Origin: a virus
DNA: 39,092 nucleotides
IMG/VR virus record: IMGVR_UViG_3300045988_134801
Strand: one strand, 5' to 3'
Both the position numbers and the translations under genes were made by a program. This document shows positions 1 through 39,092 of the stretch, in pieces. Under the pieces are notes generated by a model. It did not search any database. It saw only the letters and a list, made by a program, of their open reading frames with translations, and had not been told where the DNA came from. Positions within the stretch are counted from its first letter, which is position 1, and each line of letters begins with the position of its first letter.

Positions 1-119
1 CTTTTTTTGCTGTGCCGTTCCATGCCCATAACACACAACACAAAAACAACAAAAATAAATACATATATAAAAAACAATGGAACATTGGTTGTTTGTTTAT
101 ATATGGTTGGAATTCCGGC
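1..119. repeat. Terminal direct repeat (copy 1) showing circular closure or terminal redundancy
   Basis: Bases 1-119 (ctttttttgctgtgccgttcc...ggaattccggc) are identical to 38974-39092 by direct reading. Confidence 0.95.
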
Positions 120-319
120 ACTTTCGCTGTGCCAACGCTTTGGCACAGAATGGCACATGTGCCGTTTTTGATGGTGGGACCATGTTCCACCGTGCCAACC
201 TGTGCCGTTCCCATAGGTTTCCTCTCGAAGAGTTTCATCATGTTTGGAACAGCGCCCGCCATGCCAGTTGTGGCTGCAGTGGACGCTGTTCCCTTCTAAA
301 CCAGTCGAATTTGACGGGT
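1..319. promoter_or_regulatory. AT-rich tract flanked by TGTGCC iterons; candidate replication origin or control region upstream of the primase/helicase gene
   Basis: An AT-rich stretch lies at about 27-110. TGTGCC occurs at 11-16, 128-133, 158-163 and 201-206, and CGTGCC at 191-196. The inverted form GGCACA occurs at 142-147 and 152-157, giving the palindrome GGCACATGTGCC at 152-163. CTGTGCCGTTCC is identical at 10-21 and 200-211. No convincing ORF is present. Confidence 0.4.
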
Positions 320-1081
320 TTAGAATTCAGGCTCTTGTCCGCTGCCTACGCCGAGCGCGTTGACGACCTGGTCGACCGGCTTGCCGAGGAGTCCCGCGAT
401 CTCCTGCACGTTTTTCCCTACGGCCTGCAGTTGCGCGGCCTGCTGTTTTTCCTGCATGGTCAAGCCTGCGGGCTGACCGATCGTGACCGGCTGGCCATAA
501 GAGGCCTGTTGGGGCTGTTGCGGCGCGTACTGTTGTTGTCCTGCTTGCGGGTCGTTCATCGCGGTGGTGAGGTCGGCGGTCTTTTTCGGCGTGACGACGT
601 AGTCGTAGATCTTCGCGTCGTTGTATCCGCGGGTTTTCGCGGGCTGTGTACGGGCGAACGTGGCTTTCAGACGGTCGCCGACGTTCGGATGGTCTCCGAC
701 TCCGGCCTGACGGCATGCGAGACGCAATTGGCCGATGTTGTAGCCCTTCACGTACACGCCTCGGATGCCGCTGTCGCCGATCCGGTTGGGATCCGTCATC
801 GTGGTTTGCAGGTGGATGACGACCTGCGGTTTCGGCTTGCCGTTCGGATAATACAGTGGTTCGCCGGTGGTGAAGTCGGTCTGCTGCTCCGCGCGGATCT
901 CCACGATCTCGCCTTCGACGGAAGTGCCGATCGGATCGTCCTTGCTGAACGCGCTGGGCGCGCCTCCCTGCATCACGTCGTCCAGACTCAACGACTCCGT
1001 GGCCTGCTGCTGCGTCTGCTGCGGATGGTATCCCGCGCCGCCCTGTTGGCTGAATCCGCCGCCGTAGTTGTTTCCGTACAT
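320..1081 (-). CDS. Gln/Gly-rich protein with an acidic-aromatic C-terminal tip; possible ssDNA-binding (SSB-like) protein
   Basis: 253-aa ORF with a central beta-rich core (VEGEIVEIRAEQQTDFTTGEPLYYPNGKPKPQVVIHLQT). It has long Q/G/P-rich linkers and ends in EPEF, resembling an SSB tail. It lies next to the nuclease gene in the replication/recombination module. Confidence 0.6.
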   Translation of the reverse strand: MYGNNYGGGFSQQGGAGYHPQQTQQQATESLSLDDVMQGGAPSAFSKDDPIGTSVEGEIVEIRAEQQTDFTTGEPLYYPNGKPKPQVVIHLQTTMTDPNRIGDSGIRGVYVKGYNIGQLRLACRQAGVGDHPNVGDRLKATFARTQPAKTRGYNDAKIYDYVVTPKKTADLTTAMNDPQAGQQQYAPQQPQQASYGQPVTIGQPAGLTMQEKQQAAQLQAVGKNVQEIAGLLGKPVDQVVNALGVGSGQEPEF

Positions 1082-1084
1082 TGT

Positions 1085-2035
1085 TTATTCTTCTTTCTGT
1101 TCTGTTGTGTTGTTGTAGGTGGATTCCAGCAGGCTTGTGGCCTGCCGCCATTTGTCCGGCAGTGCCGGATATTGGTCTTGGTTCAGTTGGGCGAGGTCGC
1201 CCAGCTGGTCGTCCGGCCATGTGCCGCATTGGAAGCAGTGGGTCGGGCTGGTGGGTAGCGCGTGGATCCATGCGTCGCGCATGTCGGTGCCGTCCGATTC
1301 CTCGATGAGGTCGAGGAGGTTGGCCATGAGTTGCGCTCGGCCGAGCGCCCACTTGCCGGGTTTCGGGTCGAAGTCGAATTCGATCGGCAGTGCGTCGGCC
1401 AGGCTGACGCTGTTCCTGGGCAGGAAGTAGATGGCGTTCCTTTTGCAGGGTTCTCCGTCGTTTTCCAATCCGATGCCGTATAGGCTGGCTTGGACGCGGT
1501 ATTGTTGGCTTGGCCCGTTGGCTTTGACGTTGCGTAGCGTGGTCGTGCCGGTGATTTTCCAGTCGATGGTCATGCCGGTTTCCGCGTCGTACAGGTCGAT
1601 ACTTCCGTGGACTCGGCTCATGCCGTGCAGTCCGTGGATGCTGCCCACGTCGACGTGTCTTTCGGCTTCGAAGCGTTTCACGGCCCATGGTTCTCCTCCA
1701 TCGTCGTCCGGGACGGTGAATTCGTCCTTGCGCTTGTTGAACAGGTGTTCGAATCGTTCGTGGACGCATGTGCCGATGAATGGCAGCCATGCGGCCGACT
1801 GGCGTTTCTCCCATCCGGCGAGTCTGGCGGCGAGGCAGTGGAGGCAGTCGGTGCCGAGTTCGCTTGGCCCGATCTCCTTTTGCAGGCTGCGTGGCTGGTT
1901 GGCGATGTGCGCCTCGATGATCAGGCGGATTTCCTTCCATTCGTCCGATTCCCGCGAAGCGGATGGTGTGGCATCGACGTGCGCGGTGCCCATGTTGGCG
2001 TTCATGACTGTTTCAAGGTCGAGTTGTGAGCTCAT
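1085..2035 (-). CDS. PD-(D/E)XK nuclease, Cas4/RecB-like exonuclease
   Basis: 316 aa. Motifs present are D..IDWK (SIDLYDAETGMTIDWK), QxxxY (QYRVQASLYG) and flanking Cys clusters (CLHC...C and C-terminal CFQC). A strong SD (GGAAGGGTGGG) precedes the ATG. Confidence 0.8.
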   Translation of the reverse strand: MSSQLDLETVMNANMGTAHVDATPSASRESDEWKEIRLIIEAHIANQPRSLQKEIGPSELGTDCLHCLAARLAGWEKRQSAAWLPFIGTCVHERFEHLFNKRKDEFTVPDDDGGEPWAVKRFEAERHVDVGSIHGLHGMSRVHGSIDLYDAETGMTIDWKITGTTTLRNVKANGPSQQYRVQASLYGIGLENDGEPCKRNAIYFLPRNSVSLADALPIEFDFDPKPGKWALGRAQLMANLLDLIEESDGTDMRDAWIHALPTSPTHCFQCGTWPDDQLGDLAQLNQDQYPALPDKWRQATSLLESTYNNTTEQKEE

Positions 2036-2213
2036 ATCCCACCCTTCCGCATTCCTCGTCGAGACGGGCCCAGAGGAAAGCCGCCAAGTCCCCCGCCTCT
2101 TGTGTGTCGATGATGTAGGCTTCGTCCATGAATCCGGGCGCCTTGTCGTAATGGTCGAGCGTCTTGCTGAGCGCGCGGCCGACCGCCTCCTGGCTGATTG
2201 GAACGCGCGTCAT
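2013..2213 (-). CDS. Hypothetical protein (66 aa)
   Basis: The ATG at 2213 overlaps the upstream stop codon (ATGA). The ORF lies inside the coupled early operon. Confidence 0.55.
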   Translation of the reverse strand: MTRVPISQEAVGRALSKTLDHYDKAPGFMDEAYIIDTQEAGDLAAFLWARLDEECGRVGYELTTRP

Positions 2214-2542
2214 TCGACCACCAGACTTGCCGCACCGGTCTTCACGCACCCGCGCAATGCTGGCTCGCCGACCTGGCTGACGATTTCGGACAATGCCTTC
2301 GGTTGGATCCGATAGCAGTCGGCGTACTGTTGCACAGGAAAGCGCCGTTCGAATGCTCTGGCATCGAGGTTGCGCTTGCCTTTCCGGATTTTCACGGTCA
2401 ACGGTCCGGCCGCGTATTCGCCGGGCTCGCGGTCTTCCATGAGTTCGGCTTTCAATCCGTCGGCTTCTTCCTGCAGGTCGGCGATGCGGCTTTTCAGTTC
2501 CACGTACCGTTTGGCCAATGTTTCGAGGTTCTGCGCGCTCAT
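2210..2542 (-). CDS. Hypothetical coiled-coil protein (110 aa)
   Basis: Starts MSAQNLETLAKRYVELKSRIADLQEEADGLKAEL. An SD (GAAAGGA) lies upstream and the ATG is ATGA-coupled to the preceding ORF. Confidence 0.7.
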   Translation of the reverse strand: MSAQNLETLAKRYVELKSRIADLQEEADGLKAELMEDREPGEYAAGPLTVKIRKGKRNLDARAFERRFPVQQYADCYRIQPKALSEIVSQVGEPALRGCVKTGAASLVVE

Positions 2543-2715
2543 TTGCTTGTTCCTTTCACGATGATGCTGGTTTTGGTGGGGATGACGCTGGTCTGGTGGT
2601 GCGGGTAGGAGCGTCGGTGCGTTTCCACGACGTCGAACGCGGGCGTGGTTCGCATGGCCGGCCCCAATGGTCCGCACGTGCGGCAGTACGGCATGTGTCC
2701 CATCTGCTTGCTCAT
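2539..2715 (-). CDS. Small hypothetical protein (58 aa, contains CRTC)
   Basis: ATGA overlaps occur at both ends (2712-2715 and 2539-2542). A GGAGGA SD lies 7 nt upstream of the ATG. Confidence 0.5.
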   Translation of the reverse strand: MSKQMGHMPYCRTCGPLGPAMRTTPAFDVVETHRRSYPHHQTSVIPTKTSIIVKGTSK

Positions 2716-3554
2716 TCCACGTCCTCCACTGTCGATTGCGTCATGCTGTCGTCTTCGGTGGCGGGATTCGTTTCCTCGTACCGTCGGCTGATGATCACGG
2801 TGTTGCAGGTCCTTGGATTGCGTAGGAGCCGGCTGATGGCCGCGCCTTCCTTGACGACGTTCTGGCAAATGTCGATGCATTTCGCGACAGTTCCGGCAGG
2901 CGTGCCCATCAGACCCTTCTTTTCGATGGTCTGGTCCGCTTTGTCGATGAATGCCGCGGCTGCGTCGCCGATTTTGCTGGCCGCCGGGTAGAGGCTCGCG
3001 AGGTCGGCGCTCATGTCCTCGTCGTCGATGAGGGTCTGCACAACGTATTCACTGGTGTTTTTCATGGTGTTTTCTCCTATCTGGGTATGTATTCCTGTTT
3101 GAAATAGATGCTTGCCTGTGTGTGGCGTGTATGGCTGGCCGTGCCATGTGAGCGGATCGCCGCTTTTCCGTTTGCGTGGCCTGCCGTGCGTGCCAAGCAC
3201 GTACTGGTCGGGACGATGCACGTGCACGCTGGCTTCGATGATCTGCCGGTCGTCCATGTAGGCGACGCCGTTCAACGCGTCGGTGAACAGTTTCGCCAGA
3301 TTGTCCCAGTCGCGTCCGCGCCGTGTGGCCGTCCAGAATGTGAGCGTCAGGCAGACTGGCCCTTCGTAGGGTGGCAGGCGGGGATACTGGTTGCGCCATT
3401 CCGAGTACACGCGGTTCTCGGCCTCCCGGGTTTTCGCCGGGGTGATGCCGTGTCCCTGGTAGACGCGTGGACGGCCTTTCGACTGCGGGTCTCCCGGCAC
3501 GGTGAGTTCGCACACCATTGGCCATTCCGGCAGGCTTAATGTTTCGAGACTCAA
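2712..3554 (-). CDS. rusA: RusA-family Holliday-junction resolvase fused in frame to a 117-aa C-terminal module
   Basis: The N-terminal part shows RusA hallmarks (VPGDPQSKGRPR, DWDNLAKLFTDALNGVAYMDDRQI). The ORF-track start is TTG at 3554, and an alternative ATG lies at 3518 (MVCELTVPG). An internal AGGAGA-N7-ATG sits at 3063-3065 with no intervening stop codon. Confidence 0.8.
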   Translation of the reverse strand: MSLETLSLPEWPMVCELTVPGDPQSKGRPRVYQGHGITPAKTREAENRVYSEWRNQYPRLPPYEGPVCLTLTFWTATRRGRDWDNLAKLFTDALNGVAYMDDRQIIEASVHVHRPDQYVLGTHGRPRKRKSGDPLTWHGQPYTPHTGKHLFQTGIHTQIGENTMKNTSEYVVQTLIDDEDMSADLASLYPAASKIGDAAAAFIDKADQTIEKKGLMGTPAGTVAKCIDICQNVVKEGAAISRLLRNPRTCNTVIISRRYEETNPATEDDSMTQSTVEDVE

Positions 3555-3985
3555 TCCAGGTCACTCCAATCGGGTGTTCTGCCGGTGGCGAGGAAGCCTC
3601 CGCGTCGGGTCCGCGCGTTGACGAGCAATCCCATGCCGGCGAGCCTGTGCACGTCGCCCATCACGGTGCTCCGGGGGATGTTGAGCCGTGAGGCCACCTT
3701 GTGGCTGCTGGGCGTCACCCCTTCCATCTGCAGTGCGACGGTCGTCTCGTACACGCGTTGGATGCGTGGCTTCACGTCGATGTCACGCCGGGTGCGGCGT
3801 CTCATCCGCGTGATGTACTCGCGTTCGTCGTGGATGAGCCGGTCGAGGTCGATGCCGGTCTCCTGGCTCCATGTCTTCGGCGAAGTGTGGTGGCCGTGGC
3901 TTCGGGATGCGCCGTAGCGGATGCTGCCACGGTTGACCGGAGCGTACTTCGCGTGCAGTTGGAGGCTGGTCGCGCCGCTAGGCAT
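3551..3985 (-). CDS. HTH / winged-helix DNA-binding protein
   Basis: Start taken at MPSGATS (ATG at 3985, overlapping the upstream gene by 8 nt). A C-terminal HTH-like segment is SSHKVASRLNIPRSTVMGDVHRLAGMGLL. Confidence 0.65.
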   Translation of the reverse strand: MPSGATSLQLHAKYAPVNRGSIRYGASRSHGHHTSPKTWSQETGIDLDRLIHDEREYITRMRRRTRRDIDVKPRIQRVYETTVALQMEGVTPSSHKVASRLNIPRSTVMGDVHRLAGMGLLVNARTRRGGFLATGRTPDWSDLD

Positions 3986-4232
3986 CACTGTCCTCCTCCA
4001 TGCCGTCGTCCCTGGACGCGAACCGCACCACCAGCCACAACGCGGTGGCGAGATACACGCCCTCGACCACAAGCGCGCCCACAAGGCTACCGCCATGCCA
4101 GGTGAGCATGAGCGTCACGCTGGCGACGAGGCCGACGACCGCGAGCAGGAACTTGACCCTGCGCAGCGGATAGTTCGGCCGTTTCGCCTCGCGTTCCTTC
4201 CGGTCCTCGATACGGAAATCGTTGTCGGTCAT
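3978..4232 (-). CDS. Small membrane protein (two predicted TM helices)
   Basis: 84 aa with hydrophobic spans FLLAVVGLVASVTLMLTW and VGALVVEGVYLATALWLVV. A GGGAGG SD is present and the ATG is ATGA-coupled. Confidence 0.7.
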   Translation of the reverse strand: MTDNDFRIEDRKEREAKRPNYPLRRVKFLLAVVGLVASVTLMLTWHGGSLVGALVVEGVYLATALWLVVRFASRDDGMEEDSDA

Positions 4233-4459
4233 CTGGTGCCTCCCGTTTCGTTGTGGAGTTGGTAGTCGAATGTCTCAAGCTCGCCCGCGGTGATGGATGC
4301 GAGCGTGCAGGCGCCGTCGGGCAGGAGTTCCACGAGTTGGGCCCCGCCTTTCGGACTGATGCGAACCGCGTATCCGCTCATGCCAAGCATGACGATGCTC
4401 GCCTTCGGCGGTTCGGGTGGCGTCAGCAGCGTTTCCACGTCGATTCTCCTGAGTGCCAT
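4229..4459 (-). CDS. Hypothetical protein (76 aa)
   Basis: An AAGGAG SD lies 5 nt upstream of the ATG at 4459, and the start overlaps the upstream stop codon. Confidence 0.6.
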   Translation of the reverse strand: MALRRIDVETLLTPPEPPKASIVMLGMSGYAVRISPKGGAQLVELLPDGACTLASITAGELETFDYQLHNETGGTR

Positions 4460-4650
4460 CACAGCTCCTTGTTGATCGTGTCGACGATGAGATCCACGAT
4501 TCCGGTGACGTCGAGGTCGACGTAGCCGACGATGTGGCCGAGAGGCCTCATGGCCTTAGCATCCCCATCCGCGAACGCGTGGACCAGTTCGCCCCGTGTC
4601 TCGAACTCGTCGAACACTGCCTGCACGCAGGCCTTGCGAATCGTTTTCAT
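4459..4650 (-). CDS. Hypothetical protein (63 aa)
   Basis: AAGGAG SD upstream; ATGA coupling with the upstream gene. Confidence 0.6.
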   Translation of the reverse strand: MKTIRKACVQAVFDEFETRGELVHAFADGDAKAMRPLGHIVGYVDLDVTGIVDLIVDTINKEL

Positions 4651-4892
4651 GCCGACTCCTTTCCCTCGTATTCACATGTGCTCTGGTAGAGGTGTTCCTT
4701 GAAGTAGGCGATCATCGGCTCCTTCGGATACATGACGGTCCGTCCGACCTTCACGAACTTCGGGCCGATTCCCGCACCACGCCAGTACGCCAAGGTGCCC
4801 TCCTTGATGCCGCAACGGTCCGCGATGTCCTTCGTCGTGTTCATCGGTTTCAGGACCTCAGCGAGCGCAGCGAACGTCGTATCGTCTTCCAT
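4647..4892 (-). CDS. Excisionase/AlpA-family HTH DNA-binding protein
   Basis: Contains TKDIADRCGIKEGTLAYWRGAGIGPKFVKVGRTVMYPKEPMIAYF, which is typical of the HTH_17/excisionase fold. An AAGGAGG SD lies 6 nt upstream of the ATG at 4892. Confidence 0.7.
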   Translation of the reverse strand: MEDDTTFAALAEVLKPMNTTKDIADRCGIKEGTLAYWRGAGIGPKFVKVGRTVMYPKEPMIAYFKEHLYQSTCEYEGKESA

Positions 4893-5012
4893 CACGCGCC
4901 TCCTTTGCGTATGTGATGCCGGGCGGCGTTAGGAGAACCGCCCGGCCCCCTCCTAAAATCGGTGTCATCCCGCATATGCGACGTGCGGGCCGAACAGTTA
5001 GGAGAAGAATCA

Positions 5013-5690
5013 ATGTCGAATGCAGCCGAATACCTACTGCAGTTTTTTGAGGTCGAGCAGCAGCCCGACGGATTCCGGAAGGACGTGCTGTCCGCATACA
5101 CGGCCATGTGCAGCACCGAAAGAACACTTGATACGCTGATCGCCCGTGGCGTGAAACGTCTCGACATGGCGAAATCACAGATGCCCGGTATTTGGAAAGC
5201 CTTGTGGGAATCATTCTCGGAGGACGCGAACGGATATCGTATGAACTTCAGCACGTTGGCCGGTGCGACCGATAGGTTGGATGCCGCGGCGGTTCTGGCT
5301 TTGCAGACCATCGCCGACAGGTGGGTAGAGCTGGATGTGCGGATGGAGGACAAGGACAGGGAGAACATCTCCGGCTTCCTTTCTGAAATCGAGCAGTGCC
5401 TGAAAGAGGATGTGAGCATGCCAGCGGCGTTGAAGTCGTATGTGCTTAATCTCACGACCGAGGTTCGCCGATGCGTCAACGATTGGGAGAGCTGCGGCTC
5501 GTTCGAGCTCAATGACGCCATGCAGCGTCTGCTTGGAGCCTTGTACATCGCCGAATCGCACACCAAGGACCAATCCCGCTGGCAGAAGATCAAGGAGAAA
5601 TACATGGGTGGGATGTTCGCTGATTTCATCGTTCAGATTCCCGCTCTTGCTCTCGCGGCGGTTCCGTACATAGCCCAGATCGGCGCATGA
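5013..5690 (+). CDS. All-helical protein with a C-terminal TM anchor; orphan accessory (moron-like) gene antisense to the early operon
   Basis: AGGAGAAG SD upstream of the ATG at 5013; 225 aa. The hydrophobic C-terminus is FADFIVQIPALALAAVPYIAQIGA. It lies on the opposite strand to the flanking early genes and has lower GC than its surroundings. Confidence 0.6.
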   Translation: MSNAAEYLLQFFEVEQQPDGFRKDVLSAYTAMCSTERTLDTLIARGVKRLDMAKSQMPGIWKALWESFSEDANGYRMNFSTLAGATDRLDAAAVLALQTIADRWVELDVRMEDKDRENISGFLSEIEQCLKEDVSMPAALKSYVLNLTTEVRRCVNDWESCGSFELNDAMQRLLGALYIAESHTKDQSRWQKIKEKYMGGMFADFIVQIPALALAAVPYIAQIGA

Positions 5691-5889
5691 GCAGGTAGTT
5701 CCTGTTCAGTTCCCGCAGCATCACCCATCTAGTGCCAATCTGCAATCCGTTGAGCAGAAGGGAGCAGCCAAGAAGAATCTGGAATTGATTCAGAGATTTG
5801 AGTCCACAGGCAAACATCCAGATTCCGGATATCGCGCAGATGATGGACGCCACCACGCTAAGAGCGCTTGGCTTGGTTGCAACAATCAT
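5626..5889 (-). CDS. Small membrane protein (two predicted TM helices)
   Basis: Hydrophobic spans are SALSVVASIICAISGIWMFACGL and ILLGCSLLLNGLQIG. The ATG at 5889 overlaps the upstream stop (TGATG) and is preceded by GGGGGA. Its 3' end overlaps the convergent + gene by about 65 nt. Confidence 0.5.
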   Translation of the reverse strand: MIVATKPSALSVVASIICAISGIWMFACGLKSLNQFQILLGCSLLLNGLQIGTRWVMLRELNRNYLLMRRSGLCTEPPREQERESER

Positions 5890-6092
5890 CACTCATCCCC
5901 CAACATCGTCATGAATTCCCTCGAGTCCACTTCGGCAATCGCGGGGAAGATTACGAACGCCTTCCCGTCGCCTAAGAGCTCGACTCTGATCGGGTCGTCC
6001 GTTATCCATTTGCCGGAATGCGCGAAGAGATAGTCACTGATACGCTTCGCTTTTCTCTGCGGAATGTTGTTGATTTCAAGACACGCGCTCAT
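5889..6092 (-). CDS. Hypothetical protein (67 aa)
   Basis: ATGA coupling to the antirepressor stop codon at 6092. Confidence 0.55.
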   Translation of the reverse strand: MSACLEINNIPQRKAKRISDYLFAHSGKWITDDPIRVELLGDGKAFVIFPAIAEVDSREFMTMLGDE

Positions 6093-6862
6093 CACGCACC
6101 CGCTTCCTGTGTTGGTTTCGCGAGGAACAGTTTGGCGAAATACGTCTGCCCCTTGCCGGTCATCTTCGGCGTCTTGTTGATCGTGGTGTGCCCGTCCGAG
6201 TGGCTGATGGTCGTCTCCTTGACCTCGAACAGGTGAAGGTCCATCGCCTTCTGTGTGGGCATGTTCCAACTGGAGCCCTTGGCCTTGATGAGCCATCCAT
6301 GCTCGCGGAGCCAGGCGAACAGGCGCCGTGGGCCGATGTCGATGCCGTTGCTTTTCAGGATCTTCGCGAAATCGCCCACAAGGATGGACGTCCTCGCGGT
6401 TTCGACCGCGTTGGCGAACAGGACCTTGCCTTCCTGGGCTTTGAGCTGTTTGGCTTGTTCGTCGACCTTGGATTGCAGCCATCGCATGCTGGCCAACGCC
6501 ATCTGTTCCGGTGTCATCCGTTCCTGGCCGGCCATATAGCCGCCGTGCTTGCGGATGGACGGCAGCACCTCATGCGTCACCCAACGCTGGAACTCCTTGG
6601 CCTCCGGCTTCCGAGACTTCATCACAAGACGGTAAAGACCAGGCTCGGAGATGATGAGCGGAGCTTTACCGCCATTCTGAGCAATGTGGATACTATCCAC
6701 ATTGGTGATTTCATCAGACTCAAGAATCTTGTGTAAGTCCCTTGTATCTGTCCCGAGGATGTCGCATACGTCCTTGGCGACGAACCAGGGCTCCCCCGCC
6801 TTATCGGTCAGGGTGCGCAATGAGGCGCCCTTGAAATCGAACTTCTGGATTTCATTGTTCAT
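6092..6862 (-). CDS. Phage antirepressor (Bro-N domain plus KilAC/ANT-like C-terminal domain)
   Basis: The N-terminus is Bro-N-like (FDFKGASLRTLTDKAGEPWFVAKDVCDILG...EFQRWVTHEVLPSIRKHGGY). The C-terminus is KilAC-like (ILVGDFAKILKSNGIDIGPRRLFAWLREHGWL). A GGGAGAA SD precedes the ATG at 6862. Confidence 0.85.
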   Translation of the reverse strand: MNNEIQKFDFKGASLRTLTDKAGEPWFVAKDVCDILGTDTRDLHKILESDEITNVDSIHIAQNGGKAPLIISEPGLYRLVMKSRKPEAKEFQRWVTHEVLPSIRKHGGYMAGQERMTPEQMALASMRWLQSKVDEQAKQLKAQEGKVLFANAVETARTSILVGDFAKILKSNGIDIGPRRLFAWLREHGWLIKAKGSSWNMPTQKAMDLHLFEVKETTISHSDGHTTINKTPKMTGKGQTYFAKLFLAKPTQEAGA

Positions 6863-6886
6863 TGGATTCTCCCTAGAATCGAGTTT

Positions 6887-7363
6887 GTGAATAGTTTTCT
6901 TGAGGATCCGGCAGGCTGGGCTTCGACCATCATCGCCGGAGCGTCTTTGGCGTGGAACGTTCTGCAGCAGTTTCAAATCCACTCCATTCGCCGTAGGGAC
7001 GATTTGTCCCAAACCGATTTGGAGCCTTTTCTTGATTCCACGTCGAACAGCATCGTGTATTTCCGGCTTGTTGGACCTCTGACGATGTATGACGTCCGAA
7101 TCCCACCTCAGGCAACGTTCGGAACAAGCCCCTATACGCCGCTGTTGGCCAAGCGGTTGAGACCGAATCAGATCTGCCATACCGGCTTCACCGGCGAGAA
7201 TGCGGTGCTGCTACTTCCCGATGATTTCGAGATTGAGTGGCGGTCGTCCCACATGTCGCGCAGTCATAAGATTCGTGTATCTCTGACCGAGATAAAGAAG
7301 GAGGCGTGGAACCGCAGCTCGAAGAGTGTTCGGCAGATTCGCGAGAGGGCTTCGAGGCCGTAA
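6887..7363 (+). CDS. Hypothetical N-terminally anchored protein (GTG start); gene call uncertain
   Basis: 158-codon ORF across 300 bp that is otherwise gene-free. Third-position GC, counted by hand, is about 63-71% against about 46% for the competing - frame in the overlap. The SD is weak. It converges on and overlaps ORF 7188-7793 by 176 nt. Confidence 0.4.
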   Translation: MNSFLEDPAGWASTIIAGASLAWNVLQQFQIHSIRRRDDLSQTDLEPFLDSTSNSIVYFRLVGPLTMYDVRIPPQATFGTSPYTPLLAKRLRPNQICHTGFTGENAVLLLPDDFEIEWRSSHMSRSHKIRVSLTEIKKEAWNRSSKSVRQIRERASRP

Positions 7364-7793
7364 CCAACGGTTCTGCATCAGTCGCGTTCTCGTGGCGATG
7401 AGTCAACGAATCGAATATGCCACGCAAGGTCGCACACAAACCGGAATGACGCTTCCTGCGGGCGAGATGCCATCCCGCATCAACGCCAGCGAGATAAAAC
7501 CACGCATCACCGAAGCTGCATGGGCCGTAACTTGATTCGTCGGTGACCACATCGAAATAGCCGGCCTGCTTCACGTCGTCAATCCAGTATTCGGATGGAA
7601 GCACATCAAGGCATGGCCCTCCGTCCGCTTCGATGGTGCGGCATTTCCAGATGAGACGCTTGAAATCGCCAGCGTTCCCCGGCTCTTTCGGAATGCTCTT
7701 ATCCATCCCCGTGCAGCCGTTGCCGAAGTCGACCCGTTCGAGCGGTTCACCTGGAATCCATTCTCGAACGTCGGATCTCTTCATCTTCCTCAT
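7188..7793 (-). CDS. Hypothetical protein (201 aa)
   Basis: AAGGAGAA SD upstream of the ATG at 7793. The N-terminal 130 aa look protein-like (LIWKCRTIEADGGPCLDVLPSEYWIDDVKQAGYFDVV). The C-terminal tail is low-complexity and overlaps the + ORF. Confidence 0.55.
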   Translation of the reverse strand: MRKMKRSDVREWIPGEPLERVDFGNGCTGMDKSIPKEPGNAGDFKRLIWKCRTIEADGGPCLDVLPSEYWIDDVKQAGYFDVVTDESSYGPCSFGDAWFYLAGVDAGWHLARRKRHSGLCATLRGIFDSLTHRHENATDAEPLVTASKPSRESAEHSSSCGSTPPSLSRSEIHESYDCATCGTTATQSRNHREVAAPHSRR

Positions 7794-7815
7794 TTCGGAT
7801 TCTCCTTTCGATTCA
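7791..7815. repeat. 25-bp junction module, copy 1 (stop codon, SD and ATG of a - strand gene)
   Basis: catttcggattctcctttcgattca is identical to 8420-8444. Similarity continues imperfectly for about 30 more bp (gcgagcgccgcttgc versus gcaagcgccgactgc). Confidence 0.9.
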
Positions 7816-7852
7816 CTCTTCGGCGAGCGCCGCTTGCTTTTTCGAAGCACTC

Positions 7853-8422
7853 TCATTTGAGGCCCTTCCTGCCGAGTGGGAGAATGAGCAGACCCACGCA
7901 AAGAAGGGAGGTGAGAATATGAGCAATGGATCCGATTTCGCGAAGGCGAGCGCCGTGTTCGGGAAGGCCGCTGAAACGTCCGATCCCGACGAGAGGATGA
8001 GAGCCCTGTGCCAAGGGCTTTCCCTCCTCGCCAAGGGATTCGATTCGATGGATGCTTCCATGGCATCCGCCGCCTACTGTCTCGACGTGCTCTCGGATAA
8101 GTTCTGAACGGAGTTCCTGTATCTCCGTGCTTAGTCGGTCCGCGGCCTGATTGATGCGCTCGAGAATCGAGCCCATGACTTCAGTCGTCATGTCGCGGGC
8201 CGACAACTGCCGTCCGACCTCGATGCCGATTCCTCGCAGGTCAAGGCTGGACAGGTGGCTCCTCCTGTCGTCGCCCACTGTTCCGATAACCGTTCGAGCT
8301 GGTTCCTCGCGGACGGCTTTTCTTATCGCGCCCAGCATCGCCGGGTGCAGGCGTTCGAACTCCTCAACGGAAATCGGGTTCGTGGATTCATCCGGTGTCT
8401 CGGCCGGAATGTTGATGCTCAT
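7853..8422 (-). CDS. Hypothetical protein (189 aa); 3' portion uncertain
   Basis: AAGGAGAA SD upstream of the ATG at 8422, 19 nt after the cro-like stop codon. The last 85 codons or so compete with two other frames (7919-8107 + and 7813-8061 -). Confidence 0.5.
   Translation of the reverse strand: MSINIPAETPDESTNPISVEEFERLHPAMLGAIRKAVREEPARTVIGTVGDDRRSHLSSLDLRGIGIEVGRQLSARDMTTEVMGSILERINQAADRLSTEIQELRSELIREHVETVGGGCHGSIHRIESLGEEGKPLAQGSHPLVGIGRFSGLPEHGARLREIGSIAHILTSLLCVGLLILPLGRKGLK
7919..8107 (+). CDS. Small helical protein (62 aa) antisense inside ORF 7853-8422; uncertain
   Basis: A strong SD (GAAGGGAGGTGAG) lies 4 nt before the ATG. Third-position GC counted by hand is about 75%, and the sequence looks natural (MSNGSDFAKASAVFGKAAETSDPDERMRALCQGLSLLAKGF). 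Confidence 0.35.
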   Translation: MSNGSDFAKASAVFGKAAETSDPDERMRALCQGLSLLAKGFDSMDASMASAAYCLDVLSDKF

Positions 8423-8444
8423 TTCGGATTCTCCTTTCGATTCA
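8420..8444. repeat. 25-bp junction module, copy 2
   Basis: Identical to 7791-7815. It spans the cro-like stop codon, the SD and the ATG of the next gene. Confidence 0.9.
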
Positions 8445-8705
8445 TGCGTCGGCAAGCGCCGACTGCTCTTGAATTTTTTCGGTGATGAGTTGCAGTGGAT
8501 CGATCTCACTTTCGGAGACCGAGGCAAACCACATGCTCAATGTCATGTCTTCCGCATCAAGTGCTCTGCTGACAGTTGTCCGATTTCGATTGCAGCGGGC
8601 GGCAATATCAGTCATCTGCGTCTTGCTGATCAGAACGTCATTTCTGGTTCGCCTGATAACCGCTTTTGCGAGCTTGATGCAGTCAACCCTCTTGTCGATC
8701 GTCAT
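8442..8705 (-). CDS. Cro-like XRE-family HTH regulator (first gene of the early operon)
   Basis: 87 aa with an HTH segment (ISKTQMTDIAARCNRNRTTVSRAL). It is divergent from the repressor gene across a 109-bp operator region. A GGAGGTGA SD is present. Confidence 0.75.
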   Translation of the reverse strand: MTIDKRVDCIKLAKAVIRRTRNDVLISKTQMTDIAARCNRNRTTVSRALDAEDMTLSMWFASVSESEIDPLQLITEKIQEQSALADA

Positions 8706-8723
8706 CTGTTTTCACCTCCATCT

Positions 8724-8739
8724 GTAAGCACGTGCTTAC
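8724..8739. promoter_or_regulatory. Operator candidate O1: perfect 16-bp palindrome GTAAGCACGTGCTTAC
   Basis: Read directly in the cro/repressor intergenic region. Confidence 0.6.
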
Positions 8740-8753
8740 TTGATGAGACTGAT

Positions 8754-8769
8754 GTTAGCTCGTGCTTAC
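8754..8769. promoter_or_regulatory. Operator candidate O2: GTTAGCTCGTGCTTAC (14/16 match to O1)
   Basis: Lies 30 bp centre-to-centre from O1. A further CTTAC half-site occurs at 8772-8776. Confidence 0.5.
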
Positions 8770-8814
8770 AACTTACGCAAGTGCGGCGTGTCAACATGTG
8801 TTAACGTTGTGCAC

Positions 8815-9201
8815 ATGGCTACGAAGTACGAATGGACGGCGTTTGATTACGCCTCACAGCAGGCAGCTGCGAAGATCATTGCCGATTCTGGATATTCATA
8901 TCGGACCATCTCTGAGATGATGAACAACGCTGTCAGTCACGTCAGGATCAGCGACATTGAAAAGGGCAGAAAAGCGCCGATCAAGCTATCGGAGTTCCTT
9001 TTGCTTTGCCAAGCATGCGATGCTGATCCAGTCGCCACGTTGCGAGACATCATCGAGGCCGCCCGCGCCTACGAGGCCCGCGAGCGCCAAAAGATCACCG
9101 ATGACCTGGTGGATCGCATCGCCGCGCATCCGGAGGATTACGTCACTGCCGCCAATGACGATCCGAACAAGATGCTTGAGGCGGAGACGCCAAGAGACTA
9201 G
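8815..9201 (+). CDS. CI-like XRE-family HTH repressor (128 aa, no S24 peptidase domain)
   Basis: Has an HTH_XRE core (YSYRTISEMMNNAVSHVRISDIEKGRKAPIKLSEFLLLCQAC). No SD precedes the ATG at 8815, so the transcript may be leaderless. It is divergent from the cro-like gene. Confidence 0.8.
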   Translation: MATKYEWTAFDYASQQAAAKIIADSGYSYRTISEMMNNAVSHVRISDIEKGRKAPIKLSEFLLLCQACDADPVATLRDIIEAARAYEARERQKITDDLVDRIAAHPEDYVTAANDDPNKMLEAETPRD

Positions 9202-9240
9202 ATTTTTTTGATGCAAATCAACTAGGGAAAGAAGGAAACC

Positions 9241-9726
9241 ATGTACAGGAAGACAATCGCAACGGCCGTCGCCGGTCTGCTCATTCTCGGGCTTGGCGCA
9301 TGCGGCAACGCCAGTGACGCCAAAACCGCCGACGCCGGCAGCACGAGCCAATCGCAGACGACGAAGAAGCCGGCAGAGAAGAAGCCGGTAGAACAGCCTG
9401 CGGATCTGACCGGCACATGGAAGCAGACCAACTCCGGCAGCACGGATTCCTGGATGGAAGCCGAGATAACGGCCGACACAATCACCGTCCAGTGGGTCAG
9501 CGACAACGGCGATACGAAGAGCCTGTACTGGAAGGGCTCCTACAATGCGCCGGACAAGGCCGGTGACTGGAAGTGGACGAGCCAGGGAGACACCGCGGCG
9601 ATGCAGGCGTCCCTGCTCGGCTCGCAGGACGCCACCAAGGACTTCACCTACACCAAGGCGGACGGCGTCAGCTGGGAGACCACCGCGATGGGCACCACCA
9701 CAGTGGTGAAGACCGCCAAGCAGTGA
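9241..9726 (+). CDS. Secreted lipoprotein (prophage moron; candidate superinfection-exclusion protein)
   Basis: Signal peptide with lipobox MYRKTIATAVAGLLILGLGAC, followed by a Ser/Thr/Lys-rich linker and a beta-rich domain. A GAAGGAAA SD is present. It lies directly downstream of the repressor. Confidence 0.85.
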   Translation: MYRKTIATAVAGLLILGLGACGNASDAKTADAGSTSQSQTTKKPAEKKPVEQPADLTGTWKQTNSGSTDSWMEAEITADTITVQWVSDNGDTKSLYWKGSYNAPDKAGDWKWTSQGDTAAMQASLLGSQDATKDFTYTKADGVSWETTAMGTTTVVKTAKQ

Positions 9727-9856
9727 GCGATAGGCTCAGCAAGCCGCTCAAGGCGGGAGCTCCAAGGAACTGGGTCTGCGCGCGTCATACGCGGATTGAA
9801 CTATTAGAAATAACCGAATAGTTCAAAACCGTTGGAAACATCAACAACAGACCATT

Positions 9857-9872
9857 TTGTTGACGTCAACAA
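9857..9872. promoter_or_regulatory. Perfect 16-bp palindrome TTGTTGACGTCAACAA, 30 nt upstream of the RhuM-family gene
   Basis: Read directly. It contains a TTGACG -35-like hexamer and sits in a low-GC intergenic region. A second inverted repeat, GAACTATT...AATAGTTC, lies at about 9799-9825. Confidence 0.4.
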
Positions 9873-9901
9873 GATGGTTGTGGAATCGGAAGGAGACAAG
9901 C

Positions 9902-10906
9902 ATGGCGGACGAACCACAGGAAGGCCGGATAATCCTCTACCAAGAGGACGGGCGCAACGTACCAGTCGAAGTCACGTACTGGCGGGAGACGTTCTGGCTC
10001 ACACAGCAGAAAATGGCAGAATTGTTCAATGTTACCGTGCCGACCATCAACGAGCATCTGAAAAACATCTTCTCATCCGGCGAACTGACAGAGACGTCAA
10101 CCATTCGGAAATCTCGAATAGTTCGACAAGAAGGTTCTCGCCAGGTATCAAGAGAAATCTCTTTCTACAATCTCGACGCAATCATCGCCGTCGGATACCG
10201 CGTCAACAGCAGACAGGCCACACAATTCCGCCAATGGGCCACCGGCATCCTACGCGAATACATCGTCAAGGGATTCGCCCTCAACGACGACATGCTCAAG
10301 AACGGCAGACCGTTCGGAGACGACTATTTCGAGGAACTGCTCGACCGCATCCGCGACATCCGCACCAGCGAGCGTCGGTTCTGGCAGAAGGTCACCGACC
10401 TGTTCAGCGAGGTCAGCTACGACTATGACCCGAACTCGCAGACGGCTAGGGACTTCTTCGCCAGCTGCCAGAACAAGATGCACTACGCCGTCACCCATCA
10501 GACCGCCGCCGAAATCGTCATGGATCGTGTGGACGCCGGCAAGCCGAACATGGGATTGACTACTTGGAAGGGCGCTCCGAAAGGACATCCACGGTCCACG
10601 GACGTGACCGTGGCAAAGAACTATCTGAACGAACGCGAGATGAAGGCGTTGAACACGCTCACCACCGGTCTGCTGGACCTCGTGGAGGCACGAGTACTGA
10701 ACCACACCCTCACCAGCATGGAGGAATGCGCCACGCTGATCGACCAGTACATCTCCCTGTCGGGCATGCCGTTGCTGGAAGGCAAAGGCAACCGTGGACA
10801 CGAGCAGATGAGACGCAAGGCCCTCGACGAGTTCCACAAGTGGGATGCGGCACGAGAAAGCGATTTCGACAGGTTCGCCAAGGGATTGGACGGAACTGGA
10901 CGGTGA
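9902..10906 (+). CDS. RhuM-family protein (Virulence_RhuM-like)
   Basis: Matches the RhuM pattern as I remember it (ILYQEDGRNVPVEVTYWRETFWLTQQKMAELF...TINEHLKNIFSSGEL...FYNLDAIIAVGYRVNSRQATQFRQWATGILREYIVKGF). A GGAAGGAGA SD precedes the ATG at 9902. Confidence 0.8.
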   Translation: MADEPQEGRIILYQEDGRNVPVEVTYWRETFWLTQQKMAELFNVTVPTINEHLKNIFSSGELTETSTIRKSRIVRQEGSRQVSREISFYNLDAIIAVGYRVNSRQATQFRQWATGILREYIVKGFALNDDMLKNGRPFGDDYFEELLDRIRDIRTSERRFWQKVTDLFSEVSYDYDPNSQTARDFFASCQNKMHYAVTHQTAAEIVMDRVDAGKPNMGLTTWKGAPKGHPRSTDVTVAKNYLNEREMKALNTLTTGLLDLVEARVLNHTLTSMEECATLIDQYISLSGMPLLEGKGNRGHEQMRRKALDEFHKWDAARESDFDRFAKGLDGTGR

Positions 10907-11301
10907 ACGACGCCACATTGACGTCCTGGGCGAAGACGTTGGGAGTGCGCGTGGAGGAACGTCGGCTGGCCGGAGACAGGTGCGGGATCTACTGCGCCCC
11001 GCTCCGCCTCATCATCCTCGACGAACGACTGGCCGGATTCCAGCGCCGCTGCACCCTCTGCCATGAGCTCATCCACGCGAAACACCACGATTCGGGATGC
11101 GGCACGCAGTATGGGTTGAAGTGCGAGCGCCGTTGCCGCAGGGAGACCGCGTTGGCGTTGATCTCGCCGGTGGATTACGGCATGGCCGAGGAAGTGTACG
11201 AAGGTAACACGTGGATGATGGCCGTGGAATTGGGCGTGACCGTACAGGTATTGTCCGACTACCGGCAGCTGCTCTACGATTCCGACGTGTGCGTGCAATA
11301 A
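10903..11301 (+). CDS. ImmA/IrrE-family zinc metallopeptidase (DUF955-like)
   Basis: HExxH motif (LCHELIHAKHHD). The GTG start overlaps the RhuM stop codon (GTGA at 10903-10906). 132 aa. Confidence 0.7.
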   Translation: MNDATLTSWAKTLGVRVEERRLAGDRCGIYCAPLRLIILDERLAGFQRRCTLCHELIHAKHHDSGCGTQYGLKCERRCRRETALALISPVDYGMAEEVYEGNTWMMAVELGVTVQVLSDYRQLLYDSDVCVQ

Positions 11302-11341
11302 AAGAAGCTCAGCGTCCACATACCGCGACGGGAAACAAAAA

Positions 11342-11373
11342 GGGTTCCGCCCGAACACAGTCGGACGGAACCC
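11342..11373 (-). terminator. GC-rich hairpin with a T-run on the - strand (possible antisense-blocking or bidirectional terminator)
   Basis: Stem GGGTTCCG (11342-11349) pairs with CGGAACCC (11366-11373). On the - strand it is followed by TTTTTGTTTCCC. Confidence 0.45.
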
Positions 11374-11457
11374 AAGGAACCAACAATCAGCATTTCCGTT
11401 TTCACCAAAATGAGGTTCCACGCACAGTGTAGCGCGGATCCTTGGAAAGAGACGACC

Positions 11458-12738
11458 ATGGCCAGAGCGTTCGTAGACGACAGATGGCTCAAAAACGACG
11501 AGGACGGCAACCCGCCCAGCAGGGCCGCGAAACAGTCGCTGGCCAATGCGAAGGATCCGATGAAAGCCAATGTGCCCGACAAATGGCGGTCCGCGCTGTA
11601 CGGCCAAGGTTCACGGTGGAGATGCCGCTGGTACACGCTCCGAGACGGCAAACGCGTCCAGAAATCACGGAACTTCGCCAAGCTCCGTGACGCGGAGGAA
11701 TACGCAGCGGCCATCGAGGACGACATCAGACGCGGCAAATACCGCGACCCGCAGCAGGAACTACGCATCTTCCGGGACGTTGCCTCCGAATGGACGGACG
11801 GCAAGATGGATATCAAACAGGGCACTTTGGGCAGATACCGCCGCGAATTGCGCGTTTATATCAACCCCAAGTGGGGCGATCGCACACTGAGGGAAATCCA
11901 ACGCGACGAACTGCAACAGTGGGTCACGCAGCTCACCGAAGGCGGGTATCCCGCCGAACTGCAGGACGATCGCGAATCGAAGCCATTGAGTCCACGCAGC
12001 ATCCGCAACATCGTCAAGGTCGTCATGGGCGGTGTCATGGAATTCGCTTTGGAGCACGGCTGGATTGGCGAGAACCCCATTGAAAAGGTCACCGTGCCGC
12101 GCATCACGCAATCCGATGACGACATGGTGTTCCTTACCGTCGAGGAGGTGGAGTTGCTGGCCGGCATGGCCGAACGGGCAGGACGGCCGGTAGACGGGCT
12201 GATCGTCCGCTGGCAGGCATACACCGGTGCCCGCATTGGCGAGACGCTGGCACTCAAATGCGGCGACGTGGATGTGGATTCACGCAGGGCGCGCATCCGC
12301 CGCACTTGGACCGACGACGGCAAAGGCAGGCTTGTGCTGGGCACGCCGAAGAACGGCAAACCGCGCAGCATCGCCATACCCAGATTCCTCATACCGTCCA
12401 TCGAACGGCAGATGGAGGGCATGGGCGACGACGACTGGCTGTTCCGCGCGGCAAGAGGCGGGAACCTGTGGACGAACACGTGGCGGACGCGTGTCTGGCG
12501 AAAGGCCGTCCGACTGGCCGGCATGGAGGACGAGGGCGTGACCATCCATAGTTTGAGGCATAGCTATGCGAGCTTTGCAATTGCTCAAGGCGCGGACGTG
12601 AAGACCCTACAGATGCAGCTCGGCCACTCCTCACCCAGCATCACGCTGAACACATACACGGCTCTTTGGCCGGAACGATTGGACGATGTGGCGGACGCGA
12701 TTGGCGAGCTGCGCGCTGAACAGTTGAAGACCGTCTAG
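11458..12738 (+). CDS. int: Tyrosine integrase (phage integrase family)
   Basis: 426 aa. Catalytic signature present: TGARIGE (Arg), HSLRHSYAS (HxxR) and LGHSSPSITLNTY (His/Tyr). It lies adjacent to attP. Confidence 0.9.
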   Translation: MARAFVDDRWLKNDEDGNPPSRAAKQSLANAKDPMKANVPDKWRSALYGQGSRWRCRWYTLRDGKRVQKSRNFAKLRDAEEYAAAIEDDIRRGKYRDPQQELRIFRDVASEWTDGKMDIKQGTLGRYRRELRVYINPKWGDRTLREIQRDELQQWVTQLTEGGYPAELQDDRESKPLSPRSIRNIVKVVMGGVMEFALEHGWIGENPIEKVTVPRITQSDDDMVFLTVEEVELLAGMAERAGRPVDGLIVRWQAYTGARIGETLALKCGDVDVDSRRARIRRTWTDDGKGRLVLGTPKNGKPRSIAIPRFLIPSIERQMEGMGDDDWLFRAARGGNLWTNTWRTRVWRKAVRLAGMEDEGVTIHSLRHSYASFAIAQGADVKTLQMQLGHSSPSITLNTYTALWPERLDDVADAIGELRAEQLKTV

Positions 12739-12757
12739 ACGCGGAGGTTGCGCGGTC

Positions 12758-12777
12758 ATCGTGTCGAATCGTGTCGA
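12758..12777 (+). repeat. attP arm-type site candidate: tandem 2 x ATCGTGTCGA (left arm)
   Basis: Two abutting perfect 10-mers. The same 10-mer occurs twice again at 12999-13019. The element is bracketed by inverted TGCGCGGT (12749-12756) and ACCGCGCA (13028-13035). Confidence 0.6.
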
Positions 12778-12800
12778 TAGCCTACGGCCAAGAAAAGATA

Positions 12801-12831
12801 AAGCCTTGGAAACATAATGCTTCCAAGGCTT
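12801..12831. terminator. Perfect 11-bp stem hairpin after int (AAGCCTTGGAA / TTCCAAGGCTT)
   Basis: The loop is 9 nt. On the - strand the hairpin is followed by TATCTTTTCTT. On the + strand it follows the int stop codon by about 60 nt. Confidence 0.5.
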
Positions 12832-12832
12832 C

Positions 12833-12868
12833 CGGTCGGGCTGACAGGATTTGAACCTGCGACATTCT
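12833..12868 (-). other. tRNA 3'-end fragment (T-arm plus acceptor 3' strand); probable attP core
   Basis: The - strand reads GCAGGTTCAAATCCTGTCAGCCCGACC, giving a T-loop TTCAAAT, a 5-bp T-stem and a 7-nt acceptor strand. No complementary 5' acceptor strand was found nearby. Confidence 0.65.
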
Positions 12869-12912
12869 GCTATATTCGGGCATGGCATGACCGAGCGTAG
12901 CCGGGTGTGAGC

Positions 12913-12950
12913 ATTGTCAAGAACGTTGAAATTCCAACGTTCTTGACAAT
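12913..12950. repeat. Perfect 16-bp inverted repeat ATTGTCAAGAACGTTG / CAACGTTCTTGACAAT (6-nt loop) within attP
   Basis: Read directly. Its function (host-factor, Int or Xis binding, or a hairpin) is unknown. Confidence 0.8.
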
Positions 12951-12998
12951 ACGATACGCAGTGGTTCGCTTTGTTGAAATTAACTGTTCGCAACTGTC

Positions 12999-13019
12999 AT
13001 CGTGTCGATATCGTGTCGA
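12999..13019 (+). repeat. attP arm-type site candidate: 2 x ATCGTGTCGA (right arm, 1-nt spacer)
   Basis: ATCGTGTCGA-T-ATCGTGTCGA, in the same orientation as 12758-12777. Confidence 0.6.
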
Positions 13020-13050
13020 TATGGTCGAACCGCGCAGCCTTCCATCGGAA

Positions 13051-13096
13051 AATGAAAAAAGGCCCCTCCCCCAGCATAGAAGCTGAGAGAGGGGCG
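13051..13096 (-). terminator. Rho-independent terminator ending the late/lysis operon
   Basis: The - strand has GC-rich stem GCCCCTC / GAGGGGC (13062-13068 / 13089-13095) with inner CAGC/GCTG pairing, followed by CTTTTTTCATT. It lies about 30 nt downstream of the holin stop codon. Confidence 0.7.
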
Positions 13097-13123
13097 AGTG
13101 CGAGTCTCACGTCAGAAAATTAA

Positions 13124-13369
13124 TCACTGGCAGTCCTCGTCGGCCTTGACAGACGTGAGCTGGCTCACGCCGATGAGCGCGCCGACGAACAAACCGATCG
13201 CGTTGATGGTCGTAACGAGTTCGCCGCAGTGCGGCAGTCCCCATTGCGGGCCGACCACTCCGACGAGCCACGCGACGGCCGGCAAAGCGATCAACGCGAG
13301 CCACTTGAGTATGTCGTACACCCCACCTGGCAGCAGGTAGCCGGATTGCGGGCTATTGGATTCATCCAT
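13124..13369 (-). CDS. Holin (Dp-1-like family, two TM helices)
   Basis: 81 aa. YDILKWLALIALPAVAWLVGVVGPQWGLPHCGELVTTINAIGLFVGALIGVS matches the holin pattern I recall. A strong SD (AAGGAGGTGA) is present and the gene follows the lysin. Confidence 0.8.
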   Translation of the reverse strand: MDESNSPQSGYLLPGGVYDILKWLALIALPAVAWLVGVVGPQWGLPHCGELVTTINAIGLFVGALIGVSQLTSVKADEDCQ

Positions 13370-13434
13370 TTTTCACCTCCTTAAACATTGCGGCAACCGT
13401 CTCCACAACGCTTAAAGTCGTGGAAACGTGAGTT

Positions 13435-14703
13435 TCAGCGCAGGTACTGTCCGGGATAGATAACGTATGGGCTGCGGATGCCATTGCGTGCGGCAGCCGA
13501 CTGCCAGCCGGAGCCGTAGATGATCCACAGGCTTTCGCCGGAACGGACCACATGGCCTCCGACCCCGCTCGAAGCGATGGACACAGACGCGCCGCCATAG
13601 GTGACGATCTGCCCCGGATAAATCCTGTTGACGTCACCGCTCGGCACACGCCAGGCGGACACCGGCTGGAGTCCGGTCCTCGCGGCGATAGCACTCATGG
13701 TGTCACCGGAACGGACCACGACGCTGCGCGAACCCGTGGCGGCCGTTCCGCCGGAACCTCCGCCGAGGCGACTGTTGACGATCTGCATGACCGCCGCGTA
13801 ATTGCCACCCAACGCCTGCCTGCGGGCCGGATCGTTGCCGAAGTCGCCGCGGATGGTGCGCGTGGCCAAAGCGTTCAGGTCGACCGCCGGAGCGGTCGTG
13901 GGCTGAGGTTTCGGCTTGACGCTCGGCAGATTCGCCGCGCCCTTGTCGTCAGGGTTCGCGTACTTGCGCCATGCCGTGCGGTCGCCGCGGAACTTGTTCA
14001 GGTCGAGTCGTCCGGACCAGCCGCTGAGACTGCCGTTGGACGTGTACTGCCTCATCACCTCGCCACGCGCTCCGATGTTCCACGGGGCGGTCTGATAGCC
14101 GGTGACCATGTTCGTGGCGTACTGGGCGATCCAGATGCCGCAGTTCAGCTCGGTCTCCATGCCGGCGACCTGCCAGTAGCCGGAGTCCATCGTGTAGATG
14201 ATCGGGTTCACGCCCGTCAGTCGCTTGACCTCGCGCGCCCACCTGCGCGGCCACTGCTTGTCGCCCCAGGCGGCATTGTCCTGCGCCTCCCAGTCGAGGA
14301 TCAGAACGCTCCTGTGCACGTATCCGCGCACATTGTCGACGAAGAACCGGGCTTCGGTCTCCGGGTTGCCGCCGCGAGCGTAATGGTAGACGCCGGTCTC
14401 CTTGCCGCTGTTGATGGCTCCGGCGAGTTGTCGGTTCGCGTCGGTGTTGACGCCGTTGGACAGGCAACCACCGTACACGCCGCCGGAGCCCCATGTGGTG
14501 CCGACGATGACGAAATCTGCCGGCACGGTCGCGGTGTCGATGCCGCACTGCCAGTTCGAGATGTCGTACCCGTTCATGTCGGCCATCGCGGCCGGCGCGA
14601 CCGCCATGGATATGGCGACCGCGAGCGCGGTCAGTAGCTTGCGCCATTGTCGGCGTGGATTCATGCGCTTGTGTTTCGGCTTGCCTTTGTTGAGGATGTC
14701 CAA
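13435..14703 (-). CDS. Endolysin: signal peptide, GH25 muramidase, CW_7-like repeat and two LysM domains
   Basis: GH25 start (NGYDISNWQ...DFVIVG). CW_7-like repeat (ATRTIRGDFGNDPARRQALGGNYAAVMQIVN). Two LysM-like repeats (VVRSGDTMSAIAARTG...YPGQIV and VVRSGESLWIIYGSG...YPGQYL). Predicted signal peptide KLLTALAVAISMAVAPAAMA. TTG start at 14703 with an AAGGAG SD. Confidence 0.9.
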   Translation of the reverse strand: MDILNKGKPKHKRMNPRRQWRKLLTALAVAISMAVAPAAMADMNGYDISNWQCGIDTATVPADFVIVGTTWGSGGVYGGCLSNGVNTDANRQLAGAINSGKETGVYHYARGGNPETEARFFVDNVRGYVHRSVLILDWEAQDNAAWGDKQWPRRWAREVKRLTGVNPIIYTMDSGYWQVAGMETELNCGIWIAQYATNMVTGYQTAPWNIGARGEVMRQYTSNGSLSGWSGRLDLNKFRGDRTAWRKYANPDDKGAANLPSVKPKPQPTTAPAVDLNALATRTIRGDFGNDPARRQALGGNYAAVMQIVNSRLGGGSGGTAATGSRSVVVRSGDTMSAIAARTGLQPVSAWRVPSGDVNRIYPGQIVTYGGASVSIASSGVGGHVVRSGESLWIIYGSGWQSAAARNGIRSPYVIYPGQYLR

Positions 14704-14769
14704 TTCCTCTCCTTTCCTTTGTCCGTACCGTCCGCCTTGTACGGACGGTGTGGAAATCTTTTGAATCTT

Positions 14770-15081
14770 TCAATCTGTGTTCGCGATATGCGCGTCACGT
14801 ATGTCTTGGATCATCGAGGTTCCGGTTCCATTGCCGCCCAGACCGTGGTAAGCGGCATATATTCGTTCCGCGCTTTGCTTCAACGGAATGCTCGCAACAC
14901 CACCTGCATCGACCATCTGACGGTGCAGAGCCTCGAGTTTGCAGAACAACAGTTCCCTGACGCCCTCATGCAATGGATCGTGACGTTGGTCGACCTTGCT
15001 CAGAATCCAGGTGACGAACACGCCGCTGCCTCCGCTGCCGATGATGGCGACAACGATTGCGACGATGGTTTCCTGGCTCAT
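14770..15081 (-). CDS. N-terminally anchored membrane protein upstream of the lysin (possible lysis accessory or second holin-like protein)
   Basis: 103 aa with a TM segment (IVAIVVAIIGSGGSGVFVTWIL). GGAAGGA SD. It is the first gene of the lysis cassette. Confidence 0.65.
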   Translation of the reverse strand: MSQETIVAIVVAIIGSGGSGVFVTWILSKVDQRHDPLHEGVRELLFCKLEALHRQMVDAGGVASIPLKQSAERIYAAYHGLGGNGTGTSMIQDIRDAHIANTD

Positions 15082-15100
15082 TGGGAATCCTTCCGAAAGG

Positions 15101-15154
15101 AAAATCCCACACGTGGCTACCGTTGGAAGCCGCGATAACCACGTGTGGGATTTT
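15101..15154. repeat. Perfect 16-bp inverted repeat AAAATCCCACACGTGG / CCACGTGTGGGATTTT (22-nt loop) between the lysis cassette and the recombinase gene
   Basis: Read directly. T-runs follow the stem on both strands, so it looks like a bidirectional terminator. It ends 10 nt before the recombinase ATG, and its 3' end touches that gene's GGAGGT SD (15155-15160). Confidence 0.8.
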
Positions 15155-15164
15155 GGAGGTTGAA

Positions 15165-16037
15165 ATGTTGTTGGGAACGTTTGTGAATGAGGTCTGGTGG
15201 CCCTCCTGCGGGAAGCTCCGCGAGTGCACGAGGGTGGGCTACGAGTCGGCCTACCGCTGCCACATCCAGCCGAAATGGGCTGGCGTCGACATGGAGTCGA
15301 TCACCGCGAACGACATCGAGGAGTGGCTCGGCTCGTTCAATCAGGCCGGCGCCGCACGCAAGGCGTGGGGCGTGCTGCGGGCGATACTCCGACTCGCCTA
15401 TCGCAAGGGAGTCACCGACAATGACGTGACACGTCGTGAAATCAGGCTGCCGCACCTGCGGCGGTATGAGCCGCGCGTGCTCGACGCCAGACAGGTAAGA
15501 CGGCTGCTCAAAGGCTTCTACGGTCACGCGTTGGAAGCCTGGTTATTGGTCTCCGTCTGCGCGGGACTGCGCCGATGCGAGTCCGTCGGCATTGAATGGG
15601 CCGACTTGGATTTACGCCGGGGAACCGTGACCGTCAAAAGATCAGTGCAATGGGTCGCTGGACATGAAACGGTCACCGACCCGAAGACCGACCAGAGCCG
15701 ACGGACGGTCGCACTACCACGGTTCGCAGTCAAACGGCTCGCGCAATTGCGCCACGGCAGAACCGGCAGGCTGGTCGGCGATCTGAACGCCAACCAGGTG
15801 GCAGCTCATTACACGTCATGGTGCCAACGCATGAAACTCCCCTGCGTGCCGCCAAGGAACCTCAGGCACACCTTCGGCACTCTGGCAATCGCTGCGGGAG
15901 CCGATATCTCAGTGGTCGCACGACAACTCGGTCACAGCGACATCAAGACAACCGCCCGCTACTATCTCCGCCCCGATTTGTCCGTGCTGAGAAGTCTGCA
16001 GCGGGCATGGGAGCGGCTCATTATCGGGGTCGCATAG
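15165..16037 (+). CDS. Small tyrosine recombinase; predicted shufflon invertase (Rci/Rin-like role)
   Basis: 290 aa. Motifs present: AGLRRCE (Arg), LRHTFGT (HxxR), LGHSDIKTTARYY (His/Tyr). GGAGGT SD. It is the only + strand gene inside the late region, and its stop codon lies inside repeat copy A. Confidence 0.85.
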   Translation: MLLGTFVNEVWWPSCGKLRECTRVGYESAYRCHIQPKWAGVDMESITANDIEEWLGSFNQAGAARKAWGVLRAILRLAYRKGVTDNDVTRREIRLPHLRRYEPRVLDARQVRRLLKGFYGHALEAWLLVSVCAGLRRCESVGIEWADLDLRRGTVTVKRSVQWVAGHETVTDPKTDQSRRTVALPRFAVKRLAQLRHGRTGRLVGDLNANQVAAHYTSWCQRMKLPCVPPRNLRHTFGTLAIAAGADISVVARQLGHSDIKTTARYYLRPDLSVLRSLQRAWERLIIGVA

Positions 16038-16050
16038 CTTTCCGTAACCC
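16035..16050 (+). repeat. Recombination-site candidate A: TAGCTTTCCGTAACCC (core TTCCGTAACCC at 16040-16050)
   Basis: 16/16 identical to copy B. The 11-bp core is identical, in inverted orientation, to copy C. Confidence 0.85.
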
Positions 16051-16298
16051 TTACTTTTGGCAACAGCAACGTTAGTGGCGGACCGTACCCAATCGGTAGG
16101 GTATCTAACCCAAATGCGATCAAGTCCTTGAATGGCAGAGCCACACTGTCGTCCGGAACGACAGTGGCGATTCCATTCATCCACCCGTCATACCTGCAAC
16201 GTTCGGTCCAAGTATCGATTGCACCTGATGGGACAGTCAATCTGCTCGTCGGTCCTGAAGTTGTTGTCACAGGTGGAATCGTGGAAATCCATTTTTAG
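16041..16298 (+). other. Silent RBP C-terminal cassette 1 (85 codons plus stop; no start codon or SD)
   Basis: The open frame begins at the core codons TCC GTA ACC (SVT). It reads SVTLTFGNSNVSGGPYPIGRVSNPNAIKSL...VTGGIVEIHF and its stop codon lies 1 nt before copy B. Confidence 0.75.
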
Positions 16299-16314
16299 TA
16301 GCTTTCCGTAACCC
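16299..16314 (+). repeat. Recombination-site candidate B: TAGCTTTCCGTAACCC (core at 16304-16314)
   Basis: Direct repeat of copy A. Confidence 0.85.
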
Positions 16315-16643
16315 CGATTCATTTCACGAAACTGACCTCCGACCCGGAATTCACAATCAGTGGATGCGTCGTCAATGGTTTGGCGACCGTCTACTGCCGG
16401 TGGGTCAACAAAGGGACTTTCGGCAATAAGGCGTGGACTGGAGTGGCTTTGGCACGCATGGACGTGCGGTCCGGCGGCGAAAGCTTCAACATGTTCGTAG
16501 ACAATTCCCCTGAAGACCGGATGCAGAATCGTTTTCTGTACGTCGTGGGAAACACGGTTTCCTTCCGCACATCGTATGATGCGACCATTCCAGCAAACAC
16601 ATGGCATGCCGGCAGCGTATCGTTTCCGGTGACGACGGTTTAG
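16305..16643 (+). other. Silent RBP C-terminal cassette 2 (112 codons plus stop; no start codon or SD)
   Basis: The frame starts at the core SVT codons. It reads SVTPIHFTKLTSDPEFTISGCVVNGLATVYCRWVNKG...AGSVSFPVTTV. Its stop codon TAG (16641-16643) overlaps the stop codon of the expressed RBP gene (TTAG). Confidence 0.75.
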
Positions 16644-17452
16644 GCCGTGATGTACGAGGCGGATGTGACGAAACCTTCTCCGTTCTGGCTGCCACCAAGA
16701 TTCCTGTAGGTGAATTTGCCGTCCGGCAGTATGGTGAAATCTCGTTGGTTGCTACCGTCACGCCCACTGTACGCCCACCTCGTCGTAATCAATGGACGCC
16801 AGCCAGCCGGCAGGACGCCGAAATTGCCGGTATCCCATGATGCCGTGGCGGCGCTCTTCCATTCCACGAGGATTTGCACCACATTCCCGGCTTTCACGCC
16901 CGTCACCTTGCCATACTGGCAGGTGATAAGCGTCTGGGTTACGGAATCCCACAGCTGGCTCATCGGAGGCAACTGCTTGACAAGCATGACAGGAGTTCCA
17001 GCGGTGATGCCACTGATCGGGATACGGGCGATCGGAATCCATACGGTGCCGGAATTGTTCAGGATACTACCCGACGGTACCGTGGGGTCAGCCGCCGTGC
17101 CACTGGTGGCGGTGCCCTTCAGCACCGCGAGCGCGATCGTTTCGATGTTGTTCGAGTCTCGCGTGTATTTCACGCAGATTAGGTCGTTGCGGTTCCGTCC
17201 TGTGACTCCGCTTTCGATGGTGACGGTTTCCGCCGCGGTGACGCGTGCGTATCGTCCTTCGATCACAAGGTTGAGGACCGGGATGAGCGCTTTGTTTGCT
17301 GACTGCATGGTCACGGCGGGGAATTTGCCGTCGCCGCCTTGCAGCAGGTAGTTGCCGTTTCCGACCAGTCCGGCCTGCATGGCTCCTTGGTCGCTGGATG
17401 TGATGTGCGGAGCGCCGGCCTTGCCGGTGATGAGATTCATGGTCATGGTCAT
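16640..17452 (-). CDS. Tail fibre / receptor-binding protein with an exchangeable C-terminus (residues 170-270 are the currently expressed cassette 3)
   Basis: 270 aa, ATGA-coupled to the upstream gene. The inverted core (16936-16946) lies in frame as S170-V-T. It is the last gene of the tail module. Confidence 0.85.
   Translation of the reverse strand: MTMTMNLITGKAGAPHITSSDQGAMQAGLVGNGNYLLQGGDGKFPAVTMQSANKALIPVLNLVIEGRYARVTAAETVTIESGVTGRNRNDLICVKYTRDSNNIETIALAVLKGTATSGTAADPTVPSGSILNNSGTVWIPIARIPISGITAGTPVMLVKQLPPMSQLWDSVTQTLITCQYGKVTGVKAGNVVQILVEWKSAATASWDTGNFGVLPAGWRPLITTRWAYSGRDGSNQRDFTILPDGKFTYRNLGGSQNGEGFVTSASYITA
16936..16946 (-). repeat. Recombination-site candidate C: core TTCCGTAACCC in inverted orientation, inside the RBP gene
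   Basis: The + strand reads GGGTTACGGAA. The flanks differ from those of A and B. Confidence 0.8.
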
Positions 17453-17691
17453 TCCTTCCTATCTGTTGTGTTGTTGAGGTATGCGGCGTAGGCGGCGTCC
17501 TGCGTGGCTGCCAGCGCTTTGAACGTCTGCCAGCATGCGGTACAGACGAGCGCGCCCTGTGCGACTCCGTCGACGGTGGTGTGGGTGATGTCGTGCCAGT
17601 CGCTGGAGGTGCGTGGGTCACCGTCGGCGAGGTATGCGGAGGCGTGGCATCGGTCGCAGGTGTATCTGGTGATGTTCGTGGTTCGTGCCAT
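17449..17691 (-). CDS. Small Cys-rich (CxxC...CxxC) protein, 80 aa
   Basis: MARTTNITRYTCDRCHASAY...LVCTACWQTF. A GAAAGGAA SD is present. Confidence 0.6.
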   Translation of the reverse strand: MARTTNITRYTCDRCHASAYLADGDPRTSSDWHDITHTTVDGVAQGALVCTACWQTFKALAATQDAAYAAYLNNTTDRKE

Positions 17692-17708
17692 TGATGTTCC
17701 TTTCTCTT

Positions 17709-18260
17709 TCAGGCTGTGCGCTGGTAGATGTGTCCCGGAAGCGTCGTGCCGCATTCCTTCCAAGTGCCGCCGTAGGTGGTTCCCGGATTTGTTGTGGCGG
17801 TGGTCCAGTAGAGGGAGCCGACCGGGTGGGCGGCGATGAACGCCTGGCTTGCGCTCATGCCCGTCTCGCCCTTGTCGCCCTTCGGGCCGACGAGGCTTGT
17901 GTTCGAGACTGGCTTGAACGTCACGTTTTTCCCGGTGGCTGTGATCTGTGCGTACATCAGGTTCTTGCCGCCATTGGTCATGGCGAAGAAGTATTCGCCT
18001 ACGACCGGGGCACGGTTGAAACTGAGTGTCTGCCAGTCAAAATCCGAGCATGCGGACGTCCAGTATCCGGATAGTATGCGTGTGATGATCAAGGCAGGCA
18101 ACCCGGTCTCGCCGCGTTGGCCGGCCTCTCCTTTCGCTCCGGTGGCCCCGGTCGCGCCAGTGGCGCCGGCAGGGCCTTGCGGTCCTTGCACTCCCTGCTT
18201 GCCTTGCGGTCCGGTATCGCCCTTGGGGCCTTTGACGTTGCCAAGTAGAATCTTCGTCAT
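17709..18260 (-). CDS. Collagen-like repeat tail fibre protein
   Basis: 183 aa. GXY tracts ([43 protein letters not shown]). The N-terminus is paralogous to that of 18270-19109. AAGGAG SD. Confidence 0.85.
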   Translation of the reverse strand: MTKILLGNVKGPKGDTGPQGKQGVQGPQGPAGATGATGATGAKGEAGQRGETGLPALIITRILSGYWTSACSDFDWQTLSFNRAPVVGEYFFAMTNGGKNLMYAQITATGKNVTFKPVSNTSLVGPKGDKGETGMSASQAFIAAHPVGSLYWTTATTNPGTTYGGTWKECGTTLPGHIYQRTA

Positions 18261-18269
18261 GCGTGCTCC

Positions 18270-19109
18270 TTATTTTCCGTCGTTGATCGTGTAGTACAGG
18301 TCGCCAGTCGCCTGATCGTAGGAGACGGGAGCTTCTGACACGGTGGCCGTGTCCGCGTACACGGCGTACAGGTCTCCGTTCGGGTCGACCTGCAGTGTGA
18401 AGAATCCGGAAGTTGGCGCCGTCACGCCGCTGGCACCCTGCGGTCCTGTCGGTCCCTGTGGGCCCTGCAGTCCCTGCGCACCTTGTATTCCCTGCTTGCC
18501 TTGCGGCCCGGTGGGGCCTGTTGCTCCGGTAGGTCCGGCAGGGCCGGTGTCGCCTTTCGGACCTTGCGGGCCGGTAGGGCCTCCTTCTCCGGCGGGTCCG
18601 ACATCGCCTTTATCACCCTTGTCACCTTTCAGCCCTTCAGGACCTTGCGGGCCGGTAGGGCCGGCAGCTCCAGTGGCTCCTTTAGGCCCGGTCTCGCCGG
18701 TATCGCCCTTCACGCCTTGTGGGCCGACGTCACCTTTTGGACCTTGCGGTCCGGCAGGGCCTTGCGTTCCGATGATGGATTGACGGGAAATCGTCTTTCC
18801 TGTGAATAGGCTGCCGGACTGTGAAACGCACTGCCAGACGATGCTGTATTTTCCGCCACCTGACAATGCGGTCGAATATTCGTTGGCGAGTGGTGTTCGG
18901 TTCAACCATTCGCTCACGTTCCCCGTGAAAGTGGATCCCACCGGATATTCGCCGACGAGGGATTTCTTCATCACGAGCGCCGGAAGGCCGACGTCGCCTT
19001 TAGCTCCCTGAACGCCCTGCGCTCCTTGCTTGCCTTGCGGGCCGGTGGCCCCGGTATCGCCCTTGTCACCTTTGGGGCCTTTGATGTTGCCGATCAATAG
19101 TCGCGCCAT
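18270..19109 (-). CDS. Collagen-like repeat tail fibre protein
   Basis: 279 aa with two GXY blocks. The C-terminal domain ([24 protein letters not shown]) is paralogous to the C-terminus of 19113-20852. Confidence 0.85.
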
Positions 19110-19112
19110 GTG

Positions 19113-20852
19113 TCACCTTTCCGGGATGTCCACGTACAGGTTCCCGCTCTCGGAGTCCCAGACGAACGAGGGTGGGTTCGTGTTGTCCGGATAGTTCACG
19201 TACAGGTCGCCGTCGCCTTCCATGCTGAGCGTGAAGAAGCCGTTCGAGGGGGCGGATACGCCGCTGTCGCCCTTGTCACCCTTCTCCCCTTGCGGGCCCT
19301 GGATGCCTTGGGAACCTTGGATGCCTTGTCTGCCCTGGGGGCCGGTCGCTCCCTGTGGACCCGTGGGACCCTGCGGACCTGTGGAACCCGTCGGGCCTTG
19401 CGGTCCCGCCGCGCCGATCGCGCCGGCATCACCCTTATCGCCTTTCTCGCCGCGTATCCCCTGCAGTCCCTGCGGGCCTTCGGGACCGGCGACGCCTTGC
19501 GGCCCTCGCTCCCCGATCGCTCCTTTCTCTCCCCGAGGACCGGTGGGTCCGGTCGCTCCGGTGGCCCCCTGTGGTCCTGCGTCGCCCTTGTCGCCCTTCT
19601 CCCCTTGCGGACCCTGGTCGCCTTTCGGAAGCCCCAAATTCAAGGTTTTGTCGCTGCCGGCGCCCGTAAGCGACGCGCTTGCCTGTGCACCGGGGGCGAG
19701 CGTGTCCACCGAACCGATTTTCAGGCCGGTGATGTAGTCGCCTTTCGGCTGTTTACCCGACAATGCGTTGTTGAGCGAGTCGATGTCGTTTCTGGTCACG
19801 TCGGCGCTGAACGTCCAGGCGTCGAGTTTGAGGCCGGCTCCAGCGTAGTAGGCGTGGCCACCATCCCCGATGGAGGATTCTCCGCTGTTGCCGCCGGCGC
19901 TGGCACCTCCGGATTCGTAGGTGACGGTGAGCACGCCTCCCGAAACCTTGACGATCTTCTTGGAGATCTCGGCAGTGACGACGAGGCCCGTGTTGTTGTC
20001 ACGACCCGTGACCAGGTCGCCAACGTCCGCGTCGATGCCGTCGGGAATGTCCACGTCGATGGTGCTGGCGTTCCGAAGCTCCTGGAATTTCTGCCTGCCC
20101 TTGTCCTCGAGCTCGTCGGCTTCGGCGTTGGACAACTCGTATGTGGCGGTGCGTTCGTCAAGGCCTTTGAGGGTCTGCGTGTGGCTGAACGTGCCGTTCG
20201 CGTCGGCGTACCAGTGGATGACGGTACGGTCCTTGAGTTCGCCCTTGCCCAGGCAGATGAGATGGTTGATCGGGTGCGCCGCCTGTTTGGCGGTGAAGTC
20301 GATGAGGTCCGAGTCGATGCTGTCGCCGATCGTGCGGACGGGCATGGCGCTCATGGATACCTTGTCGCCGTCATTACGCAACCGGAGTTTGAGTCCGCTT
20401 GCCCTGAGCATCTTGACCAGACCGCTGTACAGGTCCACGTACCGGTCGAACTGGCAGGTGGTCTTGTGGTCGGCGCTTTCGTCGGTGACGGTGAACAGGC
20501 CTTGCAATCCCGCACGGCTGACGAGCGTGCGCATAATGACGGGAATCGTGCCGGACAGGGTGAGGTAATCGTTGTTCCTGTCCGGTTCGATGATCTTCGA
20601 GGCGAGCACTCCATGCCAGTCGCGGCCATGCCATGTGACGGTGGACAGGCCTCCGTCCACGTCGACATCCGTGTCGTCGATGATGCCGCCGTACTCGGTG
20701 CCGTCGATCATGATGCGGCTCCCCGCCTTGAGCGCGGCGTCTTCGACCTGCAGGTCGAAGTCGTTCTCCCCGCTACCGAACGCGAGGTCGAGCGTGTATG
20801 AGGCGTGGCTCGCCACGGGTTTGCCTGTGGCGTCGGTGACGATCAGGTCCAT
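19113..20852 (-). CDS. Tail-associated (Tal-like) minor structural protein with a collagen-like C-terminal region
   Basis: 579 aa starting at [12 protein letters not shown], with an AGGAAAGGAG SD. It sits directly after the Dit-like gene. A long GXY tract (about 120 aa) is followed by [24 protein letters not shown]. Confidence 0.8.
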
Positions 20853-21670
20853 GGCGGTTCGCTCCTTTCCTCGCAGACCGTCAAGTCGAATTGGAATCCT
20901 CCCGGCCAGCTGATCGGCTGTGTTCCGGGCGCGAGCGGTTGGAACACGTACCGGCCGGAATCCTTGCCCGACCCTCGCACGGCCTGCGCGAAGCAGTTTG
21001 TGACGAGACCTGTGCCGCTGACCATGGTGACGGTCCTGACATCGCCGGTGCCGTCGATTTCCAGACGCGAGCCGGATGGCACGGTCACGTCGACCTCGTA
21101 CCGGTTGTTTCCGATGATGACGTACGGTTGCGCGCATGGTCCGAATATCGTGAGCTTGACCGGCTGCGGGATGGACGTGTCGTTGACGATCTCGGCACCC
21201 AATGCCATGCCGGCGAAATCATGCGGATAATCATATGGATAGTCAAGGTCGGCGGTTCCGGAATCGTATCGCGGCGTGAAATGCGTCATGGTCGGACGGC
21301 GCCACACGCCATCGGCCAGCACGATGGTCAACTGCGTCTCGACCATCGTGGGCGTGATGGATTGCGGTTCGCTTTTCGTGATCCACGCTTTGGCTTCCCA
21401 TTCGCCGTCGGCCACGAGCGTGCCCGGGTTCCCGGATGCCATGTCGGCGTCCGCGAGGCGGCGCAGTAGGTCGAGCGTGGCCGGAGAATCGTGGATCTTC
21501 ACGGTGACTGTCGCCTCGCGTGCCTTGCGGGTGATGCCCGTCATGCCACGTGAGGCGAGGCTGTAGTCCCAGACGCGGGCTCGCAGTCCCGTGAGCGTCT
21601 CGCCGTACAGCGGCCCCTCGAAGCCGATGCGCTCACCTGTGGCGGCGCACACGTATTCAAGCGATTGCAC
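20843..21670 (-). CDS. Distal tail protein (Dit-like)
   Basis: 275 aa. It lies immediately after the tape measure gene. GTG start with an AGGAAGGTGAG SD. The assignment rests mainly on size and position. Confidence 0.7.
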
Positions 21671-24665
21671 TTCTCACCTTCCTTGCGAAGTCGCGGTCCC
21701 CTATCGTCGGCGTGTATCGGGCGATGATCGATCCGAGGTCGTCGTGCAGCGATTCGACGGCCGCGATGAGTTCCCGCAGATCACCGTCGCCGGCATTGGC
21801 GCCGGTGCCGGCCGTGACGTTCAGCCTGCCGGTCTTCGACCAGTCCGCGTCGGAGAGGCTCATCGTGGAGACGAGCGAATCCATGGAACGGCTGACCACA
21901 TGCGCGGAATCGTCGATGCCCAATGCCATGCCACGTCCGACCATCACGCCGACCTCGTCGCGGAACACACGCGACGGCGAGTGGATGCCCAAAGCGTTCT
22001 TGGCCTTGTCCACCAAGCCCGACAACGCGTTGGTGATGCTGGAATACAACGAGCCGACCATTCCTGTGATGCCGTTGATCAATCCCTGGATGATGTTGCG
22101 TCCCGCGCTGACGAGCCAGCTTCCCGCGCCGGACACCGCGCTCCGGACGGTTCCGCCGATCCCGCTCACGACGCTCCCGACACGGCCAACCATGTTGCTT
22201 ACGGTGCCGACGATGCCGCCCCAGACGCTCGACACAATGCTTCCGACGCCATTCCACAACGCGGCCCACACGCTTCGGATTGTCGAGCATGCGGCGGATA
22301 CCACTCCGCTGACCATGCCGACTCCCGCGGAGACGACGCCTTGGATGCCGCCCCACACTGCCGACACGATGCCCTGGATGGCCGACCACGCGGCGCTCCA
22401 GTTCCCGTTGACGACCGCGAGCGCCAGTTGGATGATGCCTTGGATGACGGCGAGTGCGGTGCTGATGACTGTGGCGATGATGGTCCATGCGCCTTGTACG
22501 ACGGTGGATATGGTGTTCCATAGTCCGTTCCAGACCGTGCTGATGATTGTGACGGCGGTTTGGAAGATGGTTTGGATGTTCTGTATTCCGGCTTGCAGGA
22601 GTGGTGTGATGGTGGTGATGAATGTTTGGATGCCGGTGATGATCGCGGTGAGTGCGATCATGATGATGGGGCCGATCGTGTTCCAGACGTTTTGGAGGAC
22701 GGTGGTGATGAGTGTCCATCCGGTTTGCCAGATTTGTTGGATTTGGCTCATGGTCTGGGTGATGAATATGGCGATGGCTTGCAGGATTGGCTGGCATGCG
22801 GTGCTGATCTGGTTCCAGATTCCCATGAACCATGTGGCGAAGCTGTTCCAGAGTCGTTTGCCCGTTTCGGTTTGGGTGAAGAACCATGTCAGTGCGGCGA
22901 CGACCGCGCCGATGGCTACGACAAGCATGCCGATCGGATTCGCATCCAAGGCAGCGCTGAATGCCAATTGCACGGCGGTAGCAGCCTTGGTCACCGAGCT
23001 CCACGCCGATTGGGCGGCCTTGACGATATTGAACGAGCTGGCGAGTTGCTTCAGGCCGCCCGCCGCGCTTCCCACGTCGGATAATTTGCCGATCAGATCG
23101 AATGCGGCCGTGGCGGTCTTCTCCACGCCGGAGGCGGTCGCGGAGATGGCCTTCAGTCCGCCGGAAACCGTTTTCAGCCCGGTCGAGACGATGTCCCAGC
23201 CCTTGACGGCGAGCAATGCGACGGCGATGGCTTTCAGGGCGCCGGACACCAGCGCGCCGTTCTGCTGCGCCCACTGCCCGACCGACTGCAGCCAGCCGCC
23301 CACGGTCATGAGCGCGCCGGTGAGCGTGTCGAGGACCGCCGCGAACCGCTGTGCCGCCAATCCCGCCGTCTGCCCGGAGTTGTCGAAGCCGAGCGCCTGC
23401 GATGCGGCCGAGACGAGCGCCGTGGCCACCGATGCAAGTCCGGTGGCGAGGTTCGCCAGCGCATGCAGGAAGGGCTGGAGAGCACCTGTCTCGATGAACG
23501 TGTTGACGAACGTCTTCGCCCATCCCGCGGCGTTGGCCAGGGACTGCGCGGCCGATGCGAGCAGATTCCCGAGCGCGGAGACGATGCCGCCGAATCTCGA
23601 GGAGGCCTCGCCGCCGAGGTTCAGTTTGGAGGTCAGCGAGACCATCGCGGCAGCCAGGCCTGACAGCTGCGCCCTGAGGCTCGTGACCGATGCCATGAGC
23701 ATCTGGATCCCCGGCAGGTTCCGGACGAACGTGGAGAATGAGGTGAGCTTCGCCTGCGCTGTGGGGATTGCCTGCTCCAATCCCTTCTGCAATCCGGCGC
23801 CGACTTTCTCCAGCGTCGGTTTCACGGCGGCGGTGAACGAGTCGATGAGCGGTATGGCCTGGTTGAACAGGCCTCGCAGGCCGTTGAGGAGCGGCGTGGC
23901 CGCGGTCTCGCCGAGTCGGCTCAACGCGGCCTTCACGTTGGCCAGGGCGCCGGCGAACGTGGTGCCGGCGCTCTGGGCGGCGCCGCCCAATCCTTCCTGC
24001 ATGGCGTCGGCGAAGGTCTGGAAGTCGATCTTGCCGTCCGAGACCATGTCGGACACTTCGGCGCTGGTCTTGTTCAGATGCTTGCCGAGCATCTGGAGGA
24101 CAGGGATGCCGCTCGACATGAGCTGGAGCATGTCGTCGCCCTGGAGTTTTCCTCGCGCGGCGACCGATCCGAAGATCGTGCCGATGTCGGTGAGGCTTCT
24201 GCCGCTGATCTGCGCGGTGTCGGCCACGGTCTTGAGGACCTTGGTGAGCTGGTCGCCTTCCTTGATGCCGGAGGCGGACAGGCTGGCCGCCACGGTCGCG
24301 GCGTCGCCAAGTCCGAACGCGGTGCCTTTGACGGAGGCGAGCGCGTCGTTCATGATTTCGGTGACGCTGGCGCTGTCGTGGCCGAGGCCTTTGAGTTTGG
24401 CTTGCGCGTTCTCGATGTTGAGGGCGCGGGTGAAGCCGCCTTTGGCGGCCAATGCGGTGATGCCGCCGGCGAGGGTGACGATCGCGCCTGTGCCGACCTT
24501 GCCGATTTTGCCGAATGCTCCGCCGATTTTCGAGATGAGGGTGTTGGAGCTTTTCTTGGAGGCTTTGTTGACGGCGTCGCCGATGTCGCCTTCGATGCTT
24601 TTGCCGAATCCTTTGCCGGATGGTTCGACGTGGACGTATGCGACGCCTATGTCCTGTGCTGCCAT
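21657..24665 (-). CDS. Tail tape measure protein
   Basis: 1002 aa. The N-terminal region is TMP-like (GFTRALNIENAQAKLKGLG...GRSLTDIGTIFGSVAARGKLQGDDMLQLMSSGIPV). It has long Ala/Gly/Thr-rich helical and TM-like repeats, and follows the chaperone pair. Confidence 0.92.
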   Translation of the reverse strand: MAAQDIGVAYVHVEPSGKGFGKSIEGDIGDAVNKASKKSSNTLISKIGGAFGKIGKVGTGAIVTLAGGITALAAKGGFTRALNIENAQAKLKGLGHDSASVTEIMNDALASVKGTAFGLGDAATVAASLSASGIKEGDQLTKVLKTVADTAQISGRSLTDIGTIFGSVAARGKLQGDDMLQLMSSGIPVLQMLGKHLNKTSAEVSDMVSDGKIDFQTFADAMQEGLGGAAQSAGTTFAGALANVKAALSRLGETAATPLLNGLRGLFNQAIPLIDSFTAAVKPTLEKVGAGLQKGLEQAIPTAQAKLTSFSTFVRNLPGIQMLMASVTSLRAQLSGLAAAMVSLTSKLNLGGEASSRFGGIVSALGNLLASAAQSLANAAGWAKTFVNTFIETGALQPFLHALANLATGLASVATALVSAASQALGFDNSGQTAGLAAQRFAAVLDTLTGALMTVGGWLQSVGQWAQQNGALVSGALKAIAVALLAVKGWDIVSTGLKTVSGGLKAISATASGVEKTATAAFDLIGKLSDVGSAAGGLKQLASSFNIVKAAQSAWSSVTKAATAVQLAFSAALDANPIGMLVVAIGAVVAALTWFFTQTETGKRLWNSFATWFMGIWNQISTACQPILQAIAIFITQTMSQIQQIWQTGWTLITTVLQNVWNTIGPIIMIALTAIITGIQTFITTITPLLQAGIQNIQTIFQTAVTIISTVWNGLWNTISTVVQGAWTIIATVISTALAVIQGIIQLALAVVNGNWSAAWSAIQGIVSAVWGGIQGVVSAGVGMVSGVVSAACSTIRSVWAALWNGVGSIVSSVWGGIVGTVSNMVGRVGSVVSGIGGTVRSAVSGAGSWLVSAGRNIIQGLINGITGMVGSLYSSITNALSGLVDKAKNALGIHSPSRVFRDEVGVMVGRGMALGIDDSAHVVSRSMDSLVSTMSLSDADWSKTGRLNVTAGTGANAGDGDLRELIAAVESLHDDLGSIIARYTPTIGDRDFARKVRSAIA

Positions 24666-24709
24666 CGTGTTTCCTTATTCGTATATTGGGATTCCGATGG
24701 CGGTCGGAG

Positions 24710-25437
24710 TCAGAGGTCGTCGTTGATGTGGAAGTAGGCTTTGAGCCGTTCCCTGTCCTCGCGTTGACGGCGGGTGAGGTTGTGCGTCGGGGTTGGCGGG
24801 CGGAGCGGGTCGTGCTCGTGGTCGAACCATGGGCGTTTGCGTTGTCCGGACAGCGTCCAGACCGCCTGTTCGGCTCCGTCGGGCGCGTAGACGGCGTTCT
24901 GCAACGCCATCCACGAGTGGCTCGTATGGTCTTTGAGGATTTCGCGGGTCAACGCCCAGGCGAGTCCCCAATCGACTCGTGGACGTTGGCCTTCAACCCA
25001 TTCCCGGAAGCGTACGGGCCTGTAGATCTGCCCGTACGCTCGGATCCAGTCGTAGGCTAGTGCCGCGCGATTGTTGTTCCAGAGGTGGGCGAGGTAAACG
25101 CTTTTGGGTCCAGTCCAGATTCCTCGGCCCACGCCTTGATGGTCGCGGTGAGGTAGGCCATCGGACGTTTGGTCTTGCGCAGCACGTTCCAGAAGTTCGG
25201 CTGCATCGTCTGGAAGTAGGCGAGGAACGTGCTCACGCAGGCCGTGGTTTCCTCGTCGGAGAGCATTGGCTTGCTTTTGACCAGGAGGATGGCCTGGACG
25301 AGTTCGATGGGCAGTTCCGCGTTGTTGAGGTTCGGCAGGTCGAGTTTGACGCCGGCGACCTCGAGGTGCACGTCGGGTTTGAGCTCTTCCGCTTCGGTCA
25401 GGTCTACGTCCACGACATGGTATTCTTTGTCGCTCAT
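24710..25437 (-). CDS. Tail assembly chaperone, -1 frameshift-extended form (gpGT-like)
   Basis: The -1 frame is open from the slippery heptamer at 25102-25108 down to the stop codon at 24710. The shifted reading continues ...GPKSVYLAHLWNNNRAALAYDW. Confidence 0.6.
25057..25437 (-). CDS. Tail assembly chaperone (gpG-like)
   Basis: 126 aa, acidic, located between the major tail and tape measure genes. ACGGAG SD. Confidence 0.8.
   Translation of the reverse strand: MSDKEYHVVDVDLTEAEELKPDVHLEVAGVKLDLPNLNNAELPIELVQAILLVKSKPMLSDEETTACVSTFLAYFQTMQPNFWNVLRKTKRPMAYLTATIKAWAEESGLDPKAFTSPTSGTTIARH
25102..25108 (-). promoter_or_regulatory. Programmed -1 ribosomal frameshift heptamer C_CCA_AAA
   Basis: The - strand reads GAC CCA AAA GCG in the chaperone frame, which fits the X_XXY_YYZ pattern. 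It lies 15 codons before the chaperone stop codon. Confidence 0.65.
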
Positions 25438-25475
25438 GTTGGCTCCGTTCTAATGGTTGGCGGTTGAATAGGTGT

Positions 25476-25507
25476 CCCGTGCGGCCGACCGCCATCGGCC
25501 GCACGGG
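25476..25507 (-). terminator. Perfect 13-bp GC-rich stem-loop just downstream of the major tail gene (possible partial terminator or attenuator)
   Basis: CCCGTGCGGCCGA (25476-25488) pairs with TCGGCCGCACGGG (25495-25507). No clear U-tract follows. Confidence 0.4.
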
Positions 25508-25520
25508 AAGAATCAATGGG

Positions 25521-26141
25521 CTACTTGGCGTCTTCAGTGACGAGGCCCCATGCGTGGAACTGTTCGCCGTTAGTGCCCTTGAGCATCTTGAACGTCATGC
25601 TGAAGTTCATGATCTCGCTGGATTTCAGGCTCACGTCGTCACGGTCGCTCACCTTCGCGTTGGTGCCGTACAGGAGGAACGGACGGTCCTGCTGGTCGAG
25701 CGCGACTAGCACGAGGATCCACTCCTTCTTCAATCCGGCACCCTTGATGCTGATGCCGCCGTCCGAATCGACGTCCACGTCGAAGTAGGCCGACACCACA
25801 TCCTTGCGGCCCTCCATGGCGGCGAGCTGCAGGGTCCAGTAACCCGGATCCGTGTCGGACAGCACAATGTCGCCGTTGTGGGCCTTGTAGTCGGTGCTGT
25901 CGCCCGGTTCCGGATGCAGTACGGCGCCGTCCTCCGTGGAGTAGCCGATCGGCTTCTTGCTTGCCGGCGGGGTCCAGGCCACTCCGGTCGGAGCCACGAA
26001 CGTGCTGTCGCCCTTGGGGAACAGGAACAGCGCGTAGTTCTTGATCAGGCGCACGTTGCCTGCGGTGTTGCCGCTGGACACGTACCCGTAGTCGGTCGCG
26101 CCCTGCGCGGCGACGGTGGTTTCTTCGTTGTTGTCAGACAT
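25521..26141 (-). CDS. Major tail protein
   Basis: 206 aa, located upstream of the chaperones. GGAAAGGTG SD. The composition is beta-rich. Confidence 0.8.
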   Translation of the reverse strand: MSDNNEETTVAAQGATDYGYVSSGNTAGNVRLIKNYALFLFPKGDSTFVAPTGVAWTPPASKKPIGYSTEDGAVLHPEPGDSTDYKAHNGDIVLSDTDPGYWTLQLAAMEGRKDVVSAYFDVDVDSDGGISIKGAGLKKEWILVLVALDQQDRPFLLYGTNAKVSDRDDVSLKSSEIMNFSMTFKMLKGTNGEQFHAWGLVTEDAK

Positions 26142-26196
26142 TCGTCTGCACCTTTCCGTTCTTCGCGTGTGGCGGCACGTTGTCTTTGGTTGTGTT

Positions 26197-26595
26197 TCAG
26201 TTGACGGTGACCTCGAGCAGGAGCACGCCGTACGCGCACACCAGTCTCTTGTCCTCGTCCGTCATGCGTACCGGCCCGGATTCGAGTGACGCGTCGATGA
26301 GCGGCGCGACGTTTCCAAGCCCGATGATCTCCCTCGCGATGGCCGCCCACACGCGTGCGGCCTTGTCCCAGTCGCCCGTATGGTCCTCTCTCATGCATCG
26401 CACGCTCAACCGCAGCCGCACGTACTGCGAGATTGGGGTGCTCATGCCTTGCATGGAGTCGGCCAGCGTGGCTTCGGTGAAGGGAGGTTCGAGGTCGCTT
26501 CGTTCGATGGTGTCGAACGTCACGTCCGGGAACAGTGTCCTCAGTTTGGGCAGGAGCAGGGGTTCCGTGCGCCGGGGAGTGACCGGGATGCTCAT
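26197..26595 (-). CDS. Tail terminator / tail-completion protein (positional call)
   Basis: 132 aa, ATGA-coupled, immediately upstream of the major tail gene. Confidence 0.55.
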   Translation of the reverse strand: MSIPVTPRRTEPLLLPKLRTLFPDVTFDTIERSDLEPPFTEATLADSMQGMSTPISQYVRLRLSVRCMREDHTGDWDKAARVWAAIAREIIGLGNVAPLIDASLESGPVRMTDEDKRLVCAYGVLLLEVTVN

Positions 26596-26828
26596 ACGCG
26601 CATCCTTCCGAGCGTGTCCTCTAGCGTGCCGTGCGCCTTCTCCACCGGTGCCGGGCAGATGATCGCCACGCCGCTACGGTTCTTGCCGTCATGGTCGCGG
26701 ACCATGCACCGGCTGTCGGTGACTGCCTCGTGGGCGGCTTCCCGCATGCGGTCCTGCAGCGTCTCGTTCTTCAGCACCTGCTGGCTGAACGCCTTGCGGT
26801 TGAATACGAATCTGCATCGTTTGGCCAT
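26592..26828 (-). CDS. Head-tail joining (neck) protein, 78 aa (positional call)
   Basis: GGGAAGGA SD. It lies inside the head-tail connector block. Confidence 0.5.
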   Translation of the reverse strand: MAKRCRFVFNRKAFSQQVLKNETLQDRMREAAHEAVTDSRCMVRDHDGKNRSGVAIICPAPVEKAHGTLEDTLGRMRV

Positions 26829-26831
26829 GGG

Positions 26832-27155
26832 TTATCCTTCCCGTTCGCCCACGGTGATCACGTCGCCGACGTGGCGCCCGTGGAGGTTGTCCCACACCTG
26901 CGGCTTGCCCTTGACGGGCAGCAGCCGGCCCCTGACTTTGATCAGGTCGGTGGCCTGGATGCCGGTCGGCTGGCTACCGCGGATGTGGATCGTGTATTCG
27001 ATGGTCTGCGGGCTGGCGTTCTCCTCGGTCTGGTCGGTGGTGGAGGTTGGCGCGACCATCGCCTGGAACGTGCCGACGCGGACGGGTTTGCCCTGGATGG
27101 GGTTGCCGTCCGTGTCGGTGGTGGACTGGCCGCGCCACACTTCGATGGTTTCCAC
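26832..27155 (-). CDS. Head closure / head-tail adaptor protein
   Basis: GTG start at 27155 with a GGGGGAGA SD 7 nt upstream. 107 aa and beta-rich (VETIEVWRGQSTTDTDGNPIQGKPVRVGTFQAMV), which resembles a head-closure protein. Confidence 0.6.
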   Translation of the reverse strand: METIEVWRGQSTTDTDGNPIQGKPVRVGTFQAMVAPTSTTDQTEENASPQTIEYTIHIRGSQPTGIQATDLIKVRGRLLPVKGKPQVWDNLHGRHVGDVITVGEREG

Positions 27156-27553
27156 TAGGACGTCTCCCCCGTTGCCATGTCGACGCTGAACGCGCGCTGA
27201 GCGTTGATGCCAAGGATGCGTTTCTCGTCGTCGCGCAGCCAGAGATCGCCGGTGGGCGCTCCGAAACTGTATTGTTCGCTGAAGCTGCCGGTGGTCTGGT
27301 TCATCTGCGTGATGCCGCCGGGAATGTCGTACGGGTCGGCCTGCATGATTCTGCGGACGATGTCGCAGGTGATCTTCGTCAGCAGGCGTGGCCGTTCTTC
27401 GAGGAGCCGCCGCCAGATGGGCGAGCGTTCCTTGATGTAGTCGGTCACGTCCGCGAGATGCGTGTCGGCTTTCTGACGTTCCTCGTCGGTGAGCTTGTGC
27501 CACCTCCGTTCGAGGTCGTCGGAGGTGGCGAACATGTCCGGTTCGTCCGTCAT
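27155..27553 (-). CDS. Head-tail connector protein (gp6-like)
   Basis: 132 aa beginning MTDEPDMFATSDDLERRWHKLTDEERQKADTHLADVTDYI. It is the first gene after the capsid gene. Confidence 0.65.
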   Translation of the reverse strand: MTDEPDMFATSDDLERRWHKLTDEERQKADTHLADVTDYIKERSPIWRRLLEERPRLLTKITCDIVRRIMQADPYDIPGGITQMNQTTGSFSEQYSFGAPTGDLWLRDDEKRILGINAQRAFSVDMATGETS

Positions 27554-27564
27554 GTCGGACTCCG

Positions 27565-28452
27565 TCAGGCGGTGAGCAGGACGAAGCGGTTGATGTCGCG
27601 GATACGGAACCCGACTTCGATTTCGATTCGGACGGCGAACATGTTGTGCTCCCACAGGTTTACCTGCTTGCCGTCGATGGTGATGGACGCCTGGTCGGAG
27701 ATGCTGGTCTGCATTCCTTCGACGGAGCCCCATGCGGCGGAGGAGAATTCTCCGCACACGCCGAGGATCTCTGCCTTGGCAGGTCCCGGTGTCTCGGATA
27801 CGGCGGGCACGTGCACGCCCTTGCTGATGTAGGTGCGGTTGCCGAGCACGGTGCTCACGTCGGAGGCGGCGGTGCCGTTGAGGAACAGGGGGCGTCCGTT
27901 GTTGTCGGTCGCCTGACGGAGCACACTGCGACCCTGGGTGCTCAACGCCCAACCGTCCACGGTTCCATCCGCTTCGGACACGAGGTCGTCGGCTTTGTTC
28001 AGGTTCTTCCACACGTCCTTGCCGATGCTGACGGTCTGCGCGCTCTTCAGGGTGTCGAAGTCCGCTCCCGGAGCGTCGACGAGACCCATGATGGTCTTGT
28101 CGAACGTGCGGGCGATGGCTCCCGGACCCTTCGCGACGACTTGGTCGTAGAGAGCGCCGAAGTCACGGCGGAACTGGTTGGAGAACGGCATGATGACCGC
28201 GATGGTGTACGGCAGCATGTCCTTCTTGCCGAAGGTGACGCCGCTCTTCGGCTTCTCGGCGCCCTCGTTGACCCATGCGGCCTCCGGGTCGCCGATGATG
28301 ATCGGCACGCGAGCGCCGTTGCCGGGCAGTTTCATCTCCGGCACGAGCTGCATGAACGCGCTCTGGTATTTTGCGGTCTGCCAGATCTCCGCCTGGGTTT
28401 CAGGGGTGAGGTCTAGACCGTTGCTTTTTCGGGTCATGGACGGATCTGTCAT
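27565..28452 (-). CDS. Major capsid protein (HK97-fold family)
   Basis: 295 aa from the ATG at 28452, with a GAAAGGA SD. It follows the scaffold gene and has capsid-like composition and length. Confidence 0.88.
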   Translation of the reverse strand: MTDPSMTRKSNGLDLTPETQAEIWQTAKYQSAFMQLVPEMKLPGNGARVPIIIGDPEAAWVNEGAEKPKSGVTFGKKDMLPYTIAVIMPFSNQFRRDFGALYDQVVAKGPGAIARTFDKTIMGLVDAPGADFDTLKSAQTVSIGKDVWKNLNKADDLVSEADGTVDGWALSTQGRSVLRQATDNNGRPLFLNGTAASDVSTVLGNRTYISKGVHVPAVSETPGPAKAEILGVCGEFSSAAWGSVEGMQTSISDQASITIDGKQVNLWEHNMFAVRIEIEVGFRIRDINRFVLLTA

Positions 28453-28490
28453 GATTTGTCCTTTCAAATGAATGTTGTTTGCTGGTTGGC

Positions 28491-29009
28491 TCACAGGAGC
28501 GTGTTGCTCATGGCGTTGACGAAGTCCTCGCGGCTGGAATGTTTAGTCTTGGCCTGTCCGGTGCGGGCGCTCTGGTCCGCGACCGTTCCTCGGGAACGCA
28601 TGTCGGCGAACACCTTCATGAGTTTCTCGGCGTATTCGCCGATCTGCTTCTCGTCGTCGCCCGCGAGGACGCTCGGGTCGGTAATGCCGTGTTTGGCCGC
28701 GACGTTGGCGCGTATCGTGGAGAGCTCCTTCTCGTGTTCGGCCTGTTTGGCTTCGCTTTTGAGCTTCTCGTTCTCCTCGAGCGCCTTGGAGAGCTTCGAT
28801 TCGAGGTCGGCTGTCTGTCCGGCCTTCTCCTTGAGCTCCTCGTAGTCGCTTTTCCTGCCGCGTTCCCTGCCGAGACGCTCGTTGATTATGCGGTCGACTT
28901 CCTCCTGGGTGAAGGTCCTCGGCTTCGCGTTGTTCACGTCCTTTGGGGCCGGAGTGCGCTGTTCCGGCTCCTGTTGGCCGTCTGCGCCGGTCTGGTTTTC
29001 TTCTGCCAT
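28491..29009 (-). CDS. Scaffolding protein
   Basis: 172 aa, highly charged coiled coil (EELKEKAGQTADLESKLSKALEENEKLKSEAKQAEHEKEL). AAGGAG SD. It lies upstream of the capsid gene. Confidence 0.8.
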   Translation of the reverse strand: MAEENQTGADGQQEPEQRTPAPKDVNNAKPRTFTQEEVDRIINERLGRERGRKSDYEELKEKAGQTADLESKLSKALEENEKLKSEAKQAEHEKELSTIRANVAAKHGITDPSVLAGDDEKQIGEYAEKLMKVFADMRSRGTVADQSARTGQAKTKHSSREDFVNAMSNTLL

Positions 29010-29121
29010 GGTTGGTGGCTCCTTTGCTTGTTCTTGGTTTCCACGCCTGACGCCGGCGAGTTGACGGCCATTCTTGTTGGTTTCGCGCATGGCTGCGCCC
29101 CGCCCCATCGCTGGGGTGTGA

Positions 29122-29162
29122 AAGGTAAAAGAAAAGCCATCACGTTTCGACGTGATGGCTTT
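29122..29162 (-). terminator. Rho-independent terminator inside the late region, after the toxin/immunity pair
   Basis: The - strand has stem AAAGCCATCACG / CGTGATGGCTTT followed by TCTTTTACCTTT. Confidence 0.7.
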
Positions 29163-29169
29163 CTGGGAT

Positions 29170-29409
29170 TCAGAGATTTCCCAGCGCTTTTCTTCGCGCG
29201 TATTCGGACCGCAGCTCGTCGGTCGACACATAGTCGCCGACGGACCAGCGCTTCTTTCCTTCGTTCCTGACCCATTCATATTCGGACGGCGGCATGGAGA
29301 TATCGCCATACTTGCGTTTGATTTCCGCAAGATGGCGCTCATCGGTGACTTCCTTCAAATCACCGGGCATAAACGTGAAACGGTCGGAACGATCCATAGG
29401 CTCAATCAT
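29170..29409 (-). CDS. Small protein (79 aa), ATGA-coupled to the MuF-ART gene; candidate immunity protein
   Basis: The ATG (29407-29409) overlaps the toxin stop codon (29406-29408). GC is lower than the surroundings and a terminator follows. Confidence 0.6.
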   Translation of the reverse strand: MIEPMDRSDRFTFMPGDLKEVTDERHLAEIKRKYGDISMPPSEYEWVRNEGKKRWSVGDYVSTDELRSEYARRKALGNL

Positions 29410-30821
29410 AGCAGTCTCAGATAAACGATCGGTCTGCCGTCGGATGCTCCAAGCCCTTCGAAACGAAGAGCCCTTCCTCTCGGCAGAAGAATTTCGTATT
29501 CTCCCGGATGCTGAATGATCGGCTCCACATACACGCCGGCGCTTCCCGGCGATACCAGGATTCTTGTGGCGATGCGGTCTTCCCCATCAACGTCAATGCC
29601 TCCCTCCTTGATGCTGGTGGCCATGTAGCCGATGTGTTCGAAGGTGCGACCGGTATTCAAATCGAAAAGCGACTCCATGTCGTTGACGTGGAACGTCGAC
29701 AACCGCATCTGCCTGTCGACCGTGAAACGTTCTCGGGTGATATGGTCGGATATCGCTTCGTCGATGCATTCGACCTGATGGATGACGTCTTTCGACGGGT
29801 TTCGTCCGCCGAACAGGTAGCCGTTGATACTTTTGTAGCTGTCTCCGGTCCAATCCATCAAGGCCGCGATCTTCTCGTCGTTGGAGAATCTATCTCCAGG
29901 CATCCTGACGCTATAATCCGACAATCTCGATAGTTCGGAAGCACTGATTGGAATCGATTTGCCGCTCCATCGAATCGTCGGTTGGGCAGTCACACCATCA
30001 TTGACCTCATCGTGATAGATGCGTCTCAATTGGGCTAGCGTGTCACGCCAGTCGCCGTCATCGCCGGCCGCAGCCTTGGCTGCCTGGTACATTTCACGAT
30101 ACTTGTCCGGATCGTATCCTTTGAGTTTGCTGCTGCCCCAGCTTGGCACGATGTCGCAGTCGCAGTCCGTATGGTATTGCATCTGCCGTCCGGCGGTGTC
30201 CTCGCTCAGGTAGGCGAAGCCACGCGAGGCGAGCATAAGGCAGAACGCGCATGTCTTAGCCCCTCGCGGCACACGCGCCCAGCGAGGCTTGGTGGGATCG
30301 TTGGCCACAGCCCTCTGCATGGTCAGCCGCCCGACGGTCTGAATCAGATTCTGCACGTATTCCAGCGCCTGCTCCTCGTCAGCGAACGTGGGCCACAGGT
30401 CGTCGATGGTTCTTCCGGCGTTGTTGTGAACGGCTCCGTTTTCATCTGGAATGACATCCTTGTAGTGCAATCCCATGAAGTCAGTGTTGTTGAAACCGCC
30501 TTCCATCTGCCAGACCGCGCGGTCGGCGGTGATGGAAGGCGGCTCGTATTCCGGCATATCGATTCCGCCGTACTGCGCCCACAGGTCGCGTACGTGGCCG
30601 TAGTAGTCGGATGCGAGCCTGCTGGCGGCGTCGGCATACCGGTTGATCTCCGCTTTGATGAGCTCCTGGCTTTCACCGTCCCAGACGAGGCCCGAGACAC
30701 TGTTGCCGGCCTCCTTCTGCAGGCGGCTCATGGTGTCCGTGTAATCCTCGTACAAATCATTGAGGTCGAGTTCAAGCCTTCTGCGTCGTTCCGGCGGCAG
30801 GTTCAGACTGTTCGGGCTCAT
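29406..30821 (-). CDS. MuF-like minor capsid protein fused to a C-terminal ADP-ribosyltransferase toxin domain
   Basis: The N-terminal half is MuF-like (PRWARVPRGAKTCAFCLMLASRGFAY...YHTDCDCDIVP). The C-terminal ART motifs are YKSINGYLFGG, FTVDRQM (Arg), GYMATSI (STS-like) and GEYEILLPRG (ExE). It lies directly after the portal gene. Confidence 0.85.
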   Translation of the reverse strand: MSPNSLNLPPERRRRLELDLNDLYEDYTDTMSRLQKEAGNSVSGLVWDGESQELIKAEINRYADAASRLASDYYGHVRDLWAQYGGIDMPEYEPPSITADRAVWQMEGGFNNTDFMGLHYKDVIPDENGAVHNNAGRTIDDLWPTFADEEQALEYVQNLIQTVGRLTMQRAVANDPTKPRWARVPRGAKTCAFCLMLASRGFAYLSEDTAGRQMQYHTDCDCDIVPSWGSSKLKGYDPDKYREMYQAAKAAAGDDGDWRDTLAQLRRIYHDEVNDGVTAQPTIRWSGKSIPISASELSRLSDYSVRMPGDRFSNDEKIAALMDWTGDSYKSINGYLFGGRNPSKDVIHQVECIDEAISDHITRERFTVDRQMRLSTFHVNDMESLFDLNTGRTFEHIGYMATSIKEGGIDVDGEDRIATRILVSPGSAGVYVEPIIQHPGEYEILLPRGRALRFEGLGASDGRPIVYLRLL

Positions 30822-32298
30822 TCATACCGCCTTCCCTCGCCGCCGTATCGGTCTGCTGCTCCGTCTGTTGGCGCATGCCTCGAATCTGATCGAGTACCTG
30901 ACCGGCCTGGGCCTTGCGCTGGTCGGCCTTCAGCCGGACGATCTCGCTTCGGCTCAATCCGGCGCGTGTCATGCCGACCTCGCTGTTGGCGAACGAGTCG
31001 ATGCTTCCAGCGAGCTTGCTGAATGCGTCGGCGCTCATGGAGCTCGACGGCGTGTTCGGGTTCTTCCAGTCGACCTGCAGTTTCATCAGCTCCTCGTCGG
31101 GCACGGATGGATCCTGCATCCGTGCCACAAGACGGGCTGCCTGAAGGATCGATTCACCGAAATCCCGGTCGCAATGGCGCGCCTCGATAATCAGGTCCTC
31201 GCGCTGCGCCTCGGTCGCGTCGGCGGATGTCGGATTCGCGTCGGACACGATGCCGAGCGAGCTGGCGGGAATGTTCATCGCGCTGGCGAACATCGCCGCC
31301 CAACTTTTCAGCATCGTCAAGTGCGGGTCCATGCTGGACGCGGCCAGTTGCGTCACGGTCGGTGACTGCCCGTCGATGTCCTTGCTGATCATGTTGTAGC
31401 GACCCATATAAAGCTTTAACGCGTCGTCCGTGCCCAACGAGGCGAGTTCTTCGGAAGTGCCTGTCAGCAGGATTTTTGGGAAAGCGTAGAATTCGGCATT
31501 CGCTTCGGCGCGCACGATGGTGCGGTTCGCACCGTCGATGATGGCCATAGCGTCCCGGCTGATGCGGGAGCGTCCGAACGGTTTGACCTCGGTAGCCTTG
31601 TAGGCGAGGCGGAACACACTGCACTCGTTGTCGATGGTGGGTTGCTCATCGTCCACGCGCCACCAGTAGCCGAGACGGCGCTGCACGCTGATGTTGCGGT
31701 CGGGCATGTAGAGCACGAGTCCGGTGGCCTCATTGTTGTCGTCAACGTCGGTGATGGCCATGCACGCCCTGACCCGCCGGTTAGGGTAATCCCAGACGGC
31801 GGCCGAGCTTTCCGCGGTATGCGTGCGGATGAGCGGTCTTCCTTCGAAGTCCTGGACAACGCTGAGGAACGAACAGCCGTGAATGAGCGCAGTCTGGATG
31901 GCCTGCTGCAGAACGCTAGTGAATCCGATGCGGCTCATGAAGTCCTGCAGTTCGAACGGGTCGTCCACGCCCGGCGAGACGAATCCCTCGAACACGCAAA
32001 GCTCAGCGAGCATATCCACAGCCTTGCGCGCCCACCCAAGCGGCGTGTAATGATCCTTGATGGACTTCGGCACAGTCAGTCCAAAATCAACCAGTGGCTC
32101 CTTGGCCTCGTAGTAAGCGGTGAGTGTTCGGTTGCGGCTCGCATGGCGCGTCCACACCTCGGCGAGTTCACGCAGCAACGCGTTCTCCTCACCGGAGAGT
32201 CCGTCGATGTGCGTCGGCACGACGAGTTTCGGCACCGTTCCGGCTCCTCCCGTAGGTTTCCACCCGTCCGGCGCTGCCGTTGTCTGGATGTCGCTCAT
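30772..32298 (-). CDS. Portal protein
   Basis: 508 aa, immediately after TerL, with a GGAGGAA SD. The call rests on portal-like length and position. Confidence 0.88.
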   Translation of the reverse strand: MSDIQTTAAPDGWKPTGGAGTVPKLVVPTHIDGLSGEENALLRELAEVWTRHASRNRTLTAYYEAKEPLVDFGLTVPKSIKDHYTPLGWARKAVDMLAELCVFEGFVSPGVDDPFELQDFMSRIGFTSVLQQAIQTALIHGCSFLSVVQDFEGRPLIRTHTAESSAAVWDYPNRRVRACMAITDVDDNNEATGLVLYMPDRNISVQRRLGYWWRVDDEQPTIDNECSVFRLAYKATEVKPFGRSRISRDAMAIIDGANRTIVRAEANAEFYAFPKILLTGTSEELASLGTDDALKLYMGRYNMISKDIDGQSPTVTQLAASSMDPHLTMLKSWAAMFASAMNIPASSLGIVSDANPTSADATEAQREDLIIEARHCDRDFGESILQAARLVARMQDPSVPDEELMKLQVDWKNPNTPSSSMSADAFSKLAGSIDSFANSEVGMTRAGLSRSEIVRLKADQRKAQAGQVLDQIRGMRQQTEQQTDTAAREGGMNEPEQSEPAAGTTQKA

Positions 32299-33735
32299 TT
32301 AGATTCCTCCGATGATCTGTCGTCTTCCCGGATGTCGCTTCGTCGTGCACGCCCCGTACAGGGCGAGTGTGGCGGATACGAGCGGGGTTATGTCGATGTC
32401 ACTGCCGAGTTTGTTCCAAGCGATCGCGCCGGACTGTCCCAATGGACGCGTGGTCGCACCCTTGACGGCCGCGGCCAGCTGCGGCTGGTATTCGTCCCGC
32501 GGATGCTTGAGCGTTCCGGCTTTGAGCATGTCGAGGAACCGGCCGCATGCTCGGCCCATCTCCTGCATGTTCGTGACCGTGACCTTCACATGCGCTTTCT
32601 TCAGTTCCGGCAGCAGGCTCATGGCGGGCGACTGCGCGTCGATGACCACGCTGGCGGTCTTCGGCCAATGTTCGGCGAGCCAGTCCACGGCCCACATGGT
32701 TCCCGCCTGCCGCGCGTCCTTGATGTTCGCCATCTGGACGATGGCCGAACCGTCCGCGTACCGTAGCGCCGCTCCGATGGTCAGCACGCTCCTGTCCGGA
32801 GGCATGTCGATGCCGAAGCTCACGGTTCCCCCATCAGGCACGTCGTCGATGGCCGCGGCCTTCCACAGGTCGGGGCTGATGGCGTATGCGGTGGCGGTCT
32901 CGTCCCATATGCCAAGCGCCTCACGACGGAATGAATCGTCCGACAGGTTGTTGCGCATGCGCATGATTGCCTGTTCGCTTGTACGTTTCGGATAGCTGGG
33001 ATTCGCTTTAGCCCACTGTTCGCGGTCGTCCGAATCCGCGTCCTTGTCGGCGGCGAGCTCCACGTAGAGGAGGTTTCCGTCATGGTTCAGCGCGTGCATG
33101 CGTTTCTCCGTGAACGCCTCGCACTGGTCTCCCGGCTTGGGTGGATTGCCCATATACACGACCAGGGGGTTAGGACTCGTGTTCAAAACCGGAATCATGT
33201 TGTCCATCGCGCGCACTGTGAGGATCTGCGCTTCGTCGAACACGGCCACGTCCACGCTGTGCAATCCTCGGCCGAAGCCGTTTTCGCGGGCGCCGAACAT
33301 GATGCGGCTGCCGGACGTGAACGTGATCTCCTGTTGGCCGTTTGCTCTGCGGATGCGTTCCACGTACCGGCCGAGCACTGGATTGTGCTCCATCTCGCAC
33401 ATGTCCGCGAATGTCTCGTCGCTGGTGCGCGTATGGTGGGCGGTCCAGATGGCTTTCAGGTTCGGTGTGAGTATCGCCTTGAGGAACAACGCGGTGCCGA
33501 CGGTGAAGGTCTTGCCGATCTGCCTGCAGCTGGACAGCACGGCGCCGTCCGCGCCACACGCATACTTGCCTTCCGCGTTCTTGGCGAACAGAAGCCACAA
33601 GAAGCCCTGCTGCCACAAATCGAAACGGATGCCGGCCTTGCGCGCGGCTTTGTTGATTCGCGTGAACTCGCTGCCGACGATGCCTTCCGGCTGGCGGAGG
33701 ACCTTGGCGATTTCAGACAATCGACGCTCCGACAT
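32299..33735 (-). CDS. terL: Terminase large subunit
   Basis: 478 aa. Walker A-like SCRQIGKT and Walker B VDVAVFDEAQ are present, followed by a C-terminal nuclease region. Confidence 0.92.
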   Translation of the reverse strand: MSERRLSEIAKVLRQPEGIVGSEFTRINKAARKAGIRFDLWQQGFLWLLFAKNAEGKYACGADGAVLSSCRQIGKTFTVGTALFLKAILTPNLKAIWTAHHTRTSDETFADMCEMEHNPVLGRYVERIRRANGQQEITFTSGSRIMFGARENGFGRGLHSVDVAVFDEAQILTVRAMDNMIPVLNTSPNPLVVYMGNPPKPGDQCEAFTEKRMHALNHDGNLLYVELAADKDADSDDREQWAKANPSYPKRTSEQAIMRMRNNLSDDSFRREALGIWDETATAYAISPDLWKAAAIDDVPDGGTVSFGIDMPPDRSVLTIGAALRYADGSAIVQMANIKDARQAGTMWAVDWLAEHWPKTASVVIDAQSPAMSLLPELKKAHVKVTVTNMQEMGRACGRFLDMLKAGTLKHPRDEYQPQLAAAVKGATTRPLGQSGAIAWNKLGSDIDITPLVSATLALYGACTTKRHPGRRQIIGGI

Positions 33736-34141
33736 CGTCCGTCACCTCGTCTTCCTCATCGTCCAGCAGGTCGGTCAGGCCACCGCCCTGGAGTGATTCG
33801 ATGCGGTCGCATACGGCGATGAGCTGGCGGCTGATCGCGGGCAGCGCGTTCGCCGGCGTCGTGGGATCGGCCATGGCCTTGAGCAGCAGGTCACGGTTGT
33901 CTCGCAGTATGTCCAGCATGCTGCCGTCCATCATCCGTTCGAAGCTCCGCTGGTCGAGATCCTGCTCCGGCTTCTGTTTCGTTTCCACGGCTTTGACGGG
34001 CGGCTTACTGTTCCGGTCCTGTGCGGGCCTGTTCTTTTTCCGACGATAATCGGCTTTCTGGCGGCAGGACTTGGAACAGTACTTCTGAGGCCGCCCGTGG
34101 CCGGAAGGCTGGAATTCCTTGCCGCAGAGTTCGCACTTCAT
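33713..34141 (-). CDS. terS: Terminase small subunit (N-terminal zinc-ribbon type)
   Basis: Start taken at MKCELCGKEF...YCSKSCRQKADYRR. It overlaps the TerL start. The ORF-track start at 34219 lacks an SD. Confidence 0.65.
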   Translation of the reverse strand: MKCELCGKEFQPSGHGRPQKYCSKSCRQKADYRRKKNRPAQDRNSKPPVKAVETKQKPEQDLDQRSFERMMDGSMLDILRDNRDLLLKAMADPTTPANALPAISRQLIAVCDRIESLQGGGLTDLLDDEEDEVTDDVGASIV

Positions 34142-34277
34142 CGGCGTAATCCTCGCTTTCCGACCTTTCGTTGTTTCCCCCTGTTTCCGACGTTTGAATC
34201 CGCGGGGAGAAATCGGCACTGCACCCGAGGCGACTGGAAGGGGGTGTACCCGGGATCCCTGCCCTGGTCATCGGAGG

Positions 34278-34607
34278 TCAGATGCCGAACGTTTTGAACG
34301 GCATCGAGCTTGATTTCACGTCCTGTCTGCCAGCCAGCAGCGCTCGTGCGTGTTCGTCTGTCTTGTCGCTCTTCATCCTGTTGCATCTGCGGTGCGTGAG
34401 CCTGCAGTTCGCGAAGCTGTATGGATCGCCGCCGCGTGAGACTGGTATGAGCTCGTCGACTTCGGCGCTCATCGGATGTGGTGTCTTCAATGTCTTGTCG
34501 ACCGGCTTGCCGCAGATGGCGCACACATCGTATGCGGCCAGCACTCTTGCCCTGAGCTGTCTGCGCCGCCAGCCGTTGCTGACGCGCTCGTTGCGCCGCT
34601 TGCTCAT
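34278..34607 (-). CDS. HNH endonuclease (terminase-associated)
   Basis: CAICGK...DELIPVSRGGDPYSFANCRLTHRRCNRMK (HNH with Cys pairs). GGGAGG SD before the ATG at 34607. An alternative upstream ATG at 34742 also has an SD. Confidence 0.8.
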   Translation of the reverse strand: MSKRRNERVSNGWRRRQLRARVLAAYDVCAICGKPVDKTLKTPHPMSAEVDELIPVSRGGDPYSFANCRLTHRRCNRMKSDKTDEHARALLAGRQDVKSSSMPFKTFGI

Positions 34608-34749
34608 GTGGCCTCCCACGTGTATGGGACCCGGAGTGCCGTGGATTTGCCGACGACTATCTTCGCCGTTGGCTTGCCGGAATGCCGGTATAGGGGCTCC
34701 CGTATACGGCCGCTCCCGTGTCTTGTAGGGGTTCCCCATCATCTGCGAA

Positions 34750-34789
34750 TACCCCTCCCGGATTTGCCGATACCCCTACCCCGGATTTG
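34750..34789 (+). repeat. Tandem direct repeat TACCCCT(C/A)CC(C)GGATTTG x2, with a third GGATTTGCCGA at 34651-34661
   Basis: Read directly in the noncoding leader between the tRNA-like element and the HNH gene. Confidence 0.7.
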
Positions 34790-34796
34790 TTTCATG

Positions 34797-34901
34797 GGTG
34801 CCTTCGGCGGGATTCGAACCCGCGCATACACGCGGCCACAAGGAAGAGAATCCAATAAAGACTCGCGGCCGGTACGATCTACCACTGATTTCTACGAAGG
34901 C
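34797..34901 (-). ncRNA. Aberrant tRNA-like element (102-nt body): acceptor stem, D-loop and T-arm present, anticodon region expanded
   Basis: On the - strand, 5' GCCTTCG pairs 7/7 with 3' CGAAGGC. The T-arm is GCGGG-TTCGAAT-CCCGC. A D-loop-like AGTGGTA is flanked by ATC/GAT. About 52 nt lie between the D-arm and T-arm, including a 7-bp stem (CGGCCGC / GTGGCCG). I could not fold a canonical anticodon arm. Confidence 0.35.
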
Positions 34902-35064
34902 ATGGACAGGCGGTTTGAGCTTCACCGCATCACGTAAACGCGGGATTGGCTTGCCTGCCGCTGTTGGTGTATGCCCACTCTGACGTGGGTGGGCGGAGCG
35001 TGTCCGATATGCCGTTCGGACAGGACGGGATATAACCCAAGGAGTTAGGAGAATCCATCGGTGG

Positions 35065-35105
35065 ATATGAAAAGGGTTCAAACCGTTTTCCGGTTTGAAC
35101 CCTTT
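35065..35105 (-). terminator. Rho-independent terminator ending the replication/middle operon
   Basis: Perfect 15-bp stem AAAGGGTTCAAACCG / CGGTTTGAACCCTTT with a 5-nt loop, followed on the - strand by TTTTCATATCC. Confidence 0.8.
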
Positions 35106-35142
35106 AATCCACTGACAATTCTGCCTTGCACTTTGAAAAATG

Positions 35143-35970
35143 TCAAATCACGTCATGCCGGGCGAGGCGCGCGTGTACGTCGGACAGGCGGTACAGCGGC
35201 TGTCCCTTCTCGTTTCTGCCGGCCGGTTGGATCCTGCCGCGCTTGCGCCACGAGTAGATCGTGTTCACGCTGCACTGGAACCCGCATTCGCGCAGCAGCT
35301 CCGCGCACTCCCCCGCCGTGAACGCCCTGCCGGATTCGATGCACTCCTTCAGGAACCCCAATCGCACGTCGACCACGCGATGAGTGTTGCCGCACACCGG
35401 ACAATCAACGCTCACCGCGCCGACCTCCGCACTCAGCTCCACGCCGCACAGAGGATTCAGGCACCTGCCGATACCATGCTTGGATGGTGGCACGTCGATG
35501 ATGGCCAGCGTCTTGCGCGCCAACCGCTCCCAGTCATGCCAAATCAGACCAATGTCCGGCAATCGTGAAAGACGATTGCAATCCGCGCAGATACTCAGGC
35601 ATTTCAACACGGACGGATGAATCCTGCTATCGGCCCATGGCATGGCCGGCGGAGCATACAACCGCCGCCAAAGAGCGACAGCCAGATCATCGATCTCCTG
35701 CAGATGGTCAATCACAGACAACCTAACCGGCGTCGGAGCCGAAGCCAAATTGGTACGGCCGGGCTGATGGCCACCGTAATGTGCGGTGCTGTCCAGAAAC
35801 TCGCGCAGGACCTGGATCCATGACGGATAGTCGCGGAGCCATCCCCTCAAAGCGGTCTCGCACTTGTCGCACATCGTGGCTTGAATACGGCACTCCCCAC
35901 CGCACACTCTACATGTCGTGGTTGCTTCCCATTTTTTGCCCATATGTTGCGATTTTATCATTTTGGCCAT
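35143..35970 (-). CDS. Cys-rich (multiple CxxC) protein with a C-terminal excisionase/MerR-like HTH; candidate late-gene regulator
   Basis: 275 aa. Cys motifs include CRVCGGEC...CDKC and CPVCG. The C-terminal HTH is FTAGECAELLRECGFQCSVNTIYSWRKRGRIQP...PLYRLSDV. It is the last gene before the late operon. Confidence 0.75.
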   Translation of the reverse strand: MAKMIKSQHMGKKWEATTTCRVCGGECRIQATMCDKCETALRGWLRDYPSWIQVLREFLDSTAHYGGHQPGRTNLASAPTPVRLSVIDHLQEIDDLAVALWRRLYAPPAMPWADSRIHPSVLKCLSICADCNRLSRLPDIGLIWHDWERLARKTLAIIDVPPSKHGIGRCLNPLCGVELSAEVGAVSVDCPVCGNTHRVVDVRLGFLKECIESGRAFTAGECAELLRECGFQCSVNTIYSWRKRGRIQPAGRNEKGQPLYRLSDVHARLARHDVI

Positions 35971-36416
35971 CCCGAATCGAACATCAGTTCCATTTCAGGT
36001 ATTCCCGCCCACGGGTCGGGATTATCGGGATCCGGACGCATCGTCGGGAACCCCTCAAGGGTCGAATAATGAAATTCCCTTCCGCCCATGTCGGCGGGTT
36101 TGATACTGACAGGCATGAGCGCGCAGTCGTGCGCGCCCAGGTATATTCCGTCCGGACTGATACCTAACGGTCCAGCGACCGTCTCCAATCTGATCGTGTC
36201 CGTCTGCGCGATGCGGCGGATCCGGATGAGCTGCCGGCCGAGGATGATCGCGGTGACCAGGTCGTCGCCGGCGATGATGCCGGCGTCCCATGACTGCCAG
36301 ACCACGTCACGTTCGCTGAAGATCCACCGTCCGCATGAGCAGACGGCCGGCACGAGGTGCGCCGGATTGCCCGGCGGCGCGAGCCGGCGCATCCACAATG
36401 GTGGTTTACGACTCAT
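35958..36416 (-). CDS. Hypothetical protein (152 aa)
   Basis: An ORF with an ATG at 36416 within the coupled operon. I recognise no motifs. Confidence 0.65.
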   Translation of the reverse strand: MSRKPPLWMRRLAPPGNPAHLVPAVCSCGRWIFSERDVVWQSWDAGIIAGDDLVTAIILGRQLIRIRRIAQTDTIRLETVAGPLGISPDGIYLGAHDCALMPVSIKPADMGGREFHYSTLEGFPTMRPDPDNPDPWAGIPEMELMFDSGWPK

Positions 36417-36543
36417 CCCGCCACCAGTCGACGAGGTCGGTGATCTTCCAAGCTGTTTCGAAAAGCATCAGCATGACGAATCCCAGGATGAGCCCGGACA
36501 CCTCATCGAGAAGACCACCAAGTTTTCGGATGATTCCCATCAT
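36406..36543 (-). CDS. Small membrane protein (45 aa); not in the supplied ORF track
   Basis: Hand translation gives MMGIIRKLGGLLDEVSGLILGFVMLMLFETAWKITDLVDWWRDES. An AGGGTAGGA SD is present. It fills the gap between the primase gene and the next gene and overlaps the next start by 11 nt. Confidence 0.4.
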   Translation of the reverse strand: MMGIIRKLGGLLDEVSGLILGFVMLMLFETAWKITDLVDWWRDES

Positions 36544-36554
36544 GATTCCTACCC

Positions 36555-38963
36555 TTATCCGAGGCTTCGTTTGATTGATTTCCAGATCTGGTCCAATTCG
36601 CCATCCGGCAGACCACTATCCCGACCACGCTGCAGCAGATCATCATGAATCTGCCGTTCGTTCTCCGGATGGTTCTTCAACCGTCCGTACGCCCAGGCGT
36701 GCAATGTGCTGTTGCGTTGGCCTTCCGGCACCGGCGTCATATCCGGCGTCCCCTGCGAATTGGACGCGGCCGGCCTGTCGGCCATGACATCATCCAAGCT
36801 CAAAGCGGGCGCCTCCGGCTTCGGCTCATTCGTATATCCGAAATCCTTGAGCATGCGCATGATTGCCTCACTCGCCTCCGGCACGACATCGGCCGGCAAA
36901 TCAGCCAGCTCGTATCGACTGCCGTTGACGACGCTGCCGGGACCAAGCACGTAGCCTTTGTTGCTGACGCGCAGGTCGATTGGCAGGTTCTGCTCGTGCA
37001 CGGCGTTCTTCAGCAGGGTGACGTCCATGCCGGCGGGCATGCGATAGTACAGGTGCACGCCATGCGGCGTCTTCGTCATCAACGTGGCCGGTAGTGCGGT
37101 GGAACCGTAGTCGCCGGTCAACGCCTGCAGGCACTGCCAGCCGTCCGGCCCGTCCGCTTCGGACGGCTTGTCGCAGTCGATGACGAAGCACTGGCCAAGC
37201 GGGACGACCGCATACCTGTCCATCGATTCGGTCACGATCGTCGAATCCACATGGCTTTCGGACGAAGGGTTCAACCGTTTCCACGACAATGAGACCTTCC
37301 CGTCGACGGGACCGCCCTGCCTGCGCGCCTTGCCCTCGCATGGGGCGAAGCCCGCCTGTCCGTCCAACGCGGATTCGACCAATGCGGCCATGTCATGACA
37401 GCCGCCGACATCATCCAGTGGTATGAGGCTGTCGCGGTTCGGTTTCGACAATGCGGTCTGCCGCCAGTCCGTGGCGGTTTCCTCGGCTTCCGTGCCGAGA
37501 GCGGCCTTGCGATACACGTCGAAACGCTCACGGTTGACGACGCGGACGACGCGCGGCTGCCCTTTGCCGGGCAATGCACGAGAACGTGCATTCACCAAAC
37601 CAAGCACATCCATCAAAGACTGCGGAACGGTCGTATGGAATTCCTTACGATAATCACCCTTCACGGCCACCGGATCTCCATACTGTCCCTCATTCGACGC
37701 AATCTCACTGATCAGCCAATACATCTCATCGCTGATATTGCGCGCAGGACTCAGATTCACAATCTCCGGCTCGTCCGACCGCTCCCACAACCGGCACGAC
37801 AACACGAAGAACGCTGCGGGATGCCGATGGCAGAAACCCTCGATCGCATGATATTCGTCATACGAACGACCCTTCGACTGGTGGAATTCCACCTTGATGA
37901 AACGACGCACGTCCGAATTCTCGGCGGAATCCGCGAACTGCATGTTCGTCAGAATCAGCATCGTCGCGGTCGGCGTCATCACACGATAACGGCCACCAGT
38001 CACACGGGCGTTCACCTGCGAGCCGGTCGACAAGGCACGTAGCAAGGGGAGCATGTCCTCAGTGACCGCGCAAGCCTCATCATCAATGGCGAAAGCCTTG
38101 CCGTCCATCTCATCATTCATGCTCTCGCGGCCAAGCGTGTAGCCGCCACCATTGCAGTACGATTGCACGCTGAAACCTGGAAACACCTTGCCGACGCCCA
38201 ACACGCCGAGCAACGCCTGACGGGCGATCAGCGTCTTCCCGTCACCGCCATGCCCGGACAGGATGTAAGACAATTGTTTGAATGGTTCGAGCCATGGTGT
38301 GGCAAACATGCGACAAAGATTCGCATAGGACTTCTCATCCACCGTCAGCCATTCGAGAATGCGCTTCGCGTCCTTCAAAGCCTGATTGCCCATACCGGCA
38401 GGAGAGAAAGTCTGTGTGACCGCGATATCCGGCTCATCCTGCAGGCAGACGACTTTACCATTACGCCGCACCCACACGCAGGGGTCGCAGCGTACGCCGC
38501 GTTCGACCTGGTCGAACCATTGGCTCCGCTTCGCCTCGCGCATAATCGCGCACGAGTAGAGCAGGTTGCGTTCACTGCTACGAGCGTTGCCGCCGATATG
38601 ATATTCATCCTCGATGGTCTTGACCGGATGCCAGGAGTTGAGGATGAGCCGTTCGCCCTCATGGTCGGCCATGTCGGGGTCTCGACGCCAAAGCCTGTCC
38701 TGTGACGGGCAGTAGCGTAAATGGCCTTCGCGGAGTTCCCAGATGGCTTTCTGGTAGCCTGCGGCGACTACCGGTGCTTTTTTGCGATTGTCGGTTTCGG
38801 TGCCGCCTTGGCAGACGAGTTGGAGGTTCTGTCCGGTGATGGTCGTGACGATGGTCATGTCGTTTGCCGGTGTGAACGTCAGTTCAAGCAGGTGGAAGAT
38901 GCCTGCGAACTGGGCTGGCAGAGTGTCGACCGGTATCGGCTGGTATTTGCGGTAGTCCCTCAT
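36555..38963 (-). CDS. Replication protein: P-loop (D5/P4-type SF3-like) helicase region followed by a Prim-Pol domain and a PriCT-like C-terminus
   Basis: 802 aa. Walker A LSGHGGDGKT and Walker B FAIDDEA lie at about residues 235-300. Prim-Pol motifs FVIDCD, TPHGVHLYYR and IDLRVSNKGYVLGPGS lie at about 580-680. The PriCT-like segment is EGQRNSTLHAWAYGRLKN. A strong SD (AGGAGGTGA) is present. Confidence 0.88.
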   Translation of the reverse strand: MRDYRKYQPIPVDTLPAQFAGIFHLLELTFTPANDMTIVTTITGQNLQLVCQGGTETDNRKKAPVVAAGYQKAIWELREGHLRYCPSQDRLWRRDPDMADHEGERLILNSWHPVKTIEDEYHIGGNARSSERNLLYSCAIMREAKRSQWFDQVERGVRCDPCVWVRRNGKVVCLQDEPDIAVTQTFSPAGMGNQALKDAKRILEWLTVDEKSYANLCRMFATPWLEPFKQLSYILSGHGGDGKTLIARQALLGVLGVGKVFPGFSVQSYCNGGGYTLGRESMNDEMDGKAFAIDDEACAVTEDMLPLLRALSTGSQVNARVTGGRYRVMTPTATMLILTNMQFADSAENSDVRRFIKVEFHQSKGRSYDEYHAIEGFCHRHPAAFFVLSCRLWERSDEPEIVNLSPARNISDEMYWLISEIASNEGQYGDPVAVKGDYRKEFHTTVPQSLMDVLGLVNARSRALPGKGQPRVVRVVNRERFDVYRKAALGTEAEETATDWRQTALSKPNRDSLIPLDDVGGCHDMAALVESALDGQAGFAPCEGKARRQGGPVDGKVSLSWKRLNPSSESHVDSTIVTESMDRYAVVPLGQCFVIDCDKPSEADGPDGWQCLQALTGDYGSTALPATLMTKTPHGVHLYYRMPAGMDVTLLKNAVHEQNLPIDLRVSNKGYVLGPGSVVNGSRYELADLPADVVPEASEAIMRMLKDFGYTNEPKPEAPALSLDDVMADRPAASNSQGTPDMTPVPEGQRNSTLHAWAYGRLKNHPENERQIHDDLLQRGRDSGLPDGELDQIWKSIKRSLG

Positions 38964-38973
38964 TTTTCACCTC

Positions 38974-39092
38974 CTTTTTTTGCTGTGCCGTTCCATGCCC
39001 ATAACACACAACACAAAAACAACAAAAATAAATACATATATAAAAAACAATGGAACATTGGTTGTTTGTTTATATATGGTTGGAATTCCGGC
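38974..39092. repeat. Terminal direct repeat (copy 2), identical to 1-119
   Basis: Direct comparison of the window ends. Confidence 0.95.

Follow-up and report, generated by a model that had tools for sequence, protein, structure and literature searches.

Genes and crossover sites at the locus

The window, by which we mean the whole 39,092-nucleotide stretch of viral DNA analysed here, carries a recombinase gene (rin) followed on the same strand by two silent head cassettes (Rv 'F' and Rv 'G') and, on the opposite strand, a receptor-binding protein (RBP) gene that joins a constant N-terminal part (Rc) to an expressed head (Rv 'B'). These elements, the three crossover sites (rix) and a palindrome upstream of rin are located in Table 1.

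Table 1. Features of the recombinase and receptor-binding protein locus, in window coordinates
Feature	Position	Strand	Description
Palindrome/hairpin	15101..15154	.	Occupies the intergenic space separating rin from the divergent lysis-side gene (start 15081, -)
rin	15165..16037	+	290-aa XerD-like tyrosine recombinase without arm-binding domain; presumed shufflon invertase
rix1, silent-type	16035..16050	+	Left flank TAGCT + core TTCCGTAACCC (16040-16050)
Rv 'F', silent head	16041..16298	+	85 aa; without own start codon
rix2, silent-type	16299..16314	+	Core 16304-16314
Rv 'G', silent head	16305..16643	+	112 aa
Rv 'B', expressed head	16640..16945	-	101 aa, residues 170-270 of the 270-aa RBP; convergent with G
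rix3, Rc-type	16936..16953	-	Left arm TGTGGGA (16947-16953) + core TTCCGTAACCC (16936-16946)
Rc, constant RBP N-terminus	16946..17452	-	169 residues; sole shufflon part with its own start codon and RBS

Family searches upheld the call of a tyrosine recombinase made in the first-pass annotation: Rin matched PF00589 (4e-15) and an N-terminal SAM-like domain and no other domain, and its nearest relatives of solved structure were XerD and XerC-like proteins. The catalytic residues are R136, K174, R231, R234, H257 and Y266. The Arg and Tyr motifs described at first pass were present, including the conserved nucleophile Y266 of tyrosine-type chemistry, but the motif given there as HxxR is in fact R231-x-x-R234, with R231 replacing His-II. 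The same change from the first His to Arg was found in 81 of 87 homologues and, being kept family-wide, is probably tolerated. Judged by domain content, this recombinase is distinct from the phage's canonical integrase, a separate 442-aa protein with an Arm-DNA-bind_4 domain encoded at 11410-12738; an integrase with an arm-binding domain was found in phage PMBT6 too. A 393-aa ORF (77-1258) considered for the role of integrase matched no family and was rejected in favour of the gene at 11410-12738.

The 11-bp core TTCCGTAACCC occurred in three exact copies in the 39 kb, two direct copies after the recombinase gene and one inverted copy within the RBP gene, and every coordinate of the earlier description that was checked proved correct. 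The chance expectation was 0.43 copies, three or more matches were obtained in 0 of 100 shuffles, and no further copy was present anywhere in the window when one mismatch was tolerated. The two direct copies extend to a 16-nt repeat, TAGCTTTCCGTAACCC (16035-16050 and 16299-16314; repeat family D10), and the TAG in the flank of rix1 doubles as the rin stop codon. At rix3 the core lies in frame within the RBP gene (…LWD|SVT…). The reading frame through the core is T|TCC|GTA|ACC and all three open frames start with SVT, which bears out the earlier claim of an in-frame Ser-Val-Thr at each core.

As described at first pass, the frames of F and G were open, with the qualification that short internal start codons exist inside the cassettes; owing to these, silent cassettes are often annotated in public data as stand-alone small ORFs. 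The convergent stop codons of B and G overlap as TTAG (16640-16643), and the cassettes are lower in GC (50-55%) than rin and the tail genes (about 59-68%), both as had been noted. Profile-profile comparison of B, F and G with one another detected no similarity (probability 0.5% or less), and a Pfam search of the RBP and the cassettes returned no match, while the RBP N-terminus and the head were matched by separate PHROG families. Comparison of the RBP with PDB chains by sequence gave designed beta-propeller matches only, at E > 0.3, which we dismissed as chance, so that structure prediction and Foldseek were needed. In the model of the expressed RBP the head region reached pLDDT 80-94 and the N-terminal part was of low confidence. 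The best Foldseek match to the full model was the RBP of phage p2 (E 4.5e-5), followed by the RBP heads of TP901-1, bIL170 and PSA, with RMSD of 3.3-3.9 Å over about 104 residues; p2, TP901-1 and bIL170 are lactococcal phages and PSA is a Listeria phage. The AF2 model of head G was all-beta (pLDDT 93.6) and its best matches by TM-score were to the TP901-1 RBP head (TMq 0.53-0.60), at a statistically weak E of 0.05-0.26; the G fold search yielded nothing at E<=0.001. These models place the expressed head with the RBP heads of lactococcal phages, and the silent head G with them more weakly.

Rearrangement of the cassettes among related phages

A search of close relatives for the core, as suggested at first pass, covered more than 80 loci, each of which carried 2-9 cassettes marked by the same core, and 80 loci were kept for comparison of arrangement. 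Near-identical phages (97.8-99.3%) differed by exact core-bounded inversions, the rearrangement that had been proposed for the window between the inverted core and a direct copy. Loci L066 and L073 (99.3% identity) showed gapless colinearity over 3373 bp only once a 643-bp segment spanning G|B was inverted in silico. L103 and L102 behaved in the same way, and their 720-bp inverted segment was 100% identical. A further pair, L136 and L067, which resembled isomers at the outer site by architecture, was set aside as weak evidence, being only 82-89% identical.

Both chimeric proteins predicted at first pass for the window occurred in relatives as intact full-length genes. An intact Rc-G gene was present in L102 (96% nucleotide identity) and L073 (92%), G was also expressed in L074, and Rc-G was found in the protein databases (P0175); an intact Rc-F gene was present in L101 and L105, with 92.7% nucleotide identity to the predicted chimera. 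More broadly, database proteins carrying the Rc N-terminus (97-99% identity) continued from a single residue into any of seven head families (A, B, C, D, E, G and I). Across the loci, cassette families A-I each occurred in both orientations, and all families but J were found in the expressed slot. Loss of a cassette through the direct copies, also foreseen at first pass, had its counterpart in the relation of the window to L072: the two match except for one cassette that the window lacks, and the break falls precisely on the direct repeat.

The layout of these loci was highly regular. All + sites were rin-proximal and all - sites Rc-proximal, with one exception that carries one mismatch and is probably spurious, and a central convergent pair of cassettes was conserved across loci. 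The window itself represents the consensus of one isomer, and its own exact isomers (>F >B [G<] or >B G< [F<]) were not among the 80 loci kept. The shufflon contained the end of 25 of 83 related contigs, and in 7 cases that end lay 0-3 nt past a core. Such ends hint only indirectly at heterogeneity, and some of them may reflect provirus trimming at gene boundaries.

This natural collection of isomers offered a read-free route to mapping the crossover. The 8-nt left flank of the sites shared 2.40 bits of mutual information with the upstream element, far above the permutation maximum of 0.54, but its link to the downstream cassette barely exceeded that expected by permutation (0.75 vs 0.70). A core variant with G at position 8 accompanied cassette D in all 33 of its 33 occurrences, 2 of them expressed copies. 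To the right of the 7-bp interval the conserved bases were ACCC, 4 bp only. These linkage patterns suggest that crossover is confined to TTCCGTA, the first 7 bp of the core.

Proposed head switching, its alternatives and the palindrome upstream of rin

We propose, with a probability of about 0.9, that the locus is a Rin-type shufflon that exchanges the head domain of a siphophage RBP by site-specific multiple inversion. Rc alone has a start codon and RBS of its own and ends at an in-frame rix, while the promoterless heads each open with a rix, B being now fused to Rc and F and G silent on the opposite strand. The armless Rin would bring the site linked to Rc into synapsis with a silent site of inverted orientation, strands would be exchanged inside TTCCGTA, and the intervening DNA would invert, so that Rc residues 1-169 become joined to another head bringing its own stop codon. 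The predicted junctions are Rc(…CTGTGGGA)-TTCCGTAACCC-CGATTCATTT for Rc-G and Rc(…CTGTGGGA)-TTCCGTAACCC-TTACTTTTGG for Rc-F, and recombination between direct sites would instead delete a cassette. The three-state switch envisaged at first pass holds at the level of protein, where three products of 270, 281 and 254 aa are expected, but not at the level of DNA, for which four isomers are predicted: >F >G [B<]; >F >B [G<]; >B G< [F<]; and >G B< [F<]. The alternative heads presumably confer different host specificities.

A locus of this anatomy could also be a relic that inherited the layout and no longer switches, leaving a fixed RBP gene beside two dead cassettes. Inactive sites, an inactive Rin or a shut-off of expression would account for such a state. 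The window shows one isomer alone, and its locus is small, with 3 sites where relatives have as many as 9, as could result from erosion by deletion. Decayed loci such as L091 with truncated cassettes exist, and rin is directly preceded by a strong hairpin. Set against this, the window encodes a full-length Rin with 100% identity to that of L066-L069, and L066 has an inversion isomer in L073 (99.3% identity; Rin 99% identical). All three cores are perfect, and the silent frames are open, undisrupted and 88-99% like copies expressed elsewhere. We regard a relic as improbable, and switching is presumably ongoing in the window phage.

The diversity of arrangements might otherwise stem from general homologous recombination, or from the exchange of modules among phages infecting the same cell. 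Many related phages share gut metagenomes, and even one genome, and the cassettes are mosaic with GC below that of their flanks. The breakpoints, however, fall at an 11-16-nt repeat, too short for efficient RecA-type exchange, linkage falls off sharply within 7 bp, and the isomers are exact, conservative and gapless inversions. The order of + sites followed by - sites is a prediction of inversion between inverted sites, and wherever the layout was tabulated the first site directly follows an invertase-like gene; on these grounds homologous exchange is very unlikely. There is also little to recommend a division of labour in which Rin performs integration or Xer-like dimer resolution and a host invertase flips the cassettes in trans. 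The best NCBIfam matches to Rin are Xer-type models, all well under their cutoffs, and a second bifidophage inversion locus lacks an adjacent recombinase (Mavrich et al., PMC6109161), but integration has a canonical arm-binding integrase elsewhere in the window genome, as in PMBT6, and rin sits directly upstream of the first rix in the tabulated layouts. Moreover, the Rin clade tracks core position 5, with G accompanying Rin of at least 79% identity and C accompanying Rin of about 55%. A trans-acting invertase is thus highly improbable, and within the proposed shufflon Rin is the presumed catalyst of the inversions.

The palindrome upstream of rin may bear on how the shufflon is controlled. 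Its 22-nt arms are 91% complementary, enclose a loop of 10 nt and fold at -43 kcal/mol. Both arms contain TGTGGGATT, a 9-mer found only three times in the window, in the two arms and in the flank of the Rc rix site, and this pattern recurred at most loci of both Rin subfamilies. A similar hairpin lay upstream of rin in every lineage examined, with a consensus stem of 14 pairs, an invariant centre and compensatory changes at the edges. A scan for consensus promoters and terminators found no promoter for rin, and it missed the hairpin because the 10-nt loop exceeds the limit of the scanner. The palindrome is a candidate terminator or attenuator and/or a candidate Rin-binding element. We tentatively considered a joint reading, doubtful as a whole, that unites a larger structured rix, a Rin-binding palindrome and a barrier between subfamilies. 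On that reading the published 11 bp would be too small a site, the functional unit being a 7-bp crossover region TTCC(G/C)TA plus flanks, with the 'strong' left arm TGTGGGA restricted to the Rc-linked site. The two inverted TGTGGGATT copies in the palindrome arms would bind Rin, autoregulating rin and/or serving as an accessory site, and such a site could bias recombination toward the Rc site, and toward inversion over deletion; if true, this would address the directionality puzzle of the 2018 paper (Mavrich). The G or C in the crossover region would further make the two bifidobacterial Rin subfamilies mutually non-recombining, which if true would hold even with two prophages in one cell.

Relation to known inversion systems

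The locus is a well-supported further example of a known mechanism and not a new mechanism. No paper on shufflons came up when the literature was searched for the exact core TTCCGTAACCC, and the literature mentioning PMBT6 leaves the shufflon unmentioned. A scan of viral contigs turned up 219 stretches with a gene for a Rin relative, and 3536 member sequences make up the closest Rin protein cluster. The main value of the locus lies in confirmation and scale: the Rin subfamily to which it belongs is abundant among Bifidobacterium phages of the human gut and shares a pool of at least 10 recurrent head families. Assemblies of such phages break at the shufflon, gene callers label the silent heads independent hypothetical proteins and Rin an 'integrase', and host-range prediction from a single assembled RBP allele captures one of several states. 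The isomer collection also provides testable hypotheses on site architecture and rin regulation.

Invertases that swap tail-fibre C-termini and so change host range include Gin of phage Mu, Cin of P1 and Min of p15B, all serine recombinases; Min too operates a multi-segment shufflon. Rin is of the tyrosine type (PF00589), and the locus is not a member of the Gin/Cin/Min/Pin group. Closer in chemistry is the shufflon of plasmids R64 and TP114 (Rci, sfx, pilV), in which a tyrosine recombinase likewise drives clustered inversions, giving an adhesin alternative C-termini behind a constant N-terminus. Crossover at the asymmetric R64/TP114 sites takes place in a 7-bp core (PMC9045228), a parallel to the 7-bp interval suggested by linkage here. 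The R64 system, however, sits on a conjugative plasmid and targets the adhesin of a type IV pilus, the target here being the RBP of a phage; the right arm of sfx is conserved over 12 bp, compared with 4 bp (ACCC) at the window sites; and the R64 segments each lie between inverted sites, whereas in Rin loci + sites precede - sites with one convergent pair. The window locus works like the R64 shufflon and is set apart from it by target and sites.

Rin shufflons proper extend to another host class. In clade 1 prophages of Eggerthella lenta (Coriobacteriia), a tyrosine recombinase lies beside tandem Rv genes and a larger Rc, as here, and the rix is TTCCGTAT (PMC8778435). Going by that published rix, the 7-mer TTCCGTA is common to both systems and is followed there by T and here by ACCC; the E. 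lenta Rv cassettes are reported with H-type lectin domains.

The closest described system, correctly pointed to at first pass, is the Rin shufflon of the dnaJ2-integrated prophages Bb423phi1, Bl157phi1 and Bl30698phi1 of Bifidobacterium breve and B. longum, which comprises rin, a 168-aa Rc, Rv cassettes of 95-100 aa and the 11-bp rix TTCCCTAACCC, and for which inversions were seen in reads (Mavrich et al. 2018, PMC6109161). The window locus shares with it the gene order (rin, then a promoterless Rv array, then Rc on the opposite strand), the armless XerD-like tyrosine recombinase, the asymmetric 11-bp rix before each cassette and in frame in the RBP gene, a constant N-terminus of about 168-169 aa with mutually dissimilar heads of about 85-118 aa, the lactococcal-type RBP folds and the rix-exact inversions. 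Unlike the Mavrich prophages, the window has a PMBT6-like backbone and only 3 heads in its copy, and matches to it were named for B. adolescentis, catenulatum, pseudocatenulatum, angulatum and thermophilum. Its core TTCCGTAACCC agrees with TTCCCTAACCC at 10 of 11 positions, with G for C at position 5, inside the proposed 7-bp crossover region. The G form is in use across the window's Rin clade (320 of 365 sites exact), and we read the difference as one between subfamilies and not as exclusion from the Rin shufflons. For comparison we assembled 64 published-core viral loci, found through TTCCCTAACCC...TTCCCTAACCC and layout and not through the accessions of Bb423phi1 and its relatives. A Rin relative was encoded in 52 of the 64; the window's Rin was 55-58% identical over 287-289 aa to the recombinases of 47, and in 40 the layout recurred with an Rc of about 40% identity. 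By these identities, the window lineage is a sister subfamily of the published bifidobacterial Rin shufflons.

The predicted invertible region and its protein heads

The core of the presumed crossover site (rix), TTCCGTAACCC, was found in two direct copies and one inverted copy at the positions claimed by the first-pass annotation, with no further copies in the 39-kb window when one mismatch was permitted. These three copies compare with 0.43 expected by chance, and at least three occurred in 0 of 100 shuffles. The direct pair was part of a longer 16-nt repeat, TAGCTTTCCGTAACCC (repeat family D10). Reading the frame T-TCC-GTA-ACC from each core reproduced the three predicted cassette frames, all with Ser-Val-Thr as first residues, the third corresponding to residues 170-270 of the receptor-binding protein (RBP). 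The abutting stop codons and the lower GC content of the cassettes were likewise seen (50-55% in the cassette region versus roughly 59-68% in the recombinase and tail genes).

Features of the window
Feature	Position	Strand	Remarks
ORF, 393 aa	77-1258		no family match
Canonical integrase, 442 aa	11410-12738	+	arm-DNA-binding, SAM-like and catalytic domains; just past lysis genes; distinct from Rin
Palindrome	15101-15154		22-nt arms
rin (Rin, presumed invertase), 290 aa	15165-16037	+	
Core copy	16040-16050	+	
Cassette F frame, 85 aa	16041-16298	+	silent
Core copy	16304-16314	+	
Cassette G frame, 112 aa	16305-16643	+	silent
TTAG	16640-16643		convergent stop codons share bases
RBP gene, 270 aa	16640-17452	-	
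Cassette B frame, 101 aa	16945-16640	-	expressed
Core copy	16936-16946	-	
Third TGTGGGATT copy	16945-16953		left flank of Rc rix
Rc (constant RBP N-terminus), 169 aa	16946-17452	-	
Tail-fibre-like gene	17709-18260	-	collagen-like G-X-Y repeats; consecutive with next two
Tail-fibre-like gene	18270-19109	-	collagen-like G-X-Y repeats
Tail-fibre-like gene	19113-21137	-	collagen-like G-X-Y repeats
Exact repeat, 119 nt	1-119 and 38974-39092		

In the AF2 model of the expressed protein, confidence was poor for the N-terminal part and high for the head (pLDDT 80-94 across residues 171-270). A Foldseek search of the PDB gave the lactococcal phage p2 RBP as top match (E 4.5e-5), followed by the RBP head domains of TP901-1, bIL170 and Listeria PSA (RMSD 3.3-3.9 A over ~104 residues). 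Because these fold matches start there, the swap point at residue 170 appears to lie at about the neck/head boundary. Silent head G was modelled as a compact all-beta domain (pLDDT 93.6) whose best match by TM-score was the TP901-1 head (TMq 0.53-0.60), with no match at E<=0.001. Profile-profile comparison detected no similarity among heads B, F and G, as would be expected of alternative specificities.

Neighbouring genes encode collagen-like tail fibres, a minor tail protein, a tape measure and lysis proteins; the D1 and D2 families of DNA repeats within the three tail-fibre-like genes may in turn be prone to recombination. The exact terminal repeat indicates a circular assembly and thus a complete phage genome of ~38,973 bp, a 119-nt overlap being typical of an assembler k-mer.

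Rearrangements among relatives and the probable crossover position

The closest database phage, OY725605 (97% identical), carried seven copies of the window core, five + and two -, and phage PMBT6 of B. thermophilum carried three. From 219 stretches encoding a Rin relative, the Rin scan yielded a B. angulatum MAG and 80 viral contigs with Rin 88-100% identical. All 365 core-like sites were extracted, and their translated cassettes were grouped by clustering into families. Loci held 2-9 sites, and families A-I were each found in both orientations and in the expressed slot of some locus, F in L101 and L105 and G in L073, L074 and L102. Protein databases contained Rc, at 97-99% identity, in fusions to heads A, B, C, D, E, G and I that share a single junction residue.

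Written with > and < for cassette orientation and brackets for the expressed slot, the window reads >F >G [B<]. Two related loci, L066 (>I >G [B<]) and L073 (>I >B [G<]), were 99.3% identical and became gaplessly colinear over 3373 bp only once the 643-bp inter-core segment was inverted in silico. The same relation held between L103 and L102, where the inverted 720-bp segment was 100% identical. Both predicted chimeric genes existed intact and colinear in relatives, Rc-G in L102 (96% nucleotide identity) and L073 (92%) and Rc-F in L101 and L105 (92.7%). The window also equalled L072 (>I >F >G [B<]) less one cassette, with the breakpoint within the direct repeat, a deletion, or insertion, as expected of direct-site recombination and in line with the predicted cassette loss. 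Cassettes of one family also stood in tandem in L090, L109 and L132 (A< A<) and in L117 (E< E<), so shuffling alone does not account for the pool, which is enlarged by duplication or acquisition as well.

Site topology and crossover position were approached through these population data. All + sites were rin-proximal and all - sites Rc-proximal, apart from one 1-mismatch site that is probably spurious, and the convergent pair at the centre stayed together (D/E in 36 loci, B/G in 13). Such an arrangement would persist if the sole rearrangements were inverted-site inversions and deletions. Left-flank sequence (8 nt next to the core) followed the upstream element closely (mutual information 2.40 of 3.85 bits, against a permutation maximum of 0.54), whereas its linkage to the downstream cassette was barely above chance (0.75 versus a permutation maximum of 0.70). 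The position-8 core variant TTCCGTAGCCC occurred at 33 D-cassette sites (e.g. L111 8747, L125 6908), two of them expressed, and at one truncated site whose initial residues read as D, and in no other cassette family among the extracted sites. Taken together, the left-flank linkage and the tie of this variant to D point to exchange within core positions 1-7, TTCCGTA. Site logos separated the left flanks into two classes, aTAG(c/t)(t/a) for silent sites and TGTGGGA for the Rc site, and on the right ACCC alone was conserved. The position-2 variant TCCCGTAACCC was confined to the Rc site and a single silent site of L106 (3484 and 4791), a pattern that heteroduplex in the overlap region could leave. 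In L138, position-8 T at two sites (7197 and 7855) is not accounted for by a simple crossover model.

We propose that Rin brings an inverted silent site into synapsis with the one linked to Rc and that strands are exchanged within TTCCGTA, which would yield four DNA isomers and three proteins of 270 aa (head B), 281 aa (head G) and 254 aa (head F). If general recombination had produced the arrangements, neither conservative inversions exact to an 11-nt repeat nor linkage that disappears within 7 bp would be explained. That the cassettes are flipped by an invertase acting in trans is disfavoured, since rin lies directly 5' of the first rix in the loci with tabulated layout and the core variant goes with the Rin clade. 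A fossil locus that no longer switches is also unlikely: the intact Rin is identical to that of L066, for which L073 is a recent inversion isomer, and the window has perfect cores and uninterrupted silent frames.

Among 83 related contigs, 25 ended inside the shufflon, seven of them (L003, L004, L005, L085, L112, L127 and L139) 0-3 nt past a rix core. A de Bruijn graph would branch just after the core if isomers were mixed, and these ends hint indirectly at mixed isomers within samples, while some may reflect provirus trimming instead. Two prophages of one isolate genome, L091 (IMGVR_UViG_2765235700_000001) and L137 (IMGVR_UViG_2765235700_000002), shared the same rix core, and cross-talk between co-resident shufflons seems possible; the L091 cassettes were truncated and decayed.

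The recombinase and its upstream palindrome

Rin matched PF00589 (4e-15) with a SAM-like N-domain, in agreement with its earlier assignment as a tyrosine recombinase. Catalytic positions R136, K174, H257 and Y266 were present, but alignment to XerD showed that the reported HxxR motif is really R231-x-x-R234. Arg at the His-II position was common to 81 of 87 Rin homologues and is thus a family trait. Rin is not the integration enzyme, given the canonical integrase encoded elsewhere in the window; PMBT6, too, has a canonical arm-binding integrase of its own.

A palindrome occupies the 83 bp separating rin from the lysis-side gene, which is transcribed divergently. Just three copies of the 9-mer TGTGGGATT were present in the whole 39 kb, one in each palindrome arm and one at the Rc rix (0.33 expected by chance; at least three in 0 of 100 shuffles). 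Most of the loci fetched from the two Rin subfamilies and covering these positions showed TGTGGG(A/T)TT again, as two inverted copies 40-41 nt apart 5' of rin and one at the Rc site. Every lineage examined had a hairpin 5' of rin, including PMBT6 and a Collinsella contig (Rin 53% identical), in both of which one motif arm was degenerate. The stem centre was invariant and stem-edge pairs showed compensatory changes, while the loop and surrounding sequence had diverged between lineages. Two roles, not mutually exclusive, are possible for the palindrome: a bidirectional terminator or attenuator, and an operator or accessory site bound by Rin.

Relation to known Rin shufflons

In public annotations (OY725605.1, MH444512.1; proteins P0241-P0331; phrog_36485), Rin is labelled 'integrase'. 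Silent heads are annotated there as independent hypothetical proteins with PHROG families of their own, silent G copies mostly as stand-alone proteins of 87-134 aa, and the PMBT6 GenBank record does not annotate its shufflon with three rix sites as such. The window shufflon is well worth correct annotation.

The first-pass observation is confirmed and its shufflon interpretation supported. The architecture is that of the 'Rin shufflon' of B. breve/B. longum prophages described by Mavrich et al. 2018, with an armless XerD-like tyrosine invertase (Rin), a constant 168-aa RBP N-terminus (Rc), several promoterless variable C-terminus genes of 95-100 aa (Rv) and an 11-bp asymmetric rix, TTCCCTAACCC, 5' of each Rv and within the full-length gene; inversions at rix were observed there in prophage and virion reads (PMC6109161). 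The palindrome with TGTGGGATT arms is absent from that description. A Rin shufflon was later reported in Eggerthella lenta prophages, with rix TTCCGTAT, which has the 7-mer TTCCGTA in common with the window core (PMC8778435), and a 7-bp crossover core, as indicated here, is described for R64-type sfx sites (PMC9045228). The published bifidobacterial core differs from that of the window by a single base inside the 7-mer (TTCCCTA; C rather than G at core position 5). Scanning viral contigs for two copies of the published core gave 64 loci, 52 encoding a Rin relative, 47 with a near-full-length Rin match at ~55-60% identity (top matches 56-58% over 287-289 residues) and 40 with an Rc ~40% identical to the window Rc and laid out the same way. 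By Rin and Rc homology and the one-base core difference, the sequence comparison places the window locus as a Rin shufflon in a sister subfamily of the published system, its mechanism being of a known kind.

What the first reader, a model, noticed from the sequence alone, without database searches (positions are those of the whole stretch)
29122..30821. Capsid-associated MuF-ADP-ribosyltransferase fusion with a translationally coupled small ORF and its own terminator
The gene after the portal gene encodes a MuF-like head protein. Its last 200 aa or so carry a recognisable ART signature (YKSINGYL, an Arg motif, ATS, and EYEILLPRG as the ExE motif). MuF-toxin fusions are a known class of phage polymorphic toxins thought to be packaged and delivered with the DNA. 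Three further points stand out here. The ART module and the next gene look lower in GC than the MuF half, which suggests module exchange. The 79-aa downstream ORF overlaps the toxin stop codon by ATGA, the usual arrangement for a cognate immunity protein. A clean intrinsic terminator (29122-29162) then interrupts the late operon right after this pair, ahead of the scaffold and capsid genes.
Basis: partly seen in the sequence, partly recalled or inferred. Interest (0 to 1): 0.65.

Follow-up and report, generated by a model that had tools for sequence, protein, structure and literature searches.

The report
Phage head protein–ADP-ribosyltransferase toxin cassette
A temperate Bifidobacterium-type phage carries a minor head protein fused to an ADP-ribosylating toxin domain, followed by a small partner gene that always travels with that domain; this is a clear new example of the known "MuF polymorphic toxin" class, not a new kind of system.

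Summary
The 471-aa gene after the portal gene (29406-30821, minus strand) has two parts. Residues 15-248 are a VG15 domain, which is the MuF4 family of Jamet 2017. Residues about 285-471 are a C3/VIP2-like ADP-ribosyltransferase (ART). Arg370 and Glu443 are invariant, the ExE motif is present, and the STS motif reads ATS. Pfam, PDB sequence search and Foldseek on an AlphaFold model all agree.

The 79-aa ORF (29170-29409, ATGA overlap) is a real, unannotated protein family. It follows every Bifidobacteriaceae ART tail examined and no other tail class. It diverges in step with the ART domain, not the backbone, and also occurs as orphan copies. That is the signature of a cognate immunity protein.

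DNA comparison with relatives carrying other tails places the swapped cassette at about 29162-29990, which matches the low-GC stretch.

The terminator hairpin (29132-29163) is real. However, it belongs to the conserved backbone upstream of the scaffold gene and marks the cassette's right edge.

MuF-ART toxins with small immunity genes are already known: Jamet 2017, and Bxa/Bsi in Bacteroides 2024. Verdict: new member of a known kind. Packaging, toxicity and neutralisation remain inferred.

The parts
30772..32298 (-). Portal gene (SPP1_portal). It lies immediately upstream of the toxin gene and overlaps its start by 50 nt.
   Evidence: Pfam PF05133 E 2e-29; ORF list
29991..30821 (-). N-terminal VG15 (= MuF4) domain of the 471-aa protein, aa 1-277. 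It has invariant C191, C194, H217, C220 and C222, and ends at the conserved RRxYxxxxxDGV junction.
   Evidence: Pfam PF25310 E 4.6e-42; alignments A1 and A2; Angel gp4 is VG15; hhalign against MuF1 gives prob 78%, E 1.7e-5
29406..29990 (-). Linker plus C-terminal ADP-ribosyltransferase domain (aa 278-471 and the stop codon). Catalytic positions: R370 (29712-29714), A401-T402-S403 (29613-29621), E441-Y-E443 (29493-29501).
   Evidence: Pfam PF03496 E 9e-19; PDB phmmer hits to Vip2, CdtA and C3 with motif alignment; AF2 model pLDDT 82.7; Foldseek on PDB finds Plx2A, C3bot, Certhrax and Vip2 at E about 1e-10, TMt 0.66-0.69; column conservation
29170..29409 (-). 79-aa small ORF ('c5' family), the presumed cognate immunity/inhibitor protein. 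Its ATG overlaps the toxin stop codon (ATGA).
   Evidence: Sequence; 24 homologues at 51-95% identity, none annotated; alignment down to 27% identity with invariant V21, W46, S62, E69, Y70; strict linkage to ART tails; three-helix model at pLDDT 72.5 with no PDB relative
29162..29990 (.). Exchangeable toxin-immunity cassette, about 0.83 kb. It has low GC (0.537) and is bounded by the DGV junction on one side and the hairpin on the other.
   Evidence: blastn break points against L084, L086 and L002; GC and GC3
29122..29163 (-). Intrinsic-terminator-like hairpin (stem 29163-29132) plus a T-run. It is a conserved backbone element upstream of the scaffold gene.
   Evidence: Terminator scan; dG -21.2, z -6.6; present in relatives with other tails or no tail; alignment shows one compensatory change and one G.U change
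29013..29121 (-). Conserved untranslated leader between the hairpin and the scaffold start codon. An AAGGAG ribosome-binding site precedes the ATG at 29012.
   Evidence: Sequence; alignment A7
28491..29012 (-). Head scaffolding gene (context).
   Evidence: PHROG scaffolding families E 4e-11; DUF4355; the CDS of OY725605.1 has the same length
27565..28494 (-). HK97-type major capsid protein gene (context).
   Evidence: Pfam Phage_capsid E 1e-21

Best explanation
This is a MuF-family polymorphic toxin locus in the head module of a temperate siphophage of Bifidobacteriaceae.

**Shown here.**
- The 471-aa protein joins a VG15/MuF4 minor-head-protein domain to a C3/VIP2-like mono-ADP-ribosyltransferase of the R-S-E type.
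- The 79-aa gene that follows belongs to the same exchangeable unit as the ART domain.
- Together they form a low-GC cassette of about 0.83 kb. It is swapped by recombination between the conserved 'DGV' end of the MuF domain and the conserved hairpin/leader upstream of the scaffold gene.

**Inferred.**
- The MuF domain brings a few copies of the fusion into the procapsid through the portal, as SPP1 gp7 does.
- The ART is therefore ejected with the DNA into the next cell, as with T4 Alt, and ADP-ribosylates cytoplasmic proteins there. The ExE motif suggests the targets are arginines.
- The small protein binds and blocks the ART active site in the producing cell, like Bsi for Bxa or IapK for Apk2. 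Tight translational coupling keeps inhibitor supply tied to toxin synthesis.
- Retained or orphan copies of the small gene can protect cells that receive the toxin.
For: **Domain identity.** Pfam VG15 E 4.6e-42 and ADPrib_exo_Tox E 9e-19. PDB sequence hits to Vip2, CdtA, C3 and iota with R, STS and ExE aligned. AF2 model with Foldseek E about 1e-10 to Plx2A, C3bot, Certhrax and Vip2. R370 and E443 are invariant in 31 of 31 homologues.

**MuF membership.**
- The gene lies directly after the portal gene.
- Angel gp4, the MuF4 seed in PMC5576092, is VG15.
- hhalign against MuF1 gives 78%, E 1.7e-5.
- The top BFVD hit is a 'MuF-like fusion protein'.

**Polymorphism.** The same N-terminal domain is fused to ART, EndoU, Gln_amidase, CdiA_C-like and unknown tails.

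**Cassette.** Break points are at window 29991 or 30102 on one side and 29161 or 29199 on the other. They coincide with the GC and GC3 dip. A relic of the small ORF's last 12 codons (AEHARGKALGTP*) sits behind the EndoU immunity gene of L084.

**Partner linkage.**
- The c5 HMM hits sequence directly downstream of every Bifidobacteriaceae ART tail examined: the window, L082, L001, L003, L004, L005, L006 and L027 and L090. P0143, a c5 homologue, is the gene right after the VG15-ART gene in L090-L093.
- It hits none of the roughly 66 loci with other tails, apart from an orphan case.
- L003 and L005 share 84% identity in the N-terminal domain but only 47% in the ART and 41% in c5. Across pairs, r(ART, c5) = 0.91.
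- Orphan c5 copies occur next to an ART 3' fragment (L026) and behind another cassette (L088).

**Precedents.** MuF toxins are usually followed by small ORFs, and 14% of them are ARTs (PMC5576092). Bxa with Bsi and BAH (PMC11699363), and Apk2 with IapK (PMC12226406), were shown experimentally.

**Temperate phage.** The window carries an integrase, an antirepressor and an endolysin.
Against: - No experiment or complex prediction shows that the small protein binds or neutralises the ART. Its model is only moderately confident, and it has no structural or Pfam relative.
- The first Ser of the STS motif is Ala in 30 of 31 family members. This could lower activity, although Ala occurs at that position in 19 of 181 related ART domains that keep R and ExE.
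- Packaging and ejection of the fusion are not shown for any VG15 protein.
- Two tail classes (0 and 5) have no small ORF, so a partner is not universal.
- No promoter-like site was found in front of the small ORF, so expression in the lysogen is unsupported.
- More distant Actinomycetaceae ART tails (L033, L035) carry a small ORF that matches c5 only weakly (hhalign prob 24%).
Confidence: 0.72

Rival explanations
1. The ART is a non-lethal host-takeover or fitness enzyme rather than a killing toxin. Examples are T4 Alt acting on RNA polymerase, and Bxa acting on mammalian cells after release by lysis. On this view the small protein is a regulator or packaging chaperone that keeps the domain folded or inactive until assembly, not an immunity protein in the competitive sense.
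For: - BFVD Foldseek also returns Alt-like RNA polymerase ADP-ribosylases, and PHROG gives weak hits to Alt-like families.
- Bxa, the only characterised MuF-ART, was first described as a colonisation factor (PMC11699363).
- No promoter that would express the small ORF in lysogens was found.
- Tail classes without a small ORF exist.
Against: - Intact c5 genes are retained as orphans without a full-length ART (L026, L088). That fits protection against incoming toxin better than a chaperone role.
- Bxa is itself bactericidal and needs Bsi and BAH (PMC11699363).
- The cassette is polymorphic and includes nucleases and deamidases, which is typical of toxin systems.
Confidence: 0.18
2. The N-terminal domain is a head maturation protease, as annotated in PHROGs and in the near-identical public phage record. 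The protein would then be a protease-ART fusion, not a MuF-type minor head protein.
For: - PHROG 13257 and 193 are labelled 'head maturation protease' (E 2e-52 and 1e-33).
- OY725605.1 and many actinophage records use that label.
- No separate protease gene lies between the portal and capsid genes.
Against: - The invariant residues are four Cys and one His in a CxxC...HxxCxC pattern, not a Ser/His protease dyad.
- The model is mostly long helices.
- The profile matches MuF1 over this core.
- The same family is labelled 'MuF-like' in other records.
- The SPP1-like head module (SPP1_portal, gp7-like gene, scaffold, capsid; layout) is known to assemble without a protease. That last point is my own knowledge of SPP1.
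- No protease structure was found by profile search of the PDB.
Confidence: 0.05
3. The ART domain is catalytically degenerate (STS changed to ATS) and serves only as a structural C-terminal extension. The small ORF would be an unrelated moron that happens to be linked.
For: The first Ser of the STS motif is replaced by Ala throughout the family.
Against: - R370 and E443 are invariant, and E/Q441 is conserved across homologues down to about 30% identity. This indicates purifying selection on the active site.
- Ala at that position recurs in about 10% of related ARTs.
- The small ORF tracks the ART, not the backbone.
Confidence: 0.05

Closest known systems
MuF polymorphic toxins (Jamet et al. 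2017, PMC5576092), specifically the MuF4 family seeded on mycobacteriophage Angel gp4
   Same: - The gene lies directly after the portal gene in a temperate phage.
- It has a conserved N-terminal MuF-superfamily domain (VG15 = MuF4) and a variable C-terminal toxin domain.
- A small ORF follows.
- ART is one of the recurrent toxin types, at 14% of the paper's set.
- The paper already noted a Bifidobacterium bifidum MuF4-EndoU toxin.
   Different: - This particular ART subfamily (A-x-S in place of STS) and its 79-aa partner family are not named or described there.
- The cassette boundaries, the relic scar and the orphan copies documented here are new details, not new principles.
Bxa / Bsi / BAH of the Bacteroides stercoris prophage (Alexei et al. 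2024, PMC11699363)
   Same: - It is a prophage head-module MuF-ART fusion.
- It is an arginine-type ART.
- An adjacent small non-enzymatic immunity protein (Bsi) blocks the active site.
- The N-terminal domain is fused to other toxins in relatives.
   Different: - The host phylum differs: Actinomycetota here, Bacteroidota for Bxa.
- The window protein's MuF domain is Pfam VG15. I did not examine which MuF family Bxa's domain belongs to.
- No ADP-ribosylhydrolase (BAH-like) gene is present here; there is only one small ORF.
It matches no Pfam family.
Actinobacteriophage 'ADP-ribosyltransferase domain and MuF-like fusion protein' (for example Microbacterium phage Percival, UniProt A0A2Z4Q6J5)
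   Same: It has the same two-domain architecture and is the top BFVD structural match over the whole length (E 1.3e-14).
   Different: - It is longer (678 aa) and only 16% identical.
- It is known from annotation only, with no functional study that I know of.
T4 Alt (head-packaged ART injected with the DNA)
   Same: It is an ART of the same R-S-E superfamily that is carried in the capsid and delivered with the genome. It is the functional model for delivery.
   Different: - Alt is not fused to a MuF domain and is targeted to the head in a different way.
- It has no immunity gene.
- It belongs to a virulent phage.
- Only weak PHROG and Foldseek similarity was found.

Membership tests
R-S-E clade mono-ADP-ribosyltransferases (Pfam ADPrib_exo_Tox; C3/VIP2/iota-like) | Significant match to the family profile above the curated cut-off | tested here: met
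   PF03496 at 68 bits against a cut-off of 23.4, E 9e-19, aa 313-454
R-S-E clade mono-ADP-ribosyltransferases (Pfam ADPrib_exo_Tox; C3/VIP2/iota-like) | Catalytic Arg on the first NAD-binding strand | tested here: met
   R370 (FTVDR) aligns with the Vip2 TVYR arginine and is invariant in 31 of 31 homologues
R-S-E clade mono-ADP-ribosyltransferases (Pfam ADPrib_exo_Tox; C3/VIP2/iota-like) | Ser-Thr-Ser motif | tested here: inconclusive
   The motif reads A401-T402-S403. The first Ser is Ala in 30 of 31 family members, and the third is S or T in 30 of 31. Ala occurs at that position in 19 of 181 related ART domains. The effect on activity is unknown.
R-S-E clade mono-ADP-ribosyltransferases (Pfam ADPrib_exo_Tox; C3/VIP2/iota-like) | ExE (or QxE) ARTT-loop motif with the catalytic Glu | tested here: met
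   E441-Y-E443 aligns with the Vip2 ExE. E443 is present in 31 of 31 homologues; position 441 is E in 25 and Q in 6.
R-S-E clade mono-ADP-ribosyltransferases (Pfam ADPrib_exo_Tox; C3/VIP2/iota-like) | ART fold | tested here: met
   The AF2 model (pLDDT 82.7) matches Plx2A, C3bot1, Certhrax, Vip2 and CDTa at E 2e-10 to 1e-9, TMt 0.66-0.69
R-S-E clade mono-ADP-ribosyltransferases (Pfam ADPrib_exo_Tox; C3/VIP2/iota-like) | NAD-dependent ADP-ribosylation activity | not testable with these tools
   Needs an enzyme assay
MuF polymorphic toxins (Jamet 2017) | Gene immediately downstream of the portal gene in the head/packaging module | tested here: met
   Portal 30772-32298, toxin gene 29406-30821
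MuF polymorphic toxins (Jamet 2017) | N-terminal domain of the MuF superfamily (MuF1-4) | tested here: met
   VG15 E 4.6e-42. The MuF4 seed, Angel gp4, is VG15 at E 5e-32. hhalign of the VG15 alignment against a MuF1 alignment gives prob 78%, E 1.7e-5 over 64 columns. Comparison with the single SPP1 gp7 sequence was uninformative.
MuF polymorphic toxins (Jamet 2017) | C-terminal extension of at least 100 aa carrying a toxin domain that varies among proteins with homologous N-termini | tested here: met
   The tail is 194 aa. Relatives carry ART, EndoU, Gln_amidase, CdiA_C-like and unknown tails.
MuF polymorphic toxins (Jamet 2017) | Small ORF (<150 aa) immediately downstream that is specific to the toxin type | tested here: met
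   The 79-aa ORF overlaps the stop codon. Downstream ORF families co-vary with tail class.
MuF polymorphic toxins (Jamet 2017) | Encoded by a temperate phage or prophage | tested here: met
   Integrase 11410-12738, antirepressor and endolysin in the window. The relative OY725605.1 has integrases. Homologues sit in Bifidobacterium chromosomes.
MuF polymorphic toxins (Jamet 2017) | Toxicity neutralised by the downstream protein | not testable with these tools
   Needs co-expression and binding assays.
Head maturation proteases (label used by PHROGs and the public record) | Protease fold and catalytic residues | tested here: not met
   The invariant residues are Cys/His in CxxC...HxxCxC. The model is helical. 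A profile search of the PDB found no protease, and no Pfam peptidase family matched at E<=1.

The most novel reading that the evidence does not exclude
The 79-aa 'c5' protein may found a previously undescribed family of small, three-helix, non-enzymatic inhibitors specific for an A-x-S subfamily of phage MuF-ARTs. Chromosomal orphan copies (L026, L088) would then act as stand-alone protection of Bifidobacterium cells against ART delivered by virions, making it a toxin-immunity arms race carried out through phage capsids. A second, smaller point: the hairpin plus the strongly conserved 110-nt leader upstream of the scaffold gene may be a regulatory RNA element that also serves as the right-hand recombination anchor for cassette swapping.
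Probability: 0.4. Interest if true: 0.45.

Novelty: new member of a known kind. Interest (0 to 1): 0.3.

Why it matters
Bifidobacteria are key gut commensals, and their prophages are poorly characterised. This locus shows that their phages carry the same capsid-linked polymorphic toxin system described in Firmicutes and Bacteroides. It has a well-delimited swap cassette and a new candidate ART inhibitor family.

It also shows that the public label 'head maturation protease' for this gene family is probably wrong.

The locus offers a compact pair, a 187-aa ART and a 79-aa partner, for testing how MuF toxins are neutralised and whether they are delivered by virions. It does not open a new category of system.

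Tried and rejected
- hhalign of the VG15 alignment against the single SPP1 gp7 sequence matched only 7 columns, prob 1%. It was replaced by a profile built from MuF1-ART representatives. The first iterated HMM drifted into ART sequence and hit nothing, so I discarded it.
- A protein search with the ART tail alone returned only 3 proteins because of the word index. It was uninformative and was replaced by the exhaustive phmmer search. That search showed a narrow subfamily (7 clusters at E<=1e-30) whose nearest neighbours are again VG15-ART or MuF1-ART fusions.
- An Rfam scan of 28800-29500 found nothing near any gathering score.
- Foldseek and PDB profile searches for the small protein and the VG15 domain gave only chance helical matches.
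- Pfam, PHROG and NCBIfam searches for the small ORF found nothing.
- The promoter scan found no sigma-70-like site upstream of the small ORF or after the hairpin. The one site found lies inside the scaffold gene.
- The idea that the terminator belongs to the cassette was rejected on the DNA break points and on its presence in tail-less relatives.
- The small ORFs of the Actinomycetaceae ART loci (L033, L035) could not be shown to be c5 homologues (prob 24%).
Full report
**1. What is in the sequence**

All genes of the region lie on the minus strand. In order they are:
- large terminase, 32299-33735;
- SPP1-type portal, 30772-32298 (Pfam E 2e-29);
- a 471-aa ORF, 29406-30821;
- a 79-aa ORF, 29170-29409;
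- a scaffolding gene, whose real start is the ATG at 29012 behind an AAGGAG site;
- an HK97-type major capsid gene, 27565-28494.

The window also holds a tyrosine integrase (11410-12738), a GH25-LysM endolysin, an antirepressor and a primase-polymerase. It is therefore a temperate phage genome. A 39.9-kb uncultured siphovirus record, OY725605.1, matches it at 84-94% nucleotide identity across the 5-kb portal-to-capsid stretch compared. The 471-aa protein is 97% identical by tblastn. Homologues of the 471-aa protein come almost entirely from Bifidobacterium and related Actinomycetota genomes.

**2. The 471-aa protein**

Pfam finds two domains. VG15 (PF25310) covers aa 15-248 at E 4.6e-42. ADPrib_exo_Tox (PF03496) covers aa 313-454 at E 9e-19, scoring 68 bits against a cut-off of 23.4.

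A sequence search of the PDB finds Vip2, CDTa, C3, Certhrax and iota Ia. The printed alignment places three query motifs on their Vip2 counterparts:
- FTVDR on the Vip2 TVYR arginine;
- GYMATS on GYMSTS;
- GEYEILL on the Vip2 ExE.

An AlphaFold2 model built on 27 homologues has mean pLDDT 82.7. Foldseek against the PDB returns Plx2A, C3bot1, Certhrax and Vip2 at E 2e-10 to 1e-9, with target TM-scores of 0.66-0.69 over about 200 residues.

Conservation across 31 ART-bearing homologues down to about 30% identity is as follows:
- R370 and E443 are invariant.
- Position 441 is E in 25 and Q in 6.
- The first Ser of STS is Ala in 30 of 31.
- The third position is Ser or Thr in 30 of 31.

Among 181 related ART domains from an exhaustive search, Ala occupies that first position in 19. 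ATS is thus a recurrent natural variant, not a sign of decay. Its effect on activity is still unknown.

**3. Is the N-terminal half MuF-like?**

PHROGs and the public record call it 'head maturation protease'. I found no support for that label, for four reasons:
- The invariant residues are C191, C194, H217, C220 and C222.
- The model is mainly long helices.
- No peptidase family appears in Pfam.
- No protease appears in a profile search of the PDB.

Evidence for MuF membership comes from several directions:
- Jamet et al. (PMC5576092) defined a MuF4 family from mycobacteriophage Angel gp4 and showed by HMM-HMM comparison that it is related to Phage_Mu_F.
- Angel gp4 matches Pfam VG15 at E 5e-32, so VG15 is MuF4.
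- I built a MuF1 alignment from SPP1 gp7 and 23 MuF1-ART proteins found. hhalign against the VG15 alignment gives probability 78% and E 1.7e-5 over 64 columns. It aligns the CxxC...HxxCxC core with the MuF1 '...C..C..G...HPnCrC' core.
- Foldseek against BFVD returns an 'ADP-ribosyltransferase domain and MuF-like fusion protein' of Microbacterium phage Percival as top hit, and stand-alone MuF-like proteins at TMt about 0.6.

Gene position directly after an SPP1-type portal, and the absence of a separate protease gene, match the SPP1 layout.

**4. Polymorphism and the cassette**

Homologues share the N-terminal domain up to a conserved RRxYxxxxxDGV motif (window aa 266-277) and then diverge into unrelated tails. 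The tails are ART, EndoU, papain-fold glutamine deamidase, a weak CdiA_C-like tail, a metallopeptidase-like tail and others.

At the DNA level:
- A Bifidobacterium dentium relative with an EndoU tail (L084) is 83% identical from window 30784 down to 29991. That is exactly the codon after DGV. Identity resumes at about 29199.
- A relative with another tail (L086) is 94% identical down to 30102 and resumes at 29161, the first base of the hairpin.

The interval 29162-29990 has GC 0.537 and GC3 0.64. Neighbouring head genes have GC 0.60-0.62 and GC3 0.75-0.83. It is the only 830-nt stretch of the structural module below 0.56 GC.

Behind the EndoU immunity gene of L084 there is a relic reading AEHARGKALGTP*. 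This corresponds to the last 12 codons of the window's small ORF (...SEYARRKALGNL*). It is a scar showing that an ART cassette was displaced there.

**5. The 79-aa ORF**

Its ATG overlaps the toxin stop codon as ATGA. It has no Pfam, PHROG or NCBIfam match. It does have 24 unannotated homologues and aligns with proteins down to 27% identity of the same length, with V21, W46, S62, E69 and Y70 invariant. It is therefore a real protein. The model is a three-helix protein at pLDDT 72.5 with no structural relative.

In 80 related genomic loci I clustered the tails and the ORFs that follow them. Each tail class has its own downstream small-ORF families, and two classes have none. An HMM of the window's family ('c5') hits sequence directly downstream of every Bifidobacteriaceae ART tail tested: the window, L082, L001, L003, L004, L005, L006 and L027, and L090. 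P0143, a c5 homologue at 51% identity, is the gene directly after the VG15-ART gene in the four phage contigs L090-L093. The HMM hits none of the loci with other tails, with one exception described below.

L003 and L005 have N-terminal domains 84% identical, but their ARTs are only 47% identical and their small proteins 41%. Over all pairs, small-protein identity correlates with ART identity (r = 0.91) better than with N-terminal identity (r = 0.72). The small gene therefore belongs to the ART module, not to the phage backbone.

Two orphan cases were found:
- In B. jacchi (L026), an intact c5 gene is preceded by only the last 50 codons of an ART. It sits next to a HicAB-like pair.
- In L088, a c5 gene is the second small ORF behind a degraded non-ART cassette.

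Orphan and stacked immunity genes are a hallmark of polymorphic toxin loci, as discussed in PMC11699363. These observations support a cognate neutralising partner but do not prove binding.

**6. The terminator**

The hairpin at 29163-29132 has a 14-bp stem, dG -21.2 kcal/mol, z = -6.6 against shuffles, and a T-run after it. Terminator-like hairpins lie between the VG15 gene or cassette and the scaffold gene in most relatives. That includes loci with other tails and loci with no tail at all.

In the close relatives with different cassettes, the hairpin and the roughly 110-nt leader that follows are better conserved than the coding sequence. L084 shows one compensatory change and one G.U change in the stem. 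The hairpin is thus part of the backbone and marks the right edge of the swap region.

How late transcription passes it, or whether it acts as a 3' stabiliser or processing site, cannot be settled here. No promoter-like site follows it, and Rfam has no match.

**7. Mechanism**

Shown here:
- domain identities and an intact catalytic Arg and Glu;
- polymorphism of the tail;
- the cassette boundaries;
- linkage of the small ORF to the ART.

Inferred:
- The MuF domain brings the fusion into the capsid. SPP1 gp7 and 80alpha gp44 are cited for this in PMC12226406.
- The fusion is then ejected with the DNA, as T4 Alt is (cited in PMC5576092).
- The ExE motif points to arginine targets.
- The small protein blocks the active site in the producer cell, as Bsi does for Bxa (PMC11699363) and IapK does for Apk2 (PMC12226406).

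**8. Comparison and novelty**

MuF toxins were defined in 2017. In that study 14% were ARTs and 89% were followed by small ORFs, and a Bifidobacterium MuF4-EndoU example was already mentioned (PMC5576092). A MuF-ART with a small inhibitory immunity protein has been characterised in Bacteroides (PMC11699363). Actinophage annotators use the name 'ADP-ribosyltransferase domain and MuF-like fusion protein'.

The nearest ART relatives outside this subfamily are again VG15-ART or Phage_Mu_F-ART fusions.

The locus is a new member of a known kind. What is new is local:
- an unnamed small-protein family tied to an A-x-S ART subfamily;
- precisely mapped recombination junctions with a scar;
- orphan copies of the small gene;
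- a probably wrong public annotation.

Interest is modest.

Noticed in passing
L026:11009-11405 (Bifidobacterium jacchi): An orphan module: the last 50 codons of an ART (63% identical to window aa 422-471) are followed by an intact 79-aa c5 homologue. It sits next to a HicA/HicB-like pair (10304-10983) and a further VG15 fragment (11896-12042).
   Followed up: partly
L088:2679-4228: A degraded VG15 gene with a metallopeptidase-like tail is followed by two small ORFs. The second is a c5 homologue, although the locus has no ART. Cas1, Cas2 and Cas4 genes lie 2 kb away.
   Followed up: partly
L084/L085:5001-7556 and L086/L087 (B. dentium and relatives): These are chromosomal remnants that keep only the VG15-toxin gene, its small ORF(s), the scaffold gene and a truncated capsid gene. 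They have no portal or terminase and are flanked by host genes. This could be decay, or retention of the toxin-immunity pair as an addictive module.
   Followed up: no
L084:6394-6450: A relic of the c5 gene's 3' end (AEHARGKALGTP*) lies directly behind the EndoU-type immunity gene. It is a scar of cassette replacement.
   Followed up: yes
L009, L017-L025 (tail class 0) and L019, L022, L031, L032 (tail class 5): VG15 proteins with 165-190-aa tails (a weak CdiA_C hit, or no Pfam hit at all) have no small ORF before the scaffold gene. Either these tails are not toxic or their immunity gene is encoded elsewhere.
   Followed up: no
L081:6189-6395 (mycobacteriophage Angel gp5): The 68-aa gene right after the MuF4 protein gp4 matches Pfam RMF (ribosome modulation factor) at E 2e-10. 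That is an unexpected partner for a MuF protein with a long uncharacterised tail.
   Followed up: no
window 29013-29121: The untranslated leader between the hairpin and the scaffold start codon is more conserved among relatives than the adjacent coding sequence. It contains further small hairpins. No promoter-like site and no Rfam match were found.
   Followed up: partly
window 30772-30821: The portal ORF overlaps the start of the toxin gene by 50 nt. In the close relative OY725605.1 there is a 139-nt gap instead, and portal identity drops to 84% against 94% downstream. This suggests a second recombination boundary near the portal 3' end.
   Followed up: no
OY725605.1 20832-22483 (L082:5932-7583): The public record of the near-identical phage annotates the MuF-ART gene as 'head maturation protease' and the small ORF as hypothetical. 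The PHROG families 13257 and 193 carry the same, probably wrong, label.
   Followed up: yes
L046:5677-7599 (Schaalia turicensis): This is a more distant VG15-ART with a canonical STS motif and an ERE motif. It is followed by a different, 152-aa downstream ORF, so different ART subfamilies have different partner proteins.
   Followed up: partly
window 5000-9900 and 15750-16250: These are other low-GC stretches of the window (0.51-0.55), outside the structural module. They may be further acquired genes.
   Followed up: no
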